A program made the translations under genes and the position numbers. This document shows, piece by piece, positions 1 to 64,000 of a DNA stretch of 64,000 nucleotides. The stretch's first letter is position 1; every line of letters starts with the position of its first letter. The stretch lies in the NCBI GenBank assembly GCA_965212005.1, contig OZ243038.1, positions 1,601,440 through 1,665,439 of the forward strand. Direction: 5' to 3'. The notes under the pieces were generated by a model. That model searched no databases. It worked only from the letters and a program-made list of their open reading frames with translations, and was not told the origin of the DNA. Source of the DNA: Candidatus Porifericomitaceae bacterium. Lineage in GTDB: Bacteria; Pseudomonadota; Gammaproteobacteria; Porifericomitales; Porifericomitaceae.

Positions 1-1093
1 AGGTTTCATGTGTGGTAAAGACAAGTTGTGCATTCTTGGGATTGGTTTTTTGGTTATTGAAGAGACGCACCAAATACTCTACTAATTTTGGATGCAAGTT
101 ATCGTGCAGTTCGTCAATGCAAAGCACATGGCCTTTTTCCAGGATGTCAATCCAAGGGCCTGCAAGGAAGAACATTTTCTGTGTGCCATCTGATTCATCT
201 TTAATATCAAAAGTAACAGGCTTTCCATCAGTCCCTTTATGAACCATTGTTATCCTGTCAATCGTTTGTTTTTCTGCTGCATTGAGCAGGGTTTGCTTGA
301 CGTCCTTGGACAGGTCCGGATGTGGGTTTGTCGCCATTAAGGGTTGTTTGAAATTTTCTTTTCTCACGAGGACGTCGTCAATATTCAAATCTGCTTTTTT
401 GAGAAAATCCAGAATTCTCTTCTTATCTTTATCTTCACAGAAACGAGCGCTGAAGTTATTGTGCCACGAGTCAGAAATCGCAAGGCATAGGATATTTCTG
501 AACCAGTCATACACGGGCTGTAGTTGCCGACTATTGAGTTGTATAGCAGTGGAAAGAAACAGAGCGTTCTCGCGCGTTGCTTTTTGCCAAATAGTTTTTG
601 ATCCGGTTAGCGATGCACCTAAGCTCCACTGGTATTCGTCGTTGTCCCAAACGCGGGTGAACCAACGTTGACGACGTCCTTCAGGGTAGGTATAAAGCCA
701 TTCTTCCATGATGCGCTTCTCTGTTGCTGAAAATCCATACTGATAACGAATTCCTTCCGCGATGAAAATCATCTCAAATTTACTGGGTGCGTTGCGCGAA
801 TCAGGATGTAATTTGAACGGAGTAACATTAAGTGGTTCTCCTCTTGATTTTTCCAAGACAGACCCCTTAACAATCATACTCATCATCAAAAGGGCAAATA
901 GCAGGTTGGTTTTGCCCGCCGCGTTAGGGCCATAGATTGCTGCGGCGGGCAACAATTTTATGTTTGACCCGTCCTTAAGCGGTGCGTCAAAAGTGTTGGT
1001 GTCAATCAACTCCTTGTTTTTGGACGCCACCATGCTGAAAGTCTGTTCGTCCTTTATAGACCCGAAATTGGTGACACTGAACTCAATTAGCAT
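1..1093 (-). CDS. AAA family ATPase (ABC-type, AAA_21/AAA_15-like), N-terminal ~364 aa; 3' end lies beyond window start
   Basis: Manual translation of reverse strand from ATG at 1093-1091: MLIEFSVTNFGSIKDEQTFSMVASKN...LLPAAAIYGPNAAGKTNLLFALLMMS (Walker A GPNAAGKT) ... HVLCIDELHDNLHPKLVEYLVRLF (Walker B plus LHP signature typical of AAA_21 defense ATPases) ... TTHET. Absent from ORF track because no stop codon lies inside the window. Confidence 0.7.
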   Translation of the reverse strand, partial: MLIEFSVTNFGSIKDEQTFSMVASKNKELIDTNTFDAPLKDGSNIKLLPAAAIYGPNAAGKTNLLFALLMMSMIVKGSVLEKSRGEPLNVTPFKLHPDSRNAPSKFEMIFIAEGIRYQYGFSATEKRIMEEWLYTYPEGRRQRWFTRVWDNDEYQWSLGASLTGSKTIWQKATRENALFLSTAIQLNSRQLQPVYDWFRNILCLAISDSWHNNFSARFCEDKDKKRILDFLKKADLNIDDVLVRKENFKQPLMATNPHPDLSKDVKQTLLNAAEKQTIDRITMVHKGTDGKPVTFDIKDESDGTQKMFFLAGPWIDILEKGHVLCIDELHDNLHPKLVEYLVRLFNNQKTNPKNAQLVFTTHET

Positions 1094-1473
1094 GATTACT
1101 ACCTCTTGATTGGTGATAACGGCGAATTTTGCCGTAATTATACAAATAAACAGGTATTTGTTAATTTTAATGTCCATTTTTGGCAATAATTACCAAAAAA
1201 CCGGGTTTCTATTGGTTTTGACCCACTGGACACCCCCCAATTTCCCGCTACATTCCCCCAATGCACACCCCCCCACAGTCCGGCAACTGGTCCATTCTTT
1301 CACGAACGACGGCTTAAGTTGCGAGGCGTGGGTGGCCGGAGGCGCTGGCGGCGGCGGGGCAGGTTGAGGGGGTGTTTGTTCGCATCAATCATGACGTGCT
1401 GGATCAAGCCGCTCACAATTGATCGCGTGCGTGCGGCTATACGCTTTATGGACATTTCCTGTATCTGAAACAC

Positions 1474-2232
1474 TTGCTTGGCGACGCGCCAGAGGTCGGG
1501 TTCTACCTCGACCAGGACTCCGGCATGCGCGCCGCGTGCTTGTCGATCTGGGCGGATCAGATCAAGGAAGGCCGGGCGCATGCGTTCTACTTGCGCTACA
1601 ACAAGAATCTAACCGTCGATCAGAAAAAGGCGCGCACGCAGGGGCGGATCTCAGCAAAAATGAAGCAGCGACCGCAGGATTGGCAGCACTTGCGCGAAGC
1701 CATGCGGCAGGCGAGCCGAGACGGGGTGCCGAAGGGGCCGTGGAAGGATCGCTGGGTGTGCCATCCGCATACCAGCATGTTTGAACCGGAAAAAGAACTC
1801 GCGGCGCTAACGCCGATCCCAGGGCGCAATGAGGATGAACAGGCGGATCGGCATCTGAGTGCTTCCCTGCATGGCGTGAGCCGTTTCTTTATGCAAGTAC
1901 GGCGCATGCTGAGCCTGTTTGAGCGCCCCCATGTGACCGGGAACCAGAATCCCCAGAATCAGCGCTATGTCTACAGTGCTTATGCGCCGTATAGCCCGAC
2001 CGTGGCAATCCAAATGTTGGACATATTCCGAGGCTATTACAACTACTGCAAGCCCAGCGCGGACGGCGCCACGCCGGCCATGCGCCTGGGACTCGCCGAC
2101 CACGTGCTTGGGGTTGAGGAAGTGTTGGGAGCCGAGGCGCCAGAGCCTCCGGTTCGCAGACGGCACCCCCGACCGCCGGAGCCGGAGCCTGCCGACGAAG
2201 CGGGGGAAGAGGTGGAGGAGCTTTGTCCCTAG
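1474..2232 (+). CDS. hypothetical protein, weak TTG start; possibly a mobile-element-derived remnant
   Basis: 252-aa ORF with no in-frame ATG upstream (frame opens at a TGA at 1420); no recognisable domain; sits between a defense-type ATPase and a repeat gene. Confidence 0.3.
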   Translation: MLGDAPEVGFYLDQDSGMRAACLSIWADQIKEGRAHAFYLRYNKNLTVDQKKARTQGRISAKMKQRPQDWQHLREAMRQASRDGVPKGPWKDRWVCHPHTSMFEPEKELAALTPIPGRNEDEQADRHLSASLHGVSRFFMQVRRMLSLFERPHVTGNQNPQNQRYVYSAYAPYSPTVAIQMLDIFRGYYNYCKPSADGATPAMRLGLADHVLGVEEVLGAEAPEPPVRRRHPRPPEPEPADEAGEEVEELCP

Positions 2233-2440
2233 TTGCCGTCCCTGGATTTGATTTTGCCACCGTATCGTTATGCTCCTGTATAACTGATGCAGTGCAGTGG
2301 GATCTCTTTTCGGGATCCCCGCTGAATACAATACCTGTTAAAGCCCGCTACGGGGTAGCTCCTTGTGGATTGACTCAACGCACCAGGCGATGGCGGGCTA
2401 TATGCTGGTGGACACCCTGATCGCCTATCCAGAGCAGTGG

Positions 2441-2492
2441 GTTCATTCTGCCGGCACAGGTCGCACTGGCTCTTTGAGGGCCCCGGCATCTG
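2441..2492. repeat. 52-bp direct repeat, copy 1 (partner at 4148-4199, ~85% identity), flanking the TPR gene
   Basis: ccagagcagtgggttcattctgccggcacaggtcgcactggctctttgagggcc vs gcagagcagtggtttcgttctgtcggcacagatcgcaccggctctttagaggcc, same orientation. Confidence 0.75.
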
Positions 2493-2637
2493 CCCGCTTT
2501 TCCGCCGGGCCTCCTCGGGCCCGTCTGATAGGAGTGCGCCCGTCCCGGCCTACCCTACGGAACCCTCGTTTCAGGCATCCCCTGCCGTTTCCCCTGCGGA
2601 TACCGTCTTATGTAGCCCAGGGCGCTTTGGATTACCG

Positions 2638-4020
2638 CTATTGTGATATGCCTCGGCGTATTGATGGGTCAATGGCGATCGCCTTGTCGTAATCCGCTAT
2701 CGCTCCTTGATGGTCGCCCAGGAGATACTTTGTACCTCCGCGATTGTTATATGCCTCGGCATATTGAGGGTTAATGGCGATCGCCTTGTCATAATCCGCT
2801 ATCGCTCCTTGAGGGTCGCCCAGGGCATCCTTTGTAACTCCGCGATTGTTATATGCATCGAAATATTGAGGGTTAATGGCGATCGCCTTGTCGTAATCCG
2901 CTATCGCTCCTTGATAATCGTCCAGGACATGCTTTGTAGTTCCGCGACCATAATATGCCTTCGCATCTTGAGGGTTAATGGCTATCACCTTGTCATAATC
3001 TGCTATCGCTCCTTGAGGGTCGCCCAGGAGATACTTTGTACTTCCGCGATTACCATATGCCTCGGCATATTGAGGGTTGATGGCGATCGCCTGGTCGTAA
3101 TCCGCTATCGCTCCTTCACGGTCGCCCAGGGCATCCTTTGTAAGTCCGCGATTACCATATGCCTCGGCAAATTGAGGGTTGATGGCGATCGCCTTGTCGT
3201 AATCCGCTATCGCTCCTTGAGGGTCGCCCAGGAGATACTTTGTACCTCCGCGATTGTAATATGTTTCGGCATTTTGAGGGTTAATGGCTATCGCCTTGTC
3301 ATAATCCGCTATAGCTCCTTGACGATCGCCCAAGGCATCCTTCGCAACTCCGCGATTGTAATATGCTTCGGCATCTTGAGGGTTAATGGCTATCGCCTTG
3401 TCGTAATCCGCTATCGCTCCTTGACGGTCGCCCAGCGCATCCTTTGCAAGTCCGCGATTGTTATATGCTTCGTCATCTTGAGGGTTAATGGCTATCACCT
3501 TGTCATAATCCGCTATCGCTCCTTGATGGTCGCCCAGGGTATCCTTTGCAACTCCGCGATTGTAATATGCATAGGCAAATTGAGGGTTAATGGCTATCGC
3601 CTTGTCATAATCCGCTATCGCTCCTTGATGGTCGCCCAGGGTATCCTTTGCAACTCCGCGATTGTAATATGCATAGGCAAATTGAGGGTTAATGGCTATC
3701 GCCTGGTCGTAATCCGCTATCGCTCCTTGATGGTCGCCCAGGGCATGCTTTGCACCTCCGCGATTGAAATATGCCTCGGCATCTTGAGGGTTAATGGCTA
3801 TCGCTTGGTCGTAATCCGCTATCGCTCCTTGATGGTCGTCCCGATACTTGTAGACGTCGGTAGCCAGCGAGGGGATGGGTATCAACGCGGGCAGGCTCGA
3901 CAGCAGGCAGGACAGCAGGCAGCACACGGCGCGACGGGCGCGCCCCGTCAACGGATGTCGGCACTGGGCCGGGCTGACGGCGGATACCGCCCCTGCTGGC
4001 TTGTTCGTCGATTTTGCCAC
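2638..4020 (-). CDS. secreted tetratricopeptide (TPR) repeat protein with ~12 near-identical 34-aa units
   Basis: 460-aa ORF; N-terminal hydrophobic signal-like segment (AVCCLLSCLLSSLPALIPIPSLA); repeated unit HQGAIADYDKAIAINPQ(Y/F)AEAY(N/Y)NRG(V/G)xKDxLGD is the TPR consensus (A-x3-Y-x2-A-x7-A-Y-x-N-R-G). Confidence 0.8.
   Translation of the reverse strand: MAKSTNKPAGAVSAVSPAQCRHPLTGRARRAVCCLLSCLLSSLPALIPIPSLATDVYKYRDDHQGAIADYDQAIAINPQDAEAYFNRGGAKHALGDHQGAIADYDQAIAINPQFAYAYYNRGVAKDTLGDHQGAIADYDKAIAINPQFAYAYYNRGVAKDTLGDHQGAIADYDKVIAINPQDDEAYNNRGLAKDALGDRQGAIADYDKAIAINPQDAEAYYNRGVAKDALGDRQGAIADYDKAIAINPQNAETYYNRGGTKYLLGDPQGAIADYDKAIAINPQFAEAYGNRGLTKDALGDREGAIADYDQAIAINPQYAEAYGNRGSTKYLLGDPQGAIADYDKVIAINPQDAKAYYGRGTTKHVLDDYQGAIADYDKAIAINPQYFDAYNNRGVTKDALGDPQGAIADYDKAIAINPQYAEAYNNRGGTKYLLGDHQGAIADYDKAIAIDPSIRRGISQ
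2650..3850. repeat. tandem 102-bp coding repeat array (~12 units) inside the TPR gene
   Basis: Period of 102 bp seen directly (e.g. ...aatggcgatcgccttgtcgtaatccgctatcgctcc... recurring at 2671, 2773, 2875 ...); produces a mirror ORF on the opposite strand. Confidence 0.9.
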
Positions 4021-4147
4021 CGTGGCACTCCTTTTCTTCCCGCTGCGTTGACCTTAAAGATAGCCCCAAAAACAAGCAAAGTATAGTGCGTAAGCTGGCA
4101 CCGGCACGGGTCTTGGCACCAGTCCCGCAGCTGCCGACAGATCAGCT

Positions 4148-4199
4148 TCGTTGCAGAGCAGTGGTTTCGTTCTGTCGGCACAGATCGCACCGGCTCTTT
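4148..4199. repeat. 52-bp direct repeat, copy 2 (partner at 2441-2492)
   Basis: See copy 1; the two copies bracket the TPR gene. Confidence 0.75.
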
Positions 4200-4355
4200 A
4201 GAGGCCAAGTCCCCCATGACGAGGGAACTCCAAGCTTTCTCTGTCTGTGCCGGGGTCGCACTAGCGGGTTTCTAAGATTTGATCCGGCGCGACGAGATAA
4301 GTATTTATTTTTTAACATTTTCTATTTCGCAGATTGTTTTCAAAAAAAACCATAA

Positions 4356-4856
4356 CCGGCTTACAAGAAACCAGGGCGTTTCGGCCGATACGTCCGCCGT
4401 CCGGCGATTTCGGAAAAGCGGCTTTCGTTAACGTCGAACGGCAACATCCGCTATCCGCTGAAGACGCCTTATCGAGATGGCACTACTCACGTCATCTTCG
4501 AGCCGCCGGCTTTCATGGCTCGGCTGGCTGCCCTGGTGCCGAAGCCCAGGGTTGACCTGACTCGATTCCACATCACCCACTGCCGGACTTATCCGAAGCC
4601 ACCCATGAATGCTCGCTGCGAGCGCTTCAGCCGCACTGCGTCATTCGTTGACTGTCACGAGGGGCTGTGCTGTTCACCGATGTCGCTGCTTGCAACCGAA
4701 AACTCGCCGACTGGCCGGTGTTGTGCAACATCACACGACCCCCTGGTGCTGCGGTCTCCCGTACAATCCTCACTGATCAACCACGCGGCGTGCCATATTG
4801 CGGAAGAGGCAAACCAAAAGCTCATGCGCGCCAAAATTCCGGGCGGCGAATAAAAA
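4356..4856 (+). pseudogene. IS91-family (Y2 HUH-type) transposase, C-terminal remnant, 5'-truncated and degenerate
   Basis: Frame-3 translation GRFGRYVRRPAISEKRLSLTSNGNIRYPLKTPYRDGTTHVIFEPPAFMARLAALVPKPRVDLTRFH matches the conserved Y2-transposase C-terminal block (YLGRYxHRVAISNxRL ... VtFryKd.rdG ... eFirRL..hvLPkgfhRiRhYG). Frame opens just after a TAA at 4353 with AT-rich sequence upstream and no N-terminal HUH domain. Confidence 0.45.
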
Positions 4857-4993
4857 CAAGCCGCCCGTCCGTATTGTTTGCCATTGCCACGGCGCACGTT
4901 GTTCGTGCCGGCGCCTTGACGTCCGCTCCAACACCACCCGGTTCAGCCCGGTTTTACTTAAGCCGCTGAGTTCATTGCAGTTGTGACGGCTTA

Positions 4994-5284
4994 CTATATG
5001 ACAGCCTGGATATGCCGGATGAGAGAGGTGCTATTCACAAATGTCAAATCATACGTGCTCGTCATACCTTGCGCGAGGTCTTTCCTCAGGCCGAATGCGC
5101 AAACAACAAACTGATTTTTATTAATACGCAGCTGTTTCCTTAATGACAAATATTTATCAATATCCTGGCGAAATTCTCCTGATTTGCATTCTATGCAAAT
5201 GGGAACATTCTTTTCCGTTAATAAAAATAAATCAATCTCATTGGTATCACACGTTAGTGAACTTAATTTCCATGGATCTGGCAC
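4994..5284 (-). CDS. PD-(D/E)xK nuclease-motif protein (or C-terminal part of a frameshifted larger gene)
   Basis: 96 aa; EIDLFLLTEKNVPICIECKSGEF gives the canonical hhhD-x14-hhhExK spacing; low-GC (~40%) islet; overlaps the upstream ORF by 38 nt in another frame. Confidence 0.4.
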   Translation of the reverse strand: MPDPWKLSSLTCDTNEIDLFLLTEKNVPICIECKSGEFRQDIDKYLSLRKQLRINKNQFVVCAFGLRKDLAQGMTSTYDLTFVNSTSLIRHIQAVI

Positions 5285-6047
5285 ATGCAGGGGCTATTTT
5301 TTGTTCACGAAAAAATTCTAATAACTTCATTAATATAAACCACTCCATCCATTTGCCGTTAAAAAAAGCTTTAATTACGGGAGCTTTTTGTAGTGTGAGC
5401 CAAATAACTTTATCCTTCTTCTTATGGTCATATCTTGCGACGAATGAATAATCATAAAGCGCTTTGCAAAAGGATATTATTTGATTAATTTCTTTGGATT
5501 CTTTTGCTGCCAGTTCAATTTTGACATTGGTGTAACCTTTATTCTGTACATATTTTATTTGGTTACTCACATTACTGAGCACAGTAAAATTATTACCCAG
5601 CGACAGCGCTATTTCATCAAAAAAGCCGGTTGTATCCGCAGTATCCGGGTTGACATTAGTTTTGATATTGCGTTTTCCAAACCATTGCCGGATGGGCTCC
5701 AGGTTGTTAGTGTGCGTTAAAACATTTGTGTTGTGAATATCAGTTTCTTCAAATGAACTATTTTCAACAGGTTTATTAAGTTCCTTGCACAAGAGATAGG
5801 CTTCATGTATGGTGGAGAATAGCTTAACCCTTTCTATCTCGCCCTTGCCGAATTCGGCTTTTAACTCTCGTTGCCGAACGGGATTCCCACCGAAGCGAAA
5901 TCTTTTTGAGTTACCCGGGTTTTTCACTTTCCATACCCCCCAAGAACGCGGAGAAGTCCAGTTGGGGTTTCTGGGATCAACGCTTAGTGCAGACCAATCC
6001 AGTTCACTCATAGACAAAACCCAAGTTATGCGGCGTATAACGATCAA
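5247..6047 (-). CDS. hypothetical protein in low-GC islet (start probably the internal MSELDW...)
   Basis: 266-aa ORF on minus strand, AT-rich codon usage unlike the surrounding chromosome; no recognised domain. Confidence 0.45.
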   Translation of the reverse strand: MIVIRRITWVLSMSELDWSALSVDPRNPNWTSPRSWGVWKVKNPGNSKRFRFGGNPVRQRELKAEFGKGEIERVKLFSTIHEAYLLCKELNKPVENSSFEETDIHNTNVLTHTNNLEPIRQWFGKRNIKTNVNPDTADTTGFFDEIALSLGNNFTVLSNVSNQIKYVQNKGYTNVKIELAAKESKEINQIISFCKALYDYSFVARYDHKKKDKVIWLTLQKAPVIKAFFNGKWMEWFILMKLLEFFREQKIAPACARSMEIKFTNV

Positions 6048-6137
6048 ACTCAGCGGCGGCGTAGCCGTCCGCTGGAGTGATTTGTTAGGCGATTAATAAA
6101 AAATGGGGTAGCTTTCATCACCCCTACGGTTATTTAC

Positions 6138-6295
6138 TTAACTTTTGGAGGAGCGTTCCCACGCTTGTCGCCGGAAGGCTTCCTAATTTTTTTGGAAGGC
6201 AAGTTGTCGACAGGTCTTGAAGGTCCTCTGTCGCCACCTTTTCCTCTTCCACCGCTTCCTTCTTTGCTTCCGCCAGAACCACTTGATTTAGCCAT
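6138..6295 (-). CDS. small Gly/Lys-rich basic protein (52 aa), speculative
   Basis: Manual reverse translation MAKSSGSGGSKEGSGGRGKGGDRGPSRPVDNLPSKKIRKPSGDKRGNAPPKVK; below the ORF-track size cutoff; low-complexity, so could be spurious. Confidence 0.2.
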
Positions 6296-6572
6296 CAAGC
6301 CATCTCAATGTTAATGCACAGAGTAATAAAGAATTAAACAATCGCTGTGCGTTCAACTGCCCAACTATTAGTAGACAGCCTAGCATACTAAAAAACGCAG
6401 ACAAACACTTCCGTCTGCCAGGCAAGGATTTCTCCGATGAGCGGGTATTCCTCACAGGCGTATCCATTCTTGCGCCATTGGGCGGCATCCTCGACAAGTC
6501 TGTCGGATTGACAATTCCGCCGCGCTTCATTGCCCGGCTTTTAGGCCCGCGTTGGTTCAACGGACACGCGGG

Positions 6573-7472
6573 TTATCCGGGCTCGGTATGCGGTTCGAGC
6601 TCGGCTTGCGGTGGGTCCTCTGCGGGCGCACCGGCAGGGGGGGTCGGTAACTCGATCTCTGCCGGGATCAGGGCGCTGCCTGTGCCCAGGTTGAATCGGT
6701 ATTGTATGCCCATGTCCGGACGAGCCAGGCTCAGATCGGGCGCGTTCGATCGCAAGGCGAATCGGATGCGCTCGGCCTCTCGATTTTCCAGCCATAGATC
6801 GGTGATCGCATCTGCGTCCTCGGGCAAGCGCTCAACCAACGATGCCCGGGCATTGATCCAGGCGCCGGCGGTGCGCAGTCCCTGCTCCGCGGAGATAGTC
6901 TCATCGCCTTGCTCCAGGTTCAGGCGCTGACCTTCGATCTCAATGAAGATCGGATGAAATCCAGCGGGCAGCAGACTGTGATCGGCAAAGAATAATTCTT
7001 GTCCTTGCAGCAGGGGCAGGGTGTGATCCTCGGCCAGGTAGACTTGTCCCTGATGCAGAAAGTAGCGCTGATAATTGAGCACGTTGACCAGGCCAAAGGC
7101 GATCTGATGCTGATCCAGCCAAATCTGAGCACGGGGGTGCTCGAGTCCGTAGACGGCCCAGTCTTTTTCTTCCGCCGGGACCGGAGTGGGTTCGGAATAG
7201 AGCAGATCATTCAGCATGCGCTCGATGCGGAAGCTGTCGGCGGGCAGATCCATCGGGCTGATCATGCGCCAGCTTTGTCCCTGCCGCTGGATTTCGATGG
7301 CAGCAATCCCAGGCCGATGAATGCGGATGCGCTGCATCGGGTGCTCGTCTGGTTTCAGCCAGGATTCAGTACGGCCCTGCTGATCCACGCGGCGCAGTGT
7401 CTCGATGATTAGCAGGGCCAGCCCTGCGAGCAACAACAGCAAGGCCCAGTTGGCCAGTTGGTACTTGCGCAT
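6573..7472 (-). CDS. DUF4340 domain protein (GldG-associated)
   Basis: 299 aa, N-terminal TM anchor, sits immediately downstream of the GldG-like gene as in conserved ABC-2/GldG operons. Confidence 0.65.
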   Translation of the reverse strand: MRKYQLANWALLLLLAGLALLIIETLRRVDQQGRTESWLKPDEHPMQRIRIHRPGIAAIEIQRQGQSWRMISPMDLPADSFRIERMLNDLLYSEPTPVPAEEKDWAVYGLEHPRAQIWLDQHQIAFGLVNVLNYQRYFLHQGQVYLAEDHTLPLLQGQELFFADHSLLPAGFHPIFIEIEGQRLNLEQGDETISAEQGLRTAGAWINARASLVERLPEDADAITDLWLENREAERIRFALRSNAPDLSLARPDMGIQYRFNLGTGSALIPAEIELPTPPAGAPAEDPPQAELEPHTEPG

Positions 7473-7477
7473 CTGCG

Positions 7478-8989
7478 TTAACGCTTTAATTGCCGGTAGC
7501 GGCGCAGGCGCCAGCCGGCGAAGACCAGTGCCGCCGGCAGCAGGAAGACAAAAAACACACTGTACAGATTCAGCGCTTCCAGCGAGAGATCCAAGCGCGT
7601 GTCTTTAGGCTCGATCTGCGGGATGGAGAGCAGGCCGGTGTTGGTGCTCAGCCAGTCCACCATGCGCAGTCCTAACTCGATGTTGCCGCCGTTTTGCAGG
7701 TAGGTGTTGGAGAGGAAGTCGCCGTCGCCTGCGACGACAACGCGCTGGCGCCGTGGCGCCGCCTGTTGTTCGCCGGCGGAAATGAATGCTTCGGCGTGTC
7801 CGGTGGTATCTTGCCGGTCACTTCCCCCGGCCTGCCCGGTGGTGCTTTTACCGGCTTCCTGGTCGGCACCTGCCGCCGGATCGTGTCCGCTGCTTCTCCC
7901 GGTTTCTTCCAGGACGCGCTCCAGCACTACGGCCAGGTTCAGCGGCCCCTTGCGCTCTGTTTCCGGATCGTATTGCACCGTGCCCAGCAGGGTGCCGGTT
8001 TCCAGCCACGTTCTTTCAGTGGAGAGAATCAGCGCTTGTGCTTCCCAGCCATCGGAAGGTTGCTCAATTTCGATCGCCGTCGCCTCGGCAAACAAGGAGG
8101 TTAACTGCAAGCCGCTCAGCAACGGGTGCCGCTGGTAGGAGACGGGTGGAACGGACACCAGGGTCGGGTCGCCGAGCGAGCCGTCCAGCAGGATGCCCGG
8201 CAACAGGCGTATGCTGAGCCAAGTGGCAATCTGCTCCAGGCCGTATTGCTCACCGGGTTCCGCCAGCCACAGTAAATTACCTCCTTGATCCAGGTATTGC
8301 CGGAGTTCTTCCAGTTCCTCGTCCCGCAGTGCGATGCGCGGCACCGTCAGCACCAGTATTTCCTCCCCGTCTGAGGCGGGGAGCTTTTCTCCCGAATAAT
8401 ACGGCTCGGAGATATACCCCCGACCCTCCAGTAAGCGCCCCCAATCGCCCAGGTCGTGATTGGCTTTACCCGACGGGTTTCGCTCTCCGTGCCCGCTGAG
8501 AAAGCGCAGCTTCAGTCCCCGGCGTGCGATCAACTGTTGCAGGGCGGTGCTGAAATCCCGCTCTGAATACTGGTCTAATGGGCCGTCGCGGGTTTTGCTG
8601 TGCGGTCGCACGTGCTGGGATCGATCCTGGTAACGCACGATAAGCTCGCCGTTGATCTGGATCCCATGCTCGCGCACCTGGTCCGGTGCCGCCAGCGGGT
8701 TGATCTCGCGTAAATGCAGATCTGGCTTGAAGGCTTGATAGCGCTTTACCAGTCGGCGCATCCGCGTTGCTGTGTTGCTGTCCGGCTGGACGTAGGCGGT
8801 TACCTGAAGCGATCCATCCATGCGTGCAAGCAAATCCTGGCTGGCCGGACTTAAGCCGCGCAAATGTTCCGGAGACCAGTCGAGACGGTAATCATAGTGC
8901 AGGCTCAGCCAGGCCAGCAGCCCGGTAGCCGCCGCCAACAGGACGCTAAACAGCGCGTTGTCCCAAATGCCTTTCAGTCTGGTCGGCAT
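7478..8989 (-). CDS. GldG-like ABC-transporter auxiliary component
   Basis: 503 aa with N- and C-terminal TM segments; operon position after the ABC-2 permease. Confidence 0.7.
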   Translation of the reverse strand: MPTRLKGIWDNALFSVLLAAATGLLAWLSLHYDYRLDWSPEHLRGLSPASQDLLARMDGSLQVTAYVQPDSNTATRMRRLVKRYQAFKPDLHLREINPLAAPDQVREHGIQINGELIVRYQDRSQHVRPHSKTRDGPLDQYSERDFSTALQQLIARRGLKLRFLSGHGERNPSGKANHDLGDWGRLLEGRGYISEPYYSGEKLPASDGEEILVLTVPRIALRDEELEELRQYLDQGGNLLWLAEPGEQYGLEQIATWLSIRLLPGILLDGSLGDPTLVSVPPVSYQRHPLLSGLQLTSLFAEATAIEIEQPSDGWEAQALILSTERTWLETGTLLGTVQYDPETERKGPLNLAVVLERVLEETGRSSGHDPAAGADQEAGKSTTGQAGGSDRQDTTGHAEAFISAGEQQAAPRRQRVVVAGDGDFLSNTYLQNGGNIELGLRMVDWLSTNTGLLSIPQIEPKDTRLDLSLEALNLYSVFFVFLLPAALVFAGWRLRRYRQLKR

Positions 8990-9220
8990 CTGTTGCCTCG
9001 CCGTGCACCTGTCTTACTGATGCCTCTTTGCCGTCTGGCGCCGCCGGACGAACGAATGCCGGTTTCCCCGCCATGCCTGTAGTGTGCGCCGGGTGCCTGC
9101 CCGCAGGAGGGAGTCCTCACCGCAGGATCATCGTCCTGGTGCCGTATGCAGCACATGCCTGGGATTACTTCCCGCTCGTTACGCACTACCCGCTCCCGCA
9201 ACATCATCGCTTTGCGCCGC

Positions 9221-9970
9221 TCAGCGCAGCGTGCGCAGACTGTACAAGCGGCCCGTGCTCAGGGATACAAATAAAGTGCTCAGCAGCAGGAAATAGCACA
9301 CGTCCGCGACCCCTATGTATCCGTTCAGCAGTTGCGCGTAATGCGGCCGGATAGCCAGGTAGCCCATGATCTTTCCCGCTATCTGCCCGTCGGCCCATAA
9401 ATGTTGCAGCGGTTCCATCAACAGCAGAATCAGCAGCAGGAACAGGCCGCGGGCCGCCGCCGCCGGGGGGTTTTCCGTCAGGCTGGACATGTACAGGCCG
9501 AGCGCCGCCAGTACCGTGTTCAACAGCAGACCGCTGCACAGGTAGATTGCCACAAGGCGTAGGTCCAGGTCCGTGTAGGGCATCAGGCTCAGCGGCATCA
9601 GGACAGCGAGCAACAGGGGGACAGAGAGCAGACACCATGCCGCCAGGAATTTCCCCAGTGCAATCTCGATCAGCCGTACCGGCGCGGACGTCAGCAGTGC
9701 GAGTGTTCCGGAACGACGCTCTTCGCTCAGCAGGTACATGGTGAAGAGCGGGGAGATGAGCATAAGCAACATGCCGGACCAGGAGAACAGGTTTCGCACT
9801 TTTTCGGCAGTCAGGCTCTGGTGCAGGCCAAACTGAAGGAAGATCTTCAGGTTGGTATAGAAGATCAGCGCCAAAAGCAGCGTGAGTCCGGCAAACAGGG
9901 ACCAGGCCAGCGGTGCGTAAAGGGCTCTTCGCAACTCGCAACCGGCAATACAAAATGTGGCCCTGCTCAT
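9221..9970 (-). CDS. ABC-2 family transporter permease
   Basis: 249 aa, six hydrophobic segments; overlaps the ATPase gene stop (9967-9970). Confidence 0.75.
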   Translation of the reverse strand: MSRATFCIAGCELRRALYAPLAWSLFAGLTLLLALIFYTNLKIFLQFGLHQSLTAEKVRNLFSWSGMLLMLISPLFTMYLLSEERRSGTLALLTSAPVRLIEIALGKFLAAWCLLSVPLLLAVLMPLSLMPYTDLDLRLVAIYLCSGLLLNTVLAALGLYMSSLTENPPAAAARGLFLLLILLLMEPLQHLWADGQIAGKIMGYLAIRPHYAQLLNGYIGVADVCYFLLLSTLFVSLSTGRLYSLRTLR

Positions 9971-10893
9971 GGCAGTTCCTCTTGAGTCAACTGCAGGAAG
10001 GTATCTTCCAGCAGGTCTTTTTCCAGGCTTAACTCAAATAGCCTCCAGCCGTGAGTAACCGCCGCCTGCACCAGGGGCTCCGCCGGGTCTGTATCGGGAG
10101 CGTAACGGATGCGGAAATGATGCTCCCCCAGCGCTTCGGCTGCCTGCACGCCTTCCACCTGCCCCAGTTCATCAAGCGCAGGCGGCCGGCGCAGTCCCAC
10201 GCGCAGTCTGCGGTGTGCGTTCAGGCTCAGATCGCCCAGGTCTTGATCCAGGATCAAGCGTCCCTGGTGGATGATCAGCACCCGGTCGCAGAGCGCTTGT
10301 GCCTCCGCCAGCAGATGCGTGGAAAGGATAATGCCGCACGACTGGGCGAGTTCCCGGATCAGGGAGCGAACTTCACTGATTTGCCTGGGGTCCAGGCCGG
10401 AAGTCGGCTCGTCGAGGATGATCAGCCGGGGTCTGTGTACGATCGCCTGGGCGACCCCAACGCGTTGCCGATATCCTTTGGAAAGGTTCTGGATCAGCTG
10501 CTGGCCGCATTCTTGCAGGCCGCAGGCCTGGCGTGCGCGGTCCACGTCGGCGTGGGCCTGGTTGCGCCGGCGGCCCCGCAGCCTGGCGCAGTAGAGCAGA
10601 AATTCGTTGACGCTGAGATCACCATAGAGTGGAGGTTGCTCGGGCAGAAAGCCGAGTTGAGAGCGGGCCTGGCGCGGTTCCTCGGTCAGATCGAAACCGG
10701 CGATTTGGATGCTGCCCGCGGTCATTGCCATCGTGCCGCTTAGCATTTTCAACAGGGAACTCTTTCCGGCGCCGTTCAGCCCCAGCAATACCAGCAACTG
10801 CTGTTGTTGCAGCTCGAAACTGATGTCGGACACCGCTTCGAATCGACCATAACGACGGGATAAATGTCCGGCACGGACCAAGGACTCGGTCAT
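9967..10893 (-). CDS. ABC transporter ATP-binding protein
   Basis: Walker A GLNGAGKSS, ABC signature LSKGYRQR, Walker B LIILDEPTSGLD. Confidence 0.9.
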   Translation of the reverse strand: MTESLVRAGHLSRRYGRFEAVSDISFELQQQQLLVLLGLNGAGKSSLLKMLSGTMAMTAGSIQIAGFDLTEEPRQARSQLGFLPEQPPLYGDLSVNEFLLYCARLRGRRRNQAHADVDRARQACGLQECGQQLIQNLSKGYRQRVGVAQAIVHRPRLIILDEPTSGLDPRQISEVRSLIRELAQSCGIILSTHLLAEAQALCDRVLIIHQGRLILDQDLGDLSLNAHRRLRVGLRRPPALDELGQVEGVQAAEALGEHHFRIRYAPDTDPAEPLVQAAVTHGWRLFELSLEKDLLEDTFLQLTQEELP

Positions 10894-11300
10894 GGGCTCT
10901 TATTATCAAAGATCTTCGGCTTGGCGCAAGTGCGCGGTAAAACCGGTGCGGTGGCCACCACCAGAGAGCCCTGTTCTTTGCTCGGCGCTCTGGACAGCAG
11001 CCGCAGTGGTAATCCCGGCAGGGCGGTCCGGGTTTGTTTTGCCTGATCGCGCAGAATTCTGCGCGGCATACGCCGGCACAGACGGCATCGGAGGGTGGCC
11101 CAGGGCGTTACGACGGACTCGGGGCCTCGGTGCGACCGTCCGCCAATCCCGCTTCCCTGCCGGGCCGAGCCCCAGGAATTTGCCGCTCCGGCCCCGATCA
11201 ACAGGGGGTGCGTCCGCTTTCTTTTGTCTCGAAAGGACGCTAAAATAGCCGAATGGTCGCGGAATAGCGAAAAACTTTAATAAAGAGGGAGTGTAGTTCG

Positions 11301-11768
11301 ATGGCCGGCGTCTTGGTGCTAAGCGGTCCCAACCTGAACCTGTTGGGCTCGCGCGAACCCGAAATCTACGGCACGGAAACCTTGGAGCAGATCCATCACC
11401 GCCTGGGTGAATTGGCGGCTGGCTCAGGGTTGCGCCTGGAGTGTTTTCAAAGCAATGCCGAGCATGAGTTGATAGAGCGTATCCACGGGGCGGCCCAGCA
11501 GGGCTGGGAGGCGGCGATTCTCAATCCCGGCGCATTCACCCATACCAGCATTGCACTGCGCGATGCTTTGCTGGGGACGGGATTGCCCTTCATTGAGGTG
11601 CATCTGTCCAATCCTTATGCCCGCGAACCGTTCCGGCGTCACTCGTACCTGTCCGACGTTGCCCGCGGCGTGATATATGGCCTGGGCGCGTACGGTTATG
11701 AGTTGGCCTTGATGGCTTTGCAGCGGGATCTGGCCAGTCATTCCCGTGTCGCAAAAGTGCAGCAGTGA
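11301..11768 (+). CDS. aroQ: 3-dehydroquinate dehydratase, type II
   Basis: 155 aa; [19 protein letters not shown] ... [17 protein letters not shown] ... IEVHLSN motifs of type II DHQase. Confidence 0.95.
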
Positions 11769-12163
11769 ACCACAGGCTCTGTGCTGTCAGCGAACGGTAA
11801 AACAAAGGAATTATATCCTTGACTACCCATCCCCCCCATCCTGGACACCCTCACCGAGAGGCCTCCATGAACTCAAAGCCGACCATTCAGCATTCCGTCC
11901 ACAAGCAAGCCGCCAAGATTGCCAAAGTCATTTTGAACACCCCGCCTGCTCAATTGAAACTCCGAAAGGCAGGCCGTGGGTAGTCAAGAATATAATTCCC
12001 TGAAACAAAGAGTCTGCTTCCCGTAGTACATGTGCCGGGTATGTTTTTGTTTGTAATGGGCGCTTGTTCCGCCTATAGGCGTGCGGTTGCATTTTGGCCG
12101 CAGCGTACAAAAATCATGCGCGGGCAGAGCATCCTTTTGAATTATACAAGGCCTTGATGGTAG

Positions 12164-12625
12164 ATGGATATACGAAAGATTAAAAAATTGATCGAGCTTC
12201 TGGAAAGCTCTGCAGTTTCCGAGTTGGAAGTTCACGAAGGGGAGGAATGGGTGCGCATCAGCCGTCCCGATCCCGCCGGGACCGCCTCTGTCCCGGTCGT
12301 CAATTTACCTGCGGCCGCACCGCGATCTCCTGCGGACACAATGGTGCCGGCGCCCGGCACAGAGCCGGCGCCGGCAGAGTTGGGGCACCTGGTGAAGTCT
12401 CCCATGGTGGGAACTTTCTACGCCTCGCCGCAGCCCAAAGCCCGCCCGTACGTGGAGTTGGGGCAGCAGGTGAAGCCGGGAGAGGTGTTGTGCATTATTG
12501 AGGCGATGAAAGTGATCAATTACGTTGAGGCCACGATCAGCGGTTCGGTGCTGAAAATAATGGTGGAGAATGGCGATCCAGTCGAATACGGACAAGCGCT
12601 GTTTGCCATCCAACTCAGCGAATGA
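12164..12625 (+). CDS. accB: acetyl-CoA carboxylase biotin carboxyl carrier protein
   Basis: 153 aa; Ala/Pro-rich linker; biotinyl-lysine motif EAMKV; aroQ-accB-accC synteny. Confidence 0.9.
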   Translation: MDIRKIKKLIELLESSAVSELEVHEGEEWVRISRPDPAGTASVPVVNLPAAAPRSPADTMVPAPGTEPAPAELGHLVKSPMVGTFYASPQPKARPYVELGQQVKPGEVLCIIEAMKVINYVEATISGSVLKIMVENGDPVEYGQALFAIQLSE

Positions 12626-12876
12626 AGGGGAATGCCGCCGTAGCGGTTAAAACCATTGCCCTGCCAATGTTTCTAACTAATCCATTGATCAGCAAACTGA
12701 AGGGCTTTCCCTGTCAATGGAGCATTGAGTCCATGCTGGCTGTTTGGTCTGTGCCGGGGTGCTCGCGGGATGTTGCTGTTTCTTGTGCCGCCGCCCGCCT
12801 GTTCCTGTTGCGGACCAGGGGGCTGAAGGTCGATCCATTGCCAGTGCCGTCTGGGTGACAGACGCGGGCTGCTCTC

Positions 12877-14232
12877 GTGCCGGCCTTGTTTAACAAGATC
12901 GTAATCGCCAACCGGGGTGAAATTGCCCTGCGGGTTTTACGTGCCTGCAGGGAATTAGGCATCAGTACCGTGGCAGTTTATTCCGAGGTGGACCGGGAGC
13001 AAAAGCACGTATTGCTTGCGGATGAGGCGGTCTGCATCGGACCACCGCAGCCTGCCGCAAGCTACTTGAATATTCCCGCCGTCATCAGTGTTGCCGAGGT
13101 GACGGACGCCGAAGCCATCCATCCCGGCTATGGATTCCTTTCGGAAAACGCCGACTTCGCCGAACAAGTGGAGAACAGCGGCTTTGTCTTCATTGGTCCG
13201 CACGCCGATACCCTGCGCCTGATGGGGGACAAGCTTGCCGCCATTGAGGCCATGGGCAAACTCGGCCTGCCTTGCGTCCCGGGCTCCGGCGCTCCATTGC
13301 CGACCGGACAACCGGAAGAGTGCCTGAAGATTGCCCGCGGGATCGGTTATCCAGTCATGATCAAAGCATCCGGTGGGGGCGGCGGGCGTGGCATGCGGGT
13401 CGTCCACAGCGAAGCGGCCCTGATGAACACCATCTCACTCACCGCGCGCGAGGCGCAAAATGCTTTTGGCAGTGACGTGCTGTACCTGGAGAAATACATG
13501 GAGCGCCCCCGGCACGTTGAGATCCAAGTGCTGGCGGACAAACACCGCAACGTCGTCCATCTGGCGGATCGCGATTGTTCCATACAGCGGCGGCAGCAGA
13601 AACTGGTGGAGGAGGCGCCGGCTTCGGGGATCAGCGCCAAGGATCGCCAGCGCCTGGGGGCTCGTTGCATTGATATTTGTCGGGAGCTCGGCTATTTCGG
13701 TGCCGGCACTTTCGAGTTCCTGTACCAGGACGGGAAGTTTTTCTTCATTGAGATGAATGCCCGTATTCAGGTCGAGCACCCGGTTACCGAGATGATAGCC
13801 GGGGTGGACATTGTCAAAGAGCAGATTCGCATTGCCGCCGGGATGGAGCTGCGCATGCGTGCGCAGGATATGCACTTTCACGGCCACGCCATAGAATGCC
13901 GGATCAACGCCGAGCACCCATATAATTTCCAACCTTCTCCCGGCATAATAAAGCGCTATCATCCACCCGGCGGGCCGGGGGTCCGTATGGACACGCATAT
14001 CTACCAGGGCTACCGCGTGCCGCCGCACTACGATTCCCTGATTGGAAAGTTGATTGTGCACGCCGAAACCCGCGAGTTGGCTCTTGCGCGGCTTTCGAAT
14101 GCACTATCCGAGATCCTGATCGAGGGCATCGACACCAACCTCGACCTGCATCAGCGCCTGGTCAGCGATGCCGGATTCGCCGCTGGGCAAGTGGATATTC
14201 ACTTCCTTGAACGCTGGCTTTCCCGGTCCTGA
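12877..14232 (+). CDS. accC: acetyl-CoA carboxylase biotin carboxylase subunit
   Basis: 451 aa; [17 protein letters not shown]... ATP-grasp motifs; position after accB. Confidence 0.95.
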
Positions 14233-14502
14233 TCCGCAAAGGATCCGGTAAGTATCCTCTGCCTGGTGGCGCGTCCTCGTGAATGCAGGGTTAATGCACG
14301 GACTGTACCGCCGCAGTATGCTGAGTCAGTGGCCTTCAGGGCTGTCGCGCGCCTGGCGCGGCAAGTGCAGCAGCGGGCCCGGTTGTTGCATAATGCGTCC
14401 GGGACGGCGGTTAGTAGGAGGCTTTGGCCAAGTGGATAATTCCTGCAGAGTGGGCACGAGGCATGGAATAGCTGCGCCCGCATCGGGCGCGGGCGCTTAA
14501 AA

Positions 14503-15285
14503 ATGTATACCCCTTGTCCGTCCTGCAAGCGAGTCTTTCCGCTGAAGGCGGAACACCTGTCCGTCGCAGAGGGAATGGTGCGTTGCGGTTTTTGCAATAC
14601 CGCTTTTAATGCCCTGGAGAATCTCTACGATGAACCGCCACCGGTGCCCCCCGTGCTGACTGGCTCCGGTGAAGCCGGCGAGGAGGAGGCCATGGCCCAG
14701 GGGGAGGGGGCGGCACCGATCGAGGATTTGGAACCGGAACTGCCGCCCGTTGAGGTTCTGCTGCAGGAAGACTGGCACCACCGGTCGGTGCGCCCTTTCT
14801 GGAAATGGATATTGGGGCTGCTGATCGCGGCTTTACTGATACAGGCCGCATGGCACTTTCGATCCGAATTGATTACGCGTTTCCCTGGTCTTGCCCCATG
14901 GGTTCATACGATCTGTACTCACCTTGACTGTCTGATGTTACGGCAAGGACGCCTTTCCGACGTCGTCCTGCTGAATCGCGACGTGCGCACCCATCCCGTC
15001 TATCAGGATACCGTGCTGGTGAATGCCACGCTGCGTAATGAATCGCAGGTCGCCCTGCCCTATCCTGTCATGCAGCTTCAACTTTACGACAACAGGCAAA
15101 CCATTCTCGCCTACCGCGAGTTCGCTCCGGAAGAATACCTGGATCGGAACGCGTCGGTTTCCTGGGGGATGCTGCCTGGCGTGCCGGTTCACTTAGTGCT
15201 GGAATTAACCGGACCGGTAAAGGATGCGACCGGGTTTGAGTTCGGATTTGCCTATTTGCGCAGCAGGCCTTTCTTTGCCCGGTAA
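14503..15285 (+). CDS. zinc-ribbon / DUF3426 family protein
   Basis: N-terminal CPSC...CGFC zinc ribbon, TM helix, C-terminal DUF3426-like region; conserved between accC and fis in many gammaproteobacteria. Confidence 0.65.
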   Translation: MYTPCPSCKRVFPLKAEHLSVAEGMVRCGFCNTAFNALENLYDEPPPVPPVLTGSGEAGEEEAMAQGEGAAPIEDLEPELPPVEVLLQEDWHHRSVRPFWKWILGLLIAALLIQAAWHFRSELITRFPGLAPWVHTICTHLDCLMLRQGRLSDVVLLNRDVRTHPVYQDTVLVNATLRNESQVALPYPVMQLQLYDNRQTILAYREFAPEEYLDRNASVSWGMLPGVPVHLVLELTGPVKDATGFEFGFAYLRSRPFFAR

Positions 15286-15496
15286 TAATGATATGATGCT
15301 GGCGGTGGATGCATTGGCTTGGCTCCCCGGTCGCCGGGAGTTGCCGCATGCCTGCAATGTCGCTGTTGATCGCTGGTTCACGGCGAGGCGCTTGCGGGGG
15401 GCGTGAAAATCATCCGCTAAATTGTAGTTGATGGCTTCTGGTACGGGGCCATGCGGGAATAAAAATAATTTCTCGAAACCTTGAAATTGTGAGGAA

Positions 15497-15796
15497 ATGG
15501 GCAAGTTCCCCCGGAAAAACGTCAGATCAGAGTGCGTTGCTGGACCCGGCAAGAAGAAGGCGTGCCTGAGTGAGCACGTGCGGTCAGCACTGGAGACTTA
15601 TTTCGCGAATCTTGATGGGGATGCTCCGGAAGAGCTTTACCAGCTGGTACTGGCCCAGGTAGAGCGTCCGCTGCTGGAGGTGGTGCTGCATAACAGCGGA
15701 GGTAACCTGACCCGGGCATCGGGCATGCTGGGCATCAACCGGGTCACTCTGCGCAAGAGAATGAAGAAATACGGACTGGCCCAGAGTGTCGGCTGA
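15497..15796 (+). CDS. fis: DNA-binding protein Fis
   Basis: 99 aa; C-terminal GNLTRASGMLGINRVTLRKRMKKYGL aligns with E. coli Fis ([26 protein letters not shown]). Confidence 0.85.
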   Translation: MGKFPRKNVRSECVAGPGKKKACLSEHVRSALETYFANLDGDAPEELYQLVLAQVERPLLEVVLHNSGGNLTRASGMLGINRVTLRKRMKKYGLAQSVG

Positions 15797-16088
15797 CTTG
15801 CCTTTCCATCCACTCGTTTATCCGCCTGTTATCGCCAGGCTTTCGCCATTGACAAACGAAACGGGTTCCCTGCGCTGGATTCAAGCCGGCCGGGTTGTTG
15901 CGAGAGCCGTCCATTCAGCGCACAGAGGGTTGGGCCCATGCTGCCTGCGCGGAATGCGACAGCGCGTCCTTTCCAGTTTTTGCCCCTGACGGCGGGCCAT
16001 AAGGTTCCCTGAATTGTGTTGACTGACGTGTGCCTGCCGGTCCGCGGACTGCTGCCATCCCGCACCGGTTCACGCCGACCGGCGGAAC

Positions 16089-17678
16089 ATGTCGGTTAAA
16101 GAAAACAACGGGGCAGCGGTGCCCATAAAAGTCCGCCGCGCCCTTATCAGCGTCTATGACAAGACCGGCATCGTGGAGTTTTGCCGTGGCTTGGCCGGGA
16201 TGCAGATCGAACTGATTTCCACTGGCAGTACGGCCCGCCAGTTACGCAAGGGCGGGTTGCAGGTGCAGGAGGTTTCCGAGTACACCGGGTTTCCGGAGAT
16301 CTTGGGCAATCGTGTTAAGACCCTGCATCCGCGTGTACACGGTGGGTTGCTGGCGCGGCGCGGGGTAGACGATGCTGAAATGCAAAAACACGGCATAGAG
16401 CGCATCGACCTGGTAGCGGTGAATTTCTATCCTTTCGAGCAGGTGGTCGAGAAGCCTGACTGCACGCTCCGCGACGCAGTGGAGCACATCGATATCGGCG
16501 GCCCCTGCATGGTGCGGGCGGCAGCCAAGAATCACCAGGCCGTGGCGGCGCTGGTGGAGCCGGGCGATTATGCGATGGTGCTGGAGCAATTGCGCCGCAG
16601 CGGCGGCTGCCTGGACGCGAAATTGTGCTTTCGCCTGGCGCAAAAGGCTTTTGCGCTGACGGCGCGTTACGATGGCGCAGTCTCCAATTTTCTGGGGGGT
16701 ATGGAAGCGGATGGAGAGTCGCAGTCTTTTCCCCGCTTTTACACGATGCAGTTTTCCCGGCGGCGCGAGTTGCGTTACGGGGAGAACCCGCATCAAAAGG
16801 CAGCTCTTTACGGGCCTTCGGCCCCTGTGCCGGGTTCGATCGCTGATGCTTCCCTGCTGCAGGGCAAGCCGCTTTCGTACAACAATATGATGGACTTGGA
16901 TATCGCCTGGCAGTGTGCCAGCAGTTTTACCGGGCCGGCCTGTACTATCGTCAAGCACCACAATCCATGCGGAATTGCAATCGGTACGGACCTGCGGGTG
17001 GCGTACCGGCATGCCTACGCTACCGATCCGCGTTCCGCTTTTGGCGGGGTGATTGCGTTGAACCGGCGCCTGGAGGCAGAGTTGGCCGCGCACGTGCTAG
17101 AGCAGCAGTTCGTCGAGGCCATCGTTGCGCCGTCGGTCAGCGAACCGGCCAGGGAGGCGCTGGCGGCGAAGGCAAGCGTGCGCGTTCTCGCCCTCGGTGA
17201 GCCTGGAGCGGATGCGCCGCAGTTGGACCTGCGGCGCATCCGCGGCGGTCTTTTGCTGCAGGATGAGGACTCCGGCGTAATGGGCGAGTCCCGGGTCGTC
17301 ACCCGGCGGCGCCCCGATGATGAGGAAATGCCGGCGCTCTCGTTTGCCTGGCGCGCCGCCCGTTACGTTAAGTCCAACGCGATCGTGCTGGCGCGCGGCG
17401 GCTGCACACTGGGGATCGGCGCCGGGCAGATGAGCCGCATTGACAGTGTGCTGATAGCGCTGATGAAGGCTGAAGAGGCAGGCCTGGAGTTGAAGGACGC
17501 AGTCATGGCCTCCGATGCTTTCTTCCCTTTCCCGGACTCGATCGAGCGAGCTGCCGAGAAAGGGATCCGCGCCGTCATTCAGCCCGGCGGCTCAGTCGCT
17601 GATGAACAGGTGATCTCGGCGGCTGACCGGCACGGTATGGCCATGGTGTTTACCGGGGTGCGGCACTTTCGTCACTGA
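16089..17678 (+). CDS. purH: bifunctional AICAR transformylase / IMP cyclohydrolase
   Basis: 529 aa; [15 protein letters not shown] ... [10 protein letters not shown] motifs; fis-purH-purD synteny. Confidence 0.95.
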
Positions 17679-17690
17679 ATACGGTCCGTC

Positions 17691-18968
17691 GTGCGTGTTC
17701 TGATCATCGGCGGCGGCGGCAGGGAGCACGCCTTGGCCTGGTCTGCCGTGCGCTCGCCGCAGGTGCGGCAGGTGTGGGTCGCGCCGGGCAACGCGGGTAC
17801 CGCGCAGGAGCCGGGGGTGGAAAACGTTGCCGTGGACGTACAGGATATGGCAGCGCTCGCGCGCTTTGCCGCCGACCGCCGCGTTGATTTAAGCATTGTC
17901 GGTCCGGAAGCGCCGTTGGTAGCCGGGATCACGGATCAATTTGCACGCCTGCATCTGCCTTGTTTCGGCCCGAGCCAGGCTGCCTCCCGGTTGGAGGGCT
18001 CCAAGTTTTTTACCCGTTCCCTGTGCGCGCGCCACAATATCCCGATGGCGGATGGCAAATCTTTCACTGAGGTGCCTGCCGCCCTCGACTATCTGCGGCG
18101 CTGCACGTTGCCGATCGTGATCAAGGCAGACGGTCTGGCCGCCGGCAAGGGCGTGGTGATCGCCGCAGCACGCGATCAAGCCTGCCAGGTGGCGACGGAG
18201 ATGTTGTCCGGCCAACGCCATGGGGATGCCGGTCGCCGCATCATCATTGAGGAATACTTGCCGGGGGAAGAGTTGAGCTTCATCGCGCTCAGCGACGGCG
18301 AGAACCTGTTGCCGCTTGCCAGTGCCCGGGATCATAAAACCCGCGATGACAGGAACCGCGGCCCCAACACTGGCGGCATGGGCGCGTGTTCCCCTGCTCC
18401 CGACATGGACGCCGATTTACAGGACCGCATCATAACCCGGATCATGCAGCCGGCCGTGCGAGGCATGGCACAGGAGGGAATGATTTATCGCGGCTTCCTC
18501 TACGCAGGCCTGAAGATCCTGCCGGGTGCCGAGCTTCGGCTGCTGGAGTTCAATTGCCGCCTGGGAGATCCCGAAGCACAGCCCATCCTGTTGCGTTTGA
18601 ACAGCGATCTTCCCGATTTGTGCCTGGCCGCGTTGCAAGGGTGCCTTTCGTCCTCTGAGATTGTTTGGGACCGGCGGGCTGCGACTGGAATCGTGTTGGC
18701 CGCCGCGGGCTACCCCGGGAAGGCACGGGTAGGAGATCCGATCCAAGGTCTGGATCGGCCTCAGCCCGATGGCGTCAAAGTGTTCCATTCCGGCACCGCG
18801 GTCCGGCAGGACCAGGTCGTTTCCGCGGGCGGCCGCGTACTCTGCGTAACCGCCCTGGGAGCAGACTTGGCGCAGGCGCGTTCGGCGGCATACGACGCGG
18901 CTGCCTGTATCCGCTGGCCGGGAATGTTTTATCGTAAAGACATCGGGGCCCCCGCTACGCCGTCATAG
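17691..18968 (+). CDS. purD: phosphoribosylamine--glycine ligase
   Basis: 425 aa; MRVLIIGGGGREHALAW N-terminus, ATP-grasp. Confidence 0.95.
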   Translation: MRVLIIGGGGREHALAWSAVRSPQVRQVWVAPGNAGTAQEPGVENVAVDVQDMAALARFAADRRVDLSIVGPEAPLVAGITDQFARLHLPCFGPSQAASRLEGSKFFTRSLCARHNIPMADGKSFTEVPAALDYLRRCTLPIVIKADGLAAGKGVVIAAARDQACQVATEMLSGQRHGDAGRRIIIEEYLPGEELSFIALSDGENLLPLASARDHKTRDDRNRGPNTGGMGACSPAPDMDADLQDRIITRIMQPAVRGMAQEGMIYRGFLYAGLKILPGAELRLLEFNCRLGDPEAQPILLRLNSDLPDLCLAALQGCLSSSEIVWDRRAATGIVLAAAGYPGKARVGDPIQGLDRPQPDGVKVFHSGTAVRQDQVVSAGGRVLCVTALGADLAQARSAAYDAAACIRWPGMFYRKDIGAPATPS

Positions 18969-18990
18969 CGGCGACCGGGAACGGCAAGCC

Positions 18991-19062
18991 GGGCCGCCGG
19001 CACGGATGGGCTTGCCTTCTCCGGGCCGCCGGCACGGGTGGGCTTATCCTCGCCGGGCAGGT
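18991..19062. repeat. tandem ~36-bp repeat x2
   Basis: gggccgccggcacggatgggcttgccttctcc / gggccgccggcacgggtgggcttatcctcgcc. Confidence 0.7.
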
Positions 19063-19166
19063 GCCGGAAAAACGGACCAGGTTCCCGCGTGTTTCCCAGG
19101 GCCCGCTGGGGCGTCCCCGCCGGGGCGTCAGCGGACCGTTGTTCCGACCGGCTTCTGCACCTTGCA

Positions 19167-19305
19167 GTCACTTCAAGGCCGGTAGTTTTCCCGTATGGCA
19201 GGGCGCGGCTCCGGGGCGGGCACGTGGCTTTCTGCACCCAGTCACTTCAAGGCCGGTAGTTTTCCCGTATGGCAGGGCGCGGCTCCGGGGCGGGCACGTG
19301 GCTTT
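19167..19305. repeat. tandem ~73-bp repeat x2 overlapping the 3' end of metZ
   Basis: agtcacttcaaggccggtagttttcccgtatggcagggcgcggctccggggcgggcacgtggcttt occurs at 19167 and again at 19240. Confidence 0.85.
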
Positions 19306-20500
19306 TCCCCAATGCCTGCAAGTCCGTCTGCAAGTCTGCCACGTTTTCCAGTCCTACCGACAGGCGGATTAACTGATCGCTGATCCCGGCGCGGTCTCGA
19401 TCTTCCTGGCTAAGCCGCCAGTGCGTTGTGGTAGCCGGGTGGACGATGGTGCTTTTAGTGTCCCCTAAATTGGGGGTGATCGAGTACAGGCGGGTATGAT
19501 CGATTACGTTCCAGGCCGTCTCCCGATTTCCCTTCACCTCAAAGCTGATAATCCCGCCGCCGCCCTGCTGTTGGCGCTCTGCCAGTTCATGTTGGGGATG
19601 ACTGGGGAGACCGGGATGGTACACCCGTTGCACCTTCGGCTGGGTTTCCAGCCAGCGCGCCAGGGCCAGCGCATTCGCGCAGTGCGCGTGCATGCGTAAC
19701 TGCAGGGTTTCCAGTCCCGTGAGGAACACCCAGGCGTTAAAGGGGCTCATTGTCGGACCGGTGGTACGCAGGAAGCTGAATATGTTCTCATCCAGCAAAT
19801 CCGCCGGACCGACCACGGCACCGCCCACGCAGCGCCCCTGTCCATCCAGGTACTTGGTCGCCGAATGAATCACCAAGTCTGCCCCGTGGCGTAAAGGGAG
19901 CTGCAGTGCGGGGGTGCAAAAGCAATTGTCTACTACCAGCAGGCAGCCTTTGCCGCGAGCAATCTGCGCCAATCGGTCGATATCGGCCAACTCAGTCAGC
20001 GGGTTCGAGGGAGTCTCCAGAAACAGCAGGCGGGTGTCCGGGCACAGGGCCGCCTGCCAGGCGTCGTAATCGGTCAGCGCTACCATGCTGGTCCGGATCC
20101 CCAGGCGCGGCAGGAGGTCTTTGAACAGGGTCAGCGTAGTGCCAAAGAGACTTTGCGAGGCGACGATGTGGTCGCCACTCTGCAGCAGGCCCAGGCAAGT
20201 GCTCAGAATCGCGCTCATGCCGGAGGAGGTGGCGATGCAGCGCTCTCCTCCTTCCATCATCGCCAGCCGCTGCTCGAACGCGCGTACCGTCGGGTTGGTA
20301 AAGCGTGAATAAATGTTGCCCGGCTCATCGCCGCAAAAGCGGGCGGCGGCCTCGCGCGCCGAGCGAAAATTAAAGCTGGAAGTAAGAAATAACGGATCAC
20401 TTTGCTCTCCCTCCTGGGTGCGCTGCTGGCCGCCGCGTACCGCCCGGGTGGAGCTTCCGCATTGTGTAAAAGGGTTATCTGCCGCCGGATCGTGGTTCAC
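19247..20500 (-). CDS. metZ: O-succinylhomoserine sulfhydrylase (PLP-dependent, Cys/Met metabolism family)
   Basis: 417 aa; PLP-lysine motif HSATKYLDG; GTG start with GGAGAAG RBS; C-terminal ~19 aa (KSHVPAPEPRPAIRENYRP) are encoded by the tandem repeat. Confidence 0.85.
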   Translation of the reverse strand: MNHDPAADNPFTQCGSSTRAVRGGQQRTQEGEQSDPLFLTSSFNFRSAREAAARFCGDEPGNIYSRFTNPTVRAFEQRLAMMEGGERCIATSSGMSAILSTCLGLLQSGDHIVASQSLFGTTLTLFKDLLPRLGIRTSMVALTDYDAWQAALCPDTRLLFLETPSNPLTELADIDRLAQIARGKGCLLVVDNCFCTPALQLPLRHGADLVIHSATKYLDGQGRCVGGAVVGPADLLDENIFSFLRTTGPTMSPFNAWVFLTGLETLQLRMHAHCANALALARWLETQPKVQRVYHPGLPSHPQHELAERQQQGGGGIISFEVKGNRETAWNVIDHTRLYSITPNLGDTKSTIVHPATTTHWRLSQEDRDRAGISDQLIRLSVGLENVADLQTDLQALGKSHVPAPEPRPAIRENYRP

Positions 20501-20574
20501 TGTCTTCTCCTCGTCTGCTGATTCGATTCGAGCTCGCCCTTTGCCGGTCGGTAAAGGACGTTTCCGGTGCCGGA

Positions 20575-20612
20575 AACAAAAAACCCGCGTCAGTCTTCAC
20601 TAAAGCGGGTTC
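20575..20612 (-). terminator. intrinsic terminator inside the metZ 5' leader (attenuator; possible SAM-responsive riboswitch expression platform)
   Basis: Minus-strand acccgc-N16-gcgggt followed by TTTTTTG, ending ~75 nt upstream of the metZ GTG; no upstream minus-strand gene for it to terminate. Confidence 0.45.
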
Positions 20613-20849
20613 CACTCTCTTTAGCGGTATTTCTAAAGCGCCCGCAAGCTGAAATCAAATCAGCGCTATGCCTATTAAGCTCTCCCCCGTCGCAAAGCAC
20701 CAACGGGCCGGAGCAAGATGATGTACGCTAGTTTAGACGCCGCTTACGGTTCTGTCAACTGGCTAGCTATTCTTAACCATGGTCCTCCCTGCAGGACGGT
20801 GGGACCGCGGCTGTCGGCAGCTCCTGTCTTAAGGGATTTACAATACAGC

Positions 20850-21653
20850 ATGATGTATGAACTGACATTCGGCATTACAGCCGCCTATTTGCTGATTGGT
20901 TTCATTGCCGGGGGAACGGCGGGATTGCTTGGATTAGGCGGCGGTATTGTCATAGTGCCGGCGCTGCTGTTTCTTTTTTTGCAGGATGATCGCATCCTGG
21001 ATGCACCGTTGATGCAGTGGTCTATAGCCACCTCGCTCGCGGCTATAGTTTTCATTGCCGGCGCTGCCTGTTGGGGCCATCATCGGCGCGGCACGGTGCG
21101 CTGGCCCGTGGTTAAAGTCCTGTTTCCGGGTATTGTGATCGGCAGCGTACTCGGCGCGCTGATCGCCGACCGGTTGCCCAGCAGGATGCTGCAGTCCATT
21201 TTCGCCGTGTTCCAGATATTGGTTGCGGTCCGCATCCTGCTGTATGTGCCCAAGCCTGTACGCCGCCGCTTGCCTGGCGTTGGGAAGATGATTTTCAGCG
21301 GTGGGATCATTGGGACCGTCTCTGCCATGCTGGGCATCGGAGGCGGGACACTGACGGTTCCTTTTCTGCTTTGGTGCAAGTTCGGCATGCGCCATGCGGT
21401 GGGTACGGCATCCGCCTGCGGCATACCAATTGCGCTGATTGGCTCGATCGTTTTGGCTGGGGCGGGTTGGCGGGCCGATTTGCCACAACCCGCGCTGGGC
21501 TATATTTATCTGCCTGCCGTTGCCTTTATTGTCGTTGGCAGCCTGCTCGGCTCCCGTACAGGCGTTCGGTTGGCGTATTGCCTGCCGGTATCTGTACTGC
21601 GCCGAATCTTCGCCATCGTATTGTTGCTGGTCGGCTTGAAGATGCTGATCTAA
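20850..21653 (+). CDS. sulfite exporter TauE/SafE family membrane protein
   Basis: 267 aa from the internal ATG; duplicated 4-TM halves, Gly-rich LGxGGG motifs. Confidence 0.8.
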   Translation: MMYELTFGITAAYLLIGFIAGGTAGLLGLGGGIVIVPALLFLFLQDDRILDAPLMQWSIATSLAAIVFIAGAACWGHHRRGTVRWPVVKVLFPGIVIGSVLGALIADRLPSRMLQSIFAVFQILVAVRILLYVPKPVRRRLPGVGKMIFSGGIIGTVSAMLGIGGGTLTVPFLLWCKFGMRHAVGTASACGIPIALIGSIVLAGAGWRADLPQPALGYIYLPAVAFIVVGSLLGSRTGVRLAYCLPVSVLRRIFAIVLLLVGLKMLI

Positions 21654-21701
21654 TCGGCGTTCCTTACTCAAGCCAGGCCTTGGTTGGGCAATAAATACAA
21701 T

Positions 21702-22964
21702 TTACCTGGAATCATCGTGGCGCAATAGAACGCCCATCAAAATACCCCTATCGCTGAGTTCGCCCAGCAGTGTGGTGCCTGAAGCTTCCGGCGGTGGCAG
21801 CCGCGCGCCCGGTGTGGCAATGTCAGGCAGGCCGTAGAAGGTTCCATCGAGAGTGCCTATCAGAGAATTGAATGCAGCACCGATCCCCATTCCGTTCATG
21901 GTGCGTAAATTGGCACGGAAACCATTGGTTGCAATTACGCCGTTTCTGAGCGTCAGCCGGATGAAATTCGAATTGGAATCGATGGGATTGCCATTGAAGC
22001 CGTTCAGGGAGGTCAGTAAGGTGTTGAGATTGCCCGTGCCGGTGCCGGAGTATTGTCCGCGAATTCCGAGAAACAGGTCTGCATCCTCGATCTGGCTCGT
22101 GGCGAAATTGGCCGTCAGATCCAAGTTGTTCAATACCAGGTATCGGTTGTTTGCATCGAAGGCAATCCCGCGCATGGATCCGCTGTAAACGGCGGAGCCA
22201 GTTGTCGGGATCTGATCTTCAGGCGTTGGCAGTCCGAAGTGCGCGATGCGCGCTTCGGAGAAACCGGTATATCCGCTCGCAGAGGCAAAATAGAAGTCGG
22301 CTGGATCTGCTATCCAAAGGCCCATCGCACTGTATTCAAGGCCATAGATCTGCAGCAACTCGTCGGTACTGCCATCTCGCGTAAACGTTTCCAGGAACGG
22401 AGCCGTTTCGTCATAGAGTGCCGAAGTATTGCCGGGATCAGTGAGAAAAACGCCCGCGGTTCGCAGAGAGTCCTCTGCGATGGAACTCACCTGCTGCAGC
22501 GTGGCTGCCTCGACAACGTTCGCACTTTGGGCCGCAGCGCCGCCGGTGGCCGGCGTGGCGCTCCCGGCAAGCTGAAGAGAGGTCACTTCGGATTCTCCGG
22601 GTTGATAAAACAGGTATGCCCTGTTCGCTCTGTTGGCTGGGACGTCGGGCCGGGTTCCTCGCAACGGATAATGCAGCCTCATGCCGGCACGGGGCGAGGT
22701 CAGTCTGCCCGTGTCGGTCACGGCACCGGGCCGCGTGACCATCGGGAGCGCTAGCGGCATGTAGGATGCTCCCGCTACGCAATCCGCGACCATTGTTTCC
22801 AGGCAGGGGGGGCTGCTCCCGCCGTTCCCGCCGTTTCCGCTGCTGTCGCCCCCTCCCCCTCCCAATGGCGAAGAGGAGCTGCCCCCGTTGCATCCGGCCA
22901 GCAACAACACGGCAAGCCCGGCAAACGTCCTGAAGCACTTCTTACTGTTTATGATCCTGTCCAT
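21702..22964 (-). CDS. surface lipoprotein with TbpB-like C-terminal beta-barrel (transferrin-binding-protein-like fold)
   Basis: Lipobox LLLAGC followed by a Gly/Ser-rich flexible linker (NGGSSSSPLGGGGGDSSGNGGNGGSS); C-terminal AVYSGSMRGIAFDANNRYLVLNNLDLTANFAT resembles the TbpB/fHbp handle-barrel pattern. Confidence 0.5.
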   Translation of the reverse strand: MDRIINSKKCFRTFAGLAVLLLAGCNGGSSSSPLGGGGGDSSGNGGNGGSSPPCLETMVADCVAGASYMPLALPMVTRPGAVTDTGRLTSPRAGMRLHYPLRGTRPDVPANRANRAYLFYQPGESEVTSLQLAGSATPATGGAAAQSANVVEAATLQQVSSIAEDSLRTAGVFLTDPGNTSALYDETAPFLETFTRDGSTDELLQIYGLEYSAMGLWIADPADFYFASASGYTGFSEARIAHFGLPTPEDQIPTTGSAVYSGSMRGIAFDANNRYLVLNNLDLTANFATSQIEDADLFLGIRGQYSGTGTGNLNTLLTSLNGFNGNPIDSNSNFIRLTLRNGVIATNGFRANLRTMNGMGIGAAFNSLIGTLDGTFYGLPDIATPGARLPPPEASGTTLLGELSDRGILMGVLLRHDDSR

Positions 22965-23515
22965 GATAGTCTGCCGCCCGGTAAATTTCCCACAGTATAT
23001 CAGCACCGAATGCTCGTAAGCGTTTTCCGGCAAAAACTACTTCCGGGGTCATGTGCATTGGCCGTTTATGAACAGCGAGTTAACCCGTGAATGGGAGAGG
23101 AAGCCGACTCATTCCTTTTTCTTTTTTTACAAATGAAAAGTCCGTCGGAAGAAAAGTGCCCACCTGACGGGACGTTGATAGCCATGTCCCGCCGCCTGCT
23201 AATCGGATCTTCGCGGGAGGGAAGATACCAGGCCTCAAGCAGGCGGCAGGATCGTCATCAACAAGCCATCTGTTCCAGTGATAGCGACGGCTCGTGGTCC
23301 GTACCAGGCAAGTGCGGAGGCAGAGCTTATGCTTGCCGGGCGGCAGGCCATCGGCGGGGCCGCCGCGTTCCCATCGCTGTTGCGCTGATTTTTCCCCGTA
23401 AAAGCAGGCTGCCGCCCGGCTTTTGATCCTCATGAGGCCGGCACTGATGGCGCATTTTACCTAATGATATCAATTAGTCAGTTCCTGCGGGCAGAAAATC
23501 CCCGGCGGTTGACAA

Positions 23516-23559
23516 GATAATAATGCTGAATTAGAGTGTAGTATATGATAATCATATCT
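23516..23559 (+). promoter_or_regulatory. two Fur-box-like sites overlapping a sigma70-like promoter (-35 TTGACA at 23509) of the porin gene
   Basis: GATAATAATGCTGAATTAG (11/19 to GATAATGATAATCATTATC) and gtatatGATAATCATatct containing the exact Fur core GATAATCAT. Confidence 0.35.
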
Positions 23560-23583
23560 ATTTGCAATAAGGGGATACTGTTG

Positions 23584-24849
23584 ATGAACCGCTTGACTGG
23601 AAATCGCTTGGCCACGGCCCTGGTTGCCACCTTCGTGTCGGCCCTGGTAGTGATATATGCGCCATCGGCTGTTGCCGCCAACCATGAAGAGATCAGCAAA
23701 CTCAACCAGACCATTCAACAACTCAAGCGTCAACTGGAAGCCTTGGAACAGAGACTGGAAGAACTCAGTGAAAGCGTCGATCAAAATGCGCAAGCGGTGG
23801 AGACTACTGCTGAAACGGTCGAAGAATACAGTTCCCAACCATCTGCTTTCGACAGACTGTCTATCGGCGGCTACGGTGAATTGCATTACAATAACCTGAA
23901 CGCTAAAGACAGCAGCAACGATAAAGAGCAAATAGATTTCCATCGCTTCGTGCTGTTTTTCGGCTATCAATTTACTGATCAATTGAAATCCGTTTCGGAA
24001 TTTGAACTGGAACATGCACTGGTGGGGGATGGCGAACCCGGTGAAGTGGAACTCGAGCAGGCTTATGTCGAGTATACCTTTAACGATCGCAACGCCGCCC
24101 GCGTCGGCCTCTTTCTGCTCCCGGTAGGCATCCTGAACGAGACCCACGAACCGCCAACTTTTTACGGCGTTGAGCGCAATAATATAGAGAACGTCATTAT
24201 CCCAGCGAGCTGGTGGGCTGGAGGCGCAGGCTACACTCACCGCGCTGATAACGGTTTCAGTCTTGACCTCGCTGTTCACGAGGGACTAAAAATTGGCGAC
24301 GTTGCCAATGCCCGTATCCGAAGCGGCCGGCAAAAAACCGCCGAGGCCGATGCGGATGATCTCGCTGCTACCGCCAGACTCAAATACACGGGATCCCCCG
24401 GTCTTGAATTGGCGGCAACGGTGCAGTATCAGTCGGATGTAACCCAGGAAAGCAGTGACGGTCTTGACGATGCCTACCTGTGGGAAGTACACGTCGCATT
24501 TAACCGGGGAAAGTTCGGATTGCGCGCACTTTATGCTGACTGGAATCTGGGCACCGACGAAGGCGCAGTCGGCCAGGCAATTGAAGACGCGGGCAGTGAT
24601 GATCAGCAAGGGTGGTACATTGAGCCATCTTTCAGGTTCACTGACACCTTCGGTGTATTTGCCCGCTATGAAGACGTTGAGGGAGGCCGCCTTCAGGACA
24701 GGTTTGATCAGTGGGCCGCCGGCTTTAACTACTGGCTTCACGACAGCGTTGTGCTCAAGGCAGATTACGTTGACCGCAACCACGACGAAGACAGCGAGGA
24801 AGCCCGCGATTTTGACGGCTTCAATCTGGGTTTTGGCTACAGTTTTTAA
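23584..24849 (+). CDS. outer-membrane porin with N-terminal coiled coil (DcaP / phosphate-selective porin O-P-like)
   Basis: Signal peptide ...SAVAA; heptad-rich coiled coil (KLNQTIQQLKRQLEALEQRLEEL); alternating-hydrophobic beta-strand region ending in GFGYSF (C-terminal aromatic). Confidence 0.6.
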   Translation: MNRLTGNRLATALVATFVSALVVIYAPSAVAANHEEISKLNQTIQQLKRQLEALEQRLEELSESVDQNAQAVETTAETVEEYSSQPSAFDRLSIGGYGELHYNNLNAKDSSNDKEQIDFHRFVLFFGYQFTDQLKSVSEFELEHALVGDGEPGEVELEQAYVEYTFNDRNAARVGLFLLPVGILNETHEPPTFYGVERNNIENVIIPASWWAGGAGYTHRADNGFSLDLAVHEGLKIGDVANARIRSGRQKTAEADADDLAATARLKYTGSPGLELAATVQYQSDVTQESSDGLDDAYLWEVHVAFNRGKFGLRALYADWNLGTDEGAVGQAIEDAGSDDQQGWYIEPSFRFTDTFGVFARYEDVEGGRLQDRFDQWAAGFNYWLHDSVVLKADYVDRNHDEDSEEARDFDGFNLGFGYSF

Positions 24850-24970
24850 TTTCGTGGATTGAACTGGTAAGTGCAACTCTACCGTGCCCGGTGAGAGGGC
24901 AAGTTGTGCCGGCACCGCAACTTTCTTAACCCGAACAAACTCAGGAGGAAGCAGGGAATGAGTATTATCC

Positions 24971-25588
24971 ATGAGTGGATTGCCCCATGACGTCTATGCG
25001 GACCAGCGCGCGCGTATCTGTATCGCTATCTGCGTTGCCGGCAGGTGCTTTGTGCGATACCCGAACCTATTAATTCGGCGCTGGCTTCTTTTTGTGATGG
25101 TGCCTGTCACGTGGATGGCTGGGCCGGCTTTTCCGGTGAACAGCGTTTATGAGGCGCCGGATGCGTTTGTCAGCCGTCATTTCGACGGTACGCCACCCAA
25201 ACCCGCCATGCTTTACCCGGATGCGGCGCTCAAGAAGGAGATTAAGAGCATATTAGGGCACAACTACCGCAAGTTCAGGATTCGGTATTGGCTGCAGGAC
25301 ACCCGCAGCGTCTGGATTTTGGAGGAGATCGGCAAGGAGCGACCCATCACTACCGGATTTGTCATTAATTCAAACGGCATTGAACAAGCGAAAGTGCTGA
25401 TCTTCCGGGAAAGTCGCGGCTGGGAAGTGAAATACGATTGGTTCTCTGATCAATTTACCGGTGCCACCCTGGTGTCGTCTTATAAATTGGACCGTGATAT
25501 AGACAACATTACCGGCGCCACCTTGTCCGTGCGCGCGATAACTAAACTGGCGCGGATGGCTCTGTTATTGCATAAGGCCGTCACCTGA
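24971..25588 (+). CDS. FMN-binding domain protein
   Basis: DNITGATLSVRAI matches the FMN_bind (NosR/RnfG-type) covalent-flavinylation motif. Confidence 0.7.
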   Translation: MSGLPHDVYADQRARICIAICVAGRCFVRYPNLLIRRWLLFVMVPVTWMAGPAFPVNSVYEAPDAFVSRHFDGTPPKPAMLYPDAALKKEIKSILGHNYRKFRIRYWLQDTRSVWILEEIGKERPITTGFVINSNGIEQAKVLIFRESRGWEVKYDWFSDQFTGATLVSSYKLDRDIDNITGATLSVRAITKLARMALLLHKAVT

Positions 25589-25593
25589 CGCTC

Positions 25594-26313
25594 ATGTTGC
25601 GTAATCTGCATCGCAGGATCGGTATCAGCGCTGTTGCCTTTTTATTGCTGTTTATAACGACGGGGCTGTTATTACAACACTCCTCCTGGTTTAATCTAAG
25701 TGATAAGCATATTGCGGCGCCGATTGCCGAGGCGCTGTACAAGGTCAGAATCAATACGATTAAGAACTACAAGGTCGGAGACCATTGGATTTCCCAGGCG
25801 GGCGCTTTGCTTTACCTGGATGCCGTGCCGGTAGCGGACGTCGAACTGAACAGCCTGCATGGTGCAATCGAAGATAATTCTTATCTCTGGATAGTGGGCG
25901 ACAATAAACTGCTGCTGCTGTCAAAACAGGGGGAAGTCATGGATAAACTCTCCGCCCTGGAAGGGCTGCCGGGCCTGGTGACGAGGATAGGCAAAGATAC
26001 GAAAGGCGGCGTCGTGATTGGTGGTTTGCACAATAATTGGCAGGCAGGCGAAGACTTGTTGGAGTGGCGGCTGCACGACCAAACGAGAGTCAATTGGTCA
26101 GGGGAAGGAGAAACCCCGCAGGTGCCCGCCCGGTTGCAGGCCGCCGTTTTCTCACACGCCCGCAACCACCTGATCACATGGGAGCGATTATTGACCGACC
26201 TGCACAGCGGGCGCCTGTTTGGCAAGGTCGGCGTCGTTATCGCCGATCTGGCTGCCCTGCTACTGGTGTTCCTCTCCGCCACCGGCGTCGTTCTGTGGCT
26301 TGGAAGGCGGTAG
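25594..26313 (+). CDS. PepSY-associated TM helix domain protein
   Basis: N- and C-terminal TM helices flanking a soluble region; typical partner of FMN-binding proteins (siderophore/iron reductase-like). Confidence 0.65.
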   Translation: MLRNLHRRIGISAVAFLLLFITTGLLLQHSSWFNLSDKHIAAPIAEALYKVRINTIKNYKVGDHWISQAGALLYLDAVPVADVELNSLHGAIEDNSYLWIVGDNKLLLLSKQGEVMDKLSALEGLPGLVTRIGKDTKGGVVIGGLHNNWQAGEDLLEWRLHDQTRVNWSGEGETPQVPARLQAAVFSHARNHLITWERLLTDLHSGRLFGKVGVVIADLAALLLVFLSATGVVLWLGRR

Positions 26314-27011
26314 GGAAATGCGTTACATGGCAACCGCCGCAGGCTGGGTCTGAATTTGCGAGCCTGTTATAAATCTTTCGTACAGAACAGAGGTTCCTGC
26401 AACGTCGACTGAAGGCTGCCACGAGCCGATCGGGGGTATCCGGGGGGGTCAGTGATAGGCACCGCACCGCCACTTCATCCTGGCCAGAGCTCGTTGGGCT
26501 TATCGGCACATGAGGCCGTGTGAGCTTCTTGCGCCGCCTGGTGCGCCTCCGGAGCCTGCTTTTGGCCCTGTTATGATTCGGTGGCCGTCCGAGTCTCGTT
26601 TGTTCTGGGGTAGATAATTGATTTTAATCAGAATTTATGAAAATTCACCCTGTCGAAACCCTCAATTTTACTGTGCGCTTGTAGAAACAGAATGATGATC
26701 TTCGGTGTTGCGGGGGCCTGGGCATGCCCTGGATTTCCGTACTTTTCCCCTCGCATTTTCCCCAGAATTCGGCTAAAATAGGCAGGTTAAGTCTCCTCAG
26801 CTATAGGTATACACACCCGGCCTGTTCCGGCTCATTTTCTAATAACTGATAGTGTTGTAGACGGCGAGGATGGGGGTGTAATGCCCTGTGTCTGGTTTTT
26901 GTGGCTTACCGTTATCGCAGGTAGCGGTGACTGTTGCGTGGTGCCTGGAGCCGACACGGACTAAAAACCTGTAACAAAGCCAAATATTTTGATCTGGAGA
27001 CTGACGGAAAA

Positions 27012-28835
27012 ATGGAGCAATTTGACAACACGGAAGAGCAATCAAAGCTGAAACTGCTGATTGCGAAAGGGAAAGAGCAGGGGTTTTTAACGTATCACGA
27101 AATCAATGATCACGTGTCCGATGATATCGTTGACCCGGAGCAGTTCGAAGACATCATCGGCACTATAAACGAGATGGGTATCTCGGTTCACGAGACCCCG
27201 CCCAACCTGGAGACCCTGATGAACGAGGGCGCCGGAGAGGATGGCACGAACCCTCCGGAAACTTCGCCACTGGCAAGTACAGGACATGAGTTGGGCCACA
27301 CTACGGATCCGGTTCGCATGTACATGCGTGAGATGGGCAACATTGATCTGCTGGACCGGGCAGGTGAAATTAAACTGTCAAAACGCATTGAAGAGGGAAT
27401 TAACCAGATGCTGAAGGCGCTGTGCTGCTATCCGGCAACCATCGCCACCTTGCTGGCCAGCTTCAGGGAAGTGGAGGCAGGTCAGATCAAGCTCGGGGAA
27501 ATGATTATCGGTTTGTTTGAAGAAAAGTCCCAGAAAAAATTACTTGCCCACAAGAAAGACGCTGCACGGGAGCGGGCACAGGCCTCATCGGAGCTGATCG
27601 TTATTGCCGCCGATTTGGTGGAAATCAAAGAAGTCAAGCGGCGTATTATGAGCATTGAAAGGCTGCATAAGCGGATGTTGAGTGCCCTTAGACGCAGGAG
27701 CTGGCCGCATCATCCGGAGGTTAATGATTTGCGGGAGAAGCTGGAGCAGAAATTCATGGGACTGCGACTGTCTTTGAAGTTTGTTGAGCGGTTGATCGCC
27801 GACGTGCGCGCAACGACGGAGTTCATCCGCAAACAAGAGCGGGAGATTATGCATATTTGTGTCAAGCAGGCCAGGATGCCGCTCAGCACTTTTAAGAGGA
27901 ACTTTCACGGGAATGAGACCGACTTGACTTGGACGAATACGATTTGCAGTTCCTCCGGAGCTTATGCCGATTTAGCACGACCGTTCCAGGATCAGATCGT
28001 GCGTGCGCAGAAGAGGATCGTCAAACAGCTTAAGGCAAAGCAGTTGAATATCGGTGAAATTAAAGAGATATACCGTAGATTGTCGGTAGGACGAGCCCAC
28101 ACGGGACGAGCCAAGAAAGAAATGGTGGAGGCCAACTTGCGCCTGGTGATTTCTATCGCCAAGAAATACACCAAGCGCGGCTTGCTGTTCCTGGACCTCA
28201 TTCAAGAAGGCAACATCGGCCTGATGAAGGCAGTGGACAAGTTTGAATACCGGCGCGGCTATAAGTTCTCGACTTATGCGACGTGGTGGATTCGCCAGGC
28301 GATTACCCGCTCCATCGCTGACCAGGCGCGCACGATTCGCATTCCGGTGCACATGATCGAAACCATCAACAAGCTCAACCGAATCTCCCGGCAGATCGTG
28401 CAGGAAAAAGGACGGGAGCCGACTCCACGCGAGTTGGCTGACCGCATGGAAATTCCGGAGGAGAAGGTGCGAAAGGTGTTGAAGATCTTTAAGGAACCGC
28501 TCTCCACCGAAACCCCGATTGGAGACGAGGAAGATTCGCGGCTTGGAGATTTTATCGAGGACGTAAACATTCAATCGCCCAGCGGGTCAGCCGATTTTTC
28601 CGGCATGCGTGAGGCCATCCAGGAAGCGCTGGGAAGTCTGTCCCCGCGCGAGGAAAAAGTGCTGCGTATGCGTTTCGGTCTGCAGATGAATACCGATCAC
28701 ACCTTGGAGGAAGTCGGCAAGCAGTTCAACGTAACCCGTGAGCGGATTCGTCAGATCGAGGCTAAGGCGCTGCGCAAGCTGCGACAGCCTGCCCGCTCTG
28801 AACAGCTTCGCACGTTCCTGATCCATCTCGGTTAG
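27012..28835 (+). CDS. rpoD: RNA polymerase sigma factor RpoD (sigma-70)
   Basis: [34 protein letters not shown] aligns with the E. coli RpoD N-terminus; regions 2-4 ([39 protein letters not shown]; C-terminal HTH). Confidence 0.95.
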
Positions 28836-29389
28836 CAGCTTGGGCGCAAGGGCGGCTGTTCCGCTGGTGCGTCCCTCGCCTCTTCGCGGCTGAGAATACG
28901 CGAAACAGGGCCTCGTTTCCCGCGCGGTCGGCAATCTTGCCGCTGGCAGATCGCCACCGTGCGGAGTATCGTCGGTCGGAGTTAGTCAATGCTGCGCGCT
29001 CTCCACCTGCTTAACGCTGCCCTGCGGCAGGCCGATTACCCGGTTTACCGTCGGTACTGGTTACTGAAAAAGATGCCCTGGAAAACAGGCATCCCTGCAG
29101 CCGTGTTCCTGCATGGCATTGCGATTGCCGCGTTGGTGGTACTGCAGAATCTTCTTACGGAATCATCGATCGCGCACAGGGCACGGAGTCGGCTGCCATG
29201 GGAATCACGGCGGCGCACCGTGGGTACTGCCTGCTGTACGTTGTGATGATTATAATGCCTCTGACGGGGCATCGGCACCGGCGCAAACGCGGAATATTGC
29301 TGTATTTTCAGACATGGTGTGAGGTCCGAAACGGGAGATGCCCCGCCGACAGCGGAACATGAACGCGGCCTTTATGGGATTCGACAGGC

Positions 29390-29770
29390 ATGGATAAAAT
29401 CAAATTCAGCAAAGACCATCAATGGGTGCGTCTCGATGCAGCCGGCGTTGCCACCATCGGCATATCCAACCATGCGCAAGAGGAAATGGGCGACGTCGTG
29501 TTTGTTGAATTACCGGTCGTTGGGGATACAATAGAGCAGGGCAGGGCGGCAGGTGTCGTTGAATCAGTGAAAACGGCGAGTGACTTGCTTTCCCCCATCA
29601 GCGGATCGGTGGTTGAAGTCAATCCGGAATTGGAAAGCTCGCCCGGCTTGGTGAACCAGGACGCGCAGGGAAAGGGTTGGCTGTTCAAGGTTGATCCTTC
29701 GGACGTCTCGCAGTGCGACGTCCTGATGGACGAGGCAATTTACAGGGACTTCATCTCCAAGATCGAATAA
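29390..29770 (+). CDS. gcvH: glycine cleavage system H protein (lipoyl carrier)
   Basis: 126 aa; lipoyl-lysine motif ESVKTASD; HQW...IGIS N-terminus. Confidence 0.9.
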   Translation: MDKIKFSKDHQWVRLDAAGVATIGISNHAQEEMGDVVFVELPVVGDTIEQGRAAGVVESVKTASDLLSPISGSVVEVNPELESSPGLVNQDAQGKGWLFKVDPSDVSQCDVLMDEAIYRDFISKIE

Positions 29771-29843
29771 AGCGCCGCCTCACCGCAACCGGGCATATTC
29801 GCGTGGCGTTGTTCCGTTGCAGAATCGTCCCTGGGAGGAAATC

Positions 29844-31220
29844 ATGGAAGCGTTGTCTGATTTTGTCCATGTAGTGAACGACTATGTATGGGGCGCTCCC
29901 ATGCTGATCTCGATTGTCGGCGTTGGACTGTTTTTGACACTGAGCCTGCGCCTGATCCCGATTAGGAAAATCGGTTACGCTGCAGGCCTGTTATGGCAGG
30001 GCCGTACAGCTGACGGGGTTGGAGACGTCAGCGCATTCAGCGCGCTGATGACCTCGCTTTCGGCGACCATCGGAACGGGTAACATTGCCGGTGTCGCCAC
30101 CGCCATTGCGATGGGTGGGCCCGGTGCCTTGTTCTGGATGTGGGTCACCGCGTTGGTGGGCATGGCAACCAAGTACGCCGAGGCCGTGTGCGCCGTCCGA
30201 TACAGGGAGCAGGATGCCACCGGCAGGCAAATCGGCGGCCCAATGTACTACATCAAGAATGGCCTTGGCGCCAAATGGGCCTGGCTGGGTTTTTTGTTTG
30301 CCTTGTTTGGTTCTATTGCGGCTTTTGGCATCGGCAATACAGTGCAATCGAACTCGATCGCAGACGCGCTGGACGACAAGTTTGGAGTTTCGCCGCTAAT
30401 TACCGCCATCGTGCTGATGTCGCTGGTTGGCGCGGTCCTGATAGGCGGTATCAAGAGCATCGCCGCCTGGGCCGGCAGGCTGGTGCCGTTCATGGCTTTG
30501 TTCTACGTCGCCTTCGGGCTGGTCGTGTTGCTCATCAACGCCGTGGAAATTCCCGCCGCCCTTGTCTTGATTGTTAAAAGCGCGTTTACCGGACAGGCGG
30601 CAACTGGCGGATTTGCCGGCGCGGGGATTTGGATGGCCATTCGTTTCGGCGTGGCCCGAGGCGTGTTTTCCAACGAAGCCGGACTCGGCAGTGCACCGAT
30701 CGCGCATGCCGCGGCGAAAACCGACAGCCCGGTTCGTCAAGGCACCATTGCGATGCTGGGGACCTTCATTGACACCCTCATAGTGTGCTCGATCACCGGA
30801 CTTGCGATCGTCTCTTCCGGTGTGTGGTCCAGCGGACAAACCAGCGTGGATCTAACGGCGATGGCTTTTGATGCTGCTCTGCCCGGAGGTCAGTTCCTGG
30901 TGATCGTCGCGCTGGTGCTTTTTGCCTTCACAACCATTCTCGGTTGGAGCTACTACGGTGAAAAATGCTGGCAGTACATTTTCGGCGTGCGCAGCATCAT
31001 TTTCTACCGCGTGGCCTGGGTGATTGCGATCTTTATCGGGCCATGGGCCCTTACATGGGAAGGAGGTGCCAGGGAGGGAATCGATTTTATTTGGTTGCTG
31101 GCGGACACCTTGAATGCAATGATGGCTTTGCCTAACTTGTGCGCGCTGTTGCTTCTTTCTCCGGTCGTAATCAAGCTGACCAGGGAATATTATGCAAGCC
31201 GCCCCCGGGCAGTTTTATAG
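29844..31220 (+). CDS. alanine/glycine:cation symporter (AGCS family)
   Basis: ATG preceded by GGGAGG RBS; ~11 TM; MEALSDFVHVVNDYVWGAPMLI N-terminus typical of AGCS carriers. Confidence 0.9.
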   Translation: MEALSDFVHVVNDYVWGAPMLISIVGVGLFLTLSLRLIPIRKIGYAAGLLWQGRTADGVGDVSAFSALMTSLSATIGTGNIAGVATAIAMGGPGALFWMWVTALVGMATKYAEAVCAVRYREQDATGRQIGGPMYYIKNGLGAKWAWLGFLFALFGSIAAFGIGNTVQSNSIADALDDKFGVSPLITAIVLMSLVGAVLIGGIKSIAAWAGRLVPFMALFYVAFGLVVLLINAVEIPAALVLIVKSAFTGQAATGGFAGAGIWMAIRFGVARGVFSNEAGLGSAPIAHAAAKTDSPVRQGTIAMLGTFIDTLIVCSITGLAIVSSGVWSSGQTSVDLTAMAFDAALPGGQFLVIVALVLFAFTTILGWSYYGEKCWQYIFGVRSIIFYRVAWVIAIFIGPWALTWEGGAREGIDFIWLLADTLNAMMALPNLCALLLLSPVVIKLTREYYASRPRAVL

Positions 31221-31403
31221 CCTGCTGTCGAAGGGTGCGCGAGACCCGGGCGACACGGCAGTCGGGGGAGAGTCTTTTGCGCGCAAGGGGAGGGCCTGGG
31301 GTATACGGACGTGATCCCTGGGTCAACCGACATTCGGCGGTTAAAACGCCCGCTTCATAATGCACGGAGGCCTTCGTGGTAGAATACGGGGAGTGCATTT
31401 CAA

Positions 31404-31480
31404 GGGCCTTTAGCTCAGTGGGTCAGAGCACTCGACTCATAATCGATCGGTCGCTGGTTCGAATCCAGCAAGGCCCACCA
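31404..31480 (+). tRNA. tRNA with CAU anticodon, elongator type; closest to tRNA-Ile2 (lysidine, LAU)
   Basis: Cloverleaf GGGCCTTtaGCTCagtgggtcaGAGCaCTCGActCATaaTCGAtcggtcGCTGGttcgaatCCAGCAAGGCCCacca; G1-C72 paired so not an initiator; T-arm GGUCGCUGGUUC...UCCAGC resembles E. coli ileX more than metT. Confidence 0.9.
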
Positions 31481-31758
31481 GATTGATCAATATGCGGCTC
31501 TCAGCCGGTTGGGGCCACGGCAGAAATAGCGGGGCGTCTTTCCTACAGACTGCTCTCTGGTCCCAGGCGTAAATCCCTGGGTCGGCCCTTTATCCTACTT
31601 TCCCCGTTTGCGGTCGGCAGCGGCAGGCAGAAGTCTCTGAACGAAAGACGTCACCAAACGGCGAGGCGGGCTCCGTTGATCGGCACCGGCATTTTTGCGC
31701 ACTGTACACCGGTGCGAACACCGGGAGCTTATTGAAGTCGCACGCGCAGCAGCGCGGC

Positions 31759-32541
31759 TTATGTTTCGAAGGCGCCCAGGACCGGAGTGTGATCGGAGGG
31801 GCGCGGCCAGCCGCGCGGAGTACGGTCAGGAACGCAGGAAAGGCAACTCCGTGCCAGTGCCTCGCTGGCCAACATGTGGTCGATACGCAGGCCATGATCA
31901 CGACGGAAGGAGCCGCCTCGGTAATCCCACCAGGTATAGCCCGGTTCTTGCGCGTGCAGGCGACGAAAACAGTCTGCCAGACCATGGCGCAGCAGTGTCT
32001 GGAAATACTCCCGCTCGGGCACACTGACCAGTACCTTGCCTTGCCACTTCTGCGGATCGTATAGGTCATGATCAGTCGGGGCGATGTTGAAATCGCCCAG
32101 CACGACGAGCCTGGAATTTTGCTGTAGCAGATGCTTCACGTACCCGGCCAACTGCTCAAGCCACTCCAGCTTGTAGCGGTATTTATCAGAGTCAATTTCA
32201 GCTCCATTGGGCACATAGAGGTTCAGCACGCCAATTTCCGGCTCCCGAAACCGGGTGTATAGAACTCTGCTCTGATTGTCCGGGTAGCCGGGGATGCCTT
32301 TCTCGCTCTGCACGCTTTCCAGGGTGCTGAGCGTGGCGACCCCGTTGTAGCTTTTCTGTCCGTGAAAGTCGGCCTGGTAGCCCAGCTCGGAGAATGCGGC
32401 AATGGGAAACAACTCGTCGCCCAGCTTGGTTTCCTGCAGGGCGATAATATGCGGCCGTTCCGTTTTCAGCCATTGCCGGACCTGGTCCAGGCGCACGCGC
32501 AGCGAGTTGACGTTCCAGGTGGCGATCCGCAGTGAGGTCAT
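31759..32541 (-). CDS. xthA: exodeoxyribonuclease III
   Basis: MTSLRIATWNVNSLRVR N-terminus; 260 aa EEP-fold AP endonuclease. Confidence 0.9.
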   Translation of the reverse strand: MTSLRIATWNVNSLRVRLDQVRQWLKTERPHIIALQETKLGDELFPIAAFSELGYQADFHGQKSYNGVATLSTLESVQSEKGIPGYPDNQSRVLYTRFREPEIGVLNLYVPNGAEIDSDKYRYKLEWLEQLAGYVKHLLQQNSRLVVLGDFNIAPTDHDLYDPQKWQGKVLVSVPEREYFQTLLRHGLADCFRRLHAQEPGYTWWDYRGGSFRRDHGLRIDHMLASEALARSCLSCVPDRTPRGWPRPSDHTPVLGAFET

Positions 32542-34634
32542 GTTCTCCGGATGATGGAGCCGGCAGGCTCGGGCGTGTCCAGTCCCGCCTGCCGCAGCAG
32601 CGGATCAATGCTCGGTTCCTGGCCACGGAATTGTTTGAACAACTCCAGCGGCTCGTCGACCCCGCCCCGGCTGAGCACCGTGCGAAGGAAATCCGCGCCG
32701 GTCTCGGCGTTGAAGATGCCTTCTTCGCTGAAGCGGGCATAGGCATCAGCAGCCAGCACTTCGGCCCACAGGTAACCGTAGTAGCCGGCCGCGTAACCGC
32801 CGGCAAAGATATGCGAGAAACTGTGTTGAAAGCGATTATAGTCCGGCACCGCCAGCGCCGCGATCTGCTTTCGGATCCGGTCCAGTAGTGCTTGTATTTC
32901 CCGTTGATCAGGCCCGTGCTCCAACAGGTGCAACTCAAAATCAAACAGGGAAAATTCCAGTTGGCGTACCAGGAACAGCCCGCTATGAAAGCGGCGACTG
33001 GCGCACAAACGTTGTTTTAGCTCCGGGGGAAGCATGGCCCCGGTTTTGTGATGCGCGGCGATCAAGTCCAGAACCTGTGGCTCCCAGCACCAGTTCTCCA
33101 TGAACTGGCTGGGGAATTCTATCGCGTCCCAGGGAACGCCGTTAATGCCGGCCACGCCGGGTTCATCCACTTCGGTCAGCAGGTGGTGCAGGCAGTGTCC
33201 AAACTCGTGGAACAGGGTTTCCACCTCCTGCATCGTGAGCAGCGAGGGTTGGTCCGCGAGCGGTGGTGCGAAATTACAGTTCAGGAAGGCCGCCGGGAGT
33301 TGCAGCTGGTCCCCTTGCCGGCTGCGGTTGCGGCACTCGTCCATCCAGGCACCGCCGCGTTTTTCCGGACGTGCGTACAGGTCCAGGTACAGGCAGCCGC
33401 GTTCTTGTCCGTCCCGGTCATTGAGACGGCAGAAGACAACGTCCGCGTGCCAGGCAGACGGAGGCGCCCGCAGGGTCTGCACCCGGATGCCGTACAGGCG
33501 TTCAATAACGCCGAACATGCCTTGCAGTACGTGCGGTAACGGGAAATAGCCGCGCAACTCTTCCTGCGAAAGTTGGAATCGCTGTTCGCGCAGCCTTTCC
33601 GAGTAGTAAGGCAAGTCCCAGCTTTGAATTTCATTTGCGCCGTATTCGCTGCGAGCGAAATCGCTCAGTTCGCTGAATTCCTGCTGCGCGAGTGGACGGG
33701 CTCGGGCGCTAAGACTGTGTAAAAGGTCCAGTACCTCTGCCGGCTTCCGGGCCATGCGGCGTTCCAGGGCATAGTGGGCGAAACTGGGAAAACCGAGCAG
33801 TTTCGCCAATTGCGCCCGCAGGCGCAAAATCTGCTCCATGACGGATGAGTTATCCCAGCGTGGCTCTGCCGCCTGTGCGGAAGCGCGGGTTGTATAAGCG
33901 CGGTACATTTCCTCGCGTAGTGCCCGGTCCTTTGCGTGTCGCATGACCATCAAGTAACAGGGCGGATCCAGGCTAAGCATCCAGCCGTCCCGGTTTAACC
34001 GGGAGGCGCAATTTTGCCGAAGGAGCTGCAGCGTGCTCAATGACAGGCCGGTGAGCCTGTTCGCATTCGGCAGATACTTATGCCAGGCATTGGTTGAATC
34101 GAGCAGATTTTCCTCGAAGCGGCAATTTAACTGCGCAAGTTGTTGCAGGATCTGCCGTAAGCGCTCCTGCTCTTTTTTCCCCAGGGCCATCCCTGCAAGG
34201 CGAAAGTCCCGCAGCGTGTTTTTTACGATCCGGTGCCGGGCGGCGGTTAGCTTGGAGAAACCGGGACTTTCGGAAAGGGAAAGCTGCTTCACGGCATGGT
34301 ACAGATCCGGATTTTGCATGATCTCCGTCTGGTAGGCCGTCAGCTTGGGGAGGCAGGCATTGTAGGCAGAGCGCAACTGCTCCCGATCAGCCACCGCGTG
34401 TAGATGGGCCACCGGAGACCAGGCTCGCTGCAGCCGGTCTTCCAGTGCCTGGATCGGCCCCAGGCAGTGTTCCCATTCGCCATCCGGAGCGGTTTTGAGC
34501 AGGGACACGATCTGCTCACGATTGCCCTGCAAGATCTGGTTAATAGCTGGCTCTACGTGTTTCGGCAGAATGCGGTCGAAAGCCGGCAAGTCGTCAAGCT
34601 GCAGAAGTGGATTACTGTCGTTGTGTCCTTGCAT
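32538..34634 (-). CDS. prlC: oligopeptidase A (M3 family zinc metallopeptidase)
   Basis: 698 aa; zinc motif HEFGHCLHH; 4-nt overlap with xthA start. Confidence 0.9.
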   Translation of the reverse strand: MQGHNDSNPLLQLDDLPAFDRILPKHVEPAINQILQGNREQIVSLLKTAPDGEWEHCLGPIQALEDRLQRAWSPVAHLHAVADREQLRSAYNACLPKLTAYQTEIMQNPDLYHAVKQLSLSESPGFSKLTAARHRIVKNTLRDFRLAGMALGKKEQERLRQILQQLAQLNCRFEENLLDSTNAWHKYLPNANRLTGLSLSTLQLLRQNCASRLNRDGWMLSLDPPCYLMVMRHAKDRALREEMYRAYTTRASAQAAEPRWDNSSVMEQILRLRAQLAKLLGFPSFAHYALERRMARKPAEVLDLLHSLSARARPLAQQEFSELSDFARSEYGANEIQSWDLPYYSERLREQRFQLSQEELRGYFPLPHVLQGMFGVIERLYGIRVQTLRAPPSAWHADVVFCRLNDRDGQERGCLYLDLYARPEKRGGAWMDECRNRSRQGDQLQLPAAFLNCNFAPPLADQPSLLTMQEVETLFHEFGHCLHHLLTEVDEPGVAGINGVPWDAIEFPSQFMENWCWEPQVLDLIAAHHKTGAMLPPELKQRLCASRRFHSGLFLVRQLEFSLFDFELHLLEHGPDQREIQALLDRIRKQIAALAVPDYNRFQHSFSHIFAGGYAAGYYGYLWAEVLAADAYARFSEEGIFNAETGADFLRTVLSRGGVDEPLELFKQFRGQEPSIDPLLRQAGLDTPEPAGSIIRRT

Positions 34635-34764
34635 GATCCTCTTTATTTTATAGATGCGGGTTCTCTGTCATGCTGCCGGACGGCGGATTCAACCCGCTGA
34701 GAATCCCGTTGCCTGTGCCTTATTCGATCAATGCAACGGACAGCCGGGCCACCGCCGATCGTTG

Positions 34765-35223
34765 CTACTTTCGTAAATCGCCGGGCCTGGAACCAATGTG
34801 CTTGCGCTTGCGCCGGGGTTTATCATTGTCCTCGGGAGGAGAACCCCATTGATTATCGGATTCCTGGCCGCCTAGGAAGCCAAGGATGATCAGCACGATC
34901 AGGTTTACATAAGGCAACAAGAGAATAATCAATATCCACCACCCGCTACGGCCAAGGTCATGAAACCGCCGTACCACTAGCGACAAGAAAGGGATTATCA
35001 TCAAAACTCCAAAGAGACCGGAGAATAGCCCCCCTACTCCTGAAGGTTCACCATCAGCGGTAGGTGGACCACCGGTGAAATAGGTTCCCAGTCCGACGTC
35101 GATAAAATTCAGGGCCAGAGAGGTAATGATTACGAACAGCAGGAAAAACCAAAGCTCCGCCCGCCGGGCCCGCCCCTTGAAATCGAAGTAGTGTGTAGTA
35201 ATGGACTTTATAATCAGCCCCAT
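34765..35223 (-). CDS. DUF805 family inner-membrane protein
   Basis: YFDFKGRARRAELWFF motif characteristic of DUF805, plus 3-4 TM helices. Confidence 0.7.
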   Translation of the reverse strand: MGLIIKSITTHYFDFKGRARRAELWFFLLFVIITSLALNFIDVGLGTYFTGGPPTADGEPSGVGGLFSGLFGVLMIIPFLSLVVRRFHDLGRSGWWILIILLLPYVNLIVLIILGFLGGQESDNQWGSPPEDNDKPRRKRKHIGSRPGDLRK

Positions 35224-35727
35224 TTCCCGCTCCTATCCATCTAATCTGCCCGAAGAACCTGTTTCCCGCCGGGGATTTTATCACTGGCCGGCCTGTCCAT
35301 ACAAGGCACGGGATTTACTGGATGATGCCGTTGTGCTGTATTTTGGGCGACCGCTGGGTCGCGCGTGTTTGTCTCCACGCGGGTACCAGCCGCAGCTCTG
35401 TTGGTGTAAAAATCCTGCACCAGGCCAGTATGATTTGATGAGATGAGTGGGCGCAGGCAGCACCGGCGGTTGCGCTGTCATCCAGTGCCGGCAGCGCAGG
35501 ATCCCCAACGTCCTCCGCAGGGTCCGGGAAGCCTCGCCCGGGGTTGGGCAGAGAAAAAGCCAGCGCTGGAACCTTGGTAAGCGCCTCGCCGTTACCCGGA
35601 AGCCTGGGCACGGTGCAACGGGCCCCGGTGGGCAAATGGCTTGCCGGACGTGGGCGGATGCAATAGAATAAAAGCTCTTGTTTGGCATCACTCCGGGCGG
35701 CGTGTCCCGGTCGGAGTATAAGTAATT

Positions 35728-35940
35728 ATGAAAGCGGATATTCATCCAGAATACTCAGTAGTTACCGTTACCTGCAGTTGCGGGCACAGCTTCCGCACGA
35801 GGTCTACGTATCCACAAAGCGCACTGCATATCGAGGTCTGCTCGCAGTGTCACCCCTTCTATACCGGGCAGCAGAAGATACTGGACACCGAAGGCCGGGT
35901 GGATCGGTTCCGGCGCAAGTACGGTATTCAGCAAAGCTGA
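35728..35940 (+). CDS. rpmE: 50S ribosomal protein L31 (zinc-ribbon type)
   Basis: MKADIHPEY ... CSCG ... [10 protein letters not shown]. Confidence 0.95.
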
Positions 35941-35955
35941 TCCCTTGTTATCGGG

Positions 35956-36789
35956 GTGAATCGTATGACGGCGGCAGGTGTGCCGTCTGTTCTGCCGGTG
36001 TTGCTTTGGCTTTTTTGTGCGCCGGCGCTTGGGCAATGCCGGGCGCCGTCCGCGGAGCTATTGCCGGTCTCCCACGTGATCGATGGCGATACCGTAAAGT
36101 TACAGGACGGTCGCCGCCTGCGCCTGATCGGTATTGATACTCCTGAAATCGGACGCAAGGGGGCACCGCATCAGCCAGGCGCTCTTGAGGCTCGCGCGTA
36201 CTTGCAGCGCCTCTTGCGGTCCACTGAATGGCAATTGCGGCTGAGCTATGACGAGCAGCGCCGGGATCGTTATCAGCGCTTGCTGGCCCATGCTTTTTTG
36301 CCCGATGGTGAGAGTGTCGCCACTCTGCTGCTGGCACAGGGGCTGGGGACTTCCCTGGTTGTGCCGCCTAATTTGGAGTTCCTTTCCTGTTATCGGCGGG
36401 CCGTTGCTGCCGCCCGGCAGCGGCGCGCAGGATTGTGGGCGGTGGCTGATTATCAGCTTATGCGAGTTCACGCTCTGCCGTCGGCGAAGCGCAGCTATCG
36501 GCAACTGATCGGAACAGTGGAGCAGGTTCGCACCGGAACCGCTGCCGTTTGGTTGTACTTGCAGCACGGGCTGCGGTTGCGTATTCCGCGGCAGAATCTG
36601 CACTATTTCGGTTCTCTGGACTGGGACCGCCTGCAAGGCCGGCCATTGGCCATGCGTGGCATGCTGCACGCTTCTTCCTCCAATCATCGGCTGATGCATA
36701 TACGCCACCCGGCGGACCTGTTCTGTCCAGATGAAGATCAGGAAGCCCCTGCGGAAGAACTGCGTCTGCCGTGCCCTCAAGCGCGGTGA
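35956..36789 (+). CDS. thermonuclease (SNase-like) family protein
   Basis: HVIDGDTVKLQDGRRLRLIGIDTPE is the staphylococcal-nuclease catalytic core; N-terminal signal peptide. Confidence 0.75.
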   Translation: MNRMTAAGVPSVLPVLLWLFCAPALGQCRAPSAELLPVSHVIDGDTVKLQDGRRLRLIGIDTPEIGRKGAPHQPGALEARAYLQRLLRSTEWQLRLSYDEQRRDRYQRLLAHAFLPDGESVATLLLAQGLGTSLVVPPNLEFLSCYRRAVAAARQRRAGLWAVADYQLMRVHALPSAKRSYRQLIGTVEQVRTGTAAVWLYLQHGLRLRIPRQNLHYFGSLDWDRLQGRPLAMRGMLHASSSNHRLMHIRHPADLFCPDEDQEAPAEELRLPCPQAR

Positions 36790-37111
36790 TTGGCTGCCCG
36801 GCAGTCGGCAAAACTCATTGAACCGGCGGCCGGGTTGCCGCTCTCAGGCTACTGTCCACTAAGGGCTTGTTCCCGCCGGTCTCGGTGTGCGCCCCGCATC
36901 GCACCCGTTTTTAGGCTGGTCAGGGGGGATAGGCTTCAGTCTACCATCTCGGCGATCGTCCTGTTTCCGCTCGCCCTTCCTCTGATCTGGTGCCCCCGGG
37001 GGAGCCTCTGAGACCTGCCGAGGGCGGTTGGGAGGATGAGCTTAGCCCCTTATCGTAAGATTGTCCCTTATACTTTATGCTTAAGCCCTTGGCCTGTTTC
37101 CAGTTGCGATT

Positions 37112-37146
37112 TTATCCACATTTTCTGTGTATATCTCTGTGGATTG
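37112..37146. promoter_or_regulatory. perfect DnaA-box 9-mer TTATCCACA plus an inverted imperfect copy (tgtggattg) 17 bp away
   Basis: ttatccaca at 37112-37120 and caatccaca (rc) at 37138-37146, in an AT-rich stretch of a 1.2-kb gene-free region. Confidence 0.3.
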
Positions 37147-37299
37147 AATGCGTAGATCAGGCCCAAAGTCGCGCCATTTGGTGCTTCCTCACAAACGGAA
37201 TAAAAAATAACCAATCAGAATTATACTCTTTTATTTCAATTAGGTAAAAGGATATATACATGTTGTATATCTGTTATATGCGCTAAGCTTCGTTTTTTG

Positions 37300-37497
37300 C
37301 CTTCTGTTTCCCTGTAGCTGTGCATAAAAATAAGGCGGCAAGACGGCGGAACTTCTGGCGCGGGCGCCGGTCGGAAATAGTATCCCCTGGGGTTCCCGCT
37401 GCGACTCCCAAAGCGGGGGCCCCGCCCGGTATACCCGACCGGGCAGCTTGGCCCCGGTGTTCTCCCTCCCATTGAATTAGCCGGGGCCATTTTTTTA
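37300..37497 (+). ncRNA. candidate small RNA (multi-hairpin, GC-rich) ending in an intrinsic terminator
   Basis: AT-rich promoter-like sequence at 37230-37300; hairpins cccgctgcgactcccaaagcggg and gcccggtatacccgaccgggc; terminator at 37450-37497; no ORF with plausible codon usage. Confidence 0.2.
37450..37497 (+). terminator. intrinsic terminator-like hairpin plus T7 run
   Basis: ggccccgg-N23-ccggggcc followed by atttttttatt; the loop is unusually long. Confidence 0.4.
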
Positions 37498-37996
37498 TTG
37501 TCCACGCCGCGTGCGGCTTTGTGCTGGTGTTTCGCCCGCGCCTGCCGCCGGACAGCGGTCGCCCGAGTGGTTGGCCGCTCTCGCGCCGGCGGGGACCAGC
37601 GTCAGTATCGGTGATCGCAGGATCGATCCGTGCGGGGATGCCGACGGGTTCTTGATCCATACCTCCGCCGGCGCGTATTATCCGCCTTCGTGAGACTTTT
37701 TCGGGGATGGGGCGTGTCTATGGGCGAGCAACCAATAATGGGCGGCGGACCAGGCACGGGTTCGCCCTCAGGATCAGGCAGGGACCGTAAGCTATCCAGG
37801 AAGAATAAACCGTGCCAGGAGTCAGGCCCATATCTGAAGCAGTGCCGGTATCAGACGGGGATGAGCGCTGGTTTCTCCGGGTCCGTCTACGAGAGATAAC
37901 GGGATGCGGGCCAGGGCCGGCAGGAGTATCGTTGATGCGCCTGCAAAGATGTGCCTGGAAGCATGCCGCAGGCACCGGAAGGGAGCAGACCGATAT

Positions 37997-38650
37997 ATGA
38001 GCAGCAATGATGCAATGACGCAAGGCGAAAGGTGCGACCGCTTACAGTCCCCGGTTGCCTGCGTTGCGCTGTGCCTTTTTTTGCTGGGCGGGTGGGAGCC
38101 GTCTGTTGCCGCCGATAGCGCCACCGGTCAGCAGAAGTCTGCGGTCTGTGCCGCCTGTCACGGTGTAGACGGGAATAGCGCGAATCCGGAATGGCCCAAG
38201 CTGGCCGGTCAGCATGCTGGCTACCTGGTCAAGCAACTGCAGGATTATCGGTCGGGCGCCCGGCGCAATGCCCAAATGAGCGCCCTGGTGACTACGCTGA
38301 ACGATGCAGACATGGCTGATATCGCCGCTTACTATGCCGGTCAGCAGCTTAAACATGGACAGGCTTCGGCAGAATGGGTGGAATTGGGCGAGCGCCTTTA
38401 CCGTGCCGGTAACCGCACAAGCGGCGTGCCGGCGTGCACCGGTTGCCACGGTCCCACGGGCCGGGGAAATTTGCCTGCCGCTTATCCGGTCCTGGGAGGC
38501 CAGTATGCCCGTTACACGGCGGATCAGCTGCGCGCCTTTAAGCAGGGCCAGCGTGATAACGACGGCGAAGCAGTTATGCGCACTATATCCTCGCGCATGA
38601 GCGAGGTGGAAATTGAGGCGGTAGCCGAATACATCTCCGGACTGCATTGA
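37997..38650 (+). CDS. cytochrome c4 (diheme)
   Basis: Signal peptide then two CxxCH motifs (CAACHGVDG..., CTGCHGPTG...) each followed by a Met ligand region. Confidence 0.85.
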   Translation: MSSNDAMTQGERCDRLQSPVACVALCLFLLGGWEPSVAADSATGQQKSAVCAACHGVDGNSANPEWPKLAGQHAGYLVKQLQDYRSGARRNAQMSALVTTLNDADMADIAAYYAGQQLKHGQASAEWVELGERLYRAGNRTSGVPACTGCHGPTGRGNLPAAYPVLGGQYARYTADQLRAFKQGQRDNDGEAVMRTISSRMSEVEIEAVAEYISGLH

Positions 38651-39104
38651 TCTCGAGCCCAGTCCGTAAAGCCCCTGAAATCCACTGGGCCGACTGGAAT
38701 CCTTAACTAGACCCTACCCGGTCATCACTATAGCCATGACCCGGCCCGCGAGGTCGGGATTCCCTGTTTGGGTCTGCTCCCGCCTCTCTGCACTGCACAA
38801 AGACGAGGGGGAGCGTTCCATAACGATATTGAAAACTATTCTCATTCAGAATAATATAGCGAGTCCGGGTGCGCCCCCGGACTGTGTTTTTCCAGGAAAA
38901 TACTATTTATCAATACAGTAGAATAAAATGCTGAATTCCTTATTGAAAAACGGTATCGGGTCCTCTGCTGCCCCGCTATCTGCTGCGGTCCCGTGTATGC
39001 CGGTCCCGGTCTCCCTGCTTCGTTTCTGCCGCTTTGCCGCCGCGCCCCTCCGGTACATCCTGTGGGCTATCGGCGCACGCTCGTAGGCTGGCGGGAGGAT
39101 TCTG

Positions 39105-40181
39105 ATGCAAAACAAGCGGATTGCCCGGGGGAGCGGCTCATTTTTCAGGAAACTGGGAAAGGCTGTGCTGCCGGCTACAGCGCGACTGTTTCTGTTTTGC
39201 GCCTGTACGGCGGGCCCACCCGTGCTGGCGGCGGAGGTGGGTGTTTACTCCGCGCGCAAGGAGATCCTGATTCGCCCCCTGCTGGATCGTTTCTCGGAAC
39301 AGACCGGGATCGAAGTGCGTTTGCTTGCCGGCAAAGGAGACGCTTTATTGAAACGCCTGGAGTTGGAGGGTGCGCGCACGCCGGCAGATCTATTCCTGAC
39401 CGTTGACGTGGGATACCTGTACCGTGCCCGGCAGGCCGGCCTGCTGCAGCCGGTGCATTCCCCCTTTCTTCAGCAGCGTCTTCCCGCCGTCTATCGGGAC
39501 GCCGAAGCACATTGGTACGGACTTTCTTTGCGCGCCCGGGTGATCGTATACAACCGGGAGCGCGTTGACCCAACTCGGCTTCACGACTATTTTTCCCTGT
39601 CTGATCCGCATTGGCGGGGCAGGGTGTGCGTACGCTCTTCCTCGAATGTTTATAACCAGTCCCTGGTTGCTGCGTTGATCGTGCATCACGGCACGGAGGC
39701 AGTAGAGAACTGGGCCAGGGGGTTGGTGGCCAATCTGGCCCATCCTCCCCAGGGTGGCGACCGTGATCAGATCCGTGCCATCTACAATGACCGCTGCGAC
39801 TTGGCCCTGGTGAATACCTACTACCTGGGAGGGATGTTGCACTCAGAGCAGCCCGAGGAAATGGAGGCGGCCCGCGGCGTGGACCTCTTCTGGCCGGATC
39901 AGAGCGGTCACGGGGTACATATCAACCTCAGCGGAGCCGGGATAACGCGGCACGCCAAGCATCCGCAGGAGGCGCAGCGCCTGCTGGAATTTTTGCTCAG
40001 TGACGAGGCGCAGCGCTGGAGCACCGTCCACAACTATGAGTATCCGGTGGTCGGAGCCGTGAAAGCGGCAGCCGTGCTGCAGACTTGGGGCATATTTCAG
40101 GCCGATACCGCCGCCTTGGATCAACTGGGAGAGAACAACGCTGAGGCGGTGCGGCTGATGGATCGGGCCGGTTGGCGCTGA
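39105..40181 (+). CDS. fbpA: Fe(3+) ABC transporter substrate-binding protein
   Basis: 358 aa; GGGAGG RBS; signal peptide; SBP family 1; followed by a fused double permease and an ATPase, as in fbpABC/afuABC. Confidence 0.8.
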   Translation: MQNKRIARGSGSFFRKLGKAVLPATARLFLFCACTAGPPVLAAEVGVYSARKEILIRPLLDRFSEQTGIEVRLLAGKGDALLKRLELEGARTPADLFLTVDVGYLYRARQAGLLQPVHSPFLQQRLPAVYRDAEAHWYGLSLRARVIVYNRERVDPTRLHDYFSLSDPHWRGRVCVRSSSNVYNQSLVAALIVHHGTEAVENWARGLVANLAHPPQGGDRDQIRAIYNDRCDLALVNTYYLGGMLHSEQPEEMEAARGVDLFWPDQSGHGVHINLSGAGITRHAKHPQEAQRLLEFLLSDEAQRWSTVHNYEYPVVGAVKAAAVLQTWGIFQADTAALDQLGENNAEAVRLMDRAGWR

Positions 40182-40411
40182 CCGAAGGCTCTCAGCAAAG
40201 CGCGCTTCCTCCTGCCGAATAAAGCTCGTTGCGCGTAAGCCGCCGGTCCCATGTCATTCCCGCGTCTCCGTCTTCCTCAAAATACACGGGCACGGTCTCG
40301 CCGGTCTTTCTGCGTGATTCCCGCGTGCCCGGCATGAAAGCAATGCCGTCCCCACGGCTGGTACCGGCATCCGGGCACCTGGCCCTTGCGCCTCGCGGCG
40401 AGTAATTCTTC

Positions 40412-42052
40412 ATGTCGACCGTATCCGCATTCATTCCCTACACTAAAGTGGGAGCAGAACGCTGGTCCTGGCTGTTGCTGCTGCCCCTGGTCTTGTTGTC
40501 TCTGCCGATCCTGGTCATCGTCGGCTCCGCCCTGGCTCCCTGGATGCCTGAACCCTGGACTCACCTGTGGCGCACCGTGCTGGCAGAATACGTCAGCAAC
40601 TCGCTGTGGCTTGGCCTGGGTGTAGTCTGCGGCACGCTGGCATTGGGCGTCCTGCCTGCCTGGCTGGTTACCATGTGCCGCTTCCCCGGATGCCGCTGGT
40701 GGGGGATGCTGCTGGCCCTGCCGCTGGCATTTCCCGCCTACATCCTGGCTTATGTCTATACCGGCCTGCTGGACGGAATTGGGCCGCTGCCCGGGCTGGC
40801 GCTGGTGGAGAACGTGCCCGGCATTCGTTCACTGACCGGGGCCACGCTGGTGTTGTCCCTGGCTTTGTATCCCTATGTTTATCTTTTGTCCCGGGCCGCG
40901 TTCAACGAACAATCGTACTGTGCCCTGGAAGCGGCGCGAACCCTGGGCTGCAGCGGCGTCCAGGCCTTCCTGCGCGTAGGGCTGCCGTTGGCAAAACCAG
41001 CGATCGTGGCAGGAGTATTGCTGGCACTGATGGAGACGCTGGCCGATTATGGCACCGTGCAGCATTTCAGCCTGGCAGTCTTTACCACTGGGATCTTCCG
41101 CATCTGGAACGGTATGGGGGACAGCGTCACTGCGGCCCAGATGTCTTTCCTTCTGCTCAGTTTTGTGATCCTGCTGTTTTTTCTTGAACGCGGATCGAGA
41201 CAACGGGCGCGCTACTATACTGCGGGTCGCCATCGTCCTTTGCCGACGGTGCCGCTGCGCGGCTGGGCGGGCTGGTCTGCCTGCTGCGTGTGCGCACTGC
41301 CGGTGCTGTGCGGATTTCTGCTGCCCTGTGCGGTACTGTTGCTGTGGGCCGCACGTTCCTTCCGCGAACAATTGGGCGCAGAGCTGCTAGGTGCGCTGTT
41401 GAACAGTTTACTGTTGGCGCTGATCACTTCGGTACTGGCCCTGGTGCTGGCGGCATCCGTATATATGGGACGCCGTCTTCAGGGCGGAGCGGTCGCACGT
41501 TTCTCCCTGTTGGCGGTCCGTTTCGGTTACGCCGTGCCGGGCACGGTGGTTGCGGTAGGCCTGCTGATCCCGGTGCTTTGGCTGGACAGCCTGTTGGCAG
41601 AATCGTGGGGATGGCTGACCGGGGCTTCCTTGCCGTTACTGTTGGTCGGCAGCCTGCCGGTATTGATTTTCGCCTACTTGGTGCGCTTCCTGACGGTGTC
41701 CCTGAATACCCTGGAGGCTAGCATGGACAAGATCGGCCCTTCGTTAGGAGAGGCGGGCCGTTGCCTGGGGCTGCGCCCGCCGCAGGTTTTTCGCCGAATT
41801 TACCTGCCCCTGATGCAGAGCGGGCTACTGGCCGCGTTACTGCTGGTTTTCGTGGAGGTGTTGAAAGAGCTTCCTGCCACTTTGCTGCTGCGGCCTTTCG
41901 ATTTCAGCACCTTGGCCCTGCGCACGTATGAATTGGCCAATGAAGAGCGGCTGATCGACGCTGCCTGCCCGGCGCTTGCGATCGTCTTGATTAGCCTGGT
42001 TCCGATCCTGTTGCTGAGCCACTCCATCGAACATGTTCGACCGAGAAGCTAA
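40412..42052 (+). CDS. fbpB: iron(III) ABC transporter permease (fused duplicated 6+6 TM)
   Basis: 546 aa with ~12 TM helices; two EAA-like permease loops. Confidence 0.8.
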   Translation: MSTVSAFIPYTKVGAERWSWLLLLPLVLLSLPILVIVGSALAPWMPEPWTHLWRTVLAEYVSNSLWLGLGVVCGTLALGVLPAWLVTMCRFPGCRWWGMLLALPLAFPAYILAYVYTGLLDGIGPLPGLALVENVPGIRSLTGATLVLSLALYPYVYLLSRAAFNEQSYCALEAARTLGCSGVQAFLRVGLPLAKPAIVAGVLLALMETLADYGTVQHFSLAVFTTGIFRIWNGMGDSVTAAQMSFLLLSFVILLFFLERGSRQRARYYTAGRHRPLPTVPLRGWAGWSACCVCALPVLCGFLLPCAVLLLWAARSFREQLGAELLGALLNSLLLALITSVLALVLAASVYMGRRLQGGAVARFSLLAVRFGYAVPGTVVAVGLLIPVLWLDSLLAESWGWLTGASLPLLLVGSLPVLIFAYLVRFLTVSLNTLEASMDKIGPSLGEAGRCLGLRPPQVFRRIYLPLMQSGLLAALLLVFVEVLKELPATLLLRPFDFSTLALRTYELANEERLIDAACPALAIVLISLVPILLLSHSIEHVRPRS

Positions 42053-43148
42053 TCCGGCGCTTGAGCTGAACGGGCTCAGCTTGCGCTATGGCAGGCAGGT
42101 GGTCATCCGCGACCTGAGCCTTACGCTCTCCTGCGGTGAAATCGGCTGTGTGCTGGGTGCCAGCGGGTGCGGCAAAACAACGCTGTTGCGGGCCATTGCG
42201 GGCTTGGAGCGACCCTGCCAGGGCCAGGTCCGGCTGCACCGGCAGCTCCTGAGCGGGGACGACCATTTGGTTGCCCCGGAGCGCCGGGGCATTGGCATGG
42301 TGTTTCAGGACTGTGCGCTGTTCCCTCATCTGCGGGTGGACGAGAACATCGTCTTCGGCATCAACGCCGGCGCGCAGCAGCAGCGCCGGCGCCTGGAGGA
42401 GTTGGCTGTCATGCTGGGTCTGCAGCCGCTGCTGCACAAGTATCCCCACCAGATTTCCGGCGGGCAGCAGCAGCGGGTGGCCCTGGCCCGGGCCATTGCG
42501 CCAGGACCGGTGCTTTTATTGTTGGATGAACCCCTCAGCAGCCTGGACCCGGAATTGCAGGAGCACCTGGCCCATGAACTGTGCGCCTTGCTTAAGCACG
42601 AGGGGATCACCGCGCTGATGGCCAGCCACAATCAGCAAGAGGTATTTGCCATGACCGATCGTTTGGGCGTGATCCGGGACGGCCAACTGCTGCAATGGGG
42701 CACGCCCTTCCAAGTGTATCATCGCCCCGAGCACATCTACGTGGCTGACTTTGTCGGTGAGGGCAGTCTGTTACCGGGCCGCGTGCTGGACGCCAGCCGG
42801 GTGCAGACCTCGCTAGGCACCATCGCTGATGACAAGCCGCACGGCTTTCCGGTTGGCGCGGCGGTGCGTGTGCTGATTCGGCCGGATGACGTGCTGCATG
42901 AAGATCACAGCGAGTTAAAGGCAATCGTCGTAGACAAGGTTTTCCGCGGCGCTACTTTCCTCTACACGCTCGCCTTGGACAATGGCGATCAAGTATACAG
43001 CCTGATACCAAGCCATCACGATCACGCACTGAACGAACCCATCGGCATCCGCCTGGAGATAGATCACCTGGTGGTGTTCCCGGCGGCCGATCCCCCGGTT
43101 TCTCCGAGCGCCGCCGAGGGTGTGCCGACCGCACCGGAGGGAGCATAG
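42033..43148 (+). CDS. fbpC: iron(III) ABC transporter ATP-binding protein
   Basis: Walker A GASGCGKTT, signature ISGGQQQRVALARA, Walker B LLLDEPLSSLD; C-terminal TOBE-like domain. Confidence 0.9.
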   Translation: MFDREANPALELNGLSLRYGRQVVIRDLSLTLSCGEIGCVLGASGCGKTTLLRAIAGLERPCQGQVRLHRQLLSGDDHLVAPERRGIGMVFQDCALFPHLRVDENIVFGINAGAQQQRRRLEELAVMLGLQPLLHKYPHQISGGQQQRVALARAIAPGPVLLLLDEPLSSLDPELQEHLAHELCALLKHEGITALMASHNQQEVFAMTDRLGVIRDGQLLQWGTPFQVYHRPEHIYVADFVGEGSLLPGRVLDASRVQTSLGTIADDKPHGFPVGAAVRVLIRPDDVLHEDHSELKAIVVDKVFRGATFLYTLALDNGDQVYSLIPSHHDHALNEPIGIRLEIDHLVVFPAADPPVSPSAAEGVPTAPEGA

Positions 43149-43485
43149 CCCGCAGGGTCGCGGAAATCACTGCCGCCGGCGCCGATGCCAGATCCGGTAT
43201 AACGCGGTGGGAAAGTCGGCAGGACCCCCTGAGTACAGATATGAGAGAATAGAAACCCGTATACGGAGCTGCGAAGGTGTAAGGGCTCCCGTTCCTGCAG
43301 GGCTGCGGCGGCACGGTACGCGTTGCCGCGCTCGGCAACGGACGAGGTATGGAACGCCGGAGAGCAGCAATCCTTAATTTACGTTCCGGTCCGGATCTGC
43401 TCTGGATGAATGATCCAGGGACCTGAACGCATCAGAACTGCGTGCCGCGCAGTTAGAAGTTATCGCAACTGGAGAGGTAGACAAT

Positions 43486-43983
43486 ATGGCAACCGTTACT
43501 TTGCATGGAACTGAGATACATACCAATGGGGAGCTTCCCCGGGTGGGTGTTCAGGCGCCGGAGTTTCATTTGGTGGACAAGGACTTAAAAGACGTCTCAT
43601 TGAAGGATTACACGGGCAAGAAGGTGCTGAGCGTGGTGCCCAGCCTGGATACCCCGGTGTGTGCGACCTCCGCTCGTAGATTCAACCAGGAAGCTGCCTC
43701 CCTGTCACAGGTTCAGGTGCTGGTAATCTCTGCCGATTTGCCTTTTGCGATGGGTCGCTTTTGCCAGGCCGAAGGGCTCTCCCACGTGATCCCGCTGTCG
43801 ATGATGCGCTCACGCCAATTCGCCGAGGACTACGGTGTGCTGATCGTGGATGGAGCATTGCGGGGGATCAGCGCCCGGGCGCTGCTGGTGCTGGACGAGT
43901 CCAACCGCGTGATATTTTCCCAACTGGTCCCGGAGATCGGCGATGAACCGGATTACGCCGAGGCGCTGAAGGCTCTTGCCTGA
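43486..43983 (+). CDS. tpx: thiol peroxidase (atypical 2-Cys peroxiredoxin)
   Basis: 165 aa; peroxidatic Cys motif SLDTPVCATS; MATVTLHG N-terminus. Confidence 0.95.
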   Translation: MATVTLHGTEIHTNGELPRVGVQAPEFHLVDKDLKDVSLKDYTGKKVLSVVPSLDTPVCATSARRFNQEAASLSQVQVLVISADLPFAMGRFCQAEGLSHVIPLSMMRSRQFAEDYGVLIVDGALRGISARALLVLDESNRVIFSQLVPEIGDEPDYAEALKALA

Positions 43984-44356
43984 TCGCAAGGGGGCGAAGC
44001 TGGATGGGAGGGGGCACGGCGTCCGTCTGTATAAGGCGCTGCGCTATTCCGGGCAGGGACTGCATGCCGCCTGGATGCGGGAAGTTTCTTTCCGCCTGGA
44101 AATCTGGTTTTCGCTCGCGATACTGCCGCTCGCCTTTCTGCTGGGCGGGACCGGCACAGAGAAAGCGCTGCTGGCCGGTTCGTGGCTACTGGTTCCTATT
44201 GCCGAACTTTTCAATTCGGGCTTGGAGATTATCGTGGATCTCTATCAGCCGGATCCGCATCCGCTCGCAGGGCAAGCCAAGGACATCGGCTCTGCGGCCG
44301 TGTTTCTGGCTCTATTGTGCTGTGTGTTGACCTGGTGCCTGGTCCTGCTCTTTTAG
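43976..44356 (+). CDS. dgkA: diacylglycerol kinase
   Basis: ~120 aa, 3 TM; RLYKALRYSGQGLHAAW and ELFNSGLEIIVD motifs of DgkA. Confidence 0.85.
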   Translation: MPDRKGAKLDGRGHGVRLYKALRYSGQGLHAAWMREVSFRLEIWFSLAILPLAFLLGGTGTEKALLAGSWLLVPIAELFNSGLEIIVDLYQPDPHPLAGQAKDIGSAAVFLALLCCVLTWCLVLLF

Positions 44357-45157
44357 GTTCTTTGCGTCCGCTTCCCCGGTACCGCAAACCAGGCATCCGG
44401 GATCCCGGGGCAGGCGAACGATTTGCAAGTCCATACGTAACGCATCGACGAGCAGCAATCGCCCCCTAAGCGGCTGCCCGATCCCCAGCAGCACCTTCAG
44501 AGCCTCCATGGCTTGCAGGGCGCCGACGATCCCGAGCAAGGGAGCGGCTACCCCGATGGCGTCGCAGGTCTCCCGCGTATCCTCATGTGTCGCGTCGTAC
44601 AGGCAGTGGTAGCAAGGACAGCATTCATCCCGCGGATCGAACACGCTGAGCTGCCCCTCAAAGCGAATGGCGGCCCCATAGACTAAAGGCGTGTTGAGTT
44701 TCCTGCAGACACGGTTGATCGCAAAGCGGCTGGCGAAGCTGTCGGTGGCATCGATCACCACATCGGCGCGACCCACCTCGGATTCCAGCTCCGGGTCGGG
44801 GAAACGCCGGGAAATGGGGCGCAGGCGCACCTCAGGGTTTAACTGCTCCAAGTGCGCCCGGGCGGAGTCGGTCTTGCGGGCGCCGACGTCAGCGGTGCGG
44901 TGTAGAATCTGCCTTTGCAGGTTGGATAGCTCTACCCGGTCCGCATCCGCCAGCACCATCTCGCCCACGCCCGCGGTGGCCAGGTAGATGGCGGCGGGGG
45001 AGCCCAGGCCGCCGAGCCCGATGAGCAGCACCCGGCTTTCTGCCAGCCGCAGTTGGCCCTGCAGGTCGATCTCCGGCAGCATGATTTGACGACTGTAGCG
45101 GAGCAGTTGTTGATCATCCATTGAAGGCTGCGCCGGAGTAGTCTGTTTTCTCTTCAC
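44312..45157 (-). CDS. moeB: molybdopterin-synthase adenylyltransferase MoeB/ThiF family (E1-like)
   Basis: RQIMLPEIDLQGQ ... LLIGLGGLGSPAAIYLATAGVG nucleotide-binding motif; CxxC...CxxC zinc site. Confidence 0.85.
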   Translation of the reverse strand: MKRKQTTPAQPSMDDQQLLRYSRQIMLPEIDLQGQLRLAESRVLLIGLGGLGSPAAIYLATAGVGEMVLADADRVELSNLQRQILHRTADVGARKTDSARAHLEQLNPEVRLRPISRRFPDPELESEVGRADVVIDATDSFASRFAINRVCRKLNTPLVYGAAIRFEGQLSVFDPRDECCPCYHCLYDATHEDTRETCDAIGVAAPLLGIVGALQAMEALKVLLGIGQPLRGRLLLVDALRMDLQIVRLPRDPGCLVCGTGEADAKNLKEQDQAPGQHTAQ

Positions 45158-45345
45158 CTGTGATTCCTCTCTTTAGGGGGTGGGCATAAGCCCTCGCCCT
45201 GCAGCTGACCGGCGAGGGTGCGGGGTGGACGTCTGCGCCGGGACGCGGACGCTCCCTGTCCCCACTATTGTGCATCTTACGGCCCAATTCGCCGCCTCGC
45301 CAGGCCGTGCGTTCATTTGCGCCCGTGCGGACCCGTCCATCAACT

Positions 45346-46200
45346 GCCGCGTGCGGCGGTCTCTCCTGCCCGCCCTCGTGCCGGGACCGGTGACGTTTAC
45401 TCTGATCGGTCGGTCCGCACCCCGGTCATGAAGGGGCAGCAGCGCGCCGGCGCTTGCGTCCTGTTGGCCGGGAGCCGGGGTCGCCGCATGGCTCCGATTG
45501 TCTATTTGGCGTTGGTTCGTTCCAGGTGCCGTTTCCACTGCGGGCTCTGTTGATCCGCGTGCGGCGGTCTCTCCTGCCCGCCCTCGTGCCGGGACCGGTG
45601 ACGTTTACTCTGATCGGTCGGTCTGCCCCCCGGTGATGAAGGGGCATCGGCGGTCCGTCGCATGAGCTCTGTTTGCCGGGAGCCGGGACCGCCGCATGGC
45701 TCCGCTTGTCTATTTGGCGTTGGTTCGTTTCCAGTGCCATTTCCACTGCGGACTCTGTCAATCCGCGTGCGGCGGTCTCTCCTGCCCGCCCTGGCGCAGG
45801 GTCCGGTGACGTTTACTCTGATCGGTCATTCCGCCCCCCGGTGATGAAGGGGCATCGGCGGTCCGTCGGCTTGCGCTCTGTTGGCCGGGGTCCGGGCACG
45901 CCGCATGGCTCCGCTTGTCTATTTGGCGTTGGTTCGTTCCAGGTGCCGTTTCCACTGCGGACTCTGTCGATCCGCGTGCGGCGGTCTCTCCTGCCAGCCC
46001 TGGCGCAGGGTCCGGTGACAGTTACTCTGATCGGTCGGTCCGCCCCCCGGTCATGAAGGGACAGCGGCGGTCCGTCGGCTTGCGCTCTGTTGGCCGGGAG
46101 CCGGGAATGCTGCCTGCATCCGCTTGTCTATTTAGCGTTGCCGCGTTTCAAGTGCCGTTTCCACTGCGGACTCCGTCGATCCGCGTGCTGCGGGGGTTGG
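45346..46200. repeat. tandem array of ~208-bp repeat, about 4.2 copies, noncoding
   Basis: Unit begins ccgcgtgcggcggtctctcctgcccgccct... at 45346, 45555, 45763, 45971 and (degenerate) 46181; copies ~90% identical; ORF-track fragments in several frames and both strands are repeat artefacts. Confidence 0.9.
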
Positions 46201-46688
46201 CAACGGATATAGGCCGAATGCAGGTAGCCGGCCCAACTGGGAACGTTGCTAAGCTGCTCCTGCAGGTTCTGCTCGATCAGCCTGCGCCAGCGGTACCGGA
46301 ACCGGTCGCAATACGGGTAGCCAAGCCGCAGCCCGGCATCGGCACAGCGCAATCGGATTTGCCTGAAGTTTGTTTTACGCAAGTCATAACGCAGTTTGAT
46401 CTCGGTTGAGACGGGAAAGGAATATTCCTCCAAGCCCTCGATCTGCGCCAAAATCTGGGCCGGATCCGTCTTTGGCGCACGGGGGTCTGCAGCGCTGATC
46501 CGCACCTGCAGGCAACGCATCATGACGAGGAAGCGCCACCGTCGAAACCGCCTTTGACGGTGCCTTGCTTCGGGGCCTCCTGCTCGCCGATCGGCGGACA
46601 GGAAGCCCCGATCACTCTCTGGGGTCGCGAAAGAGCCCGCATCGGTTTGTCTGTTGATGCAACGGGGCCAGGCCGATCGAATCGGCAT
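46128..46688 (-). CDS. hypothetical protein downstream of prmC (3' end overlaps the degenerate terminal repeat copy)
   Basis: 186-aa ORF, Arg-rich, no recognised domain; tandem with prmC (18-bp gap). Confidence 0.3.
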   Translation of the reverse strand: MPIRSAWPRCINRQTDAGSFATPESDRGFLSADRRAGGPEARHRQRRFRRWRFLVMMRCLQVRISAADPRAPKTDPAQILAQIEGLEEYSFPVSTEIKLRYDLRKTNFRQIRLRCADAGLRLGYPYCDRFRYRWRRLIEQNLQEQLSNVPSWAGYLHSAYIRCQPPQHADRRSPQWKRHLKRGNAK

Positions 46689-46705
46689 TCAGCAAGAACC
46701 ACCGC

Positions 46706-47590
46706 TCAGTCTCCCGGCGCCTGAGCGGCACTGACGCGTTCCCACCCGGCCAGATCGCGATCCGTGCGGATATTCCGGTAGCTGTGTTGCTTCATCCACC
46801 CGCGCAGCGCCGCTCCCTGGCTTCCGTCGTGCTCCAGCAGCAGCCATCCGCCCGGCTTAAGCAGCGGCAGACTATCCGCGATGAGGGCGCGCAAGGAATC
46901 CAGGCCGTCCCTCCCTCCGTCCAGGGCCAGCCGTGGTTCAAAACGCAGGTCTGCCTGTTGCAGACTGACGTCTTCACTGCGCACGTACGGCGGATTGCTC
47001 AGGATCAAATCGAAGCGTTGTCCCCGCAGCGGCTGCAGCCAGTCGCCTTGCCGGAACTGTACCGCAACGGTCGGCAGCAGCCGGCGCAGGTTCCGGCGTG
47101 CCACCCGCAGTGCCTCAGAACAGAGGTCAGTGGCCAGAATGCGGGCCTGCGGGCGCTCCTTGGCCAGCGCCGCCGCGACCGCCCCGCAACCGGTGCCGGG
47201 TTCTGCAATGCGCCAGGGAGCCTCGATGGGCAGCAGCTCCAGTGCCCGCTCCACCAGCAACTCGGTTTCCGGTCGCGGGATCAGCGTATGTCGGTTCACT
47301 TCAAAGCGGAGCGACCAGAATTCACGTTCCCCCAGCAGGTAGGCGATCGGCCAGCCTGCTGCCCGGCGCCGCACCAGGGTCCAGTAGTGATCGGCCCGGG
47401 CCGGCGCGACCCGCTTCTCAGGATGCGCGTAGAGTTCGGTACGGCGCCATCCCAGCTCCCGCCCCAGCAACAACTCTGCCTCCAATCTCGCTACCGTGGT
47501 CCCGGCGGCCAATGCCGTACTCCCCAGCGCAAGCAGCCGGGCCACTGTATGAGCAGGGGCGGCGGACAGGCTACGGTCTACAGAATTCAC
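46706..47590 (-). CDS. prmC: peptide chain release factor N5-glutamine methyltransferase
   Basis: 294 aa; NPPY motif (LILSNPPYV); SAM-binding GTGCGAVAAAL. Confidence 0.9.
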   Translation of the reverse strand: MNSVDRSLSAAPAHTVARLLALGSTALAAGTTVARLEAELLLGRELGWRRTELYAHPEKRVAPARADHYWTLVRRRAAGWPIAYLLGEREFWSLRFEVNRHTLIPRPETELLVERALELLPIEAPWRIAEPGTGCGAVAAALAKERPQARILATDLCSEALRVARRNLRRLLPTVAVQFRQGDWLQPLRGQRFDLILSNPPYVRSEDVSLQQADLRFEPRLALDGGRDGLDSLRALIADSLPLLKPGGWLLLEHDGSQGAALRGWMKQHSYRNIRTDRDLAGWERVSAAQAPGD

Positions 47591-47776
47591 CTAAGGAACC
47601 TCTGGTCAATTCGTAAAAACATGGGGGTCAAGGTAAAACGTTCTTTGATGATTGAGCTATGGGGTATTGTCGCCGATTTTCACTCGGCTAAAACAGCCCT
47701 TTCCTCACCGTATCCGGGACTTTTCTTCCCCCGCTGACGTTTTTCAGGCGCAACCTGCTTGCAATGTCAGCCGCTT

Positions 47777-48100
47777 TCACCTCGGCAACCGGCTCCTGGC
47801 CATCACCCGATGACTCAACGCACAGGCCACAACCAGGCGATGCGCATTCTTATTCAGTCTCCGGTAGCGCACTTTGGAGAAGCCAACCCGGTGCTTGATA
47901 ATGCCAAACTGAGGTTCCACCTTGGCCCGGCCCCGGGATTTGTTCCGGTTTCGGGAACGCGCCTGGTCCGGCAACAGTCGGTTTCTACGGCCCTTTGCCG
48001 GTATGAAATCCTTTGCGCGCAGAGCACAAGCGGTGATGGCTTCCTTCCGCCCCGTATAGGCGGAATCATCCCAGACCCGGGTCTCCCTTCCGTATAGGAC
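47777..48100 (-). pseudogene. IS5-family transposase, C-terminal fragment (N-terminally truncated)
   Basis: GRAKVEPQFGIIKHRVGFSKVRYRRLNKNAHRLVVACAL matches the IS5 DDE C-terminal block (VEHxFGxxKRxFGFxKVRYRGLAKN). Confidence 0.6.
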
Positions 48101-48196
48101 AAATATTTTTAATAGGATAAAACCGTTGAACGCAAAGGGGATAACGGTTATCTTGCTGCTGGCAACTGCGATCCTTTGGCCTTGGAGAAAACGCAA

Positions 48197-48667
48197 ATGA
48201 AGCTATACAAATTACCTCTCCTGTTCATCCTGGCCTACTCCTCTTCCCTATGGGCCGAAGGAGGACGTCACGAGCCCCAGGCCACTGAAGTCAAGGTAAG
48301 CCTTGGCACTGCTGCCGGGGAAATAAAATTTGTGCCGGATACCCTTTCCTTTGAACGAGGCAAATACTACAAACTCGTGCTGCATAACCCCAGCTCGGAG
48401 GAGCATTACTTTACATCAGATGCTTTTTCGACCCATATCTTTACCAGGAAGGTTGAAGTCACGGATAAATCCGGCAAGACCATCGCGGAAATACACGGCG
48501 CTGTTAACGACATTGAACTTAAACCCGGCGCAACCGTTGAATGGTTTTTTTATCCCATGACAAAGGGGAAAAACCTGCGGCTGTATTGCCATAAAACCGA
48601 CCATGAAGAACAAGGCATGGTAGGCACCATCAACATAAGCGGCGACTTGTCTGCTGTCGGAAGATAG
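48197..48667 (+). CDS. cupredoxin-like (type-1 blue copper) periplasmic protein
   Basis: Signal peptide MKLYKLPLLFILAYSSSLWA; ligand pattern His (LVLHNPS) ... C-x2-H-x4-M (YCHKTDHEEQGM). Confidence 0.65.
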   Translation: MKLYKLPLLFILAYSSSLWAEGGRHEPQATEVKVSLGTAAGEIKFVPDTLSFERGKYYKLVLHNPSSEEHYFTSDAFSTHIFTRKVEVTDKSGKTIAEIHGAVNDIELKPGATVEWFFYPMTKGKNLRLYCHKTDHEEQGMVGTINISGDLSAVGR

Positions 48668-48868
48668 AAAGGTACGACTACCCAGTTCAATCGGTTATCG
48701 GGCACCGACCGCGTGTTCGAAGCAAGGGCTGCAGGATAAGATATTTTTATCTCTTTTTGAATGGCTGCCCAACAAGGGGAAGGTCACTTTAACGACCACA
48801 CGCTCCCATAGTCAACGTCGGAGTAGGTCATTGAGGCATGGATCATCAATCCTAGCATCCGGTGCCTA

Positions 48869-48885
48869 ATCATCCAGACTCGAAT
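48869..48885. repeat. 17-bp perfect direct repeat atcatccagactcgaat, copy 1 (partner 49996-50012), bracketing mrr
   Basis: Exact 17-mer found twice, 1127 bp apart, immediately downstream and ~160 bp upstream of mrr. Confidence 0.7.
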
Positions 48886-48890
48886 TTAGA

Positions 48891-49835
48891 TCAACTCTGG
48901 TCAAAGAAGTCTCCATCAATCGTTTTCACTTCATAGGTGTCGCGAACTTGCACACCGACGTTGTGCTTGTACATCAAATCGACCAATTTATCCCCGTCAA
49001 TGAGGATTATTGAGTAGGCCGCTTGACGCGCTTTTTTCAGTGCGTTATCACGAAAATCGGAAGTCGTGACAAAAATACCTTTGTTAGTGTCGCCGCTCAT
49101 TGCGCCAATAAAATCGCGAATGTCTTTTTCACTAACATTGGTGTCCTTATAGCGTTTTGCCTGTATGTAGATTTTCTCAAGGCCAAGTTCATCTGAGTTG
49201 ATTACCCCATCGATGCCGCCGTCCCAGGATTTTGGAGTTTCAATGAAATCTCCATAGCCCATTTTCTTCAGGAGTTGCAGGATAACGCTTTCAAAATAAG
49301 AAGGATCGGTTTTATGTAATTCTTCAAGAAGATCTCTTTTGGTTTGCTCTTCTATTGTAGACAGGCCAGCATCAATTAAATCCTGTGGGGATGCCTTTCC
49401 CAGATTTACTTCTTCCTGTGGGGATGCCTCTCCCAGATTTACTTCTTTTGGATCATTCACTTTGTCTGCTTTCTTTTTTGTTTTTCGGCTGGCAACGTGC
49501 GCCAAATAATCAGGATCATCTAATAAACTTTTGTATGTTATCCTTGTTGGCAAAGAAGATTTCCCTTTTTCTGTTATTTGTATCATCCCCCGTGAAGGAG
49601 AACTCAGAAAATTTGCCATCTTTAGATAAGATATGCCCCATCTGATGCGGTCATTCAATCTATTGGCACCGGAGCTTGTTATTTCTCTGAGTACGCTCTC
49701 TGGGAGTTCAGAATAATAGTTATCACGAACTTGAAGAATCAAATCGCGTGTACTCCATTCTTGCCTATCTTTCAGGGTTTTTTTCAGGGTTTTCAGGATA
49801 GGTGTATATGTTTGGTGGTGTTTGGGTAATTCCAT
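48891..49835 (-). CDS. mrr: Mrr-family restriction endonuclease (Mrr_N winged helix plus Mrr_cat)
   Basis: 314 aa; C-terminal SWDGGIDGVINSDELGLEKIYIQAKRY (D-(E)xK catalytic core of Mrr); low GC. Confidence 0.8.
   Translation of the reverse strand: MELPKHHQTYTPILKTLKKTLKDRQEWSTRDLILQVRDNYYSELPESVLREITSSGANRLNDRIRWGISYLKMANFLSSPSRGMIQITEKGKSSLPTRITYKSLLDDPDYLAHVASRKTKKKADKVNDPKEVNLGEASPQEEVNLGKASPQDLIDAGLSTIEEQTKRDLLEELHKTDPSYFESVILQLLKKMGYGDFIETPKSWDGGIDGVINSDELGLEKIYIQAKRYKDTNVSEKDIRDFIGAMSGDTNKGIFVTTSDFRDNALKKARQAAYSIILIDGDKLVDLMYKHNVGVQVRDTYEVKTIDGDFFDQS
49381..49446. repeat. in-frame 33-bp tandem duplication inside mrr linker
   Basis: cctgtggggatgcctttcccagatttacttctt x2 (1 mismatch) giving the duplicated peptide EVNLG(E/K)ASPQE. 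Confidence 0.85.
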
Positions 49836-49956
49836 GATAGTGGTCTCCAGTTAAGTTTTCTGGTGAGAAGGAATTTGGCTGACGCATTAGAAATGAGAAG
49901 TGGATCCCATTCTCAGGATAGCCTGGTAGCGATGTTAAGGTATAGCCGGTTCATAG

Positions 49957-50358
49957 TTATGCTGTCAAAGCAAGCCAAGCTTCCGCCGGTGTCTGATCAT
50001 CCAGACTCGAATGAGGCCGCTCCGCATTAGAATACATCATCCATACGTTGCTATCATCCCGTGGCCTCTCGAACCCTTTCCAGACATCGAAGTAACAAAC
50101 TCTCAAAATCTGCGCATTATCCATTGAAGCGAAATACGACTTGGTTGTCTTCAACAAAAAATATAATCGGCTTAGGGAAAAGCGTTCTGCCAATCTATGT
50201 GTCGCGGCGGCAATTGACACCGCACCCGCCCCACAAAATGGATCGAGCAGGCATCGGACGTCGGACGGAAACCACGGGAGGATGTATTGCGCAATGCGCC
50301 GTTTGCTTCCCCGATAGGGGAACGGGTGCGCGACATTAAGAGCGAAAACCATCGACAT
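49957..50358 (-). pseudogene. chimeric remnant: N-terminal fragment of a Dam-family N6-adenine DNA methyltransferase fused in frame to the tail of an IS3/rve-type transposase
   Basis: PFPYRGSKRRIAQYILPWFP...LLDPFCGAGAV (Dam motif I region) followed by ...VWMMYSNAERPHSSLDDQTPAEAW (integrase-core C-terminal signature). Confidence 0.5.
49996..50012. repeat. 17-bp direct repeat, copy 2
   Basis: See copy 1; lies within the transposase-tail coding remnant (encodes HSSLDDQ). Confidence 0.7.
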
Positions 50359-51040
50359 GATCCGAACTGCCGGCTCCCCTGTTGCGAGGACGTTTTATCG
50401 AAGACGAGAAACTGGACTTCTTATTTTTAATTGCCTTTACATGCTGAACATGAGCCCTGTTGTTTTTAATGTTAGCTCGCAGTCGGACTTTGCTGATTTT
50501 AGCGATGGTTTTCCTGATTTCCGTATTGGAAAGAATAGATTCGGTTTGAGACTTTATAAAACGTATAAGCCCGCCAGCATGGGTAACATTGCTTGGCATA
50601 TTTGTTTTGAAAGTGCTGTCGCCTACAAATACTACAACAGAAAATAATTTACTTTCGTGCATATTCAAACACGAAGATAATACTTTGATATGTTTGTAGT
50701 TCTGATGCAGAGGGTTTTGGAATGTGTATGTATGCTTGAATATCTTCTGAGTCCATTGTTTCTGACGAGCGGACCCAAAAATCCATCCTTTCATATTTTT
50801 TGTTTCGACCACAAAGATTCCATGTCTTGAAATAATGATGTGATCAATCTGGGTGCTCCCGTCCTCCGTTGGAAGCATTACATTCTTGAGTAGTTGATAT
50901 TTTTTTTTATCAAGCTGGAGCGAAAGTGCGACATTAACAATAAATTCACCCAATACCCCTTTGAACCAAGCAGTCTGTACAATCCCAATGATAATGAGAA
51001 AGAGAGAAGGTGCCAGTATGAGAAATGCTCCGATGCTCAT
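50336..51040 (-). CDS. NERD (nuclease-related domain) protein with N-terminal TM helix
   Basis: QIDHIIISRHGIFVVETKNMKGWIFG is the NERD core. Confidence 0.7.
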   Translation of the reverse strand: MSIGAFLILAPSLFLIIIGIVQTAWFKGVLGEFIVNVALSLQLDKKKYQLLKNVMLPTEDGSTQIDHIIISRHGIFVVETKNMKGWIFGSARQKQWTQKIFKHTYTFQNPLHQNYKHIKVLSSCLNMHESKLFSVVVFVGDSTFKTNMPSNVTHAGGLIRFIKSQTESILSNTEIRKTIAKISKVRLRANIKNNRAHVQHVKAIKNKKSSFSSSIKRPRNRGAGSSDHVDGFRS

Positions 51041-51071
51041 ATTAGTCGCATGAAAGCCCCATCGAGGGTGG

Positions 51072-51599
51072 CTAAGCGCTCATCTCCGTGAAGGTTGGCT
51101 CGTCGGCACCGCTCAATGCGACCTTCTTGGCAGGCTTGCTAGAGAGCTTTTTCAGTACATCTGCGAGCTCTGTTCTCGCACGTTGCAAGTTGATCTCATC
51201 CACAAAAGGTCGATCCACGCCCTCCTCGGCAGTGCTGATGTCCTTCTTCAACCTGGTCAAGGTCTTCCTTTGCTCCTGGCTGCTCTCGATGAGGCGTAAA
51301 TGCAAGCTGCGCAGGCAATTGTCCATCGACATCATTGCGCATCTCCAAGAGACGACGTGAATGTTTGCAGCAAGTCGCAATCCGTTGCCATGAGCTCCTT
51401 TCGGATGCCGACATTGGACGGGTCCTGCATGTATACAGATAGTTGCGCCCCCTTCTCTGCCAGGGTGCTTTGAGGCTCGGGATTCCCAGTCATGGGAGGG
51501 GAGCATAGCATCTGTGGGCAAGGAATCCAGGAATCCCGAGTAGTTCACTTGGCCCCTTGTCCAAATTTTTGGGTCTACTTCTGAAGTTGTGGTCGCCAC
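51072..51599 (-). CDS. hypothetical protein (possibly shorter, from internal MSMDN...)
   Basis: ORF only; C-terminal ~85 aa predicted helical/coiled coil; higher GC than its neighbours. Confidence 0.25.
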   Translation of the reverse strand: MATTTSEVDPKIWTRGQVNYSGFLDSLPTDAMLPSHDWESRASKHPGREGGATICIHAGPVQCRHPKGAHGNGLRLAANIHVVSWRCAMMSMDNCLRSLHLRLIESSQEQRKTLTRLKKDISTAEEGVDRPFVDEINLQRARTELADVLKKLSSKPAKKVALSGADEPTFTEMSA

Positions 51600-51746
51600 G
51601 TTTGAGCCTGCTGAATCATGCAGGCGAAATAGCGATAACCAGCATTTTCATTCGCCTTTTTAATCGCGTGTTACTTTGTAGCAATCACCTGCAAAGACTC
51701 AAAGTGATGCCTTTACAGACCGGACGTGAGTGCAAGGGGGCGCAGT

Positions 51747-52814
51747 TTACTGCGACCGAGTGCGTTGACTGGTCATATTTTTTACCAGGTTAAGTTGCCA
51801 GATTTTTTCCGCCCTGGCCCCCAGGTACCAGAAGCTCAGAGCCAGCAGTGCAAAAAATACAGCTTTATGGGTGCCATCCCAGAAATATTCGAAGAACCTT
51901 GTATAAAGATTGATGAAGATAAAGGTTAAACCAAAGCCTCGGGTCATTCCGTTATCAAATTTTACGCCGTGAAAGATGCTTATAATTGATGCCGCACCAA
52001 AAACGATCGACCAGTGGAACAATTCTATTTGTTTTACTCTTTCCCACGATTCCATATCACCATAATTCCCGAAAATAGAGATGATCCAAAGCGCAATAAA
52101 GAGATAGAGCAAACCAACGGCTCGTGTTGGTTTCAGGAATTCATTTCGACTCGGCCAATGATTAAAAACATATTCGCCAACGAAAATGAGGGCTGAACCA
52201 AACAGTACGAAACGCAACGGATAATTCATGCCGAGATAGTACGCTCCCCAGCCTGAAGCGTAACCCGTTTCAGCCCCAAACCAACTGCCTAAGGAGAGCA
52301 GGGAAAATAACCAGACCAGTTTAGACGGAAACCATAGTCCCAACAGGGCATAAATGATGGCCGCCAGCAGCAATAAAACAGAGAAATGGCCGGAACCGGT
52401 ATCTATTACTTTGCCCAAAAATACAATGGCTGTGGCGGTAGCGACAATGCCTAAAAAGAATATGGCTTCATTGCTGTAAATCTTCTCCGGAAATCTACCC
52501 TTTCTTTTAAAGCCAAGGAAATATAGAAAGCTCGCCAGCATGGCGAAACTCGCACACTTGACCCCATCAGGCACGTTAAACAATCGCTTAAATAGCTCAA
52601 CGAGCCATTCATCCGCCAGTGCGGATGCTATGGAAATAACGATGCAGGCAATGGCCAGCCAGAAGGAATATCTTGCCGTGCGCTTCCAGTCAAACGGCGT
52701 GACTTCATAGGAATGCTTAAGTTTCTGTGATTCCTGCCCGGAAATAATCCCGGCATCAAGCCAGTTCTGAATAGCCGTGCTCAGTATGCGCCCTTCTTTT
52801 TTTGAAACTTGCAT
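51747..52814 (-). CDS. DUF2157-like polytopic membrane protein
   Basis: 355 aa, ~10 TM helices, soluble N-terminal region; low GC. Confidence 0.55.
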   Translation of the reverse strand: MQVSKKEGRILSTAIQNWLDAGIISGQESQKLKHSYEVTPFDWKRTARYSFWLAIACIVISIASALADEWLVELFKRLFNVPDGVKCASFAMLASFLYFLGFKRKGRFPEKIYSNEAIFFLGIVATATAIVFLGKVIDTGSGHFSVLLLLAAIIYALLGLWFPSKLVWLFSLLSLGSWFGAETGYASGWGAYYLGMNYPLRFVLFGSALIFVGEYVFNHWPSRNEFLKPTRAVGLLYLFIALWIISIFGNYGDMESWERVKQIELFHWSIVFGAASIISIFHGVKFDNGMTRGFGLTFIFINLYTRFFEYFWDGTHKAVFFALLALSFWYLGARAEKIWQLNLVKNMTSQRTRSQ

Positions 52815-53000
52815 TCAGTTTTAATCCTTGTAAATCTAACGATTATACTCATCGTGGCGCAGGGGTTCCCCGGATTTTTGTTAAGTTTGCCTTTGTCCAT
52901 GCGTAACCCACAGAGTCTATTTCTAACGGACAGATCCTAATTTTTTAGCCCCTTTCAGAGGCAGCGGTCGTCACGCTGATATCGGGAAAATCGCCGACGA

Positions 53001-53112
53001 AATATGATACCCTAGGCGGATGCCCCAACTCGAATACATTGAAGCCCTAGAAAAACGGTTGTGGCCCGCCGCGGACACCTTGCGCGCGAACTCCAACTAC
53101 GACCGATTCTGA
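53001..53112 (+). pseudogene. duplicated 5' end of hsdM (30-codon remnant, [30 protein letters not shown]) plus its upstream 12 bp
   Basis: ~93% identical over ~100 bp to 55094-55198 (start of the intact hsdM); the pair flanks the darTG cassette. Confidence 0.65.
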
Positions 53113-53122
53113 AGATCAGACG

Positions 53123-53782
53123 GTGGAGGAACTAAAAACCTTGACGACACCGGTACCTGCTGATCCCAAAATCTATCATATTGTCCATGTAGATCGGTTG
53201 CCTTCAATTATTACTGAAGGTGGTCTTTGGTGTGATTCGGAGATTGCGCAACGCAAGCGACCGGGATCAGTCATCGGCATGAATAATATCAAACAGAGAC
53301 GGCTTAATCTACGCTTGAGTAGCCGCCCTGATTTATATGTTGGGAATTGCGTTCCCTTCTATTTTTGTCCTCGTTCTATCATGCTTTACATGATCCATAT
53401 AAAAAGCCCTGACTTGTCCTACACTGGTGGGCAAGAAACTATTGTCCATTTGGAGGCATACGTTAAAGAGTCTGTGTCATGGGCGGAACAGAATGAAACA
53501 CGTTGGGCTTTTACTTCGTCAAATGCTGGCGCATGTACCTTTGATGACTATTGTGACCTGGGTGAATTGAATAAAATTGATTGGACAGCCGTGCAGGCAA
53601 AACAATGGGTAGATCATAAGTACGGTAAACAGGCGGAATTTCTGTTGGAAAGTTACTTTCCATGGGAATTAATAAAACGTATTGGTGTATATTCAGAGTC
53701 AATCTATTGTCAAGCGGTCAAAGCATTTCTTGCCAATAGTCACCGTCCACAAGTAAAGATAATAAAAGCTTGGTATTATTAA
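53123..53782 (+). CDS. darT: DarT ssDNA thymidine ADP-ribosyltransferase toxin (DUF4433)
   Basis: IYHIVHVDRLPSIITEGGLWC N-terminal motif; catalytic QAEFLL motif; C-terminal ...WYY. Confidence 0.8.
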   Translation: MEELKTLTTPVPADPKIYHIVHVDRLPSIITEGGLWCDSEIAQRKRPGSVIGMNNIKQRRLNLRLSSRPDLYVGNCVPFYFCPRSIMLYMIHIKSPDLSYTGGQETIVHLEAYVKESVSWAEQNETRWAFTSSNAGACTFDDYCDLGELNKIDWTAVQAKQWVDHKYGKQAEFLLESYFPWELIKRIGVYSESIYCQAVKAFLANSHRPQVKIIKAWYY

Positions 53783-53798
53783 TAGAAGGGCGACAACG

Positions 53799-54860
53799 AT
53801 GATCGAATACAAGCGCGGTGATCTTCTGAAAGAAGATACCGAAGCGATTGTTAATACGGTGAATTGCGTCGGTGTTATGGGTCGAGGTATCGCGCTTCAA
53901 TTCAAAAAATACTTTCCGCAAAACTTCAAGGCATACGCGGCTGCCTGCAAGCATAAAAAAGTGCGGCCCGGGCGAATGTTCACCTTTGAGATCGGCGAGT
54001 TGACTAATCCCCAATACATCATCAATTTCCCGACCAAACGGCATTGGCGAGGAGCAAGCCGAATAGAGGATATCGAATCCGGCTTGCATGCGTTGGTCGA
54101 AGAAATCAGAAAGCACAAGATCCGATCTGTCGCCATTCCTCCGCTGGGCAGCGGTCTAGGTGGACTGGACTGGCAACAGATTCGCGCCCGAATAGATACA
54201 ATTCTTGGGGAAATCGATGAGGTTCAGATCATCGTCTATGAGCCGGAAGGCGCACCGGAAGCGGGCAGAATGGTGCGCAATCGCAAGGTTCCGAAAATGA
54301 CCTCGGGGAGAGCGGCACTCGTCAGTTTGATGCACCGTTACCTTGCTGGCCTGCTTGACCCGTTTGTGACATTGCTGGAAGTGCATAAACTGATGTACTT
54401 CCTGCAGATTGCGGGGGAACCATTAAAATTAAACTACGAAAAAGCCCTTTACGGCCCCTACGCCAAAGACCTTCGACATGTACTCAACCATATTGAGGGG
54501 CACTTGGTGTCCGGTTACGCAGATGGTGGCGATATGCCCAACAAGGAATTAAAACTGGTGCCGGGCGCACTGGAGGACGCGAACAAATTTCTCAGGAATA
54601 AAGCGAAAACCCGAGCGCGCCTTGAAAAAATTTCTGGCCTTGTTGAGGGATTTGAATCACCGTTTGGCCTGGAATTACTATCCACGGCTCACTGGATCAT
54701 AAACAACGAATCGCCTCAATCCATTGATGACGTTATTGACAAAACCTATGCCTGGAACGAGCGTAAGAAGCAGTTTTCACCGCGTCAAATTCGGTTGGCT
54801 TGCGATGTATTGGCAAAACAGGACTGGATAGAAGCCAGCTTAACCGGCCAACCCGAATAA
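53799..54860 (+). CDS. darG: DarG antitoxin (N-terminal macrodomain, C-terminal DarT-binding domain)
   Basis: Macrodomain signature AIVNTVNCVGVMGRGIALQF ... IPPLGSGLGG; 17-bp gap after darT. Confidence 0.8.
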   Translation: MIEYKRGDLLKEDTEAIVNTVNCVGVMGRGIALQFKKYFPQNFKAYAAACKHKKVRPGRMFTFEIGELTNPQYIINFPTKRHWRGASRIEDIESGLHALVEEIRKHKIRSVAIPPLGSGLGGLDWQQIRARIDTILGEIDEVQIIVYEPEGAPEAGRMVRNRKVPKMTSGRAALVSLMHRYLAGLLDPFVTLLEVHKLMYFLQIAGEPLKLNYEKALYGPYAKDLRHVLNHIEGHLVSGYADGGDMPNKELKLVPGALEDANKFLRNKAKTRARLEKISGLVEGFESPFGLELLSTAHWIINNESPQSIDDVIDKTYAWNERKKQFSPRQIRLACDVLAKQDWIEASLTGQPE

Positions 54861-55108
54861 AGTGTCAATGAGTTGCAGAGCATGCATTATTTATACGATC
54901 AAGTGTCGGCGCTGTTCTGGATGACTGGAAAACAAGCGGTTGCCGCACATTCAGGTCGAAGATGGACTGGGCCACACAACGTTATTCCGTTACCCCTACC
55001 CGATTGAAACCTTGCGGTTCGGATCCGTATCACTTTCCACCCCGGTGAGGAGCGTTTCGAGGTGTGCAATCCGGCGATGCAAACCTTAAAAATACGGTAC
55101 CCTAGGCG

Positions 55109-57218
55109 GATGCCCCAACTCGAACACATCGAAGCCATTGAAAAACGGTTGTGGACCGCCGCGGATACCCTGCGCGCGAACTCCAACTACGCCAGCAACG
55201 AGTATTTCCTGCCGGTCATGGGGCTGCTTTTCCTGCGCCATGCGTACAGCCGTTTCCTGGCTGTCAAAGTCGGGATTGAGAAGAATCTGCCCACCCGTGG
55301 CGGTAAACCCCGGGCGTTGATTAAGGAGGACTTCTCCCAACTAGGCGCGATTTTCCTCCGGCCCAAAGCGCAGTTTGCTCGTTTGGTGGCGTTGCCCGAT
55401 GGTAAAGATCGCGCCAAAGCCATCATTGAGGCGATGGAATTCATCGAGAAGGACTACAGCAACTTGCGCGGCATCCTGCCCAAGAAAGAATACCAGGACT
55501 TAAGCAACGACGTCCTCGGCCAGTTGCTGCGCACGCTCAACCCCGATGAGTTGAAAAAAGTATCGGGCGACGTCTTCGGTCGTATCTACGAATATTTTCT
55601 GGCCAAGTTTGCCGACCAGAAAGCCCACGACAATGGCGAATTCTTCACGCCCGTTTCACTGGTGTCACTGATCGCCCATGTGCTGGACCCCGAGGGCGGC
55701 ACGGTGCTCGATCCGGCCTGCGGTTCCGGCGGCATGTTCGTGCAGAGCGCGCGCATCGTCGAGGAGCACGGTCAAAACCCCATCGACCGGCTCACCTTCC
55801 GCGGCCTTGAGAAGAACGCCACCACCATTCGCCTCGCCAAGATGAACCTCGCCGTCCACGGCCTGGAGGGGAATATTCAGAAAGCCATCACCTACTACGA
55901 AGACCCGCACGATCTGCGCGGCAAAGCCGATTTCGTCATGGCCAATCCCCCGTTCAACGTGGACGAGATTGACGCGGACAAAGTCAAGACCGACCCGCGT
56001 CTGCCTTTCGGTCTGCCTGGCGTGAGCAAAAAGGACAAGGTCAGCAACGGCAACTACGTCTGGATCAGTTACTTCTACAGTTACCTGAGCGCCAAGGGAC
56101 GCGCCGGTTTTGTCATGTCCTCCCAGGCCTCCAGCGCCGGGGGCGGTGAAGCACAGGTGCGGCGGAAACTGGTGGAAAGCGGCGATGTGGACGTCATGAT
56201 CGCGATTCGCTCCAACTTCTTCTACACCCGCACCGTGCCCTGCGAATTGTGGTTCTTGAACCGCGCCAAGCCGAAGGAACATCGCGACAAGGTGCTGATG
56301 ATTGATGCGCGCAACGTCTACCGGAAGGTCACGCGCAAAATCTACGACTTCAGCCCGGAGCAGCAGCAGAACCTGCTGGCCATCGTTTGGCTTTATCGCG
56401 GCCAGACCGACAAATATCTCGGCCTTGTGTCCGGCTACTGCGCCAGAGTCATCGCGGAAAGCGCGGCCTGTTTTACCGCCGCGAATGAGGAAAGCGAATC
56501 AATCCAACCGCTGCCGGATTTCCTCGCCGCGCTCACCGCCCTGCACAATACGCTGGAACCGTTTCTCAAGACCCTTAACCCCAAAGATGCTCATGCCGAA
56601 ACACACAAGGAACTGATGGATGCCCTTCCCGCCTTTGAAGCGGACGTGGGGGCCTTCCGCAAAGCGGTTGCCAAACAGCAGACGGCATGGGCAAAACAAA
56701 AAACCAATAACGGCGCACTCAAAAAAGCGGTAGCTCGACTTGCGCCACTGGCTGAATCAAGCCGCGACCTGGTCAAACAGACCGATCTGCTCTACAAACT
56801 CGCTTCGCGCCTTGTCGAAACCTGCGAACAGTCCGCCAAGACCAACGGCACCCGGATCGACAAGGAAGTTGCCCGCGCCCGCAAAGCCGCTGATGAGTCC
56901 AGACGGCAAGCCGTGGAACAACTCAAACAGGTGCACTACTTTTGGCGGCAAGCGCACTGGCTCACCAAGCGTTTCCCCGACGCCGAACTGCGCGACGTGG
57001 AAGGGCTGGTCAAACTGGTTGACCGCAAAGAGATTGAAGCAAACGACTGGAGCCTGACCCCCGGCCGCTACGTCGGCGTTGCGCCGGAAGAAGAAGACGA
57101 GAACTTTGATTTTGAGGAAACGATGCGGGACCTCCACACCGAGTTGAAAGCACTCAACGCCGAAGCAGCCACGCTGGCGGCGGCCATTGATAAGAATTTT
57201 AAGGAAATGGGGATATGA
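55109..57218 (+). CDS. hsdM: type I restriction-modification system DNA methyltransferase subunit M
   Basis: HsdM_N motif [15 protein letters not shown]; SAM motif [10 protein letters not shown]; catalytic NPPF (VMANPPFNV); C-terminal [11 protein letters not shown]. Confidence 0.9.
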
Positions 57219-57740
57219 GCGGCGATAGAAAAATCGTCATCATCGCCGGCCCCAACGGTGCGGGTAAAACGACGTTCGCACGGGAATTCCTGCCCAAAGA
57301 ATCCGGCTGTTTGATTTTTATCAACGCCGACCTGATCGCAGGTGGCCTGTCTCCCTTTCAACCGGAAGCCGCCGCCATCCGTGCCGGGCGGCCTGATGCT
57401 GCAACAAATTGACAACTACGTAAAAAAGGGTGAAAGTTTTGCCTTTGAAACAACGCTTGCGAGTCTTGGGTACGTAAAAAAGATAAAAAAGTGGCGTGCA
57501 GTAGACTATAAGGTCAAACTGATTTTTTTGTCGCTTGCAACGCCCGAAGAGGCGACTAACCGAGTAAAATCACGTGTGGCGCAGGGTGGACACCCTATTC
57601 CAGAAGCCATAATACGCCGCCGATTTTCCAACGGCTTGAATAATTTTGAAAACATCTATCGCCACTGTGTGGATTATTGGCAACTCATCAATAACAGCAG
57701 TGCCATCCCGATCCTGATTGAGAAAGGAGAAAACCCATGA
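57215..57740 (+). pseudogene. zeta-toxin-like / AAA ATPase gene, split by a single-base frameshift near 57395
   Basis: ORF 57215-57412 ([19 protein letters not shown]...NADLIA...AAIRAGR) and ORF 57342-57740 (...[24 protein letters not shown]...) are contiguous in homologues; an extra C in the run gggcggcc shifts the frame; ATG overlaps hsdM stop. Confidence 0.6.
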
Positions 57741-57925
57741 AAAAACAAACTAGGCGCACTGCCATCGAGGATGACCCGGATATGCAAGGCGTCATGCCCG
57801 CTCTCCTCCGCGCGGCTAAACAGGCTCACAAAATTGCCCACCAGACAGGCACTAAAATTGTCATCATGCGCGACGGCAAGGTCGTGCACGTCCCCCCGGA
57901 CCCGGCGATGTATGAGGATATTTAA
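57737..57925 (+). CDS. small hypothetical protein (62 aa), translationally coupled (ATGA) to the preceding gene
   Basis: ORF only; could be an antitoxin-like partner of the zeta-like ATPase. Confidence 0.3.
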   Translation: MKKQTRRTAIEDDPDMQGVMPALLRAAKQAHKIAHQTGTKIVIMRDGKVVHVPPDPAMYEDI

Positions 57926-57956
57926 ACTTGGTTGGGCATGAAGAAAAATTGCAGAT

Positions 57957-58415
57957 ATGAGCAAAGCGCCGCCATACACGATCACCCCGCACATTCTCAC
58001 CCGCATTGAGCAAATCGGTGAAGCGATTGGCCGTGCGGAGGCGGCGGGCGTTTCACAGGATATGCGCTTGCGGCACATCAATCGCATCCGCACGATTCAC
58101 GGTACGCTTGCCATGGCGGGCAATGCCCTCAGCGTGGAACAAGTCGCCGCAATTTTCGATACAATGCATACCCCCCAAGAAGCCCCCCAAGTAACCTCCC
58201 AAGTAGAACGCTTGCTGTCGGTGCTTAAAGGTAAAGGGGAAATGTCACGGCAGGAAATCCAGCAGGCGATTGGGTTGAAAGACCGCAAGTCATTGCGGGA
58301 GCGGTATCTGTTGCCTGCATTACAAGGCGGATATATTGAAATGACGCAACCTGATACGCCTAATGCCAGGAATCAGAAGTATCGGCTTAGTTCGCGTGGG
58401 AGGGGGATGCGGTGA
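57957..58415 (+). CDS. Fic-family protein remnant: N-terminal helices and C-terminal winged helix retained, catalytic HPFx(D/E)GNGR core deleted in frame
   Basis: N-terminus ITPHILTRIEQIGEAIG...HGTLAMAGNALS and C-terminus LKDRKSLRERYLLPALQGGYIEMTQPDTPNARNQKYRL match RM-associated Fic proteins, but the total is only 152 aa. Confidence 0.5.
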   Translation: MSKAPPYTITPHILTRIEQIGEAIGRAEAAGVSQDMRLRHINRIRTIHGTLAMAGNALSVEQVAAIFDTMHTPQEAPQVTSQVERLLSVLKGKGEMSRQEIQQAIGLKDRKSLRERYLLPALQGGYIEMTQPDTPNARNQKYRLSSRGRGMR

Positions 58416-58437
58416 AAGACTTTAGGATGTTAAGAGC

Positions 58438-59646
58438 ATGAGAAGTTCACCCCTAACATCTCTTGCGGATATTGCTGAATCAGTTCAATACGGATACACC
58501 GCATCAGCATCCGATGCAGAAATAGGCCCAAAATTTCTACGCATCACAGATATCGTTCCTTCTCAAATTAACTGGGACACTGTTCCCTATTGCGAGATAG
58601 ATGAAACAACATTCGCAAGATTTTCCCTTGCGCCGAATGACATCGTCATAGCTCGTACAGGTGCAACTGTCGGATATGCCAAACTGATTCGAGACAATAA
58701 ACAATCCGTTTTTGCATCATATCTTGTTAGAGTTAGAGTTGATCCTGATAAGGCGGAGCCTGGCTACGTTGGGCTGATTGTTGAATCGAACGTTTACAAA
58801 CGTTTCGTTCGTTCACGTGTAGGGGGTGCAGCCCAACCTAATGCAAACGCAAAAGTTCTGTCGTCCTTTAAGTTCACTCTTCCTGAAAGATCAGTTCAGA
58901 TTCGGATTACTGCTATCTTATCTGCCTACGATGACCTGATCGAAAACAACCGACGACGAATTCAGTTACTGGAACAGTCAGCACGACTACTCTACAAAGA
59001 GTGGTTCGTCCACCTCCGCTTCCCCGGCCACGAACACACCACCATCACCGACGGCGTACCGGAGGGGTGGGAGCGGAAGAGTTACTCTGATTTGTTTAGA
59101 TTTCTCGGGGGATTCGCATTCAAAAGTGAAACTTATCAGATAGAAGGGAAGTTTGGGATTGTCACCATCAAAAATGTTCACGATGCGCGATTCATCACTG
59201 AGTGCCAATCAAGGCTTGATGATATACCAGAGAAAATGAAAGAACATTGCTCTCTTAACGCTGGGGATATCTTGTTGTCCCTAACCGGCAATGTTGGACG
59301 AGCATGTATTGTATTTGGCAATAATTATCTACTGAATCAGCGTGTAGCCAAAGTGGTTGGCAATAGTGGTATTTCTCGAAGCTTCACGTACTGGACATTT
59401 AGCAATGAAACGATCCAGAAAGAGCTGGAAAATCTCGCGTACGGTGTCGCGCAATTAAATCTTAGTCCAGTCAAACTGGGAAAAATAGAGTTCTTGAAAC
59501 CTTCGAGAAAGTTATTGGAGTTATTTGAAAAAATGACTGCCCCAATATTTCAGCAAATTATCACACTTAATTTGCAAATAGATCAAACTACCCAAGCACG
59601 CGACCTACTCCTGCCACGCCTTTTGAATGGGGTGGTCTCCGTATGA
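58438..59646 (+). CDS. hsdS: type I restriction-modification system specificity subunit S
   Basis: 402 aa; two target-recognition domains separated by the conserved central helix (LIENNRRRIQLLEQSARLLYKEWFVHLRFPGHE) and a C-terminal conserved helix. Confidence 0.85.
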   Translation: MRSSPLTSLADIAESVQYGYTASASDAEIGPKFLRITDIVPSQINWDTVPYCEIDETTFARFSLAPNDIVIARTGATVGYAKLIRDNKQSVFASYLVRVRVDPDKAEPGYVGLIVESNVYKRFVRSRVGGAAQPNANAKVLSSFKFTLPERSVQIRITAILSAYDDLIENNRRRIQLLEQSARLLYKEWFVHLRFPGHEHTTITDGVPEGWERKSYSDLFRFLGGFAFKSETYQIEGKFGIVTIKNVHDARFITECQSRLDDIPEKMKEHCSLNAGDILLSLTGNVGRACIVFGNNYLLNQRVAKVVGNSGISRSFTYWTFSNETIQKELENLAYGVAQLNLSPVKLGKIEFLKPSRKLLELFEKMTAPIFQQIITLNLQIDQTTQARDLLLPRLLNGVVSV

Positions 59647-59745
59647 TGCTTGTAGAATTAACCAACTTTATCGCTCTTGGTGAAAAAGTAATACCGTTTC
59701 TATGCGGAGGAACGGACTTTGTTCTAAAAGAGTAGCTGTTTGATT

Positions 59746-61533
59746 ATGCGCCCGATCCACTGGTTACATCTTTCCGACCTTCACATGAGAGAGCGAGACT
59801 CGTGGTCTCAGGATATAGTTCTCAAGGCAATGCATGATCATATTTATAAGGATTTTTCTGAAGGTATTAAAGCAGACTTTATTCTCGTGACGGGAGATCT
59901 TACTTTTTCCGGTAGGGCTACTGAATACCGCTTGGTGGAGGAGTTTTTCGATGCACTCAGCATAGCATCAAGAGTCACGAAGGAATCTATATACTGTATT
60001 CCCGGAAATCACGATATTGATCGCGATCGTAATAAACTATGTTTTGAGGGTGCTCGTAAAGTTCTGCAAAACATGAGCGCGGTTGATAGTCTTCTCGAAG
60101 GGCAAGATGATTTGGAGACGCTGGCCACACGACAGGAAAACTACCGAAGATTTCAAGAGGCATATTTTTCAGAACAGAAGAGAATTGGTACAGAAGATCA
60201 GCTTGGATACGTTTCAAGAATCACACTTGACGACGTGCACATAGCGATTGTTGGACTGAATTCAGCTTGGTTGGCAGAAGGCGGCCTAGCTGATCATGGA
60301 AAACTCCTAATCGGTGAACGACAGGTAATCAATGCTATTAACTTAATCAAGAAACACGATCAACGTCCTCACATAATTATTGGCATGGCTCATCATCCTC
60401 TTCATCTTCTCTGTGAGTTTGATCGTAGGCCAGTCCAAAATCGTATTGAAGAATTTTGCCACTTTTTTCACTTTGGACATTTACATCAGTCCGAAACTCG
60501 CACATCAGGATTCAGTGGCTCCGGTTGCCTGACACTTGGTGCCGGTGCATCGTTTGAGACGCGCCAGTCTCACAATAGCTATTCTGTCGTTACACTCGAT
60601 TTATTGCAGGCACTTCGGACAGTTATGACTATCAAGTTTGATCCGAACAATAGTATGTTCTCGTCTACTGCTTCCGAAGAATATCGCATTGAAGTGAACC
60701 CGCAAGATATCTATGGTGTGGACGAACTTGCAGGGACCATGAAAGGTTATTGCACTTCACTTGGTCAATGGCCTCATTATCTATCGGCTCTGTTATTGGG
60801 TCAGAAGTCGGAAGTACTCATTTGCACATCAGACGATTATGCATTTGGATCGCTTGCCGTTTCTCAGGCGCCTCCTGTTAGTGATTTACAGGAAAAAACA
60901 AACAGCTTCATGGCGTTTAAAAATGTACTATGTGTATTGCACAAGGACATTCCCCTTGCAGATATCTTTACCCGTTATGGCGATATGGTTCGTGAATATG
61001 GAGTCGTTTTAGAGCAGATAAGCAATGCACAACCGAACATCAAGGCTCGTTTGCTGGAATATGAAGATGATGCGAGAAAACTGGTGAATGCTAATCGCCT
61101 CGAATTTTTCTCTTACACCTTCTCTCTTCTTGACAATCTAGCTTACACGAAAGATTGGGGGCTCTTACGTGAGCAGGCACAACGCCATATTAGTTCATAT
61201 AATTCAAAATTAGCCGCCCATGCAAAACGAATGTTAGCTCTTAGCTTGGCTAATTCATATGAAGAAGAAGACAAAAATAACGCGATCAAACTTTATCAGT
61301 CGCTGATTGAAAGTGGCGTTGTAGAATTCACTGATGTGGGCAATTTTTCTACACTTCTTATGAATGTTGGAAGGTTAGAAGAAGCCAAAACCGTTACACT
61401 TCGTGGTATTGAACAGTTTCCTGTAGAACATATAAGGTACTTCACTGATATAGGACGCAAAATTGTTGAAGAATCAGGAGATCGTGTGTTTCGCGATGCA
61501 TTGGAGACAATTATCAAAGAGAAAAAATTATGA
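59746..61533 (+). CDS. calcineurin-like metallophosphoesterase with ~270-aa alpha-helical (TPR-like) C-terminal extension
   Basis: Motifs LSDLH (D-x-H), GDLT (GD), GNHD, GHLH; low GC; 100 bp after hsdS. Confidence 0.7.
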   Translation: MRPIHWLHLSDLHMRERDSWSQDIVLKAMHDHIYKDFSEGIKADFILVTGDLTFSGRATEYRLVEEFFDALSIASRVTKESIYCIPGNHDIDRDRNKLCFEGARKVLQNMSAVDSLLEGQDDLETLATRQENYRRFQEAYFSEQKRIGTEDQLGYVSRITLDDVHIAIVGLNSAWLAEGGLADHGKLLIGERQVINAINLIKKHDQRPHIIIGMAHHPLHLLCEFDRRPVQNRIEEFCHFFHFGHLHQSETRTSGFSGSGCLTLGAGASFETRQSHNSYSVVTLDLLQALRTVMTIKFDPNNSMFSSTASEEYRIEVNPQDIYGVDELAGTMKGYCTSLGQWPHYLSALLLGQKSEVLICTSDDYAFGSLAVSQAPPVSDLQEKTNSFMAFKNVLCVLHKDIPLADIFTRYGDMVREYGVVLEQISNAQPNIKARLLEYEDDARKLVNANRLEFFSYTFSLLDNLAYTKDWGLLREQAQRHISSYNSKLAAHAKRMLALSLANSYEEEDKNNAIKLYQSLIESGVVEFTDVGNFSTLLMNVGRLEEAKTVTLRGIEQFPVEHIRYFTDIGRKIVEESGDRVFRDALETIIKEKKL

Positions 61534-63785
61534 CTGAAAAATCCTCATCGTTCCCGATGGGTGTCGAATTCCAAAGCATACTGAGCGCAATTTCCAAGCA
61601 GATATATGAGACACCTTTTGCTTTTATCCGAGAAAATGCCCAGAACGCAGTGGATGCTATTCGTATTCAAGCATACCGAGAAGGACTTGAACCGCGAGAC
61701 GAGCGTTACAGAATTGATGTTACCGCAAGCGATCGGAAAATCATTGTAAGTGATAACGGTATAGGTATGTCGGAGAGCGAACTAAAGAGCTTTTTCTGGA
61801 CGATCGGAGCTAGTGGAAAAAGGACAGAAGAAGCATTTTCTGCAGGTTGCGTTGGTATCTTTGGAATCGGAGGCTTCGCCAACCTCGGTGTTTGTGACAG
61901 ACTAGATGTGATTTCCCGAACAGAAGAGGCTACACATGGAATACGGACGTGGATTTCAGCATCAGACATAAAGGAAGCAGGTTCTACAATCCCTTCTGTG
62001 AGCAGCGAATCCTCTGACACAGTAACGGATAGAGGTACAATTGTAACTGGTCATTTGCGGGAGGTGGTAAATATTGACGAACTCCGCCGCTATTTAGAAA
62101 GTTTCGTACGCTTCACGCCGATTTCGATTTATTTCAATAATCGAAAGTTATCACAGGTTGAATTTTCGAATATCGAGGATAGTGAAAATCTAACCAAGAT
62201 AAAAAATATTGACCAACAATGGGGTGAAGGAAATATTCTAATAACGGGAAAGTTCTACGAGGACAGGGGGCATGCGCTTGTAGCGATGATTAATAATATT
62301 AGTATCAATGGGGAAATTGTCAATTTTATTGGCCAGATCAGATTCGAGAATGGACCGATAGATGTGTTCAAACACGGCTTCAAGCTTTGTGCGACAAAGA
62401 TAGGTAGTGCTATTGGTATATCGGGGCGCATAGATTGTGATCGTTTTTCTCCCACAGCAGGTCGTGATTCGCTGGATGCATCTACAACTAGCCTTTTGAG
62501 TCAGGCCGTTCTAGTACTACAAAAAATCGCAGTTGAGATAGTCCTACAAACACCTGAACGGATCGCTCAGCACACTCGCATATTTAGTTACATCATCAGA
62601 AATGGACTTTTGAGTAAACTTGATAATGTAAAAGTTAATCTCGCAGATGGATCAGAATTGTCCCTTGGCGATATCCGCAGAAAATCAGAAGGAGGCGTTG
62701 GTGTATTTTTTGGGTTCGCGAAAAAAGAGGGCCTGAATCAAATTATGCAGGCACGAGGTCATCTTGTTGTACTTCTATCCTCCGACCGTAACCGCCAGAA
62801 CGCAGAACGCCAGTATCTTGAGCAATACTGCTCTGCGAAACCATTCGATGGAATAGTTGATTGTGCTGAAGATTATGAAAATTTAAGTCGATTTGAGCAG
62901 ATTGTACTCAGCGAATTGGAGCTCAACATCACCACATCGTACGAGATAAAAACCGATCACTTCCGCCTTATTCCAGGAAAGTTGACTGAAGACATACCCG
63001 TTTTTATTAAAGAGGTCAGCGGTAGCCAGAAAATAGACATCTTTGTCGATGTTCGTCACTCAGAAATTGCTAAATTGGAAACTCTTGGGTTTACACAGAT
63101 TCTATACTCGTTGATTGCTACTTTCTGTCGCGAGTACCTCGGCTCGTCCCTCAAAAAATGGAGTCCGCGCTTCTTTGGAGATGGTGCTCTTAATCTTGAG
63201 CTTCTGGCCAAACACCGATCAGAACTTTGGGTATTGGTCAAGGATGATATTGGGGTTGTTCATAGAGGGGGGGAACGGGAAGTTGTAAGACACTCAGATG
63301 TACAGGTCGTTAACGTAAGCGACAGGCAGAACCCGGCAAAGCAATCTTCAGACGAAGAATGCCCACGCATTCTCCACATAATTGATGAGAAAGATACGGT
63401 GAAAATTTCTGGTTACTATATACGACTTCGAGATTCTGCTTTTAAGGCCCACGGTGACCTGATAGTTGGATATGAGAGTCTCGGTGTAGTCTGGGCTGGG
63501 AACAAAGTACTATACGTGGCATCCGACACTTTCAGTGCTACATTTCAATATGAAATCCGTCTAGATAGATTAGTAACTGTTGATTGCGACGGTGAGCTAC
63601 GAGCGGAGGGCGCGATACAACTTGATAAATCCTTGCAACAAATGTTCAATGGTCTGTATTTCTCAATACCTGATTCTTTAGTACCATTTCTTGTGCCTCA
63701 AGGTAATGAAGAAATACGTTTGGAGTTACTCACTGAGTGGTACGACATAAACACCGCTAGACGCTGGACTCCCAAAGAAACATAA
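61530..63785 (+). CDS. Hsp90/HtpG-like GHKL (Bergerat-fold) ATPase, 751 aa
   Basis: N box ENAQNAVDAIR (cf. Hsp90 ELISNASDALDKIR); G1 box IVSDNGIGMSESEL (cf. IVDTGIGMTKADL); TIGASGKR (cf. TIAKSGTK); G2 GIFGIGGFANL; start overlaps the phosphoesterase stop (ATGA). Confidence 0.7.
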   Translation: MTEKSSSFPMGVEFQSILSAISKQIYETPFAFIRENAQNAVDAIRIQAYREGLEPRDERYRIDVTASDRKIIVSDNGIGMSESELKSFFWTIGASGKRTEEAFSAGCVGIFGIGGFANLGVCDRLDVISRTEEATHGIRTWISASDIKEAGSTIPSVSSESSDTVTDRGTIVTGHLREVVNIDELRRYLESFVRFTPISIYFNNRKLSQVEFSNIEDSENLTKIKNIDQQWGEGNILITGKFYEDRGHALVAMINNISINGEIVNFIGQIRFENGPIDVFKHGFKLCATKIGSAIGISGRIDCDRFSPTAGRDSLDASTTSLLSQAVLVLQKIAVEIVLQTPERIAQHTRIFSYIIRNGLLSKLDNVKVNLADGSELSLGDIRRKSEGGVGVFFGFAKKEGLNQIMQARGHLVVLLSSDRNRQNAERQYLEQYCSAKPFDGIVDCAEDYENLSRFEQIVLSELELNITTSYEIKTDHFRLIPGKLTEDIPVFIKEVSGSQKIDIFVDVRHSEIAKLETLGFTQILYSLIATFCREYLGSSLKKWSPRFFGDGALNLELLAKHRSELWVLVKDDIGVVHRGGEREVVRHSDVQVVNVSDRQNPAKQSSDEECPRILHIIDEKDTVKISGYYIRLRDSAFKAHGDLIVGYESLGVVWAGNKVLYVASDTFSATFQYEIRLDRLVTVDCDGELRAEGAIQLDKSLQQMFNGLYFSIPDSLVPFLVPQGNEEIRLELLTEWYDINTARRWTPKET

Positions 63786-64000
63786 ATTTGCCTGAGAATG
63801 TCTGTGGTAACATAAAGAGAATTTTCGCTACCGAGTGCAGTGATTGGATTTCAGATAGGTATAAATTCAAAATCCTCAATGGCTCCACATCGGCAAAGCG
63901 GGTAGATGGAACGTTTACATGCCTTGATTGAGTGAAAAAGTGCCCGCCGATTAGCACGCATGGGCTGGACGGAACCACAGTTACAACCCATTTCCCGGTG

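Follow-up and report, generated by a model that had tools for sequence, protein, structure and literature searches.

Between prmC and moeB, two genes encoding a release-factor glutamine methyltransferase and a ThiF-family adenylyltransferase in a gammaproteobacterium of the family Porifericomitaceae, lies a block of long head-to-tail repeats, and the question is where this block came from and whether it serves the genes around it. The first-pass annotation of the locus had described a unit of 208-210 bp in about 4.2 copies at roughly 90% identity, and had proposed a satellite-like, variable-number locus suited to strain typing, a repeated protein-binding platform or a repeated structured RNA. 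In the following, the window is the whole stretch of DNA analysed (64,000 nt of contig OZ243038.1), to which all positions refer unless stated otherwise. Tandem Repeats Finder, applied to positions 43000-49000, returned a single array (period 209, 4.1 copies, 89% matches, score 1293) without indel-rich structure, which confirmed the periodicity. By alignment the array consists of four full head-to-tail copies of 208-209 bp (c1 to c4, counted from the moeB side) and the 13-nt start of a fifth, i.e., 4.06 copies, and no unique sequence lies between the units, as is typical of tandem duplications and minisatellites. Compared pairwise and in register, the copies are 84.2-90.4% identical, so that the earlier description of period, copy number and identity proved close. 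The features of the locus are listed in Table 1.

Table 1. Features of the prmC-moeB region (positions in the window; a dot marks features without strand assignment).
Feature	Position	Strand	Basis or remark
moeB, ThiF-family adenylyltransferase; follows the array on the coding strand	44312..45157	-	PF00899, E 1.4e-74; homologues named MoeB
Unique 189-nt spacer, array to moeB, unrelated to the unit	45158..45346	.	Sequence reading, flank comparison
Whole tandem array, four units and a 13-nt partial fifth	45347..46193	.	Tandem Repeats Finder, blastn self-matches, alignment
Copy c1, 208 nt, edge copy closest to moeB	45347..45554	.	Alignment; 10 private changes
Copy c2, 208 nt	45555..45762	.	Alignment; 7 private changes
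Copy c3, 209 nt	45763..45971	.	Alignment; 4 private changes
Copy c4, 209 nt, edge copy	45972..46180	.	Alignment; 14 private changes
Partial fifth copy, 13 nt, CCGCGTGCTGCGG	46181..46193	.	12/13 identical to unit start CCGCGTGCGGCGG (45347-45359)
Silent pseudo-tail, c2/c1 junction, PPHADQQSPQWKRHLERTNAK, stop	45502..45567	-	Junction translation
Silent pseudo-tail, c3/c2 junction, PPHAD, stop, QSPQWKWHWKRTNAK, stop	45710..45775	-	Junction translation; internal stop
Silent pseudo-tail, c4/c3 junction, PPHADRQSPQWKRHLERTNAK, stop	45919..45984	-	Junction translation
Native C-terminal tail PQHADRRSPQWKRHLKRGNAK and stop, inside the array	46128..46193	-	Motif common with relatives; identical in second strain
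Small conserved gene, 131 aa (186 aa if from ATG 46688)	46128..46523	-	Homology to relatives
182-nt spacer, prmC to 131-aa start of the small gene	46524..46705	.	Strain comparison
prmC, release-factor glutamine methyltransferase, upstream operon gene	46706..47590	-	Pfam PrmC_N and MTS

Among the four copies 46 of the 209 columns are variable, the only indel is of a single nucleotide, and the edge copies are richest in private changes. The first unit, compared by blastn with the whole window, recovered the three further copies, all other matches being no longer than 17-25 nt. The array differs from its surroundings in composition (66.7% GC vs 55.3% for the window) and is asymmetric between the strands, with about 8% A and about 25% T on the plus strand. 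Adjacent double substitutions within one copy were observed eight times against 1.7 expected (P=0.0002), an excess that points to multi-nucleotide mutational events or to very short conversion patches from lost sources. CRISPR repeats are usually about 21-48 bp long and separated by unique spacers of similar length. With such loci the array has only the regular spacing in common, whereas its unit is longer, its whole 208-bp period is repeated (84-90%) and spacers are lacking, and the earlier exclusion of CRISPR holds for these reasons.

A coding repeat was considered and rejected, since the period of 208/209 is not a multiple of three and no reading frame is conserved across the units. In all units one plus-strand frame is free of stops from column 109 up to column 82/85 of the unit that follows, and long open frames on this strand follow from the low A content, which makes stop codons rare. 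ATG-initiated ORFs on the minus strand are broken by the indel or missing from some copies, and nearly all differences between the copies change an amino acid or break the frame. The ORFs inside the array are artefacts, as had already been suspected for both strands.

Both edges of the array are sharp when the flanks are compared with the unit in register. The left flank (45138-45346) shares 54 of 209 positions with the unit, which is chance level (null 59 +/- 6), and to the right the first 13 nt match at 12 of 13 positions while over the following 32 nt the identity falls to chance. The flanks were also considered as degenerate extra copies, and this was discarded: local alignments of either flank on either strand stayed within the range of shuffled sequences, and the in-register identity is that of chance. 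When the final 40 nt of the left flank were aligned to the unit with gaps allowed, the result was marginal (P ~0.05), and we claim no relationship from it. The adjoining unique spacer holds an 8-bp hairpin at 45191-45218, and a purine-rich, Shine-Dalgarno-like motif, GAGAGGAA, can be read directly from the sequence five bases ahead of the GTG start of moeB. The duplicated segment is thus bounded by a 13-nt direct repeat (12/13), which is the usual signature of illegitimate recombination, and an integer number of copies followed by a near-perfect repeat of the unit start is as expected after duplication between short direct repeats.

The key to the array is its overlap with the small gene that lies between prmC and moeB on the same minus strand as both, because the unit contains the native 3' end of this gene. 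The 131-aa form of its product matches P0001, the form recorded for this genome, at 100%. No Pfam family matches the protein. In the distant relative L006, a 134-aa ORF with which it shares 32% identity (E 8e-16) is located between prmC and moeB. Among 1.84 billion representative proteins, searched exhaustively with HMMER, only P0124, P0125 (the L006 ORF) and P0126 were returned as relatives. Judged by these homologies, the small gene is a real, conserved member of a rare uncharacterised family with its place between prmC and moeB. In the same search a protein of 1614 aa with 24 matching stretches (P0123) resembled the translated repeat array at first; it is a genuine Cys-rich repeat protein which matches the 'RCADAG...' stretch only and is irrelevant here. 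The spacer between prmC and the 131-aa start diverges by 5.4% between two strains, mostly by changes that would alter amino acids if it were read as part of the 186-aa ORF. This spacer is probably non-coding, which makes the longer, 186-aa reading an artefact of annotation.

The final 21 codons of the small gene together with its stop codon are encoded within the array, the right-hand 53 nt of c4 supplying part of the real C-terminus and the stop. A tail motif RR[SA]PQW[KR]RHL is common to the window, to the relatives L003-L005 and to P0126. Directly upstream of moeB, L003-L005 encode ...SAYAVCRRFAPASRRAPQQWRRHLQDND followed by a stop, vs ...SAYIRCQPPQHADRRSPQWKRHLKRGNAK and a stop in the window, and tblastn pairs ...VPSWAGYLHSAYIRCQPPQHADRRSPQWKRHLK of the window with ...LPSWRAYLQSAYAVCRRFAPASRRAPQQWRRHLQ of L003 (53% identity over 34 aa, E 2e-5). 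P0126 contains ...ERAQHWRRYL... and ends in ...ERAQHWRRYLSRTEGPP. By phmmer, the 131-residue query aligns up to residue 120 with P0124 and up to residue 128 with P0126. BLASTP homology to the L006 protein ends at residue 165 of the 186-aa reading, which corresponds to nt 46194 and thereby exactly to the array boundary; given the shared motif, the 21 residues beyond this endpoint, whose codons lie in the 13-nt partial copy and at the right end of c4, are native all the same. Since the tail motif is common with the relatives, the unit can be resolved into 63 nt of coding tail, the stop codon and about 145 nt of 3' flank. Each of the three internal unit junctions carries a decayed copy of the tail, and the small gene is intact because the rightmost copy alone is joined to the gene body. 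An origin of the unit from the 5' end of moeB was rejected, as the MoeB N-terminus found nothing better in the array by tblastn than a match of E 0.28 on the wrong strand. These observations modify two points of the first-pass annotation: the array does lie between prmC and moeB, although it is not purely intergenic, and its terminal copy does run into an ORF, which is however not hypothetical but a real conserved gene with its native 3' end in the unit. The window holds a second tandem duplication (19165-19305, 74 nt x 1.9, 100% identical), which likewise spans the stop codon of a gene.

Comparison with relatives dates the expansion to this lineage. Upstream, prmC overlaps the small gene or directly adjoins it in L006, L007 and L008, where moeB follows the small gene within 0-15 nt, and in L003-L005 only the C-terminal 34 codons of the small gene are left, ending at the moeB start, with a prmC-moeB gap of about 155 nt. 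In the window, about 970 nt separate the stop codon of the small gene from the start of moeB. The array is absent from all more distant relatives recovered, and the ~970-nt gap is confined to this lineage, an isolated gammaproteobacterial one whose nearest MoeB from outside is 70% identical. Neither the 145-nt non-coding part of the unit nor the 189-nt spacer has a counterpart in the relatives. This lack of a counterpart, together with a transposase fragment and a variable defence island situated just upstream of prmC, would fit a mobile or dispersed remnant (MITE, REP or IS fragment) which entered the gap between the small gene and moeB and was amplified afterwards. We regard such an origin as very improbable. 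The unit has no terminal inverted repeats, its sole inverted repeat being 11 nt long at 82%; blastn found no other copies of the unit or of the spacer in the 64-kb window and no match to the unit in the plasmid collection. A conserved 20-mer pattern of the unit, GTGCGGCGGTCTCTCCTGCC, occurs in one Lentzea contig of the genome collection (20 nt only) and one contig of the metagenome collection (23 nt only), both chance-length matches, and has no match in the viral collection. The suggestion that the unit might belong to a known REP or IS family is, by the missing terminal repeats and dispersed copies within the window, not borne out.

A second strain (L009) was reached via a non-identical member of the MoeB protein cluster; its locus lies on a 46.6-kb metagenomic contig and matches the window at 98.3% identity over 12.1 kb. 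Its array (positions 8965-9809 of L009, period 208, 4.1 copies) again comprises four full copies and 13 nt, so the copy number is identical in two strains (n=2) which are about 1.7-2% apart. Between the strains the orthologous copies c1 to c4 are 95.2, 99.0, 99.5 and 95.7% identical, against 84-90% for paralogues. Because the eight copies pair by position, the four-copy state well predates the split of the strains and the copy number has not changed since. A variable-number, strain-typing locus thus found no backing in the one comparison possible, with 4.06 copies on both sides. An assembly artefact, which long tandem repeats are generally known to provoke, has next to no probability here, as the copies differ by 10-16% and the independent assembly of L009 shows the same four-copy array, copy for copy; for practical purposes it is refuted.

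About 10 of the 22 inter-strain differences concern columns at which both alleles occur in paralogous copies. Columns 66-67 of c4, for example, read GG in the window and AT in L009, as in c3, and at columns 31 and 33 c4 changes to the state of c1/c2. Alleles common to paralogues in this way are the mark of short gene-conversion tracts between copies, which also explain the mosaic sharing of variants. Copies diverged by 10-16% hence still exchange short patches by gene conversion. The divergence between the strains amounts to 2.6% for the array, 2.1% for the unique spacer, 2.0% for moeB, 1.5% for prmC and 1.7% for the whole region. The central copies c2 and c3 together show three differences in 417 nt, and 19% of all 417-nt segments of the region have three or fewer. 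By these rates the array shows no extra constraint and evolves at about the local background rate.

The same data bear on the idea that the array is a store of alternative C-terminal cassettes, in which recombination between units swaps the last 21 residues of the small protein. Every junction carries a tail variant in the right order, and gene conversion between the copies does occur. However, only two to five residues distinguish the variants, one of which is interrupted by a stop codon; the two strains do not differ in the expressed tail; and a tail-swapping deletion would also lose units, yet four are kept in both strains. A cassette store is therefore barely credible.

For a repeated non-coding RNA, i.e., a small or 3'-UTR-derived RNA from each unit or a minus-strand transcript acting as a whole as a multi-site protein sponge of the CsrB/Rsm type (GGA motifs), one may cite the strand-asymmetric composition, a terminator-like hairpin on the plus strand of c1 and 30 GGA triplets on the minus strand vs 22.4 +/- 3.9 in shuffled sequences. 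The GGA excess is marginal (about 2 sd), though, and of the two sites located in the minus-strand minimum-energy fold of c3 neither is in a hairpin loop, unlike CsrA sites. Rfam 15 gave no match at E<=1 on either strand of 44000-48000, CsrB/Rsm families included, and none at gathering score in the array. Compared with dinucleotide shuffles, the fold z-scores of c1 to c4 on both strands and in shifted phases ranged from -2.1 to +1.3 with no consistent trend, so that no unit was consistently more stable than expected. The covariation term of the RNAalifold consensus was only -0.38 kcal/mol, a value of low power with four paralogues. No sigma-70-like site was found in any unit; the terminator-like site is confined to one of the four units, and c3 and c4 do not preserve the arms of its hairpin. 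Taken together, a repeated non-coding RNA of either kind is highly doubtful, and the annotation's structured-RNA proposal finds no support in the same results. Its GC-rich dyads do exist as short hairpins, but these are not conserved among the copies. Nor did its protein-binding platform gain support: neither sub-repeats nor a conserved palindrome occur inside the unit, and invariant runs reach 24 nt at most, a length not beyond chance (P=0.07).

The main rival explanation starts from the same duplicated gene end and concerns the length or copy number of the array. As a cis-acting spacer, the array might through its length or copy number tune the expression of moeB or uncouple it from the upstream prmC/small-gene transcript. 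The array does stand inside an operon-like run directly upstream of moeB, which abuts the small gene in relatives, and the copy number is equal in the two strains. There is also a precedent in Mycobacterium tuberculosis, where tandem repeats (ETR-F/VNTR3239) widen the rnc-fpg1 gap to 279-358 bp vs 6-54 bp in other mycobacteria, and a shorter repeat length goes along with lower fpg1 mRNA (PMC2734929). Against this role stand units without a promoter-like site or a consistent terminator, and an array that diverges between the strains no more slowly than its surroundings. We consider an expression spacer unlikely.

The array is best explained, with a probability of about 70%, as an old tandem duplication, now diverged, that made four copies of the small gene's 3' end and its downstream flank, and in this form the satellite-like reading survives. 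It is probably an ordinary minisatellite-like amplification that is near neutral, neutrality being argued here from the absence of signals in four paralogues and two strains, a comparison of little power. In our analyses we saw no sign that the array codes for a protein or a structured RNA, or for any mobile or defence element already known. The source piece would have been 208 bp long, reaching from 21 codons ahead of the stop codon of the small gene to about 145 nt past it, and slipped misalignment or unequal exchange between 13-nt direct repeats (CCGCGTGC-G/T-GCGG) 208 bp apart may have produced the first duplication. Unequal homologous exchange could then have expanded it to four copies. 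The rightmost copy would keep supplying the true C-terminus and stop, leaving the remaining copies as silent relics downstream. RecA-dependent recombination requires sequence identity, and the array would persist as the small gene stays intact and a divergence of 10-16% suppresses homologous deletion.

On this duplication model the array would do nothing sequence-specific and would form, together with its flanks, an untranslated spacer of about 970 nt on the operon transcript, between two genes which in relatives are contiguous, either overlapping or only 2-15 nt apart. It is probably carried on this transcript; no minus-strand terminator was found in it. No promoter for moeB was found, and for its translation moeB may rely on a ribosome-binding site of its own, 5 nt ahead of the GTG. 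As a counterpoint, identical blocks of up to 24 nt and an unchanged copy number have lasted several times longer than the time since the strain split, and such long persistence at unchanged copy number could also mean maintenance by selection. The four units would then be kept as a functional repeated element of the operon, born from the tail of the upstream gene, in which each unit might be, e.g., a 3'-UTR-derived RNA or a binding module, located on the mRNA or on the DNA, that sets the amount of MoeB. This variant we hold to be quite unlikely.

Several known systems resemble the duplicated gene end in part. In classical bacterial amplification, an illegitimate, RecA-independent first step between short direct repeats is followed by unequal crossing-over. 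The array agrees with this scheme in its bounding 13-nt direct repeat (12/13), its head-to-tail copies and the intact boundary gene; classical amplifications, by contrast, span kilobases and are near-identical and unstable, whereas the array has a 208-bp unit, is diverged and has been stable across the strain split. The Wolbachia loci VNTR-105 and VNTR-141 have intergenic, non-coding units of more than 100 bp whose copy number varies among strains, and to our knowledge no function is assigned to them. They are similar to the array in their long non-coding units and differ in that the two strains compared here show no copy-number variation and that the sequences are unrelated. Tandem sRNA arrays such as NsiR1 of Nostoc or PrrF1/PrrF2 of Pseudomonas possess a promoter and a terminator per unit and a conserved fold; the head-to-tail arrangement of non-coding units of about 100-200 nt is shared, but the per-unit signals and a conserved fold were not found in the array.

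Mycobacterial MIRU-VNTRs such as ETR-F/VNTR3239 are alike in that non-coding, lineage-confined repeats widen a tiny gap between same-strand housekeeping genes, from 0-15 bp to about 970 bp here and from 6-54 to 279-358 bp in M. tuberculosis (PMC2734929). They differ in unit length (40-100 bp vs 208-209 bp here) and in number, as MIRUs occupy 41 loci and the array is a single locus within the 64-kb window. Moreover, the array is diverged by 10-16% and lacks copy-number polymorphism in the two strains, and its unit demonstrably carries the end of the upstream gene's coding sequence. The closest analogues are accordingly the mycobacterial intra-operon minisatellites together with classical microhomology-bounded tandem duplications. 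On present evidence from two strains the array is not a strict VNTR, and within the window it is not a MIRU-like dispersed family.

For annotators, the locus carries the warning that neither the ORFs inside the array nor the 186-aa reading of the small gene is genuine. The finding is of little weight beyond this lineage, and the origin of the unit can be read directly from protein homology. It provides an example in which duplication of a gene's own 3' end widened a compact operon junction from 0-15 nt to about 1 kb and left the gene unharmed, and it shows how an array 'freezes' once its copies have diverged while short conversion tracts continue. Should further strains of this gammaproteobacterial lineage, which is uncultured or poorly sampled, come to hand, the locus could serve as a marker.

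The interval between prmC and moeB houses a family of small proteins of about 130–140 amino acids, for which no Pfam match was found and which comprises only four members among 1.84 billion representative proteins. Its genes were located in the genome studied here and in the prmC-moeB loci L006, L007 and L008 of distant relatives. Common to the family are a "RLRYDL" core and a C-terminal tail resembling RR-x-P-Q-W-R-R-H-L, whereas a CxxC motif (CRFCD) of the relatives reads YPYCD at the equivalent place in this genome. A longer reading of the small gene with 186 amino acids, annotated in one assembly, adds 55 N-terminal residues, for which no homologue was found. Between the two strains, window positions 46524–46705 diverge by 5.4%, and most of these differences would change amino acids if the stretch were translated, which is why it is probably a non-coding spacer. 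In the relatives, the small gene overlaps prmC.

Within the 208-bp array of the same region (45347–46180), adjacent multi-base changes confined to one copy are strongly over-represented: the alignment of the four full copies contains eight adjacent double or triple substitutions found in a single copy, against 1.7 expected (P = 0.0002), for example GG>AT in alignment columns 66–67, AG>GT in columns 128–129 and GTT>CCG in columns 170–172.

Further repeats of the window are listed in the table below. On the minus strand the 102-nt repeat codes for the 12 TPR units in a protein of 460 aa; an ORF of equal length across it on the plus strand is spurious. The perfect 74-nt duplication covers the stop codon and the last codons of the gene for a Cys/Met-metabolism PLP enzyme and is a young case of the same type of event as the 208-bp array. 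Just upstream of this gene lies a SAM_alpha riboswitch (Rfam RF00521, gathering score 36), whose host looks gammaproteobacterial, judged by its MoeB relatives.

Features of the window and of related loci (window coordinates unless a locus is named)
Feature	Position	Strand	Remarks
102-nt repeat	2635–3838		11.8 copies; coding
TPR protein	2638–4020	minus	460 aa
purD	17691–18968
GC-rich 32-nt repeat	18988–19058		2.2 copies, 84%; immediately downstream of purD
74-nt tandem duplication	19165–19305		1.9 copies, 100%
Cys/Met PLP enzyme gene	19247–20500	minus
SAM_alpha riboswitch	20600–20676	minus	40.2 bits
Small-protein gene	46128–46523	minus
Small-protein gene, L006	4594–4998
Small-protein gene, L007	365–787
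Small-protein gene, L008	359–787
Defence island	47600–58000		GC 0.37–0.55; L009 counterpart 1–7500
DDE transposase fragment	47777–48196		in island
Mrr	48891–49835		in island
33-nt repeat	49381–49447		2.0 copies, 97%; in Mrr-family gene region of island
Protein-kinase-like ORF	50336–51040		in island; weak similarity to kinases MAD6 and BREX PglW
DarT/DarG	53123–54860		in island
HsdM-like methylase	55062–57218		in island

Directly upstream of prmC lies a low-GC defence island, of which just two stretches (51558–52893 and 54976–55488) can be aligned with L009, the locus of the second strain. The DarT/DarG region between them is without a match in L009, where the place just upstream of prmC is taken instead by ORFs with DruA and GmrSD_N domains. 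Relatives have prfA in front of prmC; the hemA-prfA-prmC linkage is therefore interrupted in the window.

Follow-up and report, generated by a model that had tools for sequence, protein, structure and literature searches.

How did an intact darT-darG pair come to lie directly ahead of hsdM in a type I restriction-modification (R-M) operon, between two copies of the hsdM start? The window analyzed here comprises 64,000 nt of a Candidatus Porifericomitaceae bacterium genome, and all positions refer to it (Table 1). First, the flanks upstream and downstream of darTG were compared by blastn (E = 3e-37). A direct repeat of 102 nt was found (53000-53101 vs 55090-55191; 91% identity; spacing 2,090 nt), with a core of 94 nt at 92.6% identity. 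The second-longest direct repeat in the surrounding 10 kb measures only 23 nt. The repeat is far beyond chance and brackets an intact darT and an intact darG. An earlier note on this DNA had placed the copies at 53008-53100 and 55098-55190 with about 93% identity and had expected them to align if real, which they do. As it had also stated, the intact hsdM begins at the downstream copy. The 30 duplicated hsdM codons that it counted were corrected to 27: the upstream copy (H') consists of about 13-20 nt 5' of ATG 53020 and hsdM codons 1-27, and the homology ends at 53101/53102. Thirty codons is the length of the ORF that results from the joint (53020-53112), the final three codons of which are not hsdM.

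Table 1. Features of the darTG-hsdM region in window coordinates.
Feature	Position	Strand	Basis
355-aa DUF2157-like gene, neighbour of A	51747-52814	-	
A, intergenic DNA beside the divergent 355-aa gene	52815-52893	.	common to sister strains up to the breakpoint
Indel block, 2,082 nt, absent from L129 and L135	52894-54975	+	blastn, alignments
B', 113-nt leader 5' of the hsdM stub	52894-53006	+	
H', dead hsdM stub (ribosome-binding-site region and codons 1-27)	53007-53101	+	homology to hsdM starts
Foreign hsdS stub, last 13 codons (TDSEDQTVEELKT)	53102-53140	+	homology to L131/L132 hsdS 3' ends
darT (DarT2 ssDNA ADP-ribosyltransferase)	53141-53782	+	PF14487, PADLOC, PDB matches
darG (macrodomain ADP-ribosyl hydrolase antitoxin with C-terminal DarT-binding domain)	53799-54860	+	PADLOC, PF01661, PDB
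Spacer, 101 nt, origin unmatched	54861-54961	+	no match in fetched loci
GmrSD_N (DUF262) pseudogene, two stubs	54962-55081	+	tblastn/blastn to 598-aa GmrSD_N proteins
H, downstream repeat copy (ribosome-binding-site region and first 27 codons of intact hsdM)	55090-55191	+	
Intact hsdM, 702 aa, ATG 55110	55110-57218	+	PF02384 1.5e-75, HsdM_N, PADLOC MTase_I 4e-259

The interval between the copies had been described as exactly darT-darG. This proved too narrow, since it also holds an hsdS stub, a spacer and the remains of a GmrSD_N gene. The two cargo genes themselves are intact and lie on the same strand with darT directly 5' of darG and a gap of 16 nt (53782 to 53799). DarT matches PF14487 over the entire model (positions 1-201 of 201; 2e-55), the PADLOC DarT model (5e-63) and PDB entry 7OMV (3.6e-30). 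Its KQAEFLL motif aligns opposite KQAAFLV of 7OMV, a candidate position of the catalytic Glu; the 7OMV chain is presumably an E-to-A mutant at the position aligned with this glutamate. The probable darT start is TTG 53141, placed by homology to L131 (LTTPVPAKPKIYH), while the ORF finder starts the gene at GTG 53123 within the hsdS stub. DarG residues 1-341 cover positions 1-328 of 329 of the PADLOC DarG model (5e-136), and its macrodomain (PF01661, 6e-26; not of the NADAR type) matches PDB entries 5M3I/5M31 at 2e-50, with residues 167-336 matching 7YK3_B. Compared to the solved DarT (7OMV series), DarG macrodomain (5M3I, 5M31) and DarT-DarG complex (7YK3), the matches extend over the full length and show only the usual sequence divergence and nothing odd. 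In DarTG2 systems, thymidines in ssDNA are ADP-ribosylated by DarT; DarG removes the modification and also sequesters DarT, and the outcome is abortive-infection defence. The pair in the window is predicted to be an ordinary DarTG2 with this function.

In the resident operon, both hsdM and hsdS are intact. The resident HsdM is 97% identical to P0001 of the sister strain L129. Downstream of hsdM follow a frameshifted zeta-toxin gene, an ORF with a Fic-like_C domain, hsdS (58438-59646) and cargo genes, after which the window ends at 64000 with no hsdR inside; L129 carries hsdR downstream.

Second, the left border of the darTG segment was resolved to the base. DNA homology to the operons of L131 and L132 begins at 53101, i.e., at the base where hsdM homology ends, and this start falls inside the hsdS 3' ends of both operons; homology to L131 stops at the darG stop codon. 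The short peptide TDSEDQTVEELKT aligns with the HsdS tails of L131 and L132 (...LTDSEDETMEELEH and ...LTDPEEDTTEELEH), and the Shine-Dalgarno sequence of darT (GGAGG, 53125-53129, within the hsdS stub) is conserved together with the TTG start. At the joint, hsdM ...AACTACG is followed by hsdS ACCGATTCTGAAG..., out of frame and with a shared microhomology of at most 1 nt (G), and the resulting 30-codon leader ORF stops 29 nt before the darT start. Such an abrupt joint between unrelated sequences, with zero to few nucleotides of microhomology, is the pattern of illegitimate recombination. Thus, the hsdM stub joined to a foreign hsdS tail represents an illegitimate-recombination joint and not a target-site duplication. 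A target-site duplication was rejected also because the upstream contexts of the two copies are unrelated and the empty site is not one copy minus the insert.

The origin of the hsdS stub can be read from its acidic tail. HsdS proteins of the resident 702-aa HsdM family end in ...LLPRLMNGE-type or other non-acidic sequences (n = 30), and since none of the 30 has an acidic tail, the stub is considered foreign to the resident operon. In many loci of this DarTG clade, darT directly follows an hsdS with an acidic tail of this kind. Among the four closest DarG relatives examined (75-76% identity), three (L131-L133) have the order hsdM (657 aa, other family)...hsdS-darT-darG-hsdR, and the fourth (L134) has darT-darG-hsdR with no recognisable hsdM or hsdS. 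In these canonical operons, hsdS runs into darT: its stop codon overlaps the start of darT, and its last codons contain the ribosome-binding site for darT. Taken more broadly (L131-L133; L049-L128), canonical operons encode DarG proteins 64-76% identical to that of the window, with DNA about 70-74% identical from the hsdS tail to the darG stop, and share with it the darT Shine-Dalgarno sequence and the TTG start overlapping the hsdS end. They are intact and coherent, whereas in the window darTG has no cognate hsdM, hsdS or hsdR, and only 13 codons from the hsdS end remain.

Third, H' was assigned to a lineage. It is identical to the intact hsdM start at 87 of 96 positions, to that of L129 at 88 and to that of L135 at 86. 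Expressed as percentages, it shares 93.6% with the hsdM start of the sister strain and 92.6% with that of the window, but at most 83% with other family members, and the similarity extends into the ribosome-binding-site region. Judged by these identities, H' is a member of the resident hsdM lineage. Among 119 family proteins, residues Y6 and P16 of H' occur in none and L10 in one. Since these substitutions fall at near-invariant positions, H' is read as a dead stub, and its amino-acid changes are ascribed to neutral drift. For the same reason, descent from a foreign allele, suggested by 9 differences to H in 96 positions as compared to 2-3% between strains, was rejected.

Taken together, these data argue, with a probability of roughly 0.7, for a scar of illegitimate recombination by which a DarTG2 module moved between two type I R-M families. 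A segment starting 39 nt before the hsdS end and carrying darT and darG, perhaps together with the spacer and a GmrSD_N gene, was joined to a resident-lineage hsdM at codon 27/28, with the donor hsdS and the resident hsdM (702-aa HsdM) belonging to different type I families and an intact hsdM of the same lineage following the insert. The stub of 27 codons then drifted as dead DNA, and only two decayed stubs of the GmrSD_N gene are left. The earlier note had named as a refutation a separate decayed hsdM unrelated to darTG acquisition; the upstream fragment is indeed a decayed hsdM start, but its breakage is the darTG joint itself.

The right-hand joint probably arose by way of hsdM homology. 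The intact hsdM of the same lineage that adjoins the insert is consistent with a homologous anchor, although the crossover site is not locatable. Three routes fit the data equally: one illegitimate joint combined with one homologous replacement (homology-facilitated illegitimate recombination), Campbell-type integration of a circle with some 100 nt from the hsdM 5' end, or a duplicative insertion. At first, the leader (B) of the intact hsdM was assumed to be native, and Campbell-type integration was therefore dismissed. This dismissal was withdrawn: since B is a GmrSD pseudogene and B' is a candidate native leader, such an integration is admissible. The proposed recombination between hsdM alleles is plausible for the right joint. 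The proposed insertion or exchange scar at the R-M promoter region is tied to darTG acquisition at the hsdM 5' end, but the sequences upstream of the two copies are unrelated. B' is not similar to the leader that precedes the intact hsdM, its score being no better than that of shuffled sequences; thus, a simple local duplication at the promoter region does not apply.

In order to find an empty site, as had been proposed, related strains were compared. The search via the 355-aa neighbour protein yielded only L129 above 81% identity. With L129, the left flank (51558-52893) shares 97.6% identity and the flanks overall share 97-98%; A differs little or not at all from L129 and L135 as far as ...GTTAAGTTTGCCTT. 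L129 and L135 run from window position 52893 straight to 54976 with a blunt junction, and 'GCC' lies 2 nt away on both sides. Empty sites thus exist, but they lack 52894-54975, so that B' is gone and the GmrSD stubs are kept. An allele with B' directly before an intact hsdM, i.e., a pre-insertion allele, was not found, and B' was unmatched among the 135 fetched loci.

The GmrSD_N stubs bear on the direction of this change. They match 598-aa proteins of L066, L088, L112 and L127 (PF03235 at 2e-31): stub 1 (ATG 54962 / 54972-55010) corresponds to gene positions 5-44, with a match of 23 in 24 nt to the 5' end of the L066 gene, and stub 2 (55017-55081) corresponds to positions 316-380. The pseudogene spans the indel breakpoint (54975/54976). 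In the window it extends to gene position 5 and has an in-frame ATG, while in the empty alleles it goes no further than about position 9. Because they keep the more truncated GmrSD stub, L129 and L135 most likely represent a secondary, single deletion of 2,082 nt and not the pre-insertion site, and the block-bearing allele would be older than the empty one. This polarity rests on only 2-4 discriminating nucleotides and the in-frame ATG; two strains show the empty junction and a single one the block, with flanks too mosaic for a tree. Donors carrying darTG followed by GmrSD_N were not seen, all intact GmrSD_N genes (four of four loci) lying upstream of hsdS.

The opposite polarity, in which the empty site is ancestral and a block made elsewhere (B', hsdM stub, hsdS stub, darTG and spacer; 2,082 nt) was inserted as a pre-formed unit 134 nt upstream of hsdM in the lineage of the window, is considered unlikely. 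It would account for the identical empty junction in two of three strains, for the clean indel with no target duplication and for B' being unrelated to the resident leader. However, a block with a stub of this very hsdM lineage would have landed beside that hsdM by chance, and its last bases (CCAC and the upstream in-frame ATG) would by chance have completed the 5' end of the GmrSD_N stub. In addition, since L129 and L135 have the same haplotype over 750 nt to the right of the junction, the two empty strains count as one observation. An argument that treated L135 as an outgroup carrying the ancestral junction was rejected on account of this haplotype and of mosaic site patterns.

An internal collapse, i.e., a single deletion from hsdM codon 28 to hsdS codon -13 in a tandem upstream hsdM-hsdS-darT-darG operon, is quite improbable. 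The stub-to-stub fusion does resemble a simple deletion, and canonical hsdM...hsdS-darTG operons are common. A collapsed canonical operon was the initial reading of the block. It was rejected as the main model because of the tail type described above: acidic tails pair with other HsdM families than the 702-aa family of the stub. In addition, darTG was found in none of 48 loci of this family.

Parallel cases bear on the preferred reading of a recombination scar and on a discrete cassette alike. L091 differs from L086 (90-92% identical) by an additional AAA_13-DUF4357-rhuM-stub block, which adjoins darT on its upstream side, and an intact rhuM follows darG. In L051, the upstream side of darT is joined to a native hsdS-hsdM junction with a stub of 13 hsdM codons, and an intact hsdM follows darG. 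Stubs of a similar kind, one of rhuM and one of hsdM, thus occur beside darTG in two unrelated lineages. As a control, 48 darTG-free loci of the resident HsdM family were compared, and none carried a second copy of the hsdM 5' end. When the upstream and downstream flanks of 60 DarTG loci were compared by tblastx, most of the output was noise from high-GC, low-complexity sequence, and no case was added to those from blastn. A discrete cassette mobilised by a transposase or site-specific recombinase, with the ~100-nt repeat as target-site duplication or att site, would explain direct repeats around cargo, also in L091 and L051, but is largely refuted and very improbable: no recombinase or transposase gene lies in or beside the block, the repeats vary in length (38, 102 and 179 nt) and target (two hsdM families and rhuM), the left end falls inside the hsdS coding tail so that cassette ends are undefined, the empty alleles are not what excision between the repeats would leave, and no identical core is common to the two junctions. 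Integrated elements that use att sites in tRNA genes or ORF ends regenerate these ends and leave partial gene duplications. The window resembles them in having a gene fragment on one side of the insert and an intact copy on the other, but it differs by the absence of an integrase, an identical crossover core and defined ends, and by its varying target.

The presence of DarTG2 in type I R-M loci is already known; what is new is only that darTG lies ahead of hsdM and that its scar is so legible. In EPEC E2348/69, the RRDM island has the order RptR-HsdM-HsdS-DarT2-DarG2-HsdR-M48, the hsdS-hsdR slot was called a likely recombination hotspot for defence cargo, and darTG2 occurs in 12 of 54 rptR-linked type I systems (PMC12255303). 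The island and the window both have DarTG2 embedded in a type I R-M operon whose transcription it apparently shares. In the window, however, darTG occupies a place ahead of hsdM instead of the hsdS-hsdR slot, and fused stubs of hsdM and hsdS come before it; its hsdS-derived flank stems from another type I family than the operon that darTG now heads. Read to the base, the joint suggests that DarTG left its usual hsdS-hsdR slot with a sliver of hsdS bearing its ribosome-binding site and entered the 5' end of a methylase gene of a different R-M family, the sister strains showing a probable later loss of the block.

Homology-facilitated illegitimate recombination was reportedly described by de Vries and Wackernagel in 2002 as having one homologous joint, while the other is end-joined with zero to few nucleotides of microhomology. 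It inserts foreign DNA beside a homologous anchor, and the blunt hsdM-hsdS joint next to an intact homologous hsdM resembles this pattern, as do the L091/L086 and L051 cases. For the window, the likeness is drawn from sequence, with anchor and direction not assignable. The scar would offer concrete evidence that defence islands are rebuilt by module-level illegitimate and homologous recombination between related operons without dedicated mobile-element machinery, and it would explain the build-up of gene-start fragments beside toxin-antitoxin cargo.

It is speculative, and rather doubtful, that stub-flanked DarTG reflects a general recombinase-free route by which defence cargo moves and is retained in type I R-M loci. 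Possibly, the repeat of about 100 nt at the start of a conserved backbone gene allows the module to loop out as a circle and to re-integrate Campbell-style at related hsdM or rhuM starts. Alternatively, toxin-antitoxin addiction could kill clean double-crossover recombinants that replace hsdS or cargo and lose darTG; the only survivors would be recombinants with an illegitimate joint upstream of darT, hence the stubs. Under either version, DarTG would be an active shaper of R-M operon evolution and not a passenger.

With respect to present expression, B' probably served the broken hsdM as its original leader or promoter region, and darTG is now probably transcribed from it. The earlier suggestion that darTG is under the R-M promoter fits its place behind an hsdM-type start region, but no promoter was detected in B'. 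The scan for a sigma-70 consensus on the + strand of B', A and the spacer found none, nor did the terminator scan of the + strand between darG and hsdM; both were taken as uninformative. Since no terminator was predicted between them, hsdM may be co-transcribed with darTG. An Rfam scan of 51500-56000 gave no matches. Like B', the spacer matched none of the 135 fetched loci and nothing elsewhere in the window; it contains an 18-codon CxxC...CxxC ORF (54868-54924).

The darTG module of the window lies between two copies of the hsdM start, as the earlier note had claimed. The direct repeat spans 102 nt at 91% identity with a spacing of 2,090 nt (core of 94 nt at 92.6%), and the flanks upstream of darT and downstream of darG matched each other in blastn with E = 3e-37. 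No other direct repeat longer than 23 nt was present in the surrounding 10 kb. The upstream copy comprises hsdM codons 1-27 and, ahead of them, some 13-20 nt of leader; hsdM similarity stops at 53101/53102, and the frame then enters a TGA, giving a 30-codon stub ORF that stops 29 nt upstream of the darT start. Among loci that have the window's HsdM family but no darTG, none of 48 contained a second hsdM start.

The stub resembles the resident hsdM lineage far more than the rest of the family. It is 93.6% identical to the hsdM start of L129 (a sister strain without darTG), 92.6% identical to the window's own hsdM start and at most 83% identical to the best of 28 other family members. Its match upstream of the ATG was seen only in the resident lineage among the family members compared. 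The first 27 HsdM residues are nearly invariant among 119 family proteins, while the stub encodes Y6 and P16 (0/119 each) and L10 (1/119). These substitutions at near-invariant positions indicate that the stub has drifted as dead DNA; a foreign origin does not follow from its extra divergence. Its 113-nt leader, likely the original hsdM leader, is unrelated to the leader of the intact hsdM, which is a GmrSD pseudogene.

Features of the darTG region and its surroundings in the window
Feature	Position	Remarks
Tandem array	45347-46193	209-nt unit, 4.1 copies, 89% match; between ThiF and PrmC; also in L129
Left island part	48757-51557	
Mrr	48891-49835	
Dam fragment	49957-50358	
NERD	50336-51040	
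Leader of hsdM stub	52894-53006	113 nt
Upstream repeat copy	53000-53101	hsdM stub; ATG 53020, TGA 53110-53112
hsdS tail	from 53101	GGAGG 53125-53129
darT start	53141 (TTG)	53123 (GTG) by ORF finder
DarT		PF14487 2e-55; PADLOC 5e-63
DarG		PADLOC 5e-136
18-codon ORF	54868-54924	in spacer after darG
GmrSD_N stub 1	54972-55010	ATG 54962; gene positions 5-44; 23/24 nt identical to L066
GmrSD_N stub 2	55017-55081	gene positions 316-380
Downstream repeat copy	55090-55191	start of intact hsdM
HsdM, intact	55110-57218	702 aa; followed by hsdS and cargo genes
Zeta-toxin-like ORFs	57215-57412, 57342-57740	65-aa P-loop ORF and 132-aa ORF
Fic-like ORF	57957-58415	C-terminal domain only
hsdS end and cargo	59079-63785	

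The interval between the copies is not exactly darT-darG, as had been supposed, but also holds a foreign hsdS tail, a 101-nt spacer and two GmrSD_N stubs. In DNA comparison, homology to the closest DarTG operons, L131 and L132 (gene order hsdM (657 aa)...hsdS-darT-darG-hsdR), runs from 53101 to the darG stop. From 53101 onward, the window aligns with the final 13 codons of hsdS in these operons (window, TDSEDQTVEELKT; L131, ...TDSEDETMEELEH and L132, ...TDPEEDTTEELEH, each followed by the stop). In L131 and L132, the TTG start of darT is overlapped by the hsdS stop, and GGAGG lies inside the hsdS tail. Both signals for darT translation are kept in the window, and their location in the hsdS sliver probably explains its retention. 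The ORF finder placed the darT start at a GTG because a 1-nt indel fuses the hsdS tail frame to darT. Acidic hsdS tails adjoin darT in many loci of this DarTG clade and are absent from all 30 HsdS proteins sampled from the resident 702-aa HsdM family; thus, the hsdM stub is fused to a foreign hsdS stub. The joint, ...AACTACG followed directly by ACCGATTCTGAAG..., is out of frame, with at most one G in common.

DarT matched the solved DarT 7OMV (3.6e-30), and DarG matched the macrodomains 5M3I/5M31 (2e-50) and the C-terminal domain of 7YK3. Since the antitoxin is a macrodomain protein, the module is a DarTG2, and at the sequence level its domains and gene order fit that class. The spacer after darG had no match in the 135 fetched loci or elsewhere in the window; it contains a short ORF (MSCRACIIYTIKCRRCSG) with two CxxC pairs, which may be due to chance. 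The two stubs that follow derive from a GmrSD_N (DUF262) gene, of which four canonical DarTG operons carry intact homologues (598 aa).

The arrangement is best explained as a scar of illegitimate recombination (probability about 0.7). A foreign segment carrying the hsdS tail, darT and darG would have been spliced onto an hsdM of the resident lineage at codon 27/28. The intact hsdM of that lineage behind the insert may have come to lie there by homology-facilitated replacement, by duplicative insertion or by Campbell-type integration of a circle with the hsdM start on it. Of the earlier reading, an insertion scar of a cassette at the hsdM start, the scar is retained, with an illegitimate joint at codon 27/28, while an insert of darTG alone is not, given the foreign hsdS tail. 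Since no terminator was predicted upstream of hsdM in a promoter/terminator scan, co-transcription of stub, darTG and hsdM is plausible.

Insertion of a pre-formed block into an empty site is unlikely. Empty alleles do exist. L129 was found via HsdM P0001 (97% identical) and a second sister strain, L135, via P0361, a cluster mate of P0001. Both have the order DUF2157-like neighbour, hsdM, zeta and Fic remnants, hsdS, without darTG, and pass from window position 52893 straight to 54976, so that exactly 2,082 nt are missing. The flanks of L129 share 97.9%, 97.6% and 96.9% identity with the window. The darTG-free site anticipated earlier was thus found, but the missing segment is not the inter-repeat interval: it takes in the leader of the stub but leaves out most of the GmrSD stubs. 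The flanks show mosaic site patterns, and to the right of the junction L129 and L135 share one haplotype over 750 nt (22 window-only sites versus 2 and 3), which leaves effectively two junction haplotypes. The strain distribution does not give the polarity of block and empty allele. Left of the breakpoint, the window has CCAC and an in-frame ATG, and the empty alleles have a flank-derived TT. The GmrSD stub is more complete in the window; this difference of a few bases, the sole evidence on polarity, favours loss of the block from the empty allele by deletion. Internal collapse of one operon, set beside the foreign hsdS tail, is less likely still, and a recombinase-mediated cassette is highly improbable.

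Among the metagenome matches (>552), 80 DarTG2 loci were analyzed. Of the 61 testable metagenome DarTG loci, four had darTG independently bracketed by direct repeats, two of them by gene-start stubs (L091 and L051). L091 has the order hsdR-hsdS-AAA_13-DUF4357-rhuM stub (179 nt, 83%)-darT-darG-rhuM-hsdM. In comparison, L086, 90-92% identical, has hsdR-hsdS-darT-darG-(rhuM as three stubs)-hsdM; thus, the L091 stub is the end at which a neighbouring module was broken and joined to the DNA immediately upstream of darT. Between darG and hsdM, L086 (6790-7060) keeps the start of rhuM, 105 nt from its interior and its 3' end; in L091 the gene is intact. In L051, a native hsdS-hsdM junction is joined upstream of darT: the HsdS C-terminus is followed by an hsdM stub of 13 codons, with the hsdS stop and the stub's ATG overlapping. 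An intact hsdM follows darG. It is doubtful that cargo moves by homology hitchhiking or under an addiction filter and that such stubs are the traces of this.

Further arrangements were observed. A 55-nt non-coding direct repeat (94.5%; 2285-2339 and 5805-5857) brackets darTG and a brnT toxin gene in L094, and a 48-nt promoter-like non-coding repeat (346-393 and 2726-2773) brackets darTG in L104. In L134 (7200-7340), darT-darG-hsdR comes after a protein of unknown family (1201 aa), and a short reading of acidic character (...EEIKAAEEAES, then stop) runs into darT; with hsdM and hsdS lost, this reading may be one more hsdS-tail stub. L082 (4716-7172) has a further darT behind darT-darG, inverted on the opposite strand and 51% identical to the window DarT.

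DarTG2 within a type I R-M operon is already known. It sits between hsdS and hsdR of the EPEC RRDM island, and darTG2 occurs in 12/54 rptR-linked type I systems, where the hsdS-hsdR slot was called a probable recombination hotspot (PMC12255303). In contrast to the EPEC island, darTG of the window stands ahead of hsdM, with a foreign hsdS flank and a stub, and its probable recombination scar can be read with unusual ease.

Host-like DNA of about 60% GC (ThiF, the four-copy 209-nt tandem array, PrmC) ends near 47.6 kb, from where a lower-GC defence island extends to the window end. Its order is Mrr, Dam fragment, NERD, DUF2157-like gene, DarTG block, hsdM, frameshifted zeta-toxin gene, Fic-like_C ORF, hsdS, metallophosphoesterase and HATPase_c_3 protein. 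The left island part is another mosaic block; it has no counterpart in L129, which carries a GmrSD_N fragment and a DruA fragment instead. The frameshift-split zeta-toxin-like gene is followed by a 62-aa ORF and the Fic-like ORF; L129 and L135 share these remnants, and in L001 and L023 hsdM is followed by partial homologues. The three near-isogenic strains lose homology within hsdS, near 59079, which means that the second target-recognition domain has been swapped as well. The cargo beyond hsdS differs in all three: metallophosphoesterase (PDC-S60-like) and HATPase_c_3 protein in the window, BrxR/WYL, a CBASS set (SMODS, HORMA, AAA) and PIN in L129 (14024-19350), and Hachiman (HamA and helicase) in L135 (8400-13900).

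Follow-up and report, generated by a model that had tools for sequence, protein, structure and literature searches.

A conserved metallophosphoesterase and Hsp90-like GHKL ATPase gene pair: a candidate immune module on mobile DNA

Genetic organization of the locus

Two adjacent genes encoding a metallophosphoesterase (MPE) and an Hsp90-like ATPase of the GHKL type lie directly downstream of hsdS, close to the end of the window, by which we mean the whole 64-kb stretch of DNA that was analysed (it ends at 64000). They belong to an island in which most 2-kb bins have a GC content of 0.43-0.47 and hsdM one of 0.54-0.55, with values of about 0.6 outside. Pfam searches and GC bins bear out the original prediction of a low-GC island holding Mrr, NERD, DarTG and HsdMS, as do the coordinates for two genes that overlap by the 4 nt ATGA after hsdS. 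The features are listed below.

48891-49835, Mrr, confirmed upstream in the island
50336-51040, NERD, confirmed in the island
53123-53782, DarT, confirmed in the island
53799-54860, DarG, confirmed in the island
55062-59646, + strand, type I restriction-modification (R-M) neighbours: hsdM, zeta-toxin fragment, Fic remnant, hsdS (Pfam)
55062-57218, + strand, HsdM (Pfam)
58438-59646, + strand, HsdS (Pfam)
59647-59745, + strand, 99-bp spacer between hsdS and gene 1 (sequence)
59746-61533, + strand, gene 1, MPE of 595 aa, predicted effector (ORF list)
59746-60690, + strand, catalytic domain of the MPE (residues ~1-315) carrying the full set of five metal-ligand motifs of the calcineurin type
60691-61530, + strand, helical linker and TPR-like repeats, residues ~316-595 (AF2, profile matches)
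61530-61533, + strand, ATGA stop/start overlap of genes 1 and 2, predicted translational coupling (from ORF coordinates)
61530-63785, + strand, gene 2, Hsp90-like GHKL ATPase of 751 aa, predicted ATP-driven switch, sensor or clamp (ORF list)
61530-62129, + strand, Hsp90-type ATPase domain with the GHKL (Bergerat) fold, residues ~1-200
62130-62564, + strand, beta-rich transducer-like region with invariant P308-T-A-G-R312
62565-63782, + strand, C-terminal ~400 residues, no fold assigned (no Pfam, NCBIfam or PDB sequence match)

Gene 1 starts at the ATG at 59746, because its homologues begin with M-R-P-I; a TTG start at 59740 was rejected as an ORF-caller artefact. Consensus scans, which are not evidence of function, detected a weak terminator-like hairpin (59694-59715) and no promoter-like site in the spacer, and there is no translational coupling between hsdS and the pair. 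The zeta-toxin fragment and the Fic remnant are decayed genes lying between hsdM and hsdS. The pair had been described as embedded in a type I R-M locus: it does adjoin hsdS, but no hsdR homologue was found anywhere in the window and most homologous pairs have no hsd neighbours, so that the hsd genes are context whose membership in the module is unproven.

The metallophosphoesterase

Both Pfam families expected from the original prediction were found, namely Metallophos in gene 1 (1.1e-8; 36 bits, cutoff 21.5) and HATPase_c_3 in gene 2 (4.8e-10). The metal-ligand motifs of gene 1 (D11-x-H13, G50-D51, G87-N88-H89-D90, H216-H217 and G244-H245-x-H247), all but H216-H217 recognized at the outset, are invariant in 24 homologues, and distant clades and DS-8-like proteins retain them as well. 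The proposed helical, TPR-like tail was likewise recovered, as the AF2 model (pLDDT 82.6) shows only helices in the C-terminal half and TPR proteins match at profile positions 485-571. In a homologue from a Pseudomonas aeruginosa plasmid, HEAT-like repeats take the place of TPR in this half. More than 1200 homologues of ~595 aa exist, and their mean pairwise identity is 0.42 in the catalytic domain versus only 0.24-0.26 in the C-terminal half. This variable helical half is a candidate sensor or partner-docking region.

Foldseek searches with the MPE returned Bacillus subtilis YydB (1.7e-14), Rv0805 (1.6e-8), GpdQ (~1e-6) and Mre11/SbcD (1e-6 or weaker). Over the whole protein, YydB gives the best structural match, with 502 aligned columns that include the helical C-terminal part. 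These neighbours are compatible with both nuclease and small-molecule phosphodiesterase activity and do not separate the two.

Neither protein reaches a named-family cutoff in PADLOC v2 or NCBIfam 2026, as anticipated, and a literature search found no publication on the MPE/GHKL pairing. The MPE domain nevertheless matches PADLOC PDC-S60 (156 bits, 3.2e-46, N-terminal domain only), NCBIfam DS8 (NF053861; 143 bits, 8.1e-42, profile positions 1-295) and DS9_1 (84 bits), the DS8 score of gene 1 being far under the family cutoff of 790 bits. On plasmids, the domain has relatives of 1033-1065 aa that unite an MPE with a STAND NTPase and align with the DS8 model across profile positions 1-859. MPE catalytic mutants of DS-8 and DS-9A lose phage defence (PMC13092281). 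Judged by sequence similarity, the MPE domain of gene 1 falls into the same clade as the effector domain of DS-8, a validated defence protein, and this reinforces the earlier idea of an effector working with an ATPase.

The GHKL ATPase

Gene 2 had been predicted to combine an Hsp90-like N-terminal part with a remainder foreign to HtpG, and all comparisons agree. HtpG/HSP90 models match residues 9-216 only (62-86 bits versus cutoffs of 371-455), a PDB profile search retrieves Hsp90 N-domains at 2e-17, and an hhalign comparison with genuine HtpG is confined to columns 8-200. Both sequence and structure place Hsp90 closer to this domain than MutL, topo VI or MORC, and the suggested analogy with topo VI is correspondingly weak. 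The nucleotide-binding motifs comprise an N box (R34-E35-N36..N39..D42), a G1 box (D75-G77-G79), a lid (W90/G93/K97), a G2 box (G109..G112-I-G114) and G169-T170. The N, G1, lid, G2 and G3 motifs are kept across the family together with the TAGR core of PTAGR, of which R312 is a candidate gamma-phosphate finger.

Past the ATPase domain, the remaining ~550 residues have no relatives in Pfam, NCBIfam or PDB sequence searches, and the AF2 pLDDT below 50 for the C-terminal two-thirds allows no fold inference. The C-terminal region is as conserved as the ATPase domain (mean pairwise identity 0.44-0.58) and ends in W-x-D-x-x-T-A-K/R-x-W followed by a short, variable and often acidic tail. A second catalytic site is not evident, because W655 is the sole residue of this region that is invariant family-wide. 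Among defence models the GHKL protein has no significant match (best, MzaB, E 4e-4, 17 bits), and Pfam and NCBIfam detect no DNA-binding domain in either gene product.

A co-inherited and mobile gene pair

The adjacency that the original prediction proposed to examine in other genomes is strict: in 64 of the 67 informative genome loci, which span ~13 phyla, the MPE gene immediately precedes the GHKL gene. In 41 full-length homologous loci, the two genes most often overlap by 4 or 8 nt, and an exhaustive search at E<=1e-30 yielded 188 GHKL clusters and no MPE fusion. Pairwise identities of the two proteins correlate (Mantel r = 0.94, a value reached by none of 2000 permutations), the GHKL protein being the more conserved partner. 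The pairing is kept in clades at 20-27% identity, including distant pairs on a P. aeruginosa megaplasmid (483 + 772 aa) and on a mobilisable element (481 + 789 aa) and a further one of 535 + 772 aa. The MPE and the GHKL protein are a tightly coupled, co-inherited and co-diverging unit, and both enzymes are under selection, given the intact catalytic motifs across the family.

Gene 2 has more than 869 homologues of ~750 aa, with 62-68% identity across phyla. Proteins 60-68% identical in unrelated phyla indicate horizontal transfer, and the distribution is sporadic and within low-GC islands. Searches of 2.9 million viral contigs and of phage genomes did not find the pair. The flanks vary and include integrases, transposases, type I R-M, BREX brxL, MTase-HNH, SoFic, AbiE and EcoRII, while resolvases and relaxases are also frequent alongside the integrases and transposases. 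The pair is thus a horizontally mobile unit found in defence or mobile-element contexts, although many flanks have no recognisable defence gene and no single type of mobile element is consistently linked.

Proposed function

On balance, we lean towards the pair being a self-contained, horizontally mobile, two-protein module directed against phages or mobile elements, in which an NTPase switch would control a toxic effector. The defence assignment is inferred from genomic context and domain homology. Gene 1 would be the effector, a predicted active binuclear-metal phosphoesterase whose substrate may be a phosphodiester in nucleic acid or in a molecule derived from nucleotides, and its fast-evolving helical/TPR half could dock on the partner, recognise the trigger, or both. 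Gene 2 probably dimerises and opens and closes in an ATP-dependent cycle; its architecture as a clamp or dimer is assumed by analogy with other GHKL families. This cycle would sense an infection cue, such as a phage protein or DNA held in the clamp, and would then license the phosphoesterase. An Hsp90-like ATPase acting in trans would thereby replace the cis-fused STAND NTPase of DS-8. The pair is probably an unnamed immune module, as predicted from sequence and context.

Alternative explanations

First, the pair could be a guard or backup of methylation-based immunity that relies on a type I R-M or BREX system next to it and triggers an abortive response when phage anti-restriction proteins block that system. 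PrrC within the EcoprrI locus and PARIS, which senses Ocr, are cases of this kind. R-M or BREX operons repeatedly carry the pair at their 3' end, on the same strand. The order of hsd genes, MPE and GHKL seen in the window recurs in four loci, namely L011 (hsdR-M-S, then the pair, on the same strand), L038 and L053 (hsdM-S-R, then the pair) and L070, which like L072 carries the pair at the 3' end of a type I R-M system; brxL precedes the pair in L021 and L063 and lies nearby in L067. MTase-HNH occurs in five loci, type III MTases are encoded by three flanking genes, and a Dcm-Vsr-EcoRII cluster adjoins a distant pair. Still, only ~10% of the homologous pairs are hsd-linked, a proportion that ordinary defence-island clustering could yield, most have no R-M or BREX gene in adjacent position, and the systems that are linked belong to several unrelated kinds. 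Within the window itself, the spacer and its hairpin part hsdS from the pair, the hsd locus contains decayed genes and no visible hsdR, and there is no evidence for co-divergence of the pair with hsd genes. A guard function is therefore rather unlikely.

Second, the pair could process or repair DNA ends or maintain mobile elements, like Mre11-Rad50/SbcCD or topo VI, with a GHKL dimer clamping DNA and the MPE cutting it in the service of the carrier element rather than of immunity. The Mre11 and SbcD structural neighbours (E 1e-6 to 1e-4), weak NCBIfam sbcd and Mre11 matches and the integrases, transposases, resolvases and relaxases that often adjoin the pair are consistent with such a machine. 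Against it, the sbcd model scores only 18.9 bits versus a cutoff of 77.65, and Rv0805, GpdQ and YydB outrank Mre11/SbcD, which weakens the Mre11/Rad50 analogy drawn originally. Moreover, Hsp90 outranks every DNA-acting GHKL, DNA-binding domains are undetectable, the nearest sequence relatives of the MPE are validated defence effectors, and the carriers are of no fixed type. We regard a role of this sort as quite unlikely.

Third, a non-immune Hsp90 paralogue and its TPR phosphatase co-factor, regulating client proteins under stress by analogy with eukaryotic Hsp90-PP5, is an explanation that we judge very unlikely. The Hsp90-class N-domain, a partner uniting TPR with a calcineurin-superfamily domain, and the conserved terminal motif with its short, often acidic tail recall such a couple, but homology to HtpG ends at about residue 200 with scores well under the HtpG cutoffs, the distribution is sporadic and horizontal, and the MPE falls into the DS-8/PDC-S60 effector clade rather than among PPP protein phosphatases. 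Besides, no chaperone or heat-shock neighbours were seen near the pairs, whereas true htpG loci on plasmids have Hsp20 or GroEL next to them.

Finally, an addiction (toxin-antitoxin-like) module of islands and plasmids with the MPE as toxin and the GHKL protein as neutraliser would fit two tightly coupled genes on plasmids, islands and mobilisable elements, where DarTG, the zeta-toxin fragment and AbiE show that such modules gather, but is highly improbable, since the very large size of both proteins (595 and 751 aa) and their full enzymatic motifs are atypical for antitoxins, and the ATPase is the more conserved partner; this idea overlaps with abortive-infection defence and is compatible with it.

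Comparison with known systems

The preferred reading, a two-protein immune module, can be set against several known systems. Mre11-Rad50/SbcCD likewise couples a calcineurin-fold phosphoesterase to a dimerising ATPase from an adjacent gene, and Mre11/SbcD are structural neighbours of the MPE, albeit more remote than phosphodiesterases and YydB; however, the ATPase of the pair is of the GHKL and not the ABC/SMC class, and there is no coiled-coil partner. Hsp90/HtpG shares the class of the N-terminal ATPase domain, by sequence and structure, but its middle and C-terminal domains have no detectable homology in gene 2, and the pair is sporadic and island-borne. PP5 has TPR repeats together with a catalytic domain of the calcineurin superfamily. 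Gene 1 joins the same two kinds of module, but in the reversed order and with an MPE that is not a PPP-family protein phosphatase.

MORC and paraMORC proteins, to which gene 2 is linked by its HATPase_c_3 match, occur in R-M contexts and have a transducer domain that provides a basic finger residue (Iyer, Abhiman & Aravind 2008; PMC2292703). Their partners are SF2 helicases and REase, HNH or HKD nucleases, with no calcineurin-type phosphoesterase (PMC2292703), and the ATPase of gene 2 is nearer to Hsp90 than to MORC or MutL. The uncharacterised yydBCD operon of B. subtilis is Rok-silenced foreign DNA in which YydB cross-links and co-elutes with its partner YydD. The MPEs of the distant pairs (481-483 aa) match YydB in size, but yydBCD has a third gene, YydD is not present among the GHKL-model matches, and the pair has no sequence-level match to the YydB/YydD PDB entries.

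Two of the systems compared are validated against phages. In VcSduA, a type I-D Shedu, a paraMORC3 GHKL ATPase is fused to a DUF4263 nuclease, both activities are needed for defence and a clamp-like dimer is proposed to control the effector (PMC12137116); in our pair, too, a hydrolytic effector would work with a GHKL ATPase. DS-8 (NF053861; PADLOC candidate PDC-S60) shares with the pair a homologous MPE effector domain and residence on mobile DNA, and its MPE catalytic residues and NTPase are both essential for phage defence. It is nonetheless a single protein of ~1000 aa with a fused NACHT/STAND P-loop NTPase, whereas the effector of the pair bears a helical/TPR tail and its NTPase is a separate Hsp90-like GHKL protein.

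Position of the pair in the low-GC island

Two plus-strand open reading frames, laid out as the original prediction had described them, form the right end of the low-GC island:

59746-61533 (+), gene 1, metallophosphoesterase (MPE), 595 aa
61530-63785 (+), gene 2, GHKL ATPase, 751 aa

The stop codon of gene 1 and the start codon of gene 2 overlap in an ATGA, and the ATG at 59746 is the true start of gene 1 because its homologues start with M-R-P-I. Gene 1 is separated from hsdS (stop at 59646) by a 99-bp spacer containing a weak hairpin; the pair therefore adjoins hsdS without being translationally coupled to it. The island has a GC content of 0.43-0.47 in most 2-kb bins and of 0.54-0.55 over hsdM, against ~0.6 in the rest of the window, and the defence genes ascribed to it (those of Mrr, NERD, DarT, DarG, HsdM and HsdS) were all found there. 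The GC content climbs again at ~63.9 kb and a minus-strand terminator-like hairpin lies at 63957-63940, which suggests that the island may stop directly after gene 2.

The placement of the pair inside a type I restriction-modification (R-M) locus stands only in part: the pair does adjoin hsdS, but no hsdR homologue was found anywhere in the 64-kb window, and hsd genes are adjacent in only ~7 of at least 67 homologous loci. The type I locus may consist of hsdMS only, or hsdR may lie beyond the window. The region downstream of the pair in a close relative lent no support to an hsdR just past the window: the helicase that it encodes is not HsdR-like, and the end of the window bears no similarity to it.

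The island has several other features:

49957-50358, decayed gene, Dam fragment
51747-52814 (-), 355-aa open reading frame between NERD and DarT, hydrophobic over many stretches and unmatched in Pfam
52999-53100 (+), duplicated N-terminal segment of HsdM, shortly before darT (53123)
57342-57740, decayed gene, zeta-toxin fragment
57957-58415, decayed gene, Fic remnant

The duplicated HsdM segment corresponds to residues 10-43 and shares 85% amino-acid identity with the real hsdM at 55062, which suggests that the DarTG cassette entered at the 5' end of hsdM and duplicated its target there. The Dam fragment is a 133-aa open reading frame next to NERD that matches nothing but the N-terminal ~40 positions in the Dam (D12-class) methyltransferase model. 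The zeta-toxin fragment and the Fic remnant, which has the C-terminal domain only and no catalytic Fic core, lie between hsdM and hsdS.

Gene 1, a metallophosphoesterase with a variable helical half

Gene 1 belongs to the calcineurin-like metallophosphoesterase superfamily, as indicated by its Pfam Metallophos score (36.2 bits, cutoff 21.5), its motifs and a model that matches MPE structures. The calcineurin-type metal ligands predicted for it are indeed complete, all five motifs (DxH, GD, GNH[DE], H, GHxH) being invariant in 24 homologues and kept in the most distant clades as well as in DS-8-like proteins. In the AF2 model (pLDDT 82.6), the MPE fold occupies residues ~1-315 and is followed by helical hairpins up to residue 595. 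The anticipated TPR-like tail was recovered too, with TPR proteins matched at profile positions 485-571. Among PDB structures, the protein resembles Bacillus subtilis YydB most closely, in the integrative YydD-YydB model (Foldseek E 1.7e-14, 502 aligned columns). The phosphodiesterases Rv0805, Lmo2642 and GpdQ come next, together with purple acid phosphatase, ahead of Mre11 and SbcD.

At the domain level only, and far under the family cutoffs, the catalytic domain matches the PADLOC model PDC-S60 (3e-46), a CBASS-type "Effector/Endonuclease" model (3e-23), and the NCBIfam models DS8 (8e-42) and DS9_1 (9e-24). Plasmid-borne relatives of this domain are MPE + STAND NTPase proteins of 1033-1065 aa, which align with the greater part of the DS8 model. 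The helical/TPR half is the least conserved part of gene 1 (mean pairwise identity 0.24-0.26, versus 0.42 for the catalytic domain) and is either TPR, as in the window protein, or HEAT-like, as in the plasmid clade, a pattern that suits a role in recognition or docking.

Gene 2, an Hsp90-type GHKL ATPase

Gene 2 has an Hsp90-type GHKL N-terminal domain. It matches Pfam HATPase_c_3, a PDB profile search returned Hsp90 N-domains at 2e-17, and hhalign against three genuine HtpGs aligned columns 8-200 with 99% probability and nothing beyond. The HtpG likeness thus ends at column 200, in agreement with the expectation of an Hsp90/HtpG-like N-terminal part joined to non-HtpG C-terminal two-thirds. 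A full-length Hsp90/HtpG was rejected based on scores of 61.7 bits against the NCBIfam HtpG model (cutoff 371) and 86.3 bits against the NCBIfam HSP90-family model (cutoff 455), both confined to residues 9-216, and homology to the Hsp90 middle domain was rejected given that the alignments with the genuine HtpGs returned the N-domain only. No PDB sequence match was found for the C-terminal 551 aa, and no relatives of the last ~400 residues were detected in Pfam, NCBIfam or PDB sequences. These ~400 residues are as conserved as the ATPase domain (mean pairwise identity 0.44-0.58). The AF2 model, built with 22 closely related sequences, has a pLDDT of 48 and is confident only at residues ~30-270.

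In an alignment of 44 sequences reaching down to ~20% identity, the N box, G1, lid, G2 and G3, a P-T-A-G-R motif at 308-312, F284 and W655 are invariant; the proline of P-T-A-G-R is replaced by valine in a distant homologue outside this alignment (L081). As GHKL transducer domains supply a gamma-phosphate finger residue (PMC2292703), the arginine of TAGR is a plausible candidate for this function, and we conjecture that PTAGR is the counterpart of the NxSRE loop of Hsp90. Almost nothing is invariant family-wide outside the ATPase region, so that no second catalytic site is apparent. The C-terminus carries a conserved W-x-D-x-x-T-A-K/R-x-W, then a short, variable and often acidic tail.

Conservation and spread of the pair

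An alignment-based scan of one genome per species yielded 71 loci; a genome scan for GHKL relatives with a single sequence as query returned no matches, hence an alignment query was needed. Conserved adjacency, which had been proposed as a check, is the rule: of the 67 loci whose upstream sequence is long enough, 64 have a MPE homologue directly before the GHKL gene, mostly with 4- or 8-nt overlaps at the junction. These loci span Pseudomonadota, Acidobacteriota, Nitrospirota, Planctomycetota, Gemmatimonadota, Poribacteria, Chloroflexota, Spirochaetota, Desulfobacterota, Latescibacterota, Actinomycetota and Myxococcota. Inserted DNA of 0.85-4.3 kb breaks up the MPE or parts it from the GHKL gene in three of the 64 (coordinates local to each locus):

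L018, MPE split, 5371-6516 and 7363-7998
L022, MPE split, 1894-2904 and 7225-7989
L065, 880-bp gap ahead of the GHKL gene

These insertions are possibly mobile elements that inactivate a costly or toxic effector.

The two proteins have diverged together, their pairwise identities being correlated with r = 0.94, a value reached in none of 2000 permutations. The pairing continues in clades at 20-27% identity, in which the catalytic motifs are all intact:

Pseudomonas aeruginosa megaplasmid pair, 483 + 772 aa, beside an ABC-three-component system
Mobilisable-element pair, 481 + 789 aa, in 74 collection blocks, beside Dcm-Vsr-EcoRII
Further distant pair, 535 + 772 aa

An exhaustive profile search produced 188 clusters (50% identity) with E<=1e-30, and no MPE-GHKL fusion was present among its top 150 representatives. 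Proteins at 60-68% identity are common to unrelated phyla, which indicates horizontal spread. Phage genomes and 2.9 million viral contigs (IMG/VR) contain essentially no members of the family, and none were found in complete E. coli genomes.

Genetic neighbourhood of homologous pairs

The flanks of the pair vary between loci, and no conserved third gene was found beside it across the homologous loci. Integrases recur beside it at 9 loci, type I hsd genes at ~7, MTase-HNH at 5, and BREX brxL, a SNF2-PLD protein and SoFic at 3 each, along with SIR2, resolvases and transposases; AbiEi/AbiEii and a large serine recombinase occur near close relatives of the pair. The order hsd genes, MPE, GHKL recurs in Burkholderiales, Acidimicrobiaceae, Myxococcota and Dehalococcoidia, and brxL followed by the pair recurs twice. 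In two close relatives (67% identity; L093, 4404-10367, and L094, 4429-7701), the next gene after the pair, on the same strand, encodes a DEAD/ResIII helicase of 1090 aa without likeness to HsdR; in L093 an AbiEi/AbiEii pair follows this gene. A distant pair on IncP-type megaplasmids (L076, P. aeruginosa plasmid pPUV-9, 1-2368 and 5544-9313) has an annotated "ABC-three component system" ~3 kb away and a MvaT-family silencer nearby. This plasmid of a clinical species thereby carries a defence-like cluster.

Loci of an Acidiphilium-type subclade have a Fic gene, encoding 387-410 aa, only 1-2 nt upstream of the MPE gene:

L001, 5061-6224, Fic gene
L004, 4984-6216, Fic gene
L075, 6167-7327, Fic gene

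The match of its product to the PADLOC SoFic model spans almost the full profile (E 2e-21 to 3e-24). Since it is confined to a small subclade and matches a stand-alone defence model, Fic was not retained as a core component; it may be a second defence gene stacked onto the pair, or a third component specific to this clade. The Fic remnant of the window is a different, decayed gene.

A putative effector module and its alternatives

Genomic context and homology point to a putative anti-phage defence system. We lean, if only slightly, toward a module whose effector is switched by a NTPase. The MPE would be the effector because it is homologous to the effectors of DS-8 and DS-9 and its active site is invariant; its substrate could be a nucleic acid or a nucleotide-derived small molecule. 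The GHKL protein would act as the conserved engine, and the helical/TPR half of the MPE as the recognition or docking part. We infer that the two proteins form a complex in which the ATPase controls the phosphoesterase upon perception of a trigger, thereby conferring defence.

Eukaryotic HSP90 works with TPR co-factors (PP5, SGT1). By extension, the Hsp90-class ATPase could be a genuine bacterial immune sensor or regulator whose conserved C-terminal region and tail recruit the TPR-bearing phosphoesterase effector, as a prokaryotic counterpart of HSP90 and its co-factors that is interchangeable in function with the NLR-like STAND module of DS-8, and the pair may serve as a specific backup of type I R-M and BREX that senses the anti-restriction proteins disabling the two systems. 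Taken as a whole, this scheme is rather unlikely.

Repeated addition of the pair at the 3' end of R-M or BREX operons would also suit a guard devoted to these systems, yet most pairs have no R-M or BREX neighbours, and we judge this reading unlikely as well. More doubtful is a Mre11/Rad50-like DNA-processing machine serving mobile elements. The likeness to Mre11/Rad50 initially noted proved weak, Hsp90 and the phosphodiesterases being closer: gene 1 was rejected as Mre11/SbcD with 18.9 bits against the sbcd model (cutoff 77.65) and 15.5 against Mre11 (cutoff 600), and its partner is a GHKL protein, not Rad50/SbcC. A non-immune chaperone and phosphatase couple akin to Hsp90-PP5 is quite improbable, contradicted as it is by a sporadic, island-borne distribution and by the clade of the MPE. 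Finally, a toxin-antitoxin-like addiction module is the least probable explanation of all.

Novelty and significance

The pairing had not been recognised as a named system, and neither protein reaches any named-family cutoff in PADLOC v2 (2023) or NCBIfam (June 2026); gene 2 has no significant match to any defence model searched. No description of this pairing was found by searching the literature or in the paper that first described GHKL ATPases of R-M contexts (PMC2292703). The logic of a NTPase coupled to an effector is already known and the effector clade is validated; what is new is the Hsp90-class engine provided in trans and its TPR/HEAT-tailed phosphoesterase partner. Public databases label the GHKL homologues "molecular chaperone HtpG" or "ATP-binding protein" and the MPE homologues "3',5'-cyclic AMP phosphodiesterase CpdA" or "metallophosphoesterase", with "DUF924 family" also among the labels of the pair. 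Considering that the underlying matches are partial and sub-threshold, such labels are likely misleading misannotations.

If confirmed, the pair would add a widespread defence system, with ~190 clusters at 50% identity in at least 13 phyla, whose regulator is a Hsp90-type ATPase. To our knowledge, ATPases of this type have not yet been shown to act in prokaryotic immunity. The phosphoesterase effector of DS-8 would then prove able to work with either of two unrelated NTPase engines, a STAND domain in cis or a GHKL protein in trans, and so give a clear example of how immune systems swap modules. The pair would let the substrate of this effector clade be studied in a simpler two-protein setting, allow a test of bacterial antecedents for the Hsp90-TPR partnerships of eukaryotic immunity, and give a first functional lead on the uncharacterised yydBCD operon of B. 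subtilis.

Comparison with known systems

DS-8 (MPE + NACHT) and DS-9 (MPE + HAD) are validated anti-phage systems in which the catalytic residues of the MPE are essential for defence (PMC13092281). DS-8 joins the MPE and a NACHT/STAND NTPase in one protein of ~1000 aa, and its genuine relatives carry nSTAND domains, whereas gene 1 has no P-loop or STAND domain. Gene 1 was accordingly rejected as DS-8 (NF053861), whose model gives it 143 bits (cutoff 790) over positions 1-295 of 994, and as PDC-S60, of which positions 3-312 of 1027 are covered. The pair was likewise rejected as DS-9 (NF053862 DS9_1), with 84 bits against a cutoff of 420 and a GHKL ATPase in place of the HAD phosphatase as neighbour.

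Other assignments failed on the side of gene 2 or of the pair. Gene 2 was rejected as one of the MORC/paraMORC ATPases, which are defined by MORC/MutL-like kin, a MORC-specific motif after the S5 transducer domain, and helicase and nuclease partners. Identity with MzaB of Gao Mza was rejected on scores of 14 bits with the NCBIfam model (cutoff 850) and 17 bits with the PADLOC model (E 4e-4), and the homologous loci have no conserved additional genes of the kind that Mza would require (mzaACDE partners). The pair is not a type I R-M subunit either, having no homology to HsdR, HsdM or HsdS.

The two-part MPE architecture of gene 1 is matched by YydB of B. subtilis, an uncharacterised protein that cross-links and co-elutes with its operon partner YydD (co-elution 0.90, 0.86; PDB 9a6c) and whose operon, yydBCD, is silenced by Rok. 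The likeness concerns the MPE half, and YydD was not seen among the matches of the GHKL model. In this model organism, yydBCD may represent a related, as yet unstudied, module. Finally, Shedu type I-D (VcSduA-like) was rejected, since neither protein has a DUF4263 or other nuclease domain. VcSduA, a validated GHKL ATPase fused to a Shedu nuclease with both activities required (PMC12137116), is nevertheless a precedent for an immune hydrolase gated by a GHKL ATPase.
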